In this document: one piece after another, positions 1 through 49,171 of the stretch | How the letters are laid out: the number at the start of each line of letters is the position of its first letter | How positions within the stretch are numbered: position 1 is the first letter of the stretch | Source of the DNA: Bilabrum cf. latius | Taxonomy: Eukaryota | Direction: 5' to 3' | Assembly: GCA_965178125.1 (NCBI GenBank) | Contig: CBCXTV010000009.1 | Location: 1-49,171 of the forward strand | DNA: 49,171 nt | Notes under the pieces: model-generated | Seen by the model: only the letters and a program-made list of their open reading frames with translations | Database searches by the model: none | What the model was told of the DNA's origin: nothing | Program-made: the position numbers and the translations under genes

Positions 1-396
1 CCTCGGAGGTGCGCGTTCTCAATTTCGCGTTCCCGCACAGCGCTGGAAAATTCCAGCGGATTTGATTGAAAGTGACGGTGGGCTGGCGAGACGGAGTTGT
101 AGTACCGCTCTCGGCGATTGCAGCTCGATCTCGCCGAATCTAACGCCGCGGCGTAGAAGAACGGGTGTGGCAAGCGAGGCCGTACGCTCGATGATATCAT
201 TCATTCTGCATCGGCCAGCCACATCCGCACGTATCCCCGAAAAGGTTTCGCTCCGGCGCATGGACACCGAATCCGCCTTGCTCCGTGGAACGTGCCCGCG
301 TCACATCTTCGCGGTCCGCGCGCCATTCCCAGCTCTTCCTATCGTCCGCGCTCAGCCTCGATCAAGAGGCCGGGCCTCGCAGAGAGATCGCGGCCG

Positions 397-932
397 GATT
401 TCGGTGGCTGCGGCGGCATGGATTTCGGTGGCAGCGGCATGGATTTCGATGGCGGCGGCATGGATTTCGGAGGCGGCGCCGGCATGGATTTCGGTGGCGG
501 CGGCATGGATTTCGATAGCTGCGGCGGCATGGATTTCGGTGGCGGCGGTATGCATTTCGGTGGCGGCGTCGGCGTCGGGCCTTCTACACCAGCGGCATAT
601 GCTTCCGTTGGCAGCGCGCCGTCGGCATCTCTCTGTGTGGCAGGGATCGGGTGTCTCTCTGTGTGGCAGGGTCCACGTGGCGTAGCGGTTGCAGAGGAAG
701 CTGATCGGCATCTTCAGCTCCGCGTGGCGCCGCGCACGCCCGGCACGGATGTCGATGGCGGCGGCGGCATGGATTTCGGTGGCGGCGGCATGAATTTCGA
801 TGCTGGCGGCGGGATGGATTTCGATGGCGGCGGCGGCAAAGATTTCGGTGGCGACGGCATGGATTTCGATGGCAGCGGCATGGATTTCGATGGCGGCGGC
901 GGCATGGATTTCGATAGCGCCGGCATGGATTT
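397..932. repeat. 21/24-bp minisatellite (GGC)2-3 ATGGATTTC G(G/A)T in two blocks; third block at 2446-2535
   Basis: Directly visible; translates as GGGMDF (+) or KSMPPPP (-). Confidence 0.95.
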
Positions 933-1115
933 CTCCAGGGTCTCGACGATGTCCGGGTCCGCTTCGCCCAATGTGCTTTCGCTGGCAGCGCGCTGTCGGC
1001 ATCTCTCTGTGTGGCAAGGGTCAGGCGTCTCTCTGTGTGGCAGGGGTCCAGGTGGCGTAGCGGTTGCAAAGGAAGCTGATCGGCACCCTAAGCTCCACGT
1101 GGCGCCGCGCACGCC
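610..1115. repeat. ~130-bp imperfect direct repeat (610-740 and 984-1115)
   Basis: ggcagcgcgc.gtcggcatctctctgtgtggca...gtggcgccgcgcacgcc occurs twice. Confidence 0.9.
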
Positions 1116-2671
1116 TAGTACACCAGCTCGTGTTGGGCCAGGTGGCACCGCGTCCTTTCTGGGACCTTGTTGACTTTGACGCTCCAGTCGCAGCAGCCCG
1201 CGGTCCGCCATTCCCAGCTTTTCCTATCGCAAGGACCACAGGGCGAGCGCTTCGCCGGCCCCATCTGGAGGCCCATCCTGGGTCACTGACTACCGCCAAA
1301 TGCCACGATCGCCGGATTCCGCATGGGCCGACCCGGGTGGATCGGGAGACGGAGCGCTTCGCTTGTCGGTCCGAGGCAAGGCCTCACCTCCAGGTGTACA
1401 TCAGTCTTGCTCTCATGGGACCGCGGCGCTTGAAAGGGGCCCCGGTCGCGACCCTTTTCGAGGCCCGTCCCCGGTTCCTTTTTTGGGGCCCTCGAGGACC
1501 CCACAGTAGCGTGACACAAAGCGCCCTTGGGCGGGCTTGTTTTCGGGGCCAGATTTGGGTCCCGAAAGGTGTGCTCGAAAGAGGGGATCGTCAACAGTTC
1601 GTAGGGACGCTTCGCGGGCCGGGTTTTGGCCCCGAAAGGGGTGCTCGAAAAGGGGACGCCAACAGGTCGTGGGACCTACCATTCACCAGTGCGCTTTTTT
1701 TCCACCTGCTCTCCGCGTCACTCGGTTCACGTATACTACCTAAACGAGGCGGAATTCCGACTCGTCGGAGGGCGCCGTAGAGCTCGCCGGTCAAGCGTCA
1801 ACCCGTGTGTGACCAGCGTAGGGGCGATCCAAGTGAGCCCGCTGTGCGAGGTATTCCTGGATCGCTGTTCGAAAGAGCTTTCGGAGCCCGCCTTGAGAGC
1901 TCAAGTGGTCCGTCCGCCTCTAGACGCGCCGCGGAAAGTCGTACAGAAGTAGAATGACCGCGAGCATGCCGGCCGGCGTGGCTCACTGACTGCCCTCGGC
2001 GGCCGCCGGGTGAACTTGAACATTTCGCAGAACACTTTCTGCTTGGTGTTCCCGAGCTCGGCGATGACGTTGTATTATATGGGCCAGCTGCGGGAATGCT
2101 GGGGAGGCCAGCATCAGTGGGTGGCGAGGAAGACCAATTCCTTCCGGTGGGCAGAGGGGTCCAAGTGCCGAAAGCGACGTTCCTTCTTGCCTTGCAGGGG
2201 TTCCATGGCCAGTCGACCGGGGCCGTAACTGTGAACGGCGCCTGGCTCGGCCACGTCTTTCTATTCTCGGAGCTCAGCCTCGATCAGGAGGCCGGGCCTC
2301 CTAGGGTGACAGCAGCCGCGCGAGTCCTCCTCCACTGGAGCCGGCATGGTGGCCTCCAGCAATCGCTCCCAGATCAAGCCGTGCGGCGCCGGAGGCATGT
2401 GTCCAACGCGCATGCCTGCTCCACCAGCGGCATGTGTGGCGCGAGCATGGATTTCGGTGGTGGCGGCGGCATGGATTTCGGTGGCGGCGGCGGCATGGAT
2501 TTCGGTGGCAGCGGCATGGATTTCGATGGCGGCGGCCGAGGAAGGACCATCGCGACTCTATCTTCAGCCGGGAAACGAGCCTTCAGCCGTCCCGCGCATG
2601 AAGTGGTCTCATGTCGTCAGTATCTCCGTTCCGCAATCAAGCGTTCCTTATGTTTGGGGGTAAGCGTGTTC

Positions 2672-3027
2672 GCCCGCGCGCACCCGCCCGCCCGCCCGCC
2701 CGCGCCCACACGCCCGCCCGCGCCGACCCGCCCGCCCACCCGCGACCGACCACCCACCCGCAAGTCCCAGCCCGCCCGCCCGCCCGCGCCCGGCCGCCCG
2801 CCCGCCCGTCCGCCCGCCCGCCCGCCCGCCCGCCCGCGCAGGCGACCGCCCGCCCGTCCGGGCGCCCGCCCGCCCACCCGAGCGAACGCCCGCCCGCCCG
2901 CCGTCCCGCGCGCCCGCGCACCCGCCCGCCCGCCCGCCCGGCCGCCCGCTCGCCCCCCCGCACGACCGCCCGCCCGCCCGCCCGCCGCCCGCCCGCCCGC
3001 CCACCCGCCTGCCCGCCCGCCCGCCCA
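2672..3027. repeat. degenerate (GCCC)n tract
   Basis: Directly visible; homologue at 45721-46080. Confidence 0.95.
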
Positions 3028-3077
3028 CTGGTGACATTGGCGAAACGACAGTTTCGGCTGTGCCCATCTCCACCATA

Positions 3078-3117
3078 TCGAAATGATGAAACGAGCCCGT
3101 CGCCGTCTTCATTTCGA
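3078..3117 (+). other. stem-loop with conserved 16-nt loop (representative of a dispersed family)
   Basis: tcgaaatga.tga-AACGAGCCCGTCGCCG-tct.tcatttcga; related loops at 2574, 9363, 10652, 13013, 13876, 13910 and 43934. Confidence 0.85.
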
Positions 3118-3458
3118 TCCCAGCATGATCGCAGAATCGCTCAGACATAATCGCTCCGGCACGCAATTACGGGAAAATGAAATCACCCGCAGGTCTACCG
3201 CGCACGGCAGGAGCGTGCGGATATCTGCACACGAACCACCGACCGAGTAACGACAGCACAAAAGTGCGCGCGACACACCGATACCCTTCACCAACGCACG
3301 GGCGCATGTTCGGGAATGGGGCTCAGGATCGAGCGCACTGTCGGAAATGGGACTTGACATGAAGCTTCCCATCAGTGGCTCGCCCCCGCATTGCTCTCGG
3401 CTCGAGACACATATTAATATGCCTGTGTACGATCGAATCGTACCACCACACTCGGGCC

Positions 3459-5370
3459 ATGGAAGCGACAATCGCGTCGCTCGCGAACGCGACGCGGGCG
3501 CTTCAGCAGGCAGTTCGGCGTGCCAGAGAGCAACACCGGCGGCAAACAGCTCGCATAGCACAACTGGAAAGACACGCCCGATTTTTGGCGGTCTTCGTTG
3601 ACGTCGTCACCGCAGAGGCTTATCTGCGCCAAAAATGGCGGAATGCACCGGCTCCGGCTCTTGACGACGCGATCGCAAGTCTTCGTGCATGGCACGCTCC
3701 TCTTACGGAAGACGGTGTGCTCCGAGAGCAACAACGTCCATGGAGGTCAGAGCGTCTACAAGCGGCCACGATGACATCGCGGTTCTTGCGAGAACATGAT
3801 CTGCACAGGTGGGTTCACGAGCAGAACTACGCCAATACACTCGCACCGACGACGAACGTTTCCTCGACATTACGCAGGCTCACGAGTACCGATCCGCGGG
3901 AGCCGGACCCGAGGCATCTAGAAAAAGACAAAGCATCCGACAGTGGTGCCGGCGTTGGCGACGACGCTGGCAGGTGTCGCTCGGAACCGGGCTTCGACTC
4001 GATGCAGAATGTGTGGATCGACGACGCCTAAAGGCCACCGGACAGTGGCAAAAACACATCCGACGTTTCACGAAGAAAACCCAAAACGGGGCCATATAGC
4101 GGCCCTGGTTTCGGGGTCCGCACATATAGAACAAATACACTCTGGGCCCGGAAAACGCCCCCAAATTTGAGTAAAAAACCGGCTCAAAACGAATTTCGCG
4201 GCACGCGCGGTGTGGAAATGGTGCAACTTCTTGCGGGCCTTCGCGCCGCCGGACAAGTGCCCGGTCCACGTGAACATGGACGAAACAAGCATCCGACTCA
4301 CCGCAGTTTCACAGGCAGGTTTTCTTGTGGAAGAAGCCCGACGCCGAGTTCGCGCAGCGGGAGGCTTGCGTCAACCGACTCCGAAGCGTGAGATGCGGAG
4401 CATGATCACACAGATCATCTTCATCGCCAACAACAGCGACATCCAACCCCACTTGCCGACCATATTCCTCTTCTCAGACCGCATTGTGAGTCGCGAGCAA
4501 TTTGACGCCCTCCGCCGCGCGCTCCCTCCGAATGTGCTTCTCTTACGAGGCGCAAAGGGGGGGATGACCACCAAATTAATGTGTTGCACGCTGCGCGTGC
4601 TCGCCGATGCCCTCCATGCGTTCCGAGACACGCATCACTTTACTCTTAGCGCGGACACGTATCGAGCTCACCTGGGTCGCGCCGTATGGCATACGGCAAG
4701 TCGACTCAATTTCCACTACCATCTAATCCCCGCGAAAATGACGTGGGCGCTCCAGCCTTGCGACACGCACATCTTCGCGATTTACAAGCGCGCCATTGAA
4801 CATGAATATCAGCTCCGCATCGCGCACGCGTTACCGCGCGAGCGATGGCCACATGCGCTTTTCCACGCCGTGCTCGCGGCATTCGATCGTGTCATACGGC
4901 GACGCACGTGAGATCAAACATTCCATAGCAATGGGCTTGAGGGCTCGCAAATGAGTGTGTCAAAACGCGTTCTCAGTTTACTGCAGTGGCAAACAGTGCC
5001 CGAGGATGTGCATGAGTGGCCATCGTTCCATGAAATACAAAGTGTCTTCCCGGATCGTAGCGTTGTCGACATCGATGCTGCTTTCGCCACTCTGCTGCAT
5101 GGCCCGCGAATGCATAACATTCCACGCGCGCATCGCATGACATACCGACGTCGGGCTGAGCGTTCTCCTATTGCCACCCGACGCGCGGCAGCGACGACGG
5201 CGTCAGCCGAGTTAGTTCCAGAACCCAGCACACCGGCGCCATGACGACCCAGGACGCCGCCAGCGACGCCGACAGCGATCGCAAAACCGTCTCGCCGCCG
5301 CGATCCCCGGGGAGTGCGCCTGGGGCCACGTCCGTCGATGCCGTCATCGACAAAGGCGAAGAAGCTGTGA
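3459..5370 (+). pseudogene. pogo/Tc5-like (DDE_1) DD35D transposase pseudogene with one predicted intron (4034-4200)
   Basis: VNMDET ... ADTYRAH-(35 aa between Asp residues)-LQPCD catalytic motifs; QWCRRWRRRWQVS resembles the end of a CENP-B-type HTH; frameshift at ~3860, TGA at 4909 and 5242 (both TGG in the diverged copy), and GWM changed to GGM. Confidence 0.85.
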
Positions 5371-5654
5371 TGGTCACAGCAGAAACGCAGAGGTAGAAGC
5401 GGTGCCGGCAAAGTGGGAGGCGTCGGACCGACCAAAGCCTCCGGCAGCGGTAAGGAACTCTGAGACTTTGCTCGAGTAGATCGACCGCATGAGAGCGGAA
5501 AAAAAACAAAGCGCGCGACCTGAAGAAGCAGGTCGCGAAGAACCTCAAAAACGCAGAAAGGAGAAAGGCGAAACTGAAGCGTAAGGGGCGTGAATTGAAC
5601 GACGAGTATCTCATCGCAGTGCTGAAGATGCGACAGAATCCTCCGCAGGCGTGA
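5241..5654 (+). pseudogene. small basic coiled-coil protein overlapping the transposase 3' end (disrupted)
   Basis: ...DLKKQVAKNLKNAERRKAKLKRKGRELNDEYLIAVLKMRQ; C-terminal part is in frame in copy 2 at 20142-20306; conserved in the diverged copy. Confidence 0.55.
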
Positions 5655-6010
5655 TCCAGCCGTCAGCAAACGCAGTCTCCTCGACGGCTGTCAAGGCTCG
5701 TACAGCGAAAACCAAAGCCAATAAGAGTTGAACGAGCGCCGCTCAGAGAGCACCCGTATTGTCAGCAGGAAGCACACACATTCCCATCAGTCGAAGCACA
5801 CCGCACACGAACTGACGCAGGAAAAAAAGCCAACATAGAGGCAAAGAAAATACAAAATGTCTCCTACCCATGCCCAAAATGAACTCGAAATACGGCAAAA
5901 AAATCTCAACATACAGTTTAAACACCACGATGAACGAAGAATAAAAGCACAAAAACCTTCAAAGAAGCGCGTTTTTTTCGAAAATCAGTTCTCGAAGGGA
6001 ATGCCAAAAC

Positions 6011-6194
6011 ACTCGAAAAAAAGCGGTGTCACCGCCGACCCCTCTTTTTTTGAGGTATACCGAGAAAGAAGGCCATTTTACTCGAAAAAAACCATGGTGC
6101 CACCAAAGCGGTGCCACCGCCCTATTAATATTTTTAAAGGGCCGAGAATGGTGACACCGCTTTTTCTCGAGTAAAAAAAGAGGGCGGTGACACC
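6011..6194. promoter_or_regulatory. cluster of five GGTGNCACC palindromes with a 23-bp inverted repeat, upstream of rep
   Basis: Motifs at 6025, 6096, 6110, 6150 and 6186; IR 6011-6033 / 6150-6172 has 1 mismatch; regulatory function is inferred. Confidence 0.5.
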
Positions 6195-6933
6195 ACCTTT
6201 GGGGGCCAAAAAGAGCGAAAAGAGGGGTCGCCAAGAGGCCTTTGCCGGCCTTTGCGGAAGGACCTGCGTCGGCTTCACCTCATTGCAAGGGTTCCCGCGC
6301 AAAGTGAGTGGTACGCATCTGGTGGTGGAAGAGTTGTGTGAAGGAACGTGGTGTGCGAGGGAGATCTTCCGGAGAGGCATATGTGTCGTATGCTGCACAC
6401 GGACCCTGAAGATGAGCGACAAAGGCATTCGGGAGAAGAAGCAGTTTTAGTGAGAAGGGTGGGTACGTGTCGGGATAAGGATGCAATCCTAGTGGTGTGC
6501 GCGGCGGGTTAACGCAGGTAATCGGTGGAGGATTGGGAAGTCGTGGTGGGAGGGTGGAGATAGGTGGGACGTCAATGATGGTGGAAGGTGTAATGTGGGC
6601 GAGGAGACTCGGGTCCGGGTTTGTCGGCGTTCCTGAAACGTCAGGACATGGTGGGACCCAGGCTCTCTTGCGCGGCCGAAGGGTCCCCTCGGGCACGCTT
6701 GCCTGGGTCTGTGGCCGCTATTCTAGTTCCTGAAGACGTGTGCGCGGCGGCTGTCAAGGGCATCCGGGCAGGGTCGTGTGCCGGGCTGCGACGGTTCTGG
6801 CAGAAGTAAAATGGTGTGGCATGGTAAGGTGCGCTGTTGTTTGTGTTTTTGTGCAAGACGTCGGAATCCGATGCTGTTTGGCCTAGTGTTGTGTGTCCCT
6901 CGCATTCATTGTGTTTCCCTTGTCCCTGTGACG

Positions 6934-8577
6934 ATGAATGTATCGTCATCCGCGCCGTTGTGGGATGACGTGGTTGTCGCGTCGTCGCCCAAGTTGAAGC
7001 GCCGGCGTATGTCTGCGAAGGGTGTCCTGGCGTCGTCATACATCGACGTCAAGCAAACTCCGTCCATGTCGTCTTCTTCCTCTGGAGCTGCGGTCTCAAC
7101 TGATAGTTCCGCTCAGGAGCCTTGTGCCCAGTGGAAGGTTTTAGCCGCGTCCTTGGGCGACATTCCGACGGTGCAGAGCATGCAGAACCGGACCGTCAAG
7201 CAGCGTCGGGACTTTCTGAAAGGTCGGACACGTCTGTTTCTATGGCGAGCCGTAGAGAGAGGTTTGGAGATGCCCGCGGTGCTGCAGGGGACGTCCCTGA
7301 CGAGTGCGAAGTCTTTCTGTGAATTTCGTGCCAAGTTTGGTGCATTGTCTTTGGAAGCGAAGAAGACCGTGTCGCAGTTGTATTTGACGGCGGCCAACAT
7401 AGACCGCGATTCAGTCGCCGATCTCCTGATTCCTGACAATGAGACTCGTGGCCCGCGCTGTAGGACCTTTCTGACCTTCACTTCCGCAGAATGGTTTTTT
7501 GCGGATGCGGAGGTGCGTGCGTGCGCATGCGTTGACGACGCTGCGCTTTTGCTCATGCGTCGTGCCGACGTTGTGCGTCTGTGGCACGAGTTTGTTTCTT
7601 ATGCGCGCGCGCTTGGCGTGTTCATTGGAGCAACGCACCGGGCCATCTGTGCGGAGATATGTCCGCGGACCTTTCACCGACAGCGGAGCGCTCAAGTGCA
7701 TTTTCACGTGTGCTTTCTCCGAGGTGCAGTGCCTGGTTTCCTTCGCGTGGTCAGTCACGGGGAAACGTCGTTTCGTGGCGTTTTCCCGTATATGCGACTT
7801 CCCGAATGTTTTGAGGGCCTGTCGCGCAACGGCGTCGGCGAGTGGTTTCCATACTTTTACTGCTGTGTCAAGAAAGTCGGTCATCTGTGGACCGATTTCA
7901 ACCGGCAGCCGTTCCGCGATTATCCTGTGCACGCGCCATGGGTCATGCAGCTGGCCCAGAGCGAAAAGCTGTCGACGGACGCGGCGCGTGTGCTTCTTGA
8001 GCGCGTTGGCATCGGTGCGACTCGGTATCTAGCCCACCTTGATCTCATGGACCGGGCGCGTGCGTGCGAACGGGTGGAAGCGTACCGCTTCGCGTTGCGA
8101 CGTCGCGCGTGGAGAAGCGTGCCGGACGTCAAGGGTTGGCTCCGTCAGTACGGCGTTTTAATGGAACGGTACCGCTTTCTAGTCTTGGACGGTCCAACGG
8201 GCACCGGAAAAACCTCGTTCGCGCGGACGTTACAGCCGGAACGGATGTGTGTGTTCGAAGTGAATTGTTCGGGCGACACGTTTGCGTCACTAGAAGATTT
8301 CGTTTGGGAACGGGACGGGTTGATGTTGTTCGAAGACATCAGTCCCGCGATCGTTGTGGCGCAGCGGAAGCTCTTCCAGGCGTCGATGGCCCGTGTACGG
8401 CTTACAAGTTCGTCGTACCATGGGTATCAGTATGAAGTTTTCGCCCATGGAACACGCATGGTGTGCACGTCGAATCATTGGGACACGGGTCTCCAAGCGT
8501 TGTCCGATGAGGACCGCGTGTGGATTCTTGGCAACCAGATATACGTGTCGGTAAAAGACCCGTTGTGGATGGAGTGA
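6934..8577 (+). CDS. rep: CRESS-DNA-virus-like replication initiator (HUH endonuclease + SF3 helicase); ORF open from 6778, start codon uncertain
   Basis: Motif I TFLTF (~7465), motif II VHFHV (7699), motif III-like YFYCCVKK (7852), Walker A GPTGTGKT (8191), Walker B LMLFED (~8320-8337) and motif C VCTSN (8461), in canonical order; basic NLS-like PKLKRRR. Confidence 0.88.
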   Translation: MNVSSSAPLWDDVVVASSPKLKRRRMSAKGVLASSYIDVKQTPSMSSSSSGAAVSTDSSAQEPCAQWKVLAASLGDIPTVQSMQNRTVKQRRDFLKGRTRLFLWRAVERGLEMPAVLQGTSLTSAKSFCEFRAKFGALSLEAKKTVSQLYLTAANIDRDSVADLLIPDNETRGPRCRTFLTFTSAEWFFADAEVRACACVDDAALLLMRRADVVRLWHEFVSYARALGVFIGATHRAICAEICPRTFHRQRSAQVHFHVCFLRGAVPGFLRVVSHGETSFRGVFPYMRLPECFEGLSRNGVGEWFPYFYCCVKKVGHLWTDFNRQPFRDYPVHAPWVMQLAQSEKLSTDAARVLLERVGIGATRYLAHLDLMDRARACERVEAYRFALRRRAWRSVPDVKGWLRQYGVLMERYRFLVLDGPTGTGKTSFARTLQPERMCVFEVNCSGDTFASLEDFVWERDGLMLFEDISPAIVVAQRKLFQASMARVRLTSSSYHGYQYEVFAHGTRMVCTSNHWDTGLQALSDEDRVWILGNQIYVSVKDPLWME

Positions 8578-8653
8578 CGACAATATGCCTTTCGCATGCA
8601 ATGAACAGCATTTCAGTCATGTCTTCAGCAATATGTTGTCGCTCCGTCCACAT

Positions 8654-8748
8654 GCAGGGCAGAATGGGAGCCGGAGTCCCTACCCATCCCATTGCCCTGC
8701 GGGTCGGGCAGAACGGGATCAGGAGTCTCCTACCCATCCCGCTGTCCG
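8654..8748 (+). other. twin related hairpins downstream of the rep stop
   Basis: gcagggca(ga)atggga...tcccattgccctgc and cgggcag(aa)cgggat...atcccgctgtccg with shared loop ggagtc(t)cctaccc. Confidence 0.75.
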
Positions 8749-8949
8749 GTGCGTGTGGCACGTTCCGTCTCGATGGTGTGTTCCTCTTTGCGGTGGTACA
8801 GCGAATGCATGGATGGATCTGCGTTGCGGTTGTTTTACTCTGTGTATAGGCCCGCCTTCGCGGTGACAGTCGTAACAGTTTGCTTGCGAGGCGTGCGGTC
8901 GACGTTTGAAATTGCGTGGTGTGGGTTCGTCACGTGGTTCTTGTCCCGT

Positions 8950-9292
8950 TCGCTCGCGCCCGCCCGTCCGCGCCCGCTCGGCCGCCCGCTCGCGTTCGCG
9001 CGTTCGCCGCGCCCGCGCGGTCGCCGGCGCGCGCCCGCCTTTGCGCCCTCGTGCGCCCGCCCGTTCGCCCGTCCGCGTTCGCCCGCCCGCTCGTCCGCCC
9101 GCGCATCCGCCCGCCCGCCCGCGCACCCGTGCGCTCGCTCATGTGCGCGCCAGCGTGCCCGTGCGCGCATCCGCCCGCGCGGCCGTCCGTCCGCGCGCCC
9201 GCTCGTTCGTCCGCTCATCCGCCCGTACGCCCGCCCGTTCGTTTGCGCGCACGTCCGGCCGCCTGCCTGTCCATTTGCAGGTCCGCCCGCCC
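8950..9292. repeat. degenerate (GCCC/GYYC)n tract
   Basis: Directly visible. Confidence 0.9.
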
Positions 9293-9859
9293 GTGGTCCC
9301 ATTCGATACCTTCGCGCCATGAGATTTCTGTCATGGTTATGCGCACAAAGCCGAAATGACGAAATGAGCTTGTCGCCGTCGTCATTTCGAGATTAGGAAA
9401 GTTGCCAGGTTCAGCGTTCATAGTCGCAATGACATTCAATTGCTGTTCCAAAGGAATCAGCGGTGTGATTCCTGCGCATCACAAATGTGCGAATGCATCC
9501 GAATGCCGATCGTCCGCCGGGCGAAGACAGCGGACGAGGGTGCGCAATTCATCGATTCCATGCAGGAGCCTACAGGCGCGTGTTTGAGCCTGTTCTCATG
9601 ACGGATCACATTGTAGCAAGCTTGTGTTTTACATGAGGCTTCGCATGGGTGGTTTCGCCCCCACAGCGCTGTCGGCTGGAGACGAATCTGCAAGCGATTG
9701 ATCCATTGCCTGTGGTAGGCAGAGTTTGCGAGTCGGGCATCATCGGACCGCAACCAGTACGGAAATTGTAGGCGTGATGCGTTGATGCAGTGTGATGTCA
9801 AGGCCATTGAGTGATGTGCGGCTACGCGTTACATTGGAACGGACCATGACGATATAGTC

Positions 9860-10652
9860 GTGTTGGCTGGCAGATTCCCTGTTTCGGAGGTTCGGCCTCG
9901 GATCTTGTCGTGTCGCGTTCGCTCGTTGACCAGCCCGGCTTATGCCATGGCTGGCACGTTGGATGCAGCGGCGATAGCGACGCAGAAACGCTCGCGGAAC
10001 TCGACGTGTCAGACGGATTCGCGTTTGATGGAAGTGAAGTTTGACGTCCGGGATGGTGTCGTGCTTGTGGCAACTGAGAAGCGGGACTGGTGTGCCAAGT
10101 TAGTTTTCGCAAAGCCTGGCGAAGTCGTGTTGGCGCCCGCTGGTATGCACATTGCAGGCATTTCGGATTGTTTTTCACGCGTGGATAGCTTGATGTGAGG
10201 CATGTGCGATGAGATGGTTCCGTATGACCAGCTTACAGTGTCTGGTCAACAACGGGCGCACAGACGGTTGTATAAATTGTTGAAGGATTTGAAGCATCGC
10301 ATTTGTGTGGTCGAGGCAGCATCGTTTGCCGACGGTGCGGCTGTTCCGACTTCACGTGTGCGGAGACATACTTCTCCCACATGTGCCAGAAGAGCGTTGT
10401 CAACGTTCATGTGTGTCTTAGCGCTCGAATCGAGGATGCTGGGCATTGTGTGGCAGACATCACTCGCTCTTTTGTTTTGGGGCAAGCAATCAGGAGATGG
10501 TGGAACGCCTTATCTTTTCTGAGTCGGCGGATCGTTTGCGTGGTTATTTTGTGGAGTGGACGCATCCGATGGAAATACAGGATCCCATCACCACCGTGAT
10601 GGACACAGACTCGTCGGGGTGCGACGACGGGCCGCACGGCACCTCCCAGTAA
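9860..10652 (+). pseudogene. orphan spliced gene (predicted intron 10316-10493; in-frame TGA at 10196; start uncertain)
   Basis: ORFs 9860-10198 and 10202- share a frame; GAG|GC...CAG|GAG joins ...RICVVE to EMVERLIF... in phase 0; repeated at ~24513-25307 and 39152-39944. Confidence 0.5.
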
Positions 10653-10847
10653 ACGAGCCTGTCGCCGTTCGGGGGGGCCACGCCGCCGTCACCTCAGCGC
10701 AAGCCGTCGTGGCGCGTTTCAAGTGGGCGGCGTGAGCGGCGCGAGGGACTTCTCGCGCGAACGATCACAGTCGAGGCTCGGACTGGGGCCGTGTTTTTTT
10801 GAAAAGCCCGTGCGCGTTCGTGTTTTCCCCGTTTTTGTGCCTCGTTC

Positions 10848-11110
10848 CGCCCGTCTGCCCGCCCGCCCGCCCGCCCGCCCGCCCGCGCCCGCCTGCCCGC
10901 CCGCGCCCGCTCGCCCATCGTGCCCGCCCGCCGGCGCCCACCCGCCCGCCCGTCCGCGCGCCCGCCCGCGCTCGATCGCCCGCCCGTCCGTCCGCGCACA
11001 TCCGGTCGTCCGCCCGCGCACGCGCGCGTGCCCACCCGCCAGCCCGCCCGGCTGCTCGTCCGGTCACTCGGTCGTTCGCCCCGTTCGCCCGTTTGACCGC
11101 CCGCCCGCCC
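10848..11110. repeat. degenerate (GCCC)n tract
   Basis: Directly visible; short pure tract also at 14274-14301. Confidence 0.9.
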
Positions 11111-11466
11111 GGTAGACGCATCGAGATATGTTTCATGTCCGTCATGTGGGTTTCCTTTTCCCGTTATGCACGACGATCTTTAAATAGCGGTTCGTGTATC
11201 TCGTGCTCCGTCAGTTGGATGTCGTTTGGTCGTGAGGGTGTTCGGGCACAGTTCGTTTGGGGACAACTGGCGGTTGTCGCCACACGCGTTGTGGCGTCGA
11301 CTCTTCGATCTCGTTGATTATGGCTTGAAAAACGATGACGGAAGCCACAGCGGGTGGTAAGTATCTCCAAAGGTGGAATCATGTGTACAGTGTTGCTCGA
11401 TTTCAGCCCCGTGCGCCAAAAAAAACGGCCCCAATTTCGGTGCTGCTTTCGCCCCCGAAAAGCGAG

Positions 11467-11509
11467 CACGAAAAAGTGAAGCCCGACTGTCGGGCTTCAC
11501 TTTTTCGTG
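11467..11509. other. perfect 43-bp palindrome (21-bp arms, 1-nt centre)
   Basis: cacgaaaaagtgaagcccgac-t-gtcgggcttcactttttcgtg; also at 26117-26159; only the left half remains at ~40754-40776. Confidence 0.97.
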
Positions 11510-12597
11510 TCCATTTTCCTGGGCCGGAAACGGTCTCAAAACGAGACCCGCGGTCCTGAAATCGGGGTCGCGGATTCGTCACCTGCCTGCGGCCCCAATT
11601 CTGGTCCCCCTTTCCTAGCCCCCGCCTCGCTCCTCCCCTGTGCGTCGCTGGAGGAAATCCCCTTTTTCCGCGCTTATTTCCTTTCCCACCCTCCGTGCTG
11701 TTTTTTTTTCCAAATCTCGTTCTGTTTGCTCCCGCACGGGTTCTCGCCGTCACATTCTTAAGGCATGGGATGTGTTTCGTTCGCATGATGGGCCTGATTC
11801 TGCGACGGTGTGATGGGACGTTCCAGGGCGTGTTGCACGCGTATGAGGTTGGATCATTGCAACCGTAATCATGTCGTGCGGGCTAACGTGAGCCAAGTTT
11901 GGGAATCTCCGTACGCACACAGCCCACACAAGCGCCGACGTGATCGCAAGCCTGTCTCATATTTTCTTGTTGCGAGTCGGCGATCGGTAACGCGTGCGTT
12001 CCACCGAGAGTCGCTGACAGGGAGGACAGTTCTCGGGATATTCGGCGGTGTGATGATGGATGTTGCATCCAACGCATGAACGATTTTGCCTCCATGTCGC
12101 ACATGTCGTCATATAATCGTTGACAGAATCATGTTGTTGCATAGTGTGTCAACATGTACGAGCCTATGTAGGTCCGCCTTGGGATTGTGAGTGATTTGTC
12201 GTTACCGCATGACGTGTTCTACGCATATTTCTTTTGCTCGCCCTCCCTTCCCATCGTCTGTACTTCCCGCATTTTCGCTGTTTTGAACCTTCTCCCGCTG
12301 TTTTTGGACCCCCTTGCTTCTTTGCTATGTAAGTTTGGTCTCCGATTCATGCGCATGAATGGCAGGTTCTGAGACCGCGGGGCGAAGCACGGATTAGGGG
12401 ACATGCTGATATGGGGCTGTCGCGTTTCACTTTGCGAGCGACGTAAAACACGGTTCGAAGTTCGTATGTGGAAATTTTTGGATGTTGATGCAACCGAGCT
12501 TGTGGGAATTCGGTTCCGCGCATTTACTCGTTTTTACGTGCGCGCTCATACATGGCTTTCAGGAAAGTCCCGTCTGTGCGCATGCGTTGTCGCCAAC

Positions 12598-12987
12598 ATG
12601 GCGAGCGATACCCACGCGCGTTGGGTCACAGACGTTCTGGAGCGGCAAGTCGGCGCCCAGAGTGGTGCCCTTGCTGTCGATTCCGTGACATGTTTCGGCG
12701 AGCGGCAGAACGATGGAAGCACCTGATTGGTGGTGCGAACAACGTGGCGTGTGATCGTCGAGCGCCCGCCAGGTTTGCTCACGTTGCATGCGTGCATCAC
12801 CGGCGCGGAGTTTCTCCCCCTTGCGGCAGGACGGGCCGCAGATGGCACCGTCCTCCCGTTTGGCGAGTTGTGGAACGACGACCGCCGCACTGGCGAGGCG
12901 CGGCGCACGGCGCGCCGCAGCGCGGAGTCGACCGGCGGTCGATCGCGCTCACCCCCGGCGTCTGCGTGGCAGCGTCGCGGCGGCTGA
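12598..12987 (+). pseudogene. orphan 129-aa gene with premature TGA (12724)
   Basis: Homologue is uninterrupted at 40964-41353, with AGA at the stop position. Confidence 0.55.
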
Positions 12988-13579
12988 TGCGGTGCGTGAT
13001 CGCGTCGAACTAAACGAGCCTTTCGCCGTGGTTCGGCGTCATGTCCACAGGATCGGGCGCGCGAGCGCGCGCTTTGGCGTGGATGCCGTCGTCGCCTTCG
13101 CCACTTCTGCAGTGGGTCGCTGTTCGACTCGAGAAAGATGCACATTGTCATTTCATGCATATGAGCGTTGAAATTTCCGATTTTCATTTGTTGCGGTGTT
13201 TGGCGATTGGTTTTGTTTCACTGCATGATACATGTCGGAGATGCTGGTGTATGCGAAGGATGCAGATTGCACATATTCATGTCGAGACATAACATGTGCC
13301 GACGTATGTGAGCGATGCGGAATCCATGTCCGCGCGCGCTCATCGCGTCATTTCTTTGCTGGGGTGGATTCCGTCCGGGGCCGCGCGCGTGTTCGCACAG
13401 CGACGCCGAAGAGGCGGAAGCGTCAGCCCGACGAGGGCATCGGCGGCACATGGTTGCCGGTCCGCGCGGCGCACGCGACGGAGCTCTAGCGCAGCGGGGA
13501 GGCCGCGCTGCAGGCGCGTCGCGGGGCGCCGACATCGACCGGGAGTTGCGCCGCAGGGAGCAGAGTAAGCATGAGCGGT

Positions 13580-14263
13580 AGTCTCGTCATCGATTTCGAT
13601 GACGTCCTTGTCGATGCCGGATTGTGAGCGCGTAATGAGATCGGGCATCCCATGCGCAACAGAAGTACCTATGCGGATTTCGAGCCGCAGAGTTTCGTCC
13701 ACATCCAGAACGGTCGGCCAGTCGTGGTGCTCCATGAAGCAATCGTTGCATGACACGCATTCTTTTGTGCCGAGCATTGGGTGTTACGCAATTTCGAGGA
13801 GCTGTGAGTGTGGCATAATTTCTCGAGACAGGACATGTTGGTCAATGCACGAGTTCTTGCAATTGTGAACCGGGGAACGAGCCCTTCGCCGCCCCGTCCC
13901 ATGCCGGGACACGAGCCTGTCGCCGTCCCGTGCATAAGCTCGTCACATGTCCTCATTGGCTTTGTGAGCAATCCGACCATTTTTTATTCCGGAGGCTGAT
14001 TGTCACACACTTCGGCGCCGACCCAAACGACGCCGGGACATACCTGGTGGAGAAGCTGTTGCCGCTGCAATCACTGGTTTGCATTGCGCGGACGACCGCG
14101 CTGCAACCAGGATGCGATCAGTCGACGACAGTGCGAAGCTGGTGGGAGAATGGTAGGACGCATTAAAAAAGCATGGAGTTATCACAGTGCGGATCGTGCT
14201 TGGTATCAGCATTCGATGTATCGCCGACAAAAGTCGTGCTAACGGTGGCATATACGCGTAATA
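13580..14263 (+). pseudogene. 5' remnant of the glycosyltransferase-like locus, truncated in the tandem unit
   Basis: Aligns with 41952-42646; homology stops at ...tatacgcgtaata. Confidence 0.45.
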
Positions 14264-17200
14264 CCCCATTCATCCGCCCGCCCGCCCGCCCGCCCGCCCG
14301 CACAAGGGGGAGCCGACATTTTCTGCCGCCATTGAGAAAGCGCGGATGGAAATGGTGCGCCTGGGTCTGGCATGAATTGAGGATATAGACGCTTGCGAGA
14401 CTCACCTTGTTGGCAGCCCCTGACGGCACCGATGACAAACATACAAAGATGCCTGGCGTTTTGGATTGGCTGATCATGGCGAGGAGTTCCGAGTACATTT
14501 GTTGTAGATGTAATGTTGATGATAGCTTACCATCCACCAGCACTTTTTCACATGCTGCGCCCGCTGCTGCCACCACCCGCTCGGCCGCTGCTGTAGCCTC
14601 AATCACCAGTGTTGGGTCAAAACCAAGGAAAGTCTCGAACAGGAATTCCTCGGAGGTGCGCGTTCTCAATTTCGCGTTCCCGCACAGCGCTGGAAAATTC
14701 CAGCGGATTTGATTGAAAGTGACGGTGGGCTGGCGAGACGGAGTTGTAGTACCGCTCTCGGCGATTGCAGCTCGATCTCGCCGAATCTAACGCCGCGGCG
14801 TAGAAGAACGGGTGTGGCAAGCGAGGCCGTACGCTCGATGATATCATTCATTCTGCATCGGCCAGCCACATCCGCACGTATCCCCGAAAAGGTTTCGCTC
14901 CGGCGCATGGACACCGAATCCGCCTTGCTCCGTGGAACGTGCCCGCGTCACATCTTCGCGGTCCGCGCGCCATTCCCAGCTCTTCCTATCGTCCGCGCTC
15001 AGCCTCGATCAAGAGGCCGGGCCTCGCAGAGAGATCGCGGCCGGATTTCGGTGGCTGCGGCGGCATGGATTTCGGTGGCAGCGGCATGGATTTCGATGGC
15101 GGCGGCATGGATTTCGGAGGCGGCGCCGGCATGGATTTCGGTGGCGGCGGCATGGATTTCGATAGCTGCGGCGGCATGGATTTCGGTGGCGGCGGTATGC
15201 ATTTCGGTGGCGGCGTCGGCGTCGGGCCTTCTACACCAGCGGCATATGCTTCCGTTGGCAGCGCGCCGTCGGCATCTCTCTGTGTGGCAGGAATCGGGTG
15301 TCTCTCTGTGTGGCAGGGTCCACGTGGCGTAGCGGTTGCAGAGGAAGCTGATCGGCATCTTCAGCTCCGCGTGGCGCCGCGCACGCCCGGCACGGATGTC
15401 GATGGCGGCGGCGGCATGGATTTCGGTGGCGGCGGCATGAATTTCGATGCTGGCGGCGGGATGGATTTCGATGGCGGCGGCGGCAAAGATTTCGGTGGCG
15501 ACGGCATGGATTTCGATGGCAGCGGCATGGATTTCGATGGCGGCGGCGGCATGGATTTCGATAGCGCCGGCATGGATTTCTCCAGGGTCTCGACGATGTC
15601 CGGGTCCGCTTCGCCCAATGTGCTTTCGCTGGCAGCGCGCTGTCGGCATCTCTCTGTGTGGCAAGGGTCAGGCGTCTCTCTGTGTGGCAGGGGTCCAGGT
15701 GGCGTAGCGGTTGCAAAGGAAGCTGATCGGCACCCTAAGCTCCACGTGGCGCCGCGCACGCCTAGTACACCAGCTCGTGTTGGGCCAGGTGGCACCGCGT
15801 CCTTTCTGGGACCTTGTTGACTTTGACGCTCCAGTCGCAGCAGCCCGCGGTCCGCCATTCCCAGCTTTTCCTATCGCAAGGACCACAGGGCGAGCGCTTC
15901 GCCGGCCCCATCTGGAGGCCCATCCTGGGTCACTGACTACCGCCAAATGCCACGATCGCCGGATTCCGCATGGGCCGACCCGGGTGGATCGGGAGACGGA
16001 GCGCTTCGCTTGTCGGTCCGAGGCAAGGCCTCACCTCCAGGTGTACATCAGTCTTGCTCTCATGGGACCGCGGCGCTTGAAAGGGGCCCCGGTCGCGACC
16101 CTTTTCGAGGCCCGTCCCCGGTTCCTTTTTTGGGGCCCTCGAGGACCCCACAGTAGCGTGACACAAAGCGCCCTTGGGCGGGCTTGTTTTCGGGGCCAGA
16201 TTTGGGTCCCGAAAGGTGTGCTCGAAAGAGGGGATCGTCAACAGTTCGTAGGGACGCTTCGCGGGCCGGGTTTTGGCCCCGAAAGGGGTGCTCGAAAAGG
16301 GGACGCCAACAGGTCGTGGGACCTACCATTCACCAGTGCGCTTTTTTTCCACCTGCTCTCCGCGTCACTCGGTTCACGTATACTACCTAAACGAGGCGGA
16401 ATTCCGACTCGTCGGAGGGCGCCGTAGAGCTCGCCGGTCAAGCGTCAACCCGTGTGTGACCAGCGTAGGGGCGATCCAAGTGAGCCCGCTGTGCGAGGTA
16501 TTCCTGGATCGCTGTTCGAAAGAGCTTTCGGAGCCCGCCTTGAGAGCTCAAGTGGTCCGTCCGCCTCTAGACGCGCCGCGGAAAGTCGTACAGAAGTAGA
16601 ATGACCGCGAGCATGCCGGCCGGCGTGGCTCACTGACTGCCCTCGGCGGCCGCCGGGTGAACTTGAACATTTCGCAGAACACTTTCTGCTTGGTGTTCCC
16701 GAGCTCGGCGATGACGTTGTATTATATGGGCCAGCTGCGGGAATGCTGGGGAGGCCAGCATCAGTGGGTGGCGAGGAAGACCAATTCCTTCCGGTGGGCA
16801 GAGGGGTCCAAGTGCCGAAAGCGACGTTCCTTCTTGCCTTGCAGGGGTTCCATGGCCAGTCGACCGGGGCCGTAACTGTGAACGGCGCCTGGCTCGGCCA
16901 CGTCTTTCTATTCTCGGAGCTCAGCCTCGATCAGGAGGCCGGGCCTCCTAGGGTGACAGCAGCCGCGCGAGTCCTCCTCCACTGGAGCCGGCATGGTGGC
17001 CTCCAGCAATCGCTCCCAGATCAAGCCGTGCGGCGCCGGAGGCATGTGTCCAACGCGCATGCCTGCTCCACCAGCGGCATGTGTGGCGCGAGCATGGATT
17101 TCGGTGGTGGCGGCGGCATGGATTTCGGTGGCGGCGGCGGCATGGATTTCGGTGGCAGCGGCATGGATTTCGATGGCGGCGGCCGAGGAAGGACCATCGC

Positions 17201-18102
17201 GACTCTATCTTCAGCCGGGAAACGAGCCTTCAGCCGTCCCGCGCATGAAGTGGTCTCATGTCGTCAGTATCTCCGTTCCGCAATCAAGCGTTCCTTATGT
17301 TTGGGGGTAAGCGTGTTCGCCCGCGCGCACCCGCCCGCCCGCCCGCCCGCGCCCACACGCCCGCCCGCGCCGACCCGCCCGCCCACCCGCGACCGACCAC
17401 CCACCCGCAAGTCCCAGCCCGCCCGCCCGCCCGCGCCCGGCCGCCCGCCCGCCCGTCCGCCCGCCCGCCCGCCCGCCCGCCCGCGCAGGCGACCGCCCGC
17501 CCGTCCGGGCGCCCGCCCGCCCACCCGAGCGAACGCCCGCCCGCCCGCCGTCCCGCGCGCCCGCGCACACCGCCCGCCCGCCCGCCCGGCCGCCCGCTCG
17601 CCCCCCCGCACGACCGCCCGCCCGCCCGCCCGCCCGCCCGCCCGCCCACCCGCCTGCCCGCCCGCCCGCCCACTGGTGACATTGGCGAAACGACAGTTTC
17701 GCTGTGCCCATCTCCACCATATCGAAATGATGAAACGAGCCCGTCGCCGTCTTCATTTCGATCCCAGCATGATCGCAGAATCGCTCAGACATAATCGCTC
17801 CGGCACGCAATTACGGGAAAATGAAATCACCCGCAGGTCTACCGCGCACGGCAGGAGCGTGCGGATATCTGCACACGAACCACCGACCGAGTAACGACAG
17901 CACAAAAGTGCGCGCGACACACCGATACCCTTCACCAACGCACGGGCGCATGTTCGGGAATGGGGCTCAGGATCGAGCGCACTGTCGGAAATGGGACTTG
18001 ACATGAAGCTTCCCATCAGTGGCTCGCCCCCGCATTGCTCTCGGCTCGAGACACATATTAATATGCCTGTGTACGATCGAATCGTACCACCACACTCGGG
18101 CC

Positions 18103-20023
18103 ATGGAAGCGACAATCGCGTCGCTCGCGAACGCGACGCGGGCGCTTCAGCAGGCAGTTCGGCGTGCCAGAGAGCAACACCGGCGGCAAACAGCTCGCAT
18201 AGCACAACTGGAAAGACACGCCCGATTTTTGGCGGTCTTCGTTGACGTCGTCACCGCAGAGGCTTATCTGCGCCAAAAATGGCGGAATGCACCGGCTCCG
18301 GCTCTTGACGACGCGATCGCAAGTCTTCGTGCATGGCACGCTCCTCTTACGGAAGACGGTGTGCTCCGAGAGCAACAACGTCCATGGAGGTCAGAGCGTC
18401 TACAAGCGGCCACGATGACATCGCGGTTCTTGCGAGAACATGATCTGCACAGGTGGGTTCACGAGCAGAACTACGCCAATACACTCGCACCGACGACGAA
18501 CGTTTCCTCGACATTACGCAGGCTCACGAGTACCGATTCCGCGGGAGCCGGACCCGAGGCATCTAGAAAAAGACAAAGCATCCGACAGTGGTGCCGGCGT
18601 TGGCGACGACGCTGGCAGGTGTCGCTCGGAACCGGGCTTCGACTCGATGCAGAATGTGTGGATCGACGACGCCTAAAGGCCACCGGACAGTGGCAAAAAC
18701 ACATCCGACGTTTCACGAAGAAAACCCAAAACGGGGCCATATAGCGGCCCTGGTTTCGGGGTCCGCACATATAGAACAAATACACTCTGGGCCCGGAAAA
18801 CGCCCCCAAATTTGAGTAAAAAACCGGCTCAAAACGAATTTCGCGGCACGCGCGGTGTGGAAATGGTGCAACTTCTTGCGGGCCTTCGCGCCGCCGGACA
18901 AGTGCCCGGTCCACGTGAACATGGACGAAACAAGCATCCGACTCACCGCAGTTTCACAGGCAGGTTTTCTTGTGGAAGAAGCCCGACGCCGAGTTCGCGC
19001 AGCGGGAGGCTTGCGTCAACCGACTCCGAAGCGTGAGATGCGGAGCATGATCACACAGATCATCTTCATCGCCAACAACAGCGACATCCAACCCCACTTG
19101 CCGACCATATTCCTCTTCTCAGACCGCATTGTGAGTCGCGAGCAATTTGACGCCCTCCGCCGCGCGCTCCCTCCGAATGTGCTTCTCTTACGAGGCGCAA
19201 AGGGGGGGATGACCACCAAATTAATGTGTTGCACGCTGCGCGTGCTCGCCGATGCCCTCCATGCGTTCCGAGACACGCATCACTTTACTCTTAGCGCGGA
19301 CACGTATCGAGCTCACCTGGGTCGCGCCGTATGGCATACGGCAAGTCGACTCAATTTCCACTACCATCTAATCCCCGCGAAAATGACGTGGGCGCTCCAG
19401 CCTTGCGACACGCACATCTTCGCGATTTACAAGCGCGCCATTGAACATGAATATCAGCTCCGCATCGCGCACGCGTTACCGCGCGAGCGATGGCCACATG
19501 CGCTTTTCCACGCCGTGCTCGCGGCATTCGATCGTGTCATACGGCGACGCACGTGAGATCAAACATTCCATAGCAATGGGCTTGAGGGCTCGCAAATGAG
19601 TGTGTCAAAACGCGTTCTCAGTTTACTGCAGTGGCAAACAGTGCCCGAGGATGTGCATGAGTGGCCATCGTTCCATGAAATACAAAGTGTCTTCCCGGAT
19701 CGTAGCGTTGTCGACATCGATGCTAATATTGTTGCTTTCGCCACTCTGCTGCATGGCCCGCGAATGCATAACATTCCACGCGCGCATCGCATGACATACC
19801 GACGTCGGGCTGAGCGTTCTCCTATTGCCACCCGACGCGCGGCAGCGACGACGGCGTCAGCCGAGTTAGTTCCAGAACCCAGCACACCGGCGCCATGACG
19901 ACCAGGACGCCGCCAGCGACGCCGACAGCGATCGCAAAACCGTCTCGCCGCCGCGATCCCCGGGGAGTGCGCCTGGGGCCACGTCCGTCGATGCCGTCAT
20001 CGACAAAGGCGAAGAAGCTGTGA
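18103..20023 (+). pseudogene. pogo-like transposase pseudogene, copy 2
   Basis: Same motifs and same stop codons as copy 1. Confidence 0.85.
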
Positions 20024-21585
20024 TGGTCACAGCAGAAACGCAGAGGTAGAAGCGGTGCCGGCAAAGTGGGAGGCGTCGGACCGACCAAAGCCTCCGGCAG
20101 CGGTAAGGAACTCTGAGACTTTGCTCGAGTAGATCGACCGCATGAGAGCGGAAAAAAACAAAGCGCGCGACCTGAAGAAGCAGGTCGCGAAGAACCTCAA
20201 AAACGCAGAAAGGAGAAAGGCGAAACTGAAGCGTAAGGGGCGTGAATTGAACGACGAGTATCTCATCGCAGTGCTGAAGATGCGACAGAATCCTCCGCAG
20301 GCGTGATCCAGCCGTCAGCAAACGCAGTCTCCTCGACGGCTGTCAAGGCTCGTACAGCGAAAACCAAAGCCAATAAGAGTTGAACGAGCGCCGCTCAGAG
20401 AGCACCCGTATTGTCAGCAGGAAGCACACACATTCCCATCAGTCGAAGCACACCGCACACGAACTGACGCAGGAAAAAAAGCCAACATAGAGGCAAAGAA
20501 AATACAAAATGTCTCCTACCCATGCCCAAAATGAACTCGAAATACGGCAAAAAAATCTCAACATACAGTTTAAACACCACGATGAACGAAGAATAAAAGC
20601 ACAAAAACCTTCAAAGAAGCGCGTTTTTTTCGAAAATCAGTTCTCGAAGGGAATGCCAAAACACTCGAAAAAAAGCGGTGTCACCGCCGACCCCTCTTTT
20701 TTTGAGGTATACCGAGAAAGAAGGCCATTTTACTCGAAAAAAACCATGGTGCCACCAAAGCGGTGCCACCGCCCTATTAATATTTTTTAAGGGCCGAGAA
20801 TGGTGACACCGCTTTTTCTCGAGTAAAAAAAGAGGGCGGTGACACCACCTTTGGGGGCCAAAAAGAGCGAAAAGAGGGGTCGCCAAGAGGCCTTTGCCGG
20901 CCTTTGCGGAAGGACCTGCGTCGGCTTCACCTCATTGCAAGGGTTCCCGCGCAAAGTGAGTGGTACGCATCTGGTGGTGGAAGAGTTGTGTGAAGGAACG
21001 TGGTGTGCGAGGGAGATCTTCCGGAGAGGCATATGTGTCGTATGCTGCACACGGACCCTGAAGATGAGCGACAAAGGCATTCGGGAGAAGAAGCAGTTTT
21101 AGTGAGAAGGGTGGGTACGTGTCGGGATAAGGATGCAATCCTAGTGGTGTGCGCGGCGGGTTAACGCAGGTAATCGGTGGAGGATTGGGAAGTCGTGGTG
21201 GGAGGGTGGAGATAGGTGGGACGTCAATGATGGTGGAAGGTGTAATGTGGGCGAGGAGACTCGGGTCCGGGTTTGTCGGCGTTCCTGAAACGTCAGGACA
21301 TGGTGGGACCCAGGCTCTCTTGCGCGGCCGAAGGGTCCCCTCGGGCACGCTTGCCTGGGTCTGTGGCCGCTATTCTAGTTCCTGAAGACGTGTGCGCGGC
21401 GGCTGTCAAGGGCATCCGGGCAGGGTCGTGTGCCGGGCTGCGACGGTTCTGGCAGAAGTAAAATGGTGTGGCATGGTAAGGTGCGCTGTTGTTTGTGTTT
21501 TTGTGCAAGACGTCGGAATCCGATGCTGTTTGGCCTAGTGTTGTGTGTCCCTCGCATTCATTGTGTTTCCCTTGTCCCTGTGACG

Positions 21586-23229
21586 ATGAATGTATCGTCA
21601 TCCGCGCCGTTGTGGGATGACGTGGTTGTCGCGTCGTCGCCCAAGTTGAAGCGCCGGCGTATGTCTGCGAAGGGTGTCCTGGCGTCGTCATACATCGACG
21701 TCAAGCAAACTCCGTCCATGTCGTCTTCTTCCTCTGGAGCTGCGGTCTCAACTGATAGTTCCGCTCAGGAGCCTTGTGCCCAGTGGAAGGTTTTAGCCGC
21801 GTCCTTGGGCGACATTCCGACGGTGCAGAGCATGCAGAACCGGACCGTCAAGCAGCGTCGGGACTTTCTGAAAGGTCGGACACGTCTGTTTCTATGGCGA
21901 GCCGTAGAGAGAGGTTTGGAGATGCCCGCGGTGCTGCAGGGGACGTCCCTGACGAGTGCGAAGTCTTTCTGTGAATTTCGTGCCAAGTTTGGTGCATTGT
22001 CTTTGGAAGCGAAGAAGACCGTGTCGCAGTTGTATTTGACGGCGGCCAACATAGACCGCGATTCAGTCGCCGATCTCCTGATTCCTGACAATGAGACTCG
22101 TGGCCCGCGCTGTAGGACCTTTCTGACCTTCACTTCCGCAGAATGGTTTTTTGCGGATGCGGAGGTGCGTGCGTGCGCATGCGTTGACGACGCTGCGCTT
22201 TTGCTCATGCGTCGTGCCGACGTTGTGCGTCTGTGGCACGAGTTTGTTTCTTATGCGCGCGCGCTTGGCGTGTTCATTGGAGCAACGCACCGGGCCATCT
22301 GTGCGGAGATATGTCCGCGGACCTTTCACCGACAGCGGAGCGCTCAAGTGCATTTTCACGTGTGCTTTCTCCGAGGTGCAGTGCCTGGTTTCCTTCGCGT
22401 GGTCAGTCACGGGGAAACGTCGTTTCGTGGCGTTTTCCCGTATATGCGACTTCCCGAATGTTTTGAGGGCCTGTCGCGCAACGGCGTCGGCGAGTGGTTT
22501 CCATACTTTTACTGCTGTGTCAAGAAAGTCGGTCATCTGTGGACCGATTTCAACCGGCAGCCGTTCCGCGATTATCCTGTGCACGCGCCATGGGTCATGC
22601 AGCTGGCCCAGAGCGAAAAGCTGTCGACGGACGCGGCGCGTGTGCTTCTTGAGCGCGTTGGCATCGGTGCGACTCGGTATCTAGCCCACCTTGATCTCAT
22701 GGACCGGGCGCGTGCGTGCGAACGGGTGGAAGCGTACCGCTTCGCGTTGCGACGTCGCGCGTGGAGAAGCGTGCCGGACGTCAAGGGTTGGCTCCGTCAG
22801 TACGGCGTTTTAATGGAACGGTACCGCTTTCTAGTCTTGGACGGTCCAACGGGCACCGGAAAAACCTCGTTCGCGCGGACGTTACAGCCGGAACGGATGT
22901 GTGTGTTCGAAGTGAATTGTTCGGGCGACACGTTTGCGTCACTAGAAGATTTCGTTTGGGAACGGGACGGGTTGATGTTGTTCGAAGACATCAGTCCCGC
23001 GATCGTTGTGGCGCAGCGGAAGCTCTTCCAGGCGTCGATGGCCCGTGTACGGCTTACAAGTTCGTCGTACCATGGGTATCAGTATGAAGTTTTCGCCCAT
23101 GGAACACGCATGGTGTGCACGTCGAATCATTGGGACACGGGTCTCCAAGCGTTGTCCGATGAGGACCGCGTGTGGATTCTTGGCAACCAGATATACGTGT
23201 CGGTAAAAGACCCGTTGTGGATGGAGTGA
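21586..23229 (+). CDS. rep: CRESS-like Rep, copy 2
   Basis: Same 599-aa ORF (21430-23229). Confidence 0.88.
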   Translation: MNVSSSAPLWDDVVVASSPKLKRRRMSAKGVLASSYIDVKQTPSMSSSSSGAAVSTDSSAQEPCAQWKVLAASLGDIPTVQSMQNRTVKQRRDFLKGRTRLFLWRAVERGLEMPAVLQGTSLTSAKSFCEFRAKFGALSLEAKKTVSQLYLTAANIDRDSVADLLIPDNETRGPRCRTFLTFTSAEWFFADAEVRACACVDDAALLLMRRADVVRLWHEFVSYARALGVFIGATHRAICAEICPRTFHRQRSAQVHFHVCFLRGAVPGFLRVVSHGETSFRGVFPYMRLPECFEGLSRNGVGEWFPYFYCCVKKVGHLWTDFNRQPFRDYPVHAPWVMQLAQSEKLSTDAARVLLERVGIGATRYLAHLDLMDRARACERVEAYRFALRRRAWRSVPDVKGWLRQYGVLMERYRFLVLDGPTGTGKTSFARTLQPERMCVFEVNCSGDTFASLEDFVWERDGLMLFEDISPAIVVAQRKLFQASMARVRLTSSSYHGYQYEVFAHGTRMVCTSNHWDTGLQALSDEDRVWILGNQIYVSVKDPLWME

Positions 23230-26200
23230 CGACAATATGCCTTTCGCATGCAATGAACAGCATTTCAGTCATGTCTTCAGCAATATGTTGTCGCTCCGTC
23301 CACATGCAGGGCAGAATGGGAGCCGGAGTCCCTACCCATCCATTGCCCTGCGGGTCGGGCAGAACGGGATCAGGAGTCTCCTACCCATCCCGCTGTCCGG
23401 TGCGTGTGGCACGTTCCGTCTCGATGGTGTGTTCCTCTTTGCGGTGGTACAGCGAATGCATGGATGGATCTGCGTTGCGGTTGTTTTACTCTGTGTATAG
23501 GCCCGCCTTCGCGGTGACAGTCGTAACAGTTTGCTTGCGAGGCGTGCGGTCGACGTTTGAAATTGCGTGGTGTGGGTTCGTCACGTGGTTCTTGTCCCGT
23601 TCGCTCGGCCCGTCCGCGCCCGCTCGGCCGCCCGCTCGCGTTCGCGCGTTTTTTTCGCCGCGCCCGCGCGGTCGCCGGCGCGCGCCCGCCTTTGCGCCCT
23701 CGTGCGCCCGCCCGTTCGCCCGTCCGCGTTCGCCCGCCCGCTCGTCCGCCCGCGCATCCGCCCGCCCGCCCGCGCACCCGTGCGCTCGCTCATGTGCGCG
23801 CCAGCGTGCCCGTGCGCGCATCCGCCCGCGCGGCCGTCCGTCCGCGCGCCCGCTCGTTCGTCCGCTCATCCGCCCGTACGCCCGCCCGTTCGTTTGCGCG
23901 CACGTCCGGCCGCCTGCCTTGTCCATTTGCAGGTCCGCCCGCCCGTGGTCCCATTCGATACCTTCGCGCCATGAGATTTCTGTCATGGTTATGCGCACAA
24001 AGCCGAAATGACGAAATGAGCTTGTCGCCGTCGTCATTTCGAGATTAGGGAAAGTTGCCAGGTTCAGCGTTCATAGTCGCAATGACATTCAATTGCTGTT
24101 CCAAAGGAATCAGCGGTGTGATTCCTGCGCATCACAAATGTGCGAATGCATCCGAATGCCGATCGTCCGCCGGGCGAAGACAGCGGACGAGGGTGCGCAA
24201 TTCATCGATTCCATGCAGGAGCCTACAGGCGCGTGTTTGAGCCTGTTCTCATGACGGATCACATTGTAGCAAGCTTGTGTTTTACATGAGGCTTCGCATG
24301 GGTGGTTTCGCCCCCACAGCGCTGTCGGCTGGAGACGAATCTGCAAGCGATTGATCCATTGCCTGTGGTAGGCAGAGTTTGCGAGTCGGGCATCATCGGA
24401 CCGCAACCAGTACGGAAATTGTAGGCGTGATGCGTTGATGCAGTGTGATGTCAAGGCCATTGAGTGATGTGCGGCTACGCGTTACATTGGAACGGACCAT
24501 GACGATATAGTCGTGTTGGCTGGCAGATTCCCTGTTTCGGAGGTTCGGCCTCGGATCTTGTCGTGTCGCGTTCGCTCGTTGACCAGCCCGGCTTATGCCA
24601 TGGCTGGCACGTTGGATGCAGCGGCGATAGCGACGCAGAAAACGCTCGCGGAACTCGACGTGTCAGACGGATTCGCGTTTGATGGAAGTGAAGTTTGACG
24701 TCCGGGATGGTGTCGTGCTTGTGGCAACTGAGAAGCGGGACTGGTGTGCCAAGTTAGTTTTCGCAAAGCCTGGCGAAGTCGTGTTGGCGGCCCGCTGGTA
24801 TGCACATTGCAGGCATTTCGGATTGTTTTTCACGCGTGGATAGCTTGATGTGAGGCATGTGCGATGAGATGGTTCCGTATGACCAGCTTACAGTGTCTGG
24901 TCAACAACGGGCGCACAGACGGTTGTATAAATTGTTGAAGGATTTGAAGCATCGCATTTGTGTGGTCGAGGCAGCATCGTTTGCCGACGGTGCGGCTGTT
25001 CCGACTTCACGTGTGCGGAGACATACTTCTCCCACATGTGCCAGAAGAGCGTTGTCAACGTTCATGTGTGTCTTAGCGCTCGAATCGAGGATGCTGGGCA
25101 TTGTGTGGCAGACATCACTCGCTCTTTTGTTTTGGGGCAAGCAATCAGGAGATGGTGGAACGCCTTATCTTTTCTGAGTCGGCGGATCGTTTGCGTGGTT
25201 ATTTTGTGGAGTGGACGCATCCGATGGAAATACAGGATCCCATCACCACCGTGATGGACACAGACTCGTCGGGGTGCGACGACGGGCCGCACGGCACCTC
25301 CCAGTAAACGAGCCTGTCGCCGTTCGGGGGGCCACGCCGCCGTCACCTCAGCGCAAGCCGTCGTGGCGCGTTTCAAGTGGGCGGCGTGAGCGGCGCGAGG
25401 GACTTCTCGCGCGATACGATCACAGTCGAGGCTCGGACTGGGGCCGTGTTTTGAAAAGCCCGTGCGCGTTCGTGTTTTCCCGTTTTTGTGCCTCGTTCCG
25501 CCCGTCTGCCCGCCCGCCCGCCCGCCCGCCCGCCCGCGCCCGCCTGCCCGCCCGCGCCCGCTCGCCCATCGTGCCCGCCCGCCGGCGCCCACCCGCCCGC
25601 CCGTCCGCGCGCCCGCCCGCGCTCGATCGCCCGCCCGTCCGTCCGCGCACATCCGGTCGTCCGCCCGCGCACGCGCGCGTGCCCACCCGCCAGCCCGCCC
25701 GGCTGCTCGTCCGGTCACTCGGTCGTTCGCCCGTTCGCCCGTTTGACCGCCCGCCCGCCCGGTAGACGCATCGAGATATGTTTCATGTCCGTCATGTGGG
25801 TTTCCTTTTCCCGTTATGCACGACGATCTTTAAATAGCGGTTCGTGTATCTCGTGCTCCGGTCAGTTGGATGTCGTTTGGTCGTGAGGGTGTTCGGGCAC
25901 AGTTCGTTTGGGGACAACTGGCGGTTGTCGCCACACGCGTTGTGGCGTCGACTCTTCGATCTCGTTGATTATGGCTTGAAAAACGATGACGGAAGCCACA
26001 GCGGGTGGTAAGTATCTCCAAAGGTGGAATCATGTGTACAGTGTTGCTCGATTTCAGCCCCGTGCGCCAAAAAAACGGCCCCAATTTCGGTGCTGCTTTC
26101 GCCCCCGAAAAGCGAGCACGAAAAAGTGAAGCCCGACTGTCGGGCTTCACTTTTTCGTGTCCATTTTCCTGGGCCGGAAACGGTCTCAAAACGAGACCCG

Positions 26201-29200
26201 CGGTCCTGAAATCGGGGTCGCGGATTCGTCACCTGCCTGCGGCCCCAATTCTGGTCCCCCTTTCCTAGCCCCCGCCTCGCTCCTCCCCTGTGCGTCGCTG
26301 GAGGAAATCCCCTTTTTCCGCGCTTATTTCCTTTCCCACCCTCCGTGCTGTTTTTTTTCCAAATCTCGTTCTGTTTGCTCCCGCACGGGTTCTCGCCGTC
26401 ACATTCTTAAGGCATGGGATGTGTTTCGTTCGCATGATGGGCCTGATTCTGCGACGGTGTGATGGGACGTTCCAGGGCGTGTTGCACGCGTATGAGGTTG
26501 GATCATTGCAACCGTAATCATGTCGTGCGGGCTAACGTGAGCCAAGTTTGGGAATCTCCGTACGCACACAGCCCACACAAGCGCCGACGTGATCGCAAGC
26601 CTGTCTCATATTTTCTTGTTGCGAGTCGGCGATCGGTAACGCGTGCGTTCCACCGAGAGTCGCTGACAGGGAGGACAGTTCTCGGGGATATTCGGCGGTG
26701 TGATGATGGATGTTGCATCCAACGCATGAACGATTTTGCCTCCATGTCGCACATGTCGTCATATAATCGTTGACAGAATCATGTTGTTGCATAGTGTGTC
26801 AACATGTACGAGCCTATGTAGGTCCGCCTTGGGATTGTGAGTGATTTGTCGTTACCGCATGACGTGTTCTACGCATATTTCTTTTGCTCGCCCTCCCTTC
26901 CCATCGTCTGTACTTCCCGCATTTTCGCTGTTTTGAACCTTCTCCCGCTGTTTTTGGACCCCCTTGCTTCTTTGCTATGTAAGTTTGGTCTCCGATTCAT
27001 GCGCATGAATGGCAGGTTCTGAGACCGCGGGGCGAAGCACGGATTAGGGGACATGCTGATATGGGGCTGTCGCGTTTCACTTTGCGAGCGACGTAAAACA
27101 CGGTTCGAAGTTCGTATGTGGAAATTTTTGGATGTTGATGCAACCGAGCTTGTGGGAATTCGGTTCCGCGCATTTACTCGTTTTTACGTGCGCGCTCATA
27201 CATGGCTTTCAGGAAAGTCCCGTCTGTGCGCATGCGTTGTCGCCAACATGGCGAGCGATACCCACGCGCGTTGGGTCACAGACGTTCTGGAGCGGCAAGT
27301 CGGCGCCCAGAGTGGTGCCCTTGCTGTCGATTCCGTGACATGTTTCGGCGAGCGGCAGAACGATGGAAGCACCTGATTGGTGGTGCGAACAACGTGGCGT
27401 GTGATCGTCGAGCGCCCGCCAGGTTTGCTCACGTTGCATGCGTGCATCACCGGCGCGGAGTTTCTCCCCCTTGCGGCAGGACGGGCCGCAGATGGCACCG
27501 TCCTCCCGTTTGGCGAGTTGTGGAACGACGACCGCCGCACTGGCGAGGCGCGGCGCACGGCGCGCCGCAGCGCGGAGTCGACCGGCGGTCGATCGCGCTC
27601 ACCCCCGGCGTCTGCGTGGCAGCGTCGCGGCGGCTGATGCGGTGCGTGATCGCGTCGAACTAAACGAGCCTTTCGCCGTGGTTCGGCGTCATGTCCACAG
27701 GATCGGGCGCGCGAGCGCGCGCTTTGGCGTGGATGCCGTCGTCGCCTTCGCCACTTCTGCAGTGGGTCGCTGTTCGACTCGAGAAAGATGCACATTGTCA
27801 TTTCATGCATATGAGCGTTGAAATTTCCGATTTTCATTTGTTGCGGTGTTTGGCGATTGGTTTTGTTTCACTGCATGATACATGTCGGAGATGCTGGTGT
27901 ATGCGAAGGATGCAGATTGCACATATTCATGTCGAGACATAACATGTGCCGACGTATGTGAGCGATGCGGAATCCATGTCCGCGCGCGCTCATCGCGTCA
28001 TTTCTTTGCTGGGGTGGATTCCGTCCGGGGCCGCGCGCGTGTTCGCACAGCGACGCCGAAGAGGCGGAAGCGTCAGCCCGACGAGGGCATCGGCGGCACA
28101 TGGTTGCCGGTCCGCGCGGCGCACGCGACGGAGCTCTAGCGCAGCGGGGAGGCCGCGCTGCAGGCGCGTCGCGGGGCGCCGACATCGACCGGGAGTTGCG
28201 CCGCAGGGAGCAGAGTAAGCATGAGCGGTAGTCTCGTCATCGATTTCGATGACGTCCTTGTCGATGCCGGATTGTGAGCGCGTAATGAGATCGGGCATCC
28301 CATGCGCAACAGAAGTACCTATGCGGATTTCGAGCCGCAGAGTTTCGTCCACATCCAGAACGGTCGGCCAGTCGTGGTGCTCCATGAAGCAATCGTTGCA
28401 TGACACGCATTCTTTTGTGCCGAGCATTGGGTGTTACGCAATTTCGAGGAGCTGTGAGTGTGGCATAATTTCTCGAGACAGGACATGTTGGTCAATGCAC
28501 GAGTTCTTGCAATTGTGAACCGGGGAACGAGCCCTTCGCCGCCCCGTCCCATGCCGGGACACGAGCCTGTCGCCGTCCCGTGCATAAGCTCGTCACATGT
28601 CCTCATTGGCTTTGTGAGCAATCCGACCATTTTTTATTCCGGAGGCTGATTGTCACACACTTCGGCGCCGACCCAAACGACGCCGGGACATACCTGGTGG
28701 AGAAGCTGTTGCCGCTGCAATCACTGGTTTGCATTGCGCGGACGACCGCGCTGCAACCAGGATGCGATCAGTCGACGACAGTGCGAAGCTGGTGGGAGAA
28801 TGGTAGGACGCATTAAAAAAGCATGGAGTTATCACAGTGCGGATCGTGCTTGGTATCAGCATTCGATGTATCGCCGACAAAAGTCGTGCTAACGGTGGCA
28901 TATACGCGTAATACCCCATTCATCCGCCCGCCCGCCCGCCCGCCCGCCCGCACAAGGGGGAGCCGACATTTTCTGCCGCCATTGAGAAAGCGCGGATGGA
29001 AATGGTGCGCCTGGGTCTGGCATGAATTGAGGATATAGACGCTTGCGAGACTCACCTTGTTGGCAGCCCCTGACGGCACCGATGACAAACATACAAAGAT
29101 GCCTGGCGTTTTGGATTGGCTGATCATGGCGAGGAGTTCCGAGTACATTTGTTGTAGATGTAATGTTGATGATAGCTTACCATCCACCAGCACTTTTTCA

Positions 29201-32200
29201 CATGCTGCGCCCGCTGCTGCCACCACCCGCTCGGCCGCCGCTGTAGCCTCAATCACCAGTGTTGGGTCAAAACCAAGGAAAGTCTCGAACAGGAATTCCT
29301 CGGAGGTGCGCGTTCTCAATTTCGCGTTCCCGCACAGCGCTGGAAAATTCCAGCGGATTTGATTGAAAGTGACGGTGGGCTGGCGAGACGGAGTTGTAGT
29401 ACCGCTCTCGGCGATTGCAGCTCGATCTCGCCGAATCTAACGCCGCGGCGTAGAAGAACGGGTGTGGCAAGCGAGGCCGTACGCTCGATGATATCATTCA
29501 TTCTGCATCGGCCAGCCACATCCGCACGTATCCCCGAAAAGGTTTCGCTCCGGCGCATGGACACCGAATCCGCCTTGCTCCGTGGAACGTGCCCGCGTCA
29601 CATCTTCGCGGTCCGCGCGCCATTCCCAGCTCTTCCTATCGTCCGCGCTCAGCCTCGATCAAGAGGCCGGGCCTCGCAGAGAGATCGCGGCCGGATTTCG
29701 GTGGCTGCGGCGGCATGGATTTCGGTGGCAGCGGCATGGATTTCGATGGCGGCGGCATGGATTTCGGAGGCGGCGCCGGCATGGATTTCGGTGGCGGCGG
29801 CATGGATTTCGATAGCTGCGGCGGCATGGATTTCGGTGGCGGCGGTATGCATTTCGGTGGCGGCGTCGGCGTCGGGCCTTCTACACCAGCGGCATATGCT
29901 TCCGTTGGCAGCGCGCCGTCGGCATCTCTCTGTGTGGCAGGGATCGGGTGTCTCTCTGTGTGGCAGGGTCCACGTGGCGTAGCGGTTGCAGAGGAAGCTG
30001 ATCGGCATCTTCAGCTCCGCGTGGCGCCGCGCACGCCCGGCACGGATGTCGATGGCGGCGGCGGCATGGATTTCGGTGGCGGCGGCATGAATTTCGATGC
30101 TGGCGGCGGGATGGATTTCGATGGCGGCGGCGGCAAAGATTTCGGTGGCGACGGCATGGATTTCGATGGCAGCGGCATGGATTTCGATGGCGGCGGCGGC
30201 ATGGATTTCGATAGCGCCGGCATGGATTTCTCCAGGGTCTCGACGATGTCCGGGTCCGCTTCGCCCAATGTGCTTTCGCTGGCAGCGCGCTGTCGGCATC
30301 TCTCTGTGTGGCAAGGGTCAGGCGTCTCTCTGTGTGGCAGGGGTCCAGGTGGCGTAGCGGTTGCAAAGGAAGCTGATCGGCACCCTAAGCTCCACGTGGC
30401 GCCGCGCACGCCTAGTACACCAGCTCGTGTTGGGCCAGGTGGCACCGCGTCCTTTCTGGGACCTTGTTGACTTTGACGCTCCAGTCGCAGCAGCCCGCGG
30501 TCCGCCATTCCCAGCTTTTCCTATCGCAAGGACCACAGGGCGAGCGCTTCGCCGGCCCCATCTGGAGGCCCATCCTGGGTCACTGACTACCGCCAAATGC
30601 CACGATCGCCGGATTCCGCATGGGCCGACCCGGGTGGATCGGGAGACGGAGCGCTTCGCTTGTCGGTCCGAGGCAAGGCCTCACCTCCAGGTGTACATCA
30701 GTCTTGCTCTCATGGGACCGCGGCGCTTGAAAGGGGCCCCGGTCGCGACCCTTTTCGAGGCCCGTCCCCGGTTCCTTTTTTGGGGCCCTCGAGGACCCCA
30801 CAGTAGCGTGACACAAAGCGCCCTTGGGCGGGCTTGTTTTCGGGGCCAGATTTGGGTCCCGAAAGGTGTGCTCGAAAGAGGGGATCGTCAACAGTTCGTA
30901 GGGACGCTTCGCGGGCCGGGTTTTGGCCCCGAAAGGGGTGCTCGAAAAGGGGACGCCAACAGGTCGTGGGACCTACCATTCACCAGTGCGCTTTTTTTCC
31001 ACCTGCTCTCCGCGTCACTCGGTTCACGTATACTACCTAAACGAGGCGGAATTCCGACTCGTCGGAGGGCGCCGTAGAGCTCGCCGGTCAAGCGTCAACC
31101 CGTGTGTGACCAGCGTAGGGGCGATCCAAGTGAGCCCGCTGTGCGAGGTATTCCTGGATCGCTGTTCGAAAGAGCTTTCGGAGCCCGCCTTGAGAGCTCA
31201 AGTGGTCCGTCCGCCTCTAGACGCGCCGCGGAAAGTCGTACAGAAGTAGAATGACCGCGAGCATGCCGGCCGGCGTGGCTCACTGACTGCCCTCGGCGGC
31301 CGCCGGGTGAACTTGAACATTTCGCAGAACACTTTCTGCTTGGTGTTCCCGAGCTCGGCGATGACGTTGTATTATATGGGCCAGCTGCGGGAATGCTGGG
31401 GAGGCCAGCATCAGTGGGTGGCGAGGAAGACCAATTCCTTCCGGTGGGCAGAGGGGTCCAAGTGCCGAAAGCGACGTTCCTTCTTGCCTTGCAGGGGTTC
31501 CATGGCCAGTCGACCGGGGCCGTAACTGTGAACGGCGCCTGGCTCGGCCACGTCTTTCTATTCTCGGAGCTCAGCCTCGATCAGGAGGCCGGGCCTCCTA
31601 GGGTGACAGCAGCCGCGCGAGTCCTCCTCCACTGGAGCCGGCATGGTGGCCTCCAGCAATCGCTCCCAGATCAAGCCGTGCGGCGCCGGAGGCATGTGTC
31701 CAACGCGCATGCCTGCTCCACCAGCGGCATGTGTGGCGCGAGCATGGATTTCGGTGGTGGCGGCGGCATGGATTTCGGTGGCGGCGGCGGCATGGATTTC
31801 GGTGGCAGCGGCATGGATTTCGATGGCGGCGGCCGAGGAAGGACCATCGCGACTCTATCTTCAGCCGGGAAACGAGCCTTCAGCCGTCCCGCGCATGAAG
31901 TGGTCTCATGTCGTCAGTATCTCCGTTCCGCAATCAAGCGTTCCTTATGTTTGGGGGTAAGCGTGTTCGCCCGCGCGCACCCGCCCGCCCGCCCGCCCGC
32001 GCCCACACGCCCGCCCGCGCCGACCCGCCCGCCCACCCGCGACCGACCACCCACCCGCAAGTCCCAGCCCGCCCGCCCGCCCGCGCCCGGCCGCCCGCCC
32101 GCCCGTCCGCCCGCCCGCCCGCCCGCCCGCCCGCGCAGGCGACCGCCCGCCCGTCCGGGCGCCCGCCCGCCCACCCGAGCGAACGCCCGCCCGCCCGCCG

Positions 32201-32751
32201 TCCCGCGCGCCCGCGCACCCGCCCGCCCGCCCGCCCGGCCGCCCGCTCGCCCCCCCGCACGACCGCCCGCCCGCCCGCCCGCCCGCCCGCCCGCCCACCC
32301 GCCTGCCCGCCCGCCCGCCCACTGGTGACATTGGCGAAACGACAGTTTCGCTGTGCCCATCTCCACCATATCGAAATGATGAAACGAGCCCGTCGCCGTC
32401 TTCATTTCGATCCCAGCATGATCGCAGAATCGCTCAGACATAATCGCTCCGGCACGCAATTACGGGAAAATGAAATCACCCGCAGGTCTACCGCGCACGG
32501 CAGGAGCGTGCGGATATCTGCACACGAACCACCGACCGAGTAACGACAGCACAAAAGTGCGCGCGACACACCGATACCCTTCACCAACGCACGGGCGCAT
32601 GTTCGGGAATGGGGCTCAGGATCGAGCGCACTGTCGGAAATGGGACTTGACATGAAGCTTCCCATCAGTGGCTCGCCCCCGCATTGCTCTCGGCTCGAGA
32701 CACATATTAATATGCCTGTGTACGATCGAATCGTACCACCACACTCGGGCC

Positions 32752-34663
32752 ATGGAAGCGACAATCGCGTCGCTCGCGAACGCGACGCGGGCGCTTCAGC
32801 AGGCAGTTCGGCGTGCCAGAGAGCAACACCGGCGGCAAACAGCTCGCATAGCACAACTGGAAAGACACGCCCGATTTTTGGCGGTCTTCGTTGACGTCGT
32901 CACCGCAGAGGCTTATCTGCGCCAAAAATGGCGGAATGCACCGGCTCCGGCTCTTGACGACGCGATCGCAAGTCTTCGTGCATGGCACGCTCCTCTTACG
33001 GAAGACGGTGTGCTCCGAGAGCAACAACGTCCATGGAGGTCAGAGCGTCTACAAGCGGCCACGATGACATCGCGGTTCTTGCGAGAACATGATCTGCACA
33101 GGTGGGTTCACGAGCAGAACTACGCCAATACACTCGCACCGACGACGAACGTTTCCTCGACATTACGCAGGCTCACGAGTACCGATCCGCGGGAGCCGGA
33201 CCCGAGGCATCTAGAAAAAGACAAAGCATCCGACAGTGGTGCCGGCGTTGGCGACGACGCTGGCAGGTGTCGCTCGGAACCGGGCTTCGACTCGATGCAG
33301 AATGTGTGGATCGACGACGCCTAAAGGCCACCGGACAGTGGCAAAAACACATCCGACGTTTCACGAAGAAAACCCAAAACGGGGCCATATAGCGGCCCTG
33401 GTTTCGGGGTCCGCACATATAGAACAAATACACTCTGGGCCCGGAAAACGCCCCCAAATTTGAGTAAAAAACCGGCTCAAAACGAATTTCGCGGCACGCG
33501 CGGTGTGGAAATGGTGCAACTTCTTGCGGGCCTTCGCGCCGCCGGACAAGTGCCCGGTCCACGTGAACATGGACGAAACAAGCATCCGACTCACCGCAGT
33601 TTCACAGGCAGGTTTTCTTGTGGAAGAAGCCCGACGCCGAGTTCGCGCAGCGGGAGGCTTGCGTCAACCGACTCCGAAGCGTGAGATGCGGAGCATGATC
33701 ACACAGATCATCTTCATCGCCAACAACAGCGACATCCAACCCCACTTGCCGACCATATTCCTCTTCTCAGACCGCATTGTGAGTCGCGAGCAATTTGACG
33801 CCCTCCGCCGCGCGCTCCCTCCGAATGTGCTTCTCTTACGAGGCGCAAAGGGGGGGATGACCACCAAATTAATGTGTTGCACGCTGCGCGTGCTCGCCGA
33901 TGCCCTCCATGCGTTCCGAGACACGCATCACTTTACTCTTAGCGCGGACACGTATCGAGCTCACCTGGGTCGCGCCGTATGGCATACGGCAAGTCGACTC
34001 AATTTCCACTACCATCTAATCCCCGCGAAAATGACGTGGGCGCTCCAGCCTTGCGACACGCACATCTTCGCGATTTACAAGCGCGCCATTGAACATGAAT
34101 ATCAGCTCCGCATCGCGCACGCGTTACCGCGCGAGCGATGGCCACATGCGCTTTTCCACGCCGTGCTCGCGGCATTCGATCGTGTCATACGGCGACGCAC
34201 GTGAGATCAAACATTCCATAGCAATGGGCTTGAGGGCTCGCAAATGAGTGTGTCAAAACGCGTTCTCAGTTTACTGCAGTGGCAAACAGTGCCCGAGGAT
34301 GTGCATGAGTGGCCATCGTTCCATGAAATACAAAGTGTCTTCCCGGATCGTAGCGTTGTCGACATCGATGCTGCTTTCGCCACTCTGCTGCATGGCCCGC
34401 GAATGCATAACATTCCACGCGCGCATCGCATGACATACCGACGTCGGGCTGAGCGTTCTCCTATTGCCACCCGACGCGCGGCAGCGACGACGGCGTCAGC
34501 CGAGTTAGTTCCAGAACCCAGCACACCGGCGCCATGACGACCCAGGACGCCGCCAGCGACGCCGACAGCGATCGCAAAACCGTCTCGCCGCCGCGATCCC
34601 CGGGGAGTGCGCCTGGGGCCACGTCCGTCGATGCCGTCATCGACAAAGGCGAAGAAGCTGTGA
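32752..34663 (+). pseudogene. pogo-like transposase pseudogene, copy 3
   Basis: Same motifs and lesions as copy 1. Confidence 0.85.
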
Positions 34664-36225
34664 TGGTCACAGCAGAAACGCAGAGGTAGAAGCGGTGCCG
34701 GCAAAGTGGGAGGCGTCGGACCGACCAAAGCCTCCGGCAGCGGTAAGGAACTCTGAGACTTTGCTCGAGTAGATCGACCGCATGAGAGCGGAAAAAAACA
34801 AAGCGCGCGACCTGAAGAAGCAGGTCGCGAAGAACCTCAAAAACGCAGAAAGGAGAAAGGCGAAACTGAAGCGTAAGGGGCGTGAATTGAACGACGAGTA
34901 TCTCATCGCAGTGCTGAAGATGCGACAGAATCCTCCGCAGGCGTGATCCAGCCGTCAGCAAACGCAGTCTCCTCGACGGCTGTCAAGGCTCGTACAGCGA
35001 AAACCAAAGCCAATAAGAGTTGAACGAGCGCCGCTCAGAGAGCACCCGTATTGTCAGCAGGAAGCACACACATTCCCATCAGTCGAAGCACACCGCACAC
35101 GAACTGACGCAGGAAAAAAAGCCAACATAGAGGCAAAGAAAATACAAAATGTCTCCTACCCATGCCCAAAATGAACTCGAAATACGGCAAAAAAATCTCA
35201 ACATACAGTTTAAACACCACGATGAACGAAGAATAAAAGCACAAAAACCTTCAAAGAAGCGCGTTTTTTTCGAAAATCAGTTCTCGAAGGGAATGCCAAA
35301 ACACTCGAAAAAAAGCGGTGTCACCGCCGACCCCTCTTTTTTTGAGGTATACCGAGAAAGAAGGCCATTTTACTCGAAAAAAACCATGGTGCCACCAAAG
35401 CGGTGCCACCGCCCTATTAATATTTTTTAAGGGCCGAGAATGGTGACACCGCTTTTTCTCGAGTAAAAAAAGAGGGCGGTGACACCACCTTTGGGGGCCA
35501 AAAAGAGCGAAAAGAGGGGTCGCCAAGAGGCCTTTGCCGGCCTTTGCGGAAGGACCTGCGTCGGCTTCACCTCATTGCAAGGGTTCCCGCGCAAAGTGAG
35601 TGGTACGCATCTGGTGGTGGAAGAGTTGTGTGAAGGAACGTGGTGTGCGAGGGAGATCTTCCGGAGAGGCATATGTGTCGTATGCTGCACACGGACCCTG
35701 AAGATGAGCGACAAAGGCATTCGGGAGAAGAAGCAGTTTTAGTGAGAAGGGTGGGTACGTGTCGGGATAAGGATGCAATCCTAGTGGTGTGCGCGGCGGG
35801 TTAACGCAGGTAATCGGTGGAGGATTGGGAAGTCGTGGTGGGAGGGTGGAGATAGGTGGGACGTCAATGATGGTGGAAGGTGTAATGTGGGCGAGGAGAC
35901 TCGGGTCCGGGTTTGTCGGCGTTCCTGAAACGTCAGGACATGGTGGGACCCAGGCTCTCTTGCGCGGCCGAAGGGTCCCCTCGGGCACGCTTGCCTGGGT
36001 CTGTGGCCGCTATTCTAGTTCCTGAAGACGTGTGCGCGGCGGCTGTCAAGGGCATCCGGGCAGGGTCGTGTGCCGGGCTGCGACGGTTCTGGCAGAAGTA
36101 AAATGGTGTGGCATGGTAAGGTGCGCTGTTGTTTGTGTTTTTGTGCAAGACGTCGGAATCCGATGCTGTTTGGCCTAGTGTTGTGTGTCCCTCGCATTCA
36201 TTGTGTTTCCCTTGTCCCTGTGACG

Positions 36226-37869
36226 ATGAATGTATCGTCATCCGCGCCGTTGTGGGATGACGTGGTTGTCGCGTCGTCGCCCAAGTTGAAGCGCCGGCGT
36301 ATGTCTGCGAAGGGTGTCCTGGCGTCGTCATACATCGACGTCAAGCAAACTCCGTCCATGTCGTCTTCTTCCTCTGGAGCTGCGGTCTCAACTGATAGTT
36401 CCGCTCAGGAGCCTTGTGCCCAGTGGAAGGTTTTAGCCGCGTCCTTGGGCGACATTCCGACGGTGCAGAGCATGCAGAACCGGACCGTCAAGCAGCGTCG
36501 GGACTTTCTGAAAGGTCGGACACGTCTGTTTCTATGGCGAGCCGTAGAGAGAGGTTTGGAGATGCCCGCGGTGCTGCAGGGGACGTCCCTGACGAGTGCG
36601 AAGTCTTTCTGTGAATTTCGTGCCAAGTTTGGTGCATTGTCTTTGGAAGCGAAGAAGACCGTGTCGCAGTTGTATTTGACGGCGGCCAACATAGACCGCG
36701 ATTCAGTCGCCGATCTCCTGATTCCTGACAATGAGACTCGTGGCCCGCGCTGTAGGACCTTTCTGACCTTCACTTCCGCAGAATGGTTTTTTGCGGATGC
36801 GGAGGTGCGTGCGTGCGCATGCGTTGACGACGCTGCGCTTTTGCTCATGCGTCGTGCCGACGTTGTGCGTCTGTGGCACGAGTTTGTTTCTTATGCGCGC
36901 GCGCTTGGCGTGTTCATTGGAGCAACGCACCGGGCCATCTGTGCGGAGATATGTCCGCGGACCTTTCACCGACAGCGGAGCGCTCAAGTGCATTTTCACG
37001 TGTGCTTTCTCCGAGGTGCAGTGCCTGGTTTCCTTCGCGTGGTCAGTCACGGGGAAACGTCGTTTCGTGGCGTTTTCCCGTATATGCGACTTCCCGAATG
37101 TTTTGAGGGCCTGTCGCGCAACGGCGTCGGCGAGTGGTTTCCATACTTTTACTGCTGTGTCAAGAAAGTCGGTCATCTGTGGACCGATTTCAACCGGCAG
37201 CCGTTCCGCGATTATCCTGTGCACGCGCCATGGGTCATGCAGCTGGCCCAGAGCGAAAAGCTGTCGACGGACGCGGCGCGTGTGCTTCTTGAGCGCGTTG
37301 GCATCGGTGCGACTCGGTATCTAGCCCACCTTGATCTCATGGACCGGGCGCGTGCGTGCGAACGGGTGGAAGCGTACCGCTTCGCGTTGCGACGTCGCGC
37401 GTGGAGAAGCGTGCCGGACGTCAAGGGTTGGCTCCGTCAGTACGGCGTTTTAATGGAACGGTACCGCTTTCTAGTCTTGGACGGTCCAACGGGCACCGGA
37501 AAAACCTCGTTCGCGCGGACGTTACAGCCGGAACGGATGTGTGTGTTCGAAGTGAATTGTTCGGGCGACACGTTTGCGTCACTAGAAGATTTCGTTTGGG
37601 AACGGGACGGGTTGATGTTGTTCGAAGACATCAGTCCCGCGATCGTTGTGGCGCAGCGGAAGCTCTTCCAGGCGTCGATGGCCCGTGTACGGCTTACAAG
37701 TTCGTCGTACCATGGGTATCAGTATGAAGTTTTCGCCCATGGAACACGCATGGTGTGCACGTCGAATCATTGGGACACGGGTCTCCAAGCGTTGTCCGAT
37801 GAGGACCGCGTGTGGATTCTTGGCAACCAGATATACGTGTCGGTAAAAGACCCGTTGTGGATGGAGTGA
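36226..37869 (+). CDS. rep: CRESS-like Rep, copy 3
   Basis: Same 599-aa ORF (36070-37869). Confidence 0.88.
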   Translation: MNVSSSAPLWDDVVVASSPKLKRRRMSAKGVLASSYIDVKQTPSMSSSSSGAAVSTDSSAQEPCAQWKVLAASLGDIPTVQSMQNRTVKQRRDFLKGRTRLFLWRAVERGLEMPAVLQGTSLTSAKSFCEFRAKFGALSLEAKKTVSQLYLTAANIDRDSVADLLIPDNETRGPRCRTFLTFTSAEWFFADAEVRACACVDDAALLLMRRADVVRLWHEFVSYARALGVFIGATHRAICAEICPRTFHRQRSAQVHFHVCFLRGAVPGFLRVVSHGETSFRGVFPYMRLPECFEGLSRNGVGEWFPYFYCCVKKVGHLWTDFNRQPFRDYPVHAPWVMQLAQSEKLSTDAARVLLERVGIGATRYLAHLDLMDRARACERVEAYRFALRRRAWRSVPDVKGWLRQYGVLMERYRFLVLDGPTGTGKTSFARTLQPERMCVFEVNCSGDTFASLEDFVWERDGLMLFEDISPAIVVAQRKLFQASMARVRLTSSSYHGYQYEVFAHGTRMVCTSNHWDTGLQALSDEDRVWILGNQIYVSVKDPLWME

Positions 37870-40800
37870 CGACAATATGCCTTTCGCATGCAATGAACAG
37901 CATTTCAGTCATGTCTTCAGCAATATGTTGTCGCTCCGTCCACATGCAGGGCAGAATGGGAGCCGGAGTCCCTACCCATCCCATTGCCCTGCGGGTCGGG
38001 CAGAACGGGATCAGGAGTCTCCTACCCATCCCGCTGTCCGGTGCGTGTGGCACGTTCCGTCTCGATGGTGTGTTCCTCTTTGCGGTGGTACAGCGAATGC
38101 ATGGATGGATCTGCGTTGCGGTTGTTTTACTCTGTGTATAGGCCCGCCTTCGCGGTGACAGTCGTAACAGTTTGCTTGCGAGGCGTGCGGTCGACGTTTG
38201 AAATTGCGTGGTGTGGGTTCGTCACGTGGTTCTTGTCCCGTTCGCTCGCGCCCGCCCGTCCGCGCCCGCTCGGCCGCCCGCTCGCGTTCGCGCGTTCGCC
38301 GCGCCCGCGCGGTCGCCGGCGCGCGCCCGCCTTTGCGCCCTCGTGCGCCCGCCCGTTCGCCCGTCCGCGTTCGCCCGCCCGCTCGTCCGCCCGCGCATCC
38401 GCCCGCCCGCCCGCGCACCCGTGCGCTCGCTCATGTGCGCGCCAGCGTGCCCGTGCGCGCATCCGCCCGCGCGGCCGTCCGTCCGCGCGCCCGCTCGTTC
38501 GTCCGCTCATCCGCCCGTACGCCCGCCCGTTCGTTTGCGCGCACGTCCGGCCGCCTGCCTGTCCATTTGCAGGTCCGCCCGCCCGTGGTCCCATTCGATA
38601 CCTTCGCGCCATGAGATTTCTGTCATGGTTATGCGCACAAAGCCGAAATGACGAAATGAGCTTGTCGCCGTCGTCATTTCGAGATTAGGAAAGTTGCCAG
38701 GTTCAGCGTTCATAGTCGCAATGACATTCAATTGCTGTTCCAAAGGAATCAGCGGTGTGATTCCTGCGCATCACAAATGTGCGAATGCATCCGAATGCCG
38801 ATCGTCCGCCGGGCGAAGACAGCGGACGAGGGTGCGCAATTCATCGATTCCATGCAGGAGCCTACAGGCGCGTGTTTGAGCCTGTTCTCATGACGGATCA
38901 CATTGTAGCAAGCTTGTGTTTTACATGAGGCTTCGCATGGGTGGTTTCGCCCCCACAGCGCTGTCGGCTGGAGACGAATCTGCAAGCGATTGATCCATTG
39001 CCTGTGGTAGGCAGAGTTTGCGAGTCGGGCATCATCGGACCGCAACCAGTACGGAAATTGTAGGCGTGATGCGTTGATGCAGTGTGATGTCAAGGCCATT
39101 GAGTGATGTGCGGCTACGCGTTACATTGGAACGGACCATGACGATATAGTCGTGTTGGCTGGCAGATTCCCTGTTTCGGAGGTTCGGCCTCGGATCTTGT
39201 CGTGTCGCGTTCGCTCGTTGACCAGCCCGGCTTATGCCATGGCTGGCACGTTGGATGCAGCGGCGATAGCGACGCAGAAACGCTCGCGGAACTCGACGTG
39301 TCAGACGGATTCGCGTTTGATGGAAGTGAAGTTTGACGTCCGGGATGGTGTCGTGCTTGTGGCAACTGAGAAGCGGGACTGGTGTGCCAAGTTAGTTTTC
39401 GCAAAGCCTGGCGAAGTCGTGTTGGCGCCCGCTGGTATGCACATTGCAGGCATTTCGGATTGTTTTTCACGCGTGGATAGCTTGATGTGAGGCATGTGCG
39501 ATGAGATGGTTCCGTATGACCAGCTTACAGTGTCTGGTCAACAACGGGCGCACAGACGGTTGTATAAATTGTTGAAGGATTTGAAGCATCGCATTTGTGT
39601 GGTCGAGGCAGCATCGTTTGCCGACGGTGCGGCTGTTCCGACTTCACGTGTGCGGAGACATACTTCTCCCACATGTGCCAGAAGAGCGTTGTCAACGTTC
39701 ATGTGTGTCTTAGCGCTCGAATCGAGGATGCTGGGCATTGTGTGGCAGACATCACTCGCTCTTTTGTTTTGGGGCAAGCAATCAGGAGATGGTGGAACGC
39801 CTTATCTTTTCTGAGTCGGCGGATCGTTTGCGTGGTTATTTTGTGGAGTGGACGCATCCGATGGAAATACAGGATCCCATCACCACCGTGATGGACACAG
39901 ACTCGTCGGGGTGCGACGACGGGCCGCACGGCACCTCCCAGTAAACGAGCCTGTCGCCGTTCGGGGGGCCACGCCGCCGTCACCTCAGCGCAAGCCGTCG
40001 TGGCGCGTTTCAAGTGGGCGGCGTGAGCGGCGCGAGGGACTTCTCGCGCGAACGATCACAGTCGAGGCTCGGACTGGGGCCGTGTTTTGAAAAGCCCGTG
40101 CGCGTTCGTGTTTTCCCGTTTTTGTGCCTCGTTCCGCCCGTCTGCCCGCCCGCCCGCCCGCCCGCCCGCCCGCGCCCGCCTGCCCGCCCGCGCCCGCTCG
40201 CCCATCGTGCCCGCCCGCCGGCGCCCACCCGCCCGCCCGTCCGCGCGCCCGCCCGCGCTCGATCGCCCGCCCGTCCGTCCGCGCACATCCGGTCGTCCGC
40301 CCGCGCACGCGCGCGTGCCCACCCGCCAGCCCGCCCGGCTGCTCGTCCGGTCACTCGGTCGTTCGCCCGTTCGCCCGTTTGACCGCCCGCCCGCCCGGTA
40401 GACGCATCGAGATATGTTTCATGTCCGTCATGTGGGTTTCCTTTTCCCGTTATGCACGACGATCTTTAAATAGCGGTTCGTGTATCTCGTGCTCCGGTCA
40501 GTTGGATGTCGTTTGGTCGTGAGGGTGTTCGGGCACAGTTCGTTTGGGGACAACTGGCGGTTGTCGCCACACGCGTTGTGGCGTCGACTCTTCGATCTCG
40601 TTGATTATGGCTTGAAAAACGATGACGGAAGCCACAGCGGGTGGTAAGTATCTCCAAAGGTGGAATCATGTGTACAGTGTTGCTCGATTTCAGCCCCGTG
40701 CGCCAAAAAAAACGGCCCCAATTTCGGTGCTGCTTTCGCCCCCGAAAAGCGAGCACGAAAAGTGAAGCCCGACTGTATGGTGCTGTCGCGTTTCATTTTG

Positions 40801-40963
40801 CGAGCGACGTAAAACACGGTTCGAAGTTCGTATGAGGAAATTTTGGATGCTGATGCAGGCGAGCGTGTAGAAATTCGGTTCCGCGCATTCACTGCGTTTT
40901 TACGTGCGCGCTCATACATGGCTTTCAGGAAAATCCCGTTTGTGCGCATGCGTTGTCGCCCAC

Positions 40964-41353
40964 ATGGCGAGCGATACCCACGCGCGTTGGGTCACAGCCC
41001 AATTGCAGCGGCAAGTCGGCACCCAGAGTGGTGCCCTTACTGTCGATTCCGTGACTTGTCTCGGTGAGCGGCAGGACGACGGAAGCACCAGACTGGTGGT
41101 GCGGACAACGTGGCGCGTTAACGTCGAGCGCCCGCCGGGTGTGCTCACGTTGCATGCGCGCATCAACGGCGCGGAGTTTCTTCCCTTCGTGGCTGGACGT
41201 GCCGGAGATGGCACCGTCCCCCCGAGCGGCGAGTTGTGGAACGACGAGCGCCGCGCTGGCGAGGCGCGGCGCGCGGCGCGTCGCAGCGCGGACTCGACCA
41301 GCGGTCGATCGCGCTCACCCCCGGCGCCTGTGTGGCAGCGCCGCGGCGGCTGA
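40964..41353 (+). CDS. orphan 129-aa protein with Arg/Ser-rich tail (RSRSP)
   Basis: Open MASDTHARWVT...GRSRSPPAPVWQRRGG; frame conserved with the tandem-unit homologue. Confidence 0.55.
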   Translation: MASDTHARWVTAQLQRQVGTQSGALTVDSVTCLGERQDDGSTRLVVRTTWRVNVERPPGVLTLHARINGAEFLPFVAGRAGDGTVPPSGELWNDERRAGEARRAARRSADSTSGRSRSPPAPVWQRRGG

Positions 41354-41949
41354 TGCGGTGAGTGATCGCGTCGAACTAAAACGAGCCTTTCGCCGTGGTT
41401 CGGCGTCATGTCCAGAGGGGTCCGGCGCGCGGGCGCGTGCGATGGCGTGGATGCCGTCGGCGCCTTCACGACTCCTGCAGCGGGCGGCTGTTCAACTCGA
41501 GGATGAATGCACATTGTCATTTTATGCATATGAGCGTTGAAATTTCCAATTTTCATTTGTTGCGGGTATTTGGCGATTGGTTTTGTTTCACAGCATGAAA
41601 CATGTCGGAAATGCTGGTGTATGCGGAAGATTGCAGATTGCACATATTCATGTCGTGACATAACATGTGCTGACGTATGTGAACGCTGCGGAATCCATGT
41701 CCGCCCGCGCTTATCGCGTCATTTCTTTACTGGGATGGATTCCGTCCGGGCCCACGCGCGTCTTCGCACACCGATGCCGAAGAGGAAGAAGCGTCAGCCC
41801 GACGAAAGGCATCGGCGGCACATGGCTGCCGGTCCACGCAGCGCACGCGACGGAGCTCCAGCGCAGCGGGGAGGCCACGCTGCAGGCGCGTCGCGGAGCG
41901 CCGACACCGGCCGGAAGTCGCGCCGCAGGAAGCAGAGCCAGCGCGAGCG

Positions 41950-44025
41950 ATAGTCTCGTCATCGATTTCGATGACATTCTTGTCGATGCCGGATTGTCAG
42001 CGCGTGATGAGATCGGTCATCTCACGCGCAACAGAAGTACCTATGCGGACTTCGAGCCGCAGAGGTTCGTCCACATGGTGAACGGTCGGCCAGTCGTGGT
42101 GCTCCCATGAAGCAGTCGTAACATGACACGCATTCTTTTGTGCCGAGCATTGGGTCTTACGCCATTTCGAGGAGCTGTGATGTGTGGCGTGATTTCACGG
42201 GACAGGACATGTCGGTCAATGCACGAACTTTCGCAATTGTGAACCGGGGAACGAGCCCTTGCCGCCCCGTTACATGCCGGGAAACGAGCCTACCGCCGTC
42301 CCGTGCATAAGCTCGTCACATGTCTCATTGGCTTTTTGAGCAATCGGACCATTTCTTATTCCAGGCGCTGATTGTGACGCACTTCGGCGCCGACCCAAAC
42401 GACGCCGGGACATACCTGGCGGAGAAGCTACTGCCGCTGCAACCACTGGTTTGCATCGCGCGGACGACCGCGTTGCAACCAGGATGCGATCGGTCGACGA
42501 CAGTGCGAAGCTGGTGGGAGGATGGTAGCACGCATTAGGAAAGCATGGAGTCATCACAGTGTGGATCGTGTTTGGCATCAGCATTTGACGTGATGTGCCA
42601 TTGTCGCGGACAACAGTCGTGCCAGCGGTGGCGTATACGCGCAATAGTACATGCCAGTGACCCCATGTCGTATGCTCAGGACTACTTCATCCCGCTGGCG
42701 CTCGACGAGCGCTGGCCCGATGACGTCCTCTTTTTGTGCTTCGAAGAGGATTTTCGCTTCGAGCCGGACGCGGCGCCGGCGCCGAGACCACGCGGAAGCG
42801 TGGCGCTGGAGCTGCAAGCGATGCGCGACGCAGGCAGGAGCCTCCAGCCCCCTGCGGTGGCTCAGCAACCGCAGCCGGACCGACGGCTGAAACAGGCGGA
42901 TGAGCACGTATTTTTTGAAGGAGGAAGGGTCACTTGGCATGATAGCGTGAAGAAAGGACAGGCATGAGCCTTTCGCCACCTGTGATGATCGCACAGTCGC
43001 CGACGAACTGACGCGACGTGCACGTGCATGAGTACGCATCTTCTTTCCATTTCCCGAAGTTGTCGCACCCATATCGCAGGCGGGCCACTTCGTCGCGATC
43101 CAGTTGCGGCCGACGGAACGCCACATCGCGTGCCCACAAGTTCTAGAAGATGTGTGCGCCATAGCAACGCAAGCGCATCGTGCGAGCTGCGGTGATATCG
43201 TTTGGAGCGGGTGGGCGTGCGGCCAGCCGGGGACAGAACGTGCGCGATGAGGCACAGTTTGGCTTCGGATCGCAGTTCATCATGGTGACGAAGAGCGGCG
43301 CGACGACGATGATGGAGTCCATGAAGAAACCCGATGAACTCGGGGAACCCGAGGGCACTGGGACCTGGACTTGAAATGGTTCCTTGGAACCAAGGGCCGA
43401 GCGGCCCGAGCGTGCTACGTCGTGCCCGGAAATCGGCGCCTGCGTGGAGCATGTGTCCCATTGCGACACTGCACATGGACCAGGTTGGGTGCGCCCGTCC
43501 GCGTGGACAGAACGTTGGGTGTGCCCCAGGAACGCGCCGCAGTCAAGACCCCCGCGGACGGCAGAAGTTCCTCGCGAGCTTCGAGAAGAAGGGCAAGTGC
43601 CAACGTCTCGCGACGCTGGCCGACGCGGCCTACGCCGGCCGCGCACCGATGGCTCAGCCATTGGGCGTTCCCGGAGCCCATGCCAGCGTGGGCCGTAGGC
43701 CCAGCGGACGCGGACGCTTGGTTCGCCGATCCGCGGGCGCTGCGGCCGCCGACGCGCGACGAAGGTGGCCGATTTTCCTTTTTCTTTTGGGGCTAAGGAG
43801 TTGAAACGTCCGTGCTATAGCGCTGAAAAAAAACGGGGGGAGGGCGGGCGTCCATCACATCACAGGCGAGGCGCAGTCGTCCACGACGAAAGGCCGCGGC
43901 CGCAAGGGAAAAGGCGGCGGACGGTCGGGTCGGAACGAGCCTTCTGCCGCCGATCCCACCGTCGAAAACCGTCGGTGCCGACTCGTCAGGGGCGCCGCGC
44001 ACCAAGCGCGAGCAGCGCCGTTTGA
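41950..44025 (+). pseudogene. fragmented glycosyltransferase-like (GT25-like) gene, probably multi-exon; limits approximate
   Basis: Ordered fragments LFLCFEEDF, CGDIVWSGW, FGSQFIMVTKSGA, GHWDLDL and CYVVP resemble the GT25 pattern EDD / D-x-x-x-L-G / Y-x-x-(S/T)-x-x-GA / D / Y-x-x-x-P. Confidence 0.4.
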
Positions 44026-46508
44026 GACAGATCGGCCAGAGCTTCGGTACCGCTACTGGGTGCGCAACCCGACGGAGGCGAAATACAGGGGACTCCACAA
44101 TTCAGGAACCTATCAAAACAATTTCGGCACATGAGTGTTGCGATGATAGCATTCGACAATGACGTCACGCCAGTCCGCGCCACACTCCAAAATGGCATCG
44201 TTTTCATGTCGAAGCAACAGTGGCTCGACGAAGGCCGGACTATCTTGCGGCCAACCGTGTCCGCACGATGCGAAACGCGTGCGCACGTGTGAGGGTTGCC
44301 GGGTAGCACGCTAGCATACAAAGGCTGACTTCGTGTACGCCGCGCGGAACAGCATCCAGCGGCAGCCGCTGGACGCGAACGTGGCGTACGCGCGCTGGAG
44401 CCGGCAGCCGGTGCCGCTGCCGCAGTGACAGCCGTCGACGACGGCGAGGCCTTCAGAGAGACTCTTGTCCCGCATGATGCTGCGCAATCAGCAGACCTAG
44501 ATAACATGGGAATGCGAACGCGTAATGGACCAGTCACATCTCATGCGTTCCGACATTTTGTGCAGGTGACCATCCGCGCGATTTGTCCGCTCCACCATCT
44601 CCCCCCCTTACCAATCACCAGCCCCGCCTCCCGCCCCGACTGACCCCACGCACACTCCATCGACACCCCCCCCCCCCCCCACCAGCATCATCCCGCCACT
44701 ATCCCGGCCTCCCCACCGCCAGCCCAGAGTCGTTTCGAGCAGCCGATTTGCACCAGGCACGGGAAAAGCCCGGTGATGCAACACGCTCAAATCTTCCATA
44801 CCACTATAGGATAAGCGACCGCACGAGAACCGAACCCGGCGCTCCACAATCATCCGGCTTGTCGGTTATTTTTAGGTCTCGCATGTTCCGGTCGCAGCAT
44901 GAATACTGTCGGGTTATGTCGAGAACCGCAAGTTAGTCAGGGTGCATTCGTTGTCATGTCAGTGCGACGAAGACCGCACAAAGAAACCGATTTGCGTAAC
45001 AGCCGACCATGCTGCGCAAACCATGCGACGGCCAGCGAATGTGTGTGTGCGAGCTCGCGACAAGCACGCTAGCATATTGAGGTCGCGCTCCGATACGCTG
45101 CGAGTGACGGCATTGGACCACGACTGCGGAACGCGAACGGGTTGCACGCGCACTGGAGTCGCCGGCCGGCACCTTTGCCGCCGAGGCAACCGTCGACGGC
45201 AACAAGGCGCGAGGACGGAACAAGCTCTCACCGGACGGTGCGTCGCCAGCACGGCTACGCAACTCAGGCGCGCGAAACCGACTTGGATCGAGCGCATGTG
45301 ACGCGCTCCGACATCATCCACAGGCAACCACACGCCCGACCATCCGTCCTAACCCTTTCCTCGTCCCACCACGTTCATCCCCACCCCACCCGCCCCGACA
45401 CACCCACGCGCACGACCAAGCCACCCCCCCATCCACATACTTCTCACTCCCTCCCACCGGTCTCCCGTCCCGCAGCCCCGACCACCCCAGGGCGCATCCG
45501 GAACCGTGTGGGTCGTGTGTAAGGTGTGACACGATCTGGGATGCCAAGGCTTGTAAGTCAATGCACATGCTTTCGAGATTGTCAGCCGAGGAAGAAACCA
45601 TCACGGCTCCATCTTCAGCCGGGAAACGAGCCTTCAGCCGTCCCGCGTATGAAGTGGTCTCATGTCGTCAGTATCTCCGTTGCGCAATCAAGGGTTCCTT
45701 ATGTTTGGCGTAAACGTGCTCGCCCGCCCGGACCCGCCCCGCCCGCCCGCCAGCGCCCGCGCGCCCGCGCACAGCCGGCCCGCCCGCCCACCAGCGTCCG
45801 ACCGCCCACCCGCAAGGGCCCGCCCGCCCGCCCGCCCGCGCCCGCCCGCCCGCCCGCCCGTCCGCCCGCTCGTCCGCCCGCCCGCCCGCGCAGGCGACCG
45901 CCCGCCCGTGCGGGCGCCCGCCCGCCCACCCGAGCGCCCGCCCGCCCGCCCGCCCGCCCGCCCGCCCGCGCGCCCGCCCGCCCGCCCGCCCGCCCACCCG
46001 CCCGCCCGCCCGCCCGCACACCCGCCCGCCCGCACGCCCGACCGCCCGCCAGCCCACCCGCTTGCCCGCCCCGCCCGCCCACTGGTGACGTTGGCGAAAC
46101 GACAGTTTTCGCTGTGCCCATCTCCACCATATCGAAATGATGAAACGAGCCCGTCGCCGTCTTCATTTCCATCTCAGCATGCTCGCAGAATCGATCAGGC
46201 ATAATCGCTCCGGCAATCAATTCCGGGAAAGTGAAATCACCCGCAAGTCTACCGCGCACGGCAGGGCGCGCGGACATTTGCACACGAACGACCGGCCGAG
46301 CAACGACAGCACAAAAGTGCACGCGACACACCGATACCATGCACCAATGCACGGGCGCATGTTCGAAAGGGGGCTCCGGATCGAGCACACTGTCGGAAAT
46401 GGGCCTTGACATGAAACTTCCCATCAGTGGCTCGCCCCGTATTGCTCTCGGCTCGAGACACATCCTCCTTCGCTGTGTACGATCGAATCGTACCACCATA
46501 CTCGGGCC

Positions 46509-48425
46509 ATGGAAGCGACAATCGCGTCGCTCGCGAACGCGATGCGGACGCTTCAGCAAGCAGTTCGTCGTGCCAGAGAGCAACACCGGCGGCAAACAGC
46601 TCGCATAGCACAACTGGAGGGGCAACGCCCGCTTTTTGGCGGTCATCGTCGACGTCGTCACCGCAGAAGCTTATCTGCGTCAGAAGTGGCGGAATGCACC
46701 GGTTCCGACTCTTGACGACGCGATCGCAAATCTTCGTGCATGGCACGCTACTCTTACGGAAGACGGTGTGCTCCGAGAGCAACAACGTCCATGGACGCCA
46801 GAGCGTCTACAAGCTGCCACGATGACATCGCGGTTCTTGCGAGAACATAATCTGCACAGGTGGGTTCACGAGCAGAACTTCGCCAATACACTCGCGCCGA
46901 CGACGAACGTTTTCCTCGAGATTACGCAGGCTCACGGGTACCGATCCGCAGGAGCAGGACCCGAGGCATCTAGAAGAAGACAAAGCATCCGACAGTGGTG
47001 CCGACGCTGGCGGCGACGCTGGCAGGTGTCGCTCGGAGCCGTGCCTCGACTCGATGCAGAATGTGTGGATCGACGACGCCTAAAGGCCACCGGACAGTGG
47101 CAAAAACACGTCCGACGTTTCACGAAGGAAACCCAAAACGGGGCCATATAGCGGCCCTGTGGTTTCGGGGTCCTCACATATAGAACAAATACACTCTGGA
47201 CCGCGGAAAACGCCCCCCAAATTTGAGCAAAAAGCCGACCCAAACGAATTTCGAGGCACGTGCGGTGTGGAAATGTGCAACTTCTTGCGGGCCTTCGCGC
47301 CGCCGGACAAGTGCCCGGTCCACGTGAACATGGACGAAACGAGCATCTGGCTGACGGCAGTTTCACAGGCAGGTTTTCTTGTGGAAGAGGCCCGACGCCG
47401 AGTTCGCGCAGCGGGAGGCTTGCGTCAACCGACCCCGAAACGTGAGATGCGGAGCATGATCACACAAATCGTCTGCATCGCCAACAACAGCGACATCCAA
47501 CCGCACTTGCCGACCATATTCCTCTTCTCAGACCGCATTGTGAGTCGCGAGCAATTTGACGCGCTCCGCCTCGCGCTCCCTCCGAATGTGCTTCTCTTGC
47601 GAGGCGCAAAGGGGTGGATGACCACCAAATTAATGTGTCGCGCGCTGCGCGTGCTCGCGGATGCCGTCCATGCATTCCGAGACACGCATCATTTTACTGT
47701 TAGCGCGGACACGTATCGAGCTCACCTGGGTCGCGCCGTGTGGCATACGGCATCTCGACTCAATTTCCACTACCATTTAATCCCCGCGAAAATGACGTGG
47801 GCGCTCCAGCCCTTGCGACACGCACGTCTTCGCAATTTACAAGCGCGCCATAGAACATGAATATCAGCTCCGCATCGCGCGCGCGCTGCCGCGCGAGCGA
47901 TGGCCACATGCGCTTTTCCACGCCGTGCTGACGGCATTCGAACGTGTCATACGGCGACGCACGTGGGATCAAGCATTCCACAGCAATGGGCTTGACGGCT
48001 CGCAAGTAGGTGTGTCAAAACGCGTTCTCAGCTTACTGCAGTGGCAAACAGTGCCCGAGGATGTGCATGAGTGGCCATCGTTCCATGATTTACAAAGTGT
48101 CTTCCCGGATCGTAGCATTGTCGACATCGATGCTGTTTTCGCAACTCTGCTGCATGGCCCGCGAATGCATAACATTCCACGCGCGCATCGCATGACATAC
48201 CGACGTCGGGCTGAGCGTTCCCCTATTGCCACCCGACGCGCGGCGGCCGCGACAGCGTCAGCCGAGTTAGTCCCAAAGCCCAGCACACCGGCGCCATGGC
48301 GACCCAGGACGCCACCAGCGACGCCGACAGCGATCACGGAACCGTCTCGCCACCGCGATCCCCGGGGGGTGCGCCTGGGACCACGTCCGTCGATGCCGTC
48401 ATCGACAAAGGCGAAGAAGCTGTAA
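46509..48425 (+). pseudogene. pogo-like DD35D transposase, diverged copy (predicted intron 47086-47255); frameshifted as read
   Basis: NMDET, GWMT, DTYRAH and LQP motifs; intact AG acceptor; TGG where tandem copies have TGA; small frameshifts near 46620, 47275 and 47812 (decay or sequencing error). Confidence 0.85.
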
Positions 48426-48788
48426 TGGTCACAGCAGAAGCGCAAGAGGTAGAAGCAGCGCCGGCAAAATCGGAGGCATCGGACCGACCAAAGCCTCCGG
48501 CAATGGTAGAGAGCGCTGAGACTTTGCTCGAGTACATCGACCGCATGAGAGCGGAGAAAAAACAGAGCGCGCGACCTGAAGAAGGAGGTCGCGAAGAACC
48601 TCAAAAACGCAGAGAGAAGAAAGGCGAGACTGAAGCGCAAGGCGCGTCAGTTGAACGACGAGGATCTCGTCGCAGTGCTGCAGATGCGACAGAATCCTCC
48701 GCAGGCGCGACCCGGTTCCTCCGGAGACGCAGTCTCCGCGACGGCTGTCAGGGCCCGTACAGCGAAGGCAAAAGCCAAGAAGGGTTGA
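48296..48788 (+). CDS. small basic coiled-coil protein, diverged copy (one frameshift near 48560)
   Basis: MATQDATSD...ETLLEYIDRMRAEK/ RDLKKEVAKNLKNAERRKARLKRKARQLNDEDLVAVLQMRQ... Confidence 0.55.
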
Positions 48789-49171
48789 ACGGGCGCCGCT
48801 CGGAGAGCACCCGTATTGTCAGCAGGAAGCACGCACATTCCCATCAGTCGAAACACACCGCACACGAACTGACGCAGAAAAAAGAACCAACATAGAAGCG
48901 GAAAAATACAAAATGTCAGTCTTCAATGCCCAAAGTGAACTCGAAATACGCAAAAAGTTCTCAACATACAGTTTAAACACCACGATTGACCAAGAATAAA
49001 AGCACAGAAACCATCAAAGAGGGAGTTTTTTTTTTCGAAAATCAGTTCTCAAAGGGAAGGCCATTTCACTCGAAAAAATGCGGTGTCACCGCCGTCCTGT
49101 GTTTTTTAGGGGTTTACAAGGAAAAAGAGGCCATTTTGCTCGAAAAAAAACCATGGTGTCCCCAAAGCGGT

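Follow-up and report, generated by a model that had tools for sequence, protein, structure and literature searches.

A selectively maintained hairpin repeated on one strand of a putative 14.65-kb Rep replicon, probably a protein-binding signal on single-stranded DNA or RNA

At the RNA level, protein-binding hairpins include the IRE, the MS2 operator and dispersed packaging signals. In integrons, attC sites have conserved boxes at the stem base and a variable top. Some HUH transposases (IS608) cleave at a constant distance from a hairpin, and in CRESS viruses the heptamer TAATATT is written on the nicked strand. Each nanovirus segment is described, in the abstract of PMC12211011, as having one stem-loop, with TAGTATTAC in the common region, and HUH proteins bind strand-specific hairpins of single-stranded DNA (ssDNA) (a passage in PMC10288648). 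The sso elements of plasmids, as outlined in part of PMC5703833, function only on the leading strand, in one irreversible orientation, at flexible positions and through secondary structure, their activity being confined to the displaced strand.

The window studied here, i.e., the whole stretch of 49,171 nt, consists of a 14.65-kb unit, present in ca. 2.8 near-identical copies in tandem, and of one further copy at 89 to 91% identity (the diverged copy). Between the positions of two hairpins, h13910 and h2574, a 2.9-kb module has been replaced by an unrelated sequence of similar size (the unique module). The core AACGAGCCYNNNGCCG has 18 exact matches in the window, all on the + strand, versus 0.01 expected from shuffles. 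Allowing up to two mismatches, the matches are 27, again all on the + strand, versus 4.66 expected; four of these (4331, 18976, 33624 and 47338) are not hairpins and are absent from the covariance-model matches. This model (R1), run on both strands of the window with filters off, found 25 hairpins at an E value of <0.001, 25/25 on the + strand, and the best match below them scored 14.2 bits (E, 0.065). There are seven hairpins per unit, all on the same strand, designated by their motif positions in unit 1: h2574 (2562..2601, 45.3 bits), with the stem cggga/tcccg extended by cttca/tgaag; h3090 (3078..3117, 42.2 bits), with a 12- to 13-bp stem and one T.T mismatch; h9363 (9351..9390, 38.9 bits), a paralogue of h3090 with the core AATGAGCTTGTCGCCG and a perfect 11-bp stem; h10652 (10640..10679, 35.4 bits), with two mismatches and one G.T in a 10-bp stem; h13013 (13001..13040, 38.4 bits), with three G.T/U wobbles in the stem; and a tandem pair formed by h13876 (13871..13897, 31.3 bits; cgggg/ccccg) and h13910 (13898..13937, 45 bits), the latter with a core beginning CACGAGCC. 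The model recovered their copies on the + strand of unit 2 in the same order (17209..17248, 17722..17761, 24003..24042, 25295..25334, 27651..27690, 28521..28547 and 28548..28587), and those of the first four in unit 3 (31859..31898, 32371..32410, 38643..38682 and 39932..39971).

An earlier note on this DNA had listed these hairpins, and motif and hairpin searches of the window confirmed every coordinate in it, together with their location on a single strand (18/18 exact and 25/25 model matches). The five positions that it gave for the diverged copy were all recovered by R1, also on the + strand. They are the orthologues of h13013 (41380, hairpin 41368..41407, with one extra A in a bulge), h13876 (42250, 42245..42270, with a pentaloop 1 nt shorter), h13910 (42283, 42271..42310), h2574 (45625, 45613..45652) and h3090 (46144, 46132..46171). 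The unique module contains the hairpin already noticed at 43934 (43922..43961, +, 35 bits) and a second one that had been overlooked, h42963 (42951..42990, +, 20.3 bits; E, 0.00087), with the core CATGAGCCTTTCGCCA and the stem acagg/cctgt. Since the window consists of near-identical tandem copies, only about nine hairpins are independent, and some of these are old paralogues (the pairs h2574/h13910, over about 50 to 115 nt, and h3090/h9363). The hairpin belongs to no known family in that it matches none in Rfam: a scan of the whole window at the gathering threshold gave 0 matches, and one of unit 1 at E values of ≤5 gave none at any hairpin.

The motif had been taken for an open 16-nt loop. 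Instead, it pairs internally (C3-G16, G4-C15, G6-C14 and C7-G13), with 8 of the 16 bases of the core in pairs. The apical fold is made of an AA bulge, 2 bp, a bulged A (A5), 2 bp and a CYNNN pentaloop, and a variable lower stem lies beneath it. Three of the five positions of the unpaired pentaloop are variable. The minimum-energy RNA fold contains this apical structure in eight of nine hairpins, and the C3:G16 pair has become U:G in h9363 and, by compensatory change, U:A in h42963. In the nine independent hairpins, 96.3% of the pair cells are paired versus 74.9% in shuffled sequences; none of 500 shuffles matched the observed value, and slid controls stayed at or below 66.7%. Both sides have changed in six of the nine pairs, and at least six unrelated stems bear the common apical module, with compensatory changes. 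Only 2 of 116 constrained positions differ in the diverged copy, compared to a background of 9.4% (Fisher P, ca. 0.001), and the paralogues h3090 and h9363 have kept 34 of 39 hairpin bases versus 68% over the surrounding 222 nt (blastn). The hairpin is a selectively maintained structured motif: stem covariation, low divergence at constrained positions and paralogue conservation all bear out the earlier proposal that structure and apical sequence are under selection.

These data also bear on the idea that the hairpins have no single-strand function and are either double-stranded DNA binding sites or a small, selfish palindromic repeat that duplications inside the unit have multiplied. The paralogy of some copies (2574/13910 and 3090/9363) does extend beyond the hairpin, as that idea would have it, and both strands fold about equally well (RNA minimum energies summed over nine hairpins, -134 kcal/mol for the + strand and -143 for the - strand). 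However, conservation of the hairpins is far above that of their flanks, unrelated stems share one apical module, and a double-stranded site has no need of a flanking inverted repeat. Besides, the lower stems have 72 Watson-Crick pairs, five G.T pairs, five other mismatches and no A.C pair; with one apical U.G, the asymmetry is 6:0, so we find this explanation improbable. The three wobbles of h13013 are all unchanged in the diverged copy, and its fold z score is -2.84 as RNA versus -1.49 as DNA.

Within the unit, a Rep-like open reading frame (ORF) with HUH motifs and an SF3-type P-loop is found at 6778..8577 on the + strand (copies at 21430-23229 and 36070-37869). It has motif I (FLTFT), the HUH motif (HFHVCF), Y361..K366, Walker A (GPTGTGKT), Walker B and SF3 motif C, with motifs I, II, III, Walker A/B and C in the order expected of an HUH Rep with an SF3 helicase. 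Across 40 relatives, the motifs vary little or not at all (T233, H308, H310, Y361, K366, G472, G477, K478 and N566 are invariant in 40 Rep sequences). Judging by these motifs, the 14.65-kb element appears to encode a rolling-circle Rep and to be a Rep replicon. The family comprises 1029 clusters at E values of ≤0.001, and 10/10 top matches examined are labelled "hypothetical protein" at most. The Rep matched no Rep family in Pfam, and a profile search against the PDB yielded just two matches, both weak (E, 0.77 and 0.83). Among 113 ORFs of at least 90 amino acids, the Pfam scan gave only DDE_1 and AAA_22, both weak. The recognizable genes are rep and a DDE_1 pseudogene, both in sense orientation with the hairpins. 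The host appears to be eukaryote-like, judging by a KRRR motif in the Rep, the DDE_1/pogo-type gene and long microsatellites. Some public runs contain the element in great abundance, with 41,250 contigs of one run mapping to the unit.

About 600 nt upstream of rep, there is a palindrome (6080..6172, +; copies near 20732-20824 and 35372-35464; DNA fold z = -5.5) with TAATATT in its AT-rich loop and four flanking GCGGTGNCACC iterons. The only cluster of GCGGTGNCACC sites is at 6023-6196, with a single further site at 1141, and the iteron search found none beside the hairpins. This AT-rich stem-loop with iterons is most likely the nick origin of the Rep. Its TAATATT is on the + strand, as are the hairpins, and the + strand would be the nicked one solely by resemblance to this 7-nt sequence; the full NANTATTAC pattern has 0 matches in the window.

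The earlier note had gone beyond selection, seeing in the hairpins either Rep nicking and joining sites that delimit shufflable modules or a repeated RNA signal. On the first of these readings, which could extend to termination sites, the segments between hairpins could be released, circularized and shuffled. The Rep gene is indeed in the hairpins' own unit and on their strand, and HUH enzymes are described as recognizing ssDNA hairpins (in part of PMC10288648). Moreover, the 2.9-kb swap lies between h13910 and h2574. The homology that follows it begins 33 nt 5' of the h2574 stem, and a break at 2546 is also seen in contigs of run X1. Against this, the element has a separate canonical-looking origin with iterons, the conserved bases of the hairpins are paired while the open pentaloop varies, and cleavable extra origins would fragment the replicon. 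The module boundaries and the best-supported joints do not fall on hairpin loops either. Two rearrangements are present in the window (unit 11490|12410 and 14263|2535), and only one of their four ends (2536, that 5' of h2574) is within 50 nt of a hairpin, the other three being 338 to 838 nt from the nearest one. In the contigs of public runs, none of the 30 ends of the best 15 of 330 joints is within 50 nt of a hairpin, and among the 24 of 1933 loose ends listed, 1 of the 13 distinct places is. The nicking and joining interpretation is thus very unlikely, and the hairpins are probably a protein-binding signal on ssDNA or RNA rather than the cutting site of the Rep.

A close rival to action on DNA, possible but on the unlikely side, is an RNA signal. 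The hairpins would be part of + strand transcripts (mRNA untranslated regions or long noncoding read-through RNA), where an RNA-binding protein of the host or the element would control 3'-end formation, stability, export or packaging, a proposal of similarly limited probability. Presenting a conserved apical loop and a bulged A on stems that vary, in several copies, is the classical design of protein-binding RNA hairpins, G.U wobbles are tolerated and A.C pairs absent, and the apical fold is within the minimum-energy RNA structure in the eight hairpins mentioned above. Being sense oriented to rep and the DDE_1 pseudogene, the hairpins would be present in any + strand transcript, and the coding core lies between two paralogues, h3090, which precedes ORF 3375 by 285 nt, and h9363, which follows the rep stop by 786 nt. 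On the other hand, Rfam has no match even at E values of ≤5, no common downstream element or poly(A)-type signal adjoins the hairpins, and most of them lie in sequence without detectable genes. Five of the seven unit hairpins are in the stretch from 9.3 to 14 kb, which lacks any Pfam family. Coding constraint could be assessed in the part that has a diverged copy, 12410-14263, where it is absent (synonymous-to-nonsynonymous changes of 3:39 and 17:43, and new stops). An mRNA signal has little target at 9.3 to 14 kb.

The reading that we tentatively favor, at somewhat less than even chances, is that the hairpins are strand-specific protein-recognition sites on the displaced + strand as ssDNA. 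Rolling-circle replication from the AT-rich origin would displace this strand, and one sequence-specific protein would bind the hairpins as cis-acting sites, recognizing the apical module, with its AA bulge, bulged A, two 2-bp helices and CY-pentaloop, on any stem of sufficient length. As accessory single-strand signals acting on DNA rather than RNA, they might serve to start complementary-strand synthesis, a function that the sso have in rolling-circle plasmids, or they might be contacts for coating or packaging the displaced strand. Several observations point this way: structure and selection in a single orientation (25/25, ca. 9 independent), the presence of G.T (five) and absence of A.C in lower stems, which suggests use of a single-stranded + strand, the Rep replicon with TAATATT on the hairpin strand, and the small scope for an mRNA signal at 9.3 to 14 kb. 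Pointing the other way, G.U tolerance and 2-bp helices next to bulges are more usual in RNA, fold energy does not favor the + strand over the - strand, the hairpins run in the sense direction of rep and the DDE_1 pseudogene, and the nicked strand is assigned from a 7-nt resemblance, with the full NANTATTAC missing. A broader version, which we consider doubtful, is that in this large, eukaryote-associated and very high-copy Rep replicon the repeated ssDNA hairpin, of a new kind, forms distributed single-strand signals (complementary-strand origins or Rep/capsid-binding sites) that are also possible breakpoints for module exchange.

In any case, this is a well-defined structured motif under selection without an Rfam counterpart, in an element whose Rep comes from a large family (1029 clusters) without a Pfam model, and the covariance model is a specific marker for finding and delimiting the element family under an ssDNA or RNA reading alike. 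Action on ssDNA would make the hairpins the first accessory signals of this single-strand kind to occur in multiple copies in a Rep replicon of such size, with a bearing on how the displaced strand is converted or packaged in a replicon several-fold larger than typical CRESS genomes. If they act as RNA, they would define a new protein-RNA recognition module. Distributed signals would make the element either the rolling-circle equivalent of an integron-like system of cassettes or a multi-sso genome, from an unannotated Rep family with >1000 sequence clusters.

Compared with the origins of CRESS viruses, nanoviruses and geminiviruses, the hairpin likewise lies on one strand of a Rep-encoding replicon and has a conserved apical sequence, but its loop sequence is unrelated, its conserved bases are paired and the element's own AT-rich stem-loop is more origin-like. 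As a CRESS-type nick origin, it was rejected: no nonanucleotide NANTATTAC lies unpaired in its loop, no Rep-binding iterons adjoin it, and there are seven per unit, the nearest 786 nt 3' of the rep stop, instead of one that is rep-proximal. The RNA hairpins bound by proteins (IRE, histone stem-loop, MS2/PP7 operators and viral packaging signals) resemble it in architecture, multiplicity and wobble tolerance; no Rfam family is similar to it in sequence or by covariance model. HUH transposons (IS200/IS605, the Helitron 3' hairpin and REP/RAYT) have strand-specific ssDNA hairpins to which HUH proteins bind; no common terminal motifs were found adjoining ours, and the Rep has an SF3-type helicase, differing from the SF1B helicase of Helitrons and from Y1 transposases, which lack one. 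Integron attC sites are similar in being folded single-strand sites that lie between modules in a series on one strand, but in our hairpins conservation is at the apex and variation at the base; with this variable stem base, and no tyrosine recombinase in the Pfam scan of 113 ORFs, attC was discarded as an identity. The sso of plasmids (ssoA, ssoU, etc.) are, in the part of PMC5703833 that describes them, orientation-fixed, position-flexible with respect to rep and folded, with short conserved sequences, and our hairpins are also strand- and orientation-specific folded elements (25/25 on the + strand, with covarying structure). Plasmid sso are bacterial and ca. 160 nt long, with one or two in each plasmid, whereas the hairpins are of 26 to 40 nt, number seven per 14.65-kb unit, and belong to a eukaryote-like element, where their role in priming is putative. 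Seven sites per replicon are, to our knowledge, unlike any known sso system, and we know of no specific complementary-strand signal of such a kind in eukaryote-like hosts.

The core motif of the hairpin family occurs 18 times exactly in the window, compared with 0.01 occurrences expected, and always on the + strand. Every site listed in the earlier note is present. We built a covariance model on 13 instances and ran it unfiltered on both strands; it recovered 25 hairpins at E<0.001, again all on the + strand (the remaining hits scored at most 14.2 bits). These include one at 42951-42990 (h42963), missing from the earlier list and located in the unique module, a segment that replaces part of the unit. 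Once the tandem copies are discounted, ca. nine hairpins are independent, including two old paralogue pairs, h2574/h13910 and h3090/h9363 (hairpins are named by position). The 16-nt core had been described as an open loop, but the folds contradict this. Pairs C3-G16, G4-C15, G6-C14 and C7-G13, with A5 bulged, form inside the core in eight of nine RNA folds and in most DNA folds, which leaves unpaired the C-Y-N-N-N pentaloop and, where the core meets the lower stem, a bulge of AA (CA in two hairpins). The lower stems range from 5 to ca. 13 bp and represent at least six unrelated sequences, so that the conserved core does sit on different stems, as had been claimed. Stem covariation was also borne out: across the nine independent hairpins, standard pairs fill 96.3% of the pair cells versus 74.9% (SD 3.3) after shuffling of columns (the observed value was reached in 0/500) and at most 66.7% when partners were slid by 1-3 columns. 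Six of the nine pairs change on both sides, and the apical pair C3:G16 becomes U:A in h42963 and U:G in h9363. Neither shared motifs nor poly(A)- or TATA-type signals were found beside the hairpins.

The diverged copy, a partial unit at the end of the window, allowed us to compare the hairpins with their background. Canonical and diverged copies differ at 515 of 5470 aligned columns (9.4%), versus two of the 116 constrained hairpin positions, i.e., the 5-bp stem plus the core minus its three N positions (one-sided Fisher P ~0.001). Of these two differences, one inserts an extra A into the bulge, and the second brings back the consensus A1. This low number, together with the covariation, upholds the proposal that both the structure and the apical sequence are selected. 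Paralogues h3090 and h9363 are identical at 34 of the 39 bases of the hairpin, versus 68% over 222 nt in their surroundings (blastn), and at one of the differences a T.T mismatch gives way to a C-G pair. The lower-stem pairs comprise 72 Watson-Crick, five G.T, no A.C and five other mismatches, to which one apical U.G is added. The asymmetry between G.T and A.C points to the + strand being used in single-stranded form, with RNA and ssDNA fitting equally well. Folding energies show no strand preference (the summed RNA minimum for the nine hairpins is ca. -134 kcal/mol on the + strand and -143 on the - strand), which would suit hairpins devoid of any single-strand function; given the mismatch asymmetry, we consider that very unlikely.

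The 14.65-kb unit is arranged in head-to-tail copies (1-14647, 14648-29297 and 29298-40776). Only 1-3 substitutions and mostly 1-nt indels separate the three, so they are not independent, and a chromosomal array or the concatemer of a circle would explain them equally well. The G+C content of the window is ca. 60%, and no tRNAs, nor Rfam families at the gathering threshold, were found in it. At 40776, unit position 11490 is followed directly by 12410, and the array runs on from there as the diverged copy, with 89% identity to unit 12410-14263 and 91% to unit 2535-6112, where it reaches the window end. Between these two segments, the unique module (42646-45585, 2.9 kb) takes the place of unit 14263 through 2535, with no detectable similarity to the sequence replaced. 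The 11490|12410 junction falls exactly at the apex of a palindrome with a perfect 21-bp core (11466-11509), the 41-nt arms of which span 11447-11529. Palindrome-mediated recombination or a hairpin nick or template switch could explain the switch, as could a chimera formed during assembly or amplification.

At 6080-6172 there is a long, imperfect palindrome (DNA fold of -25.7 kcal/mol, z = -5.5) that has the appearance of an origin. It precedes rep by ca. 600 nt, where the unit is poorest in G+C, and its AT-rich apical loop reads TATTAATATTTTTAAA, which includes TAATATT. This heptamer is found once per unit, on the + strand and only in the palindrome loop, except for a 9-nt insertion in unit 2 (19724-19732). 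Around the palindrome there are four candidate iterons, GCGGTGNCACC, at 6023, 6108, 6150 and 6184; this sequence has 26 strand matches in the window versus 7.6 expected, with only one site per unit (at 1141) outside the 6023-6196 cluster. One of the four sites is retained without change in the diverged copy, at 49080. Classical Rep origins, such as those of CRESS viruses and geminiviruses, combine iterons with a stem-loop whose loop is AT-rich. The region 6023-6196 (also about 20675-20848 and 35315-35488) has this same layout and is a candidate for the true replication origin, whereas none of it is seen in the hairpin family. From the 7-nt resemblance of TAATATT, the + strand would be the one nicked.

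The hairpin loops had been proposed as Rep nicking and joining sites that delimit shufflable modules, and neither role was borne out. The conserved bases of the hairpins are the paired ones, and the open pentaloop is the variable part. The window contains four rearrangement ends, of which only unit 2536 is near a hairpin (33 nt before the h2574 stem), and the end at unit 14263 is 338 nt away from h13910. In public sequencing runs, none of 30 joint ends fell within 50 nt of a hairpin (best 15 of 330 joints, from four runs), many of these joints connecting C-rich arrays to one another, and one of 13 distinct loose-end places (2546) was near a hairpin among the 24 of 1933 loose ends listed; the joints and loose ends listed thus show no clustering at hairpins and constitute weak negative evidence. 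Since there is a better candidate origin, with the iterons located there, the conserved bases are paired, and these rearrangement ends do not track the hairpins, these are probably not the Rep nick site. Secondary cleavage by Rep at the hairpins, with the one end beside h2574 on its side and the paired bases and remaining ends against it, is very unlikely.

Signs of coding are absent over most of the unit. Minisatellites of 21-24 nt with the repeat unit GGCATGGATTTCGGTGGCGGC (396-933 and 2438-2536) translate as Gly-Met-Asp-Phe repeats and produce spurious ORFs of great length; a 30.5-kb database contig (P0167) carries a related repeat ORF. Four of the unit's seven hairpins have, at a distance of 64-195 nt, C-rich arrays of the (CCCG)n or (CCGC)n type (+ strand; 2683-3026, 8951-9237 and 10847-11050), with h2574 and h3090 on either side of one array, h9363 after another and h10652 before another. 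In contigs of three runs these arrays are joined to each other, skipping 1.8-8.2 kb, which may represent real deletion variants or alignment ambiguity. ORFs 157-1170 and 2096-3034 were rejected as genes, being minisatellite or (CCCG)n read-through, as was the minus-strand ORF 4914-5669, an artefact arising from the DDE_1 frame on the + strand. The recognisable genes are two, both on the + strand. One is a DDE_1-family (pogo-type) transposase-like gene (4210-5364, with copies at 18855 and 33503 and a diverged copy from 47159), with 80% identity to a 386-aa database protein. In its canonical copies two TGG codons have become TGA, and its diverged copy carries a frameshift. The internal TGA codons align with Trp positions of the 386-aa relative while the final TGA matches its end, which marks the internal ones as nonsense mutations; with two TGA codons at Trp positions, the gene is a pseudogene. 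In unit 2, the 9-nt insertion, missing from the other two units, lies inside it. An alternative genetic code was rejected, since the Rep ORF also stops at a TGA, at the end of its homologues, and the internal DDE_1 TGAs are nonsense mutations. A search for the dinoflagellate spliced-leader sequence, allowing up to 3 mismatches, gave 0 matches.

The other gene, an intact + strand ORF of 599 codons (6778-8577; P0001), codes for the Rep-like protein. Motifs FLTFT, HFHVCF, Y361..K366, GPTGTGKT, LMLFED and CTSN follow one another in the order typical of Reps that carry a superfamily 3 helicase, and their positions are invariant across an alignment of 40 relatives. The protein also has a KRRR motif and, preceding the HUH domain, a conserved region of ca. 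115 residues. A protein library of 1.84 billion sequences contains 1029 representatives of the family at E<=0.001, and 184 clusters at E<=1e-30; the top 10 matches, when looked up, had no label beyond “hypothetical protein.” Rep Pfam families matched neither this ORF nor any of 20 relatives scanned, and a PDB profile search returned two weak matches only (E of 0.77 and 0.83). The protein belongs to a large family without a Pfam model.

Public data show the element to be very abundant and heterogeneous, with the stretch 6700-9500 present in 13 runs of 10 studies and a single run (X1) yielding 41,250 contigs on the unit, at 80-100% identity. Contigs of this run vary from >99% to <90% identity, with differences that are mostly transitions. 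The unit is also found, at lower depth than in X1, in runs of other coded organisms (X5, X6 and X7). In X7, cover at >=95% identity is confined to about 6556-8948 (rep and its flanks), with low depth elsewhere, and the contigs over this stretch have 4-14 differences each in 230-310 letters.

An invariant apical module with bulged adenines, placed on any stem, in one orientation and in several copies, suggests a site read on a single strand by one sequence-specific protein. We tentatively favor accessory signals acting on the displaced + strand, which would present the hairpins as ssDNA to such a protein; once bound, they would serve complementary-strand initiation or the coating and packaging of the + strand. 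This reading is favored because the element combines a Rep with a candidate origin whose TAATATT lies on the hairpin strand, and because Rep is the sole intact recognisable gene of the unit. It is also favored by the location of five of the seven hairpins at 9.3-14 kb, a stretch without any Pfam family found, in which 12410-14263, the sole part with a diverged copy for comparison, shows no coding constraint. Finally, plasmid single-strand origins, as described in PMC5703833, have the same dependence on strand and orientation and are flexible in position. An RNA signal, also raised in the earlier note, would account for the tolerance of wobble pairs (three in h13013 are kept in the diverged copy), and the hairpins are sense-oriented to both genes (rep and DDE_1), with the paralogues h3090 and h9363 flanking the coding core. 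Set against the features favoring ssDNA, we regard it as somewhat less likely.

Rfam models gave no match to the hairpin, even at E<=5, and a search of article texts found neither the motif nor the element described. The 8-mer AACGAGCC turns up in 15 papers, and its contexts in the 13 listed are all unrelated. Matches to the motif in metagenome contigs (36 loci, a single motif each) were rejected as relatives and attributed to chance because none has similarity to Rep or the unit, and four single matches in viral contigs are chance by the same test. A further pattern scan of viral contigs gave 0 matches, protein scans of them found nothing, and no relative was detected in the genome contigs collection, nor any match in the phages and plasmids collections (blastn, tblastn). 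The hairpin lacks the tested defining features of CRESS origins and of integron attC sites. By analogy, it would work similarly to a single-strand origin or an RNA operator hairpin. It does not appear to be a member of any described family, and is best seen as a predicted cis-acting, protein-binding hairpin within a poorly known Rep replicon.
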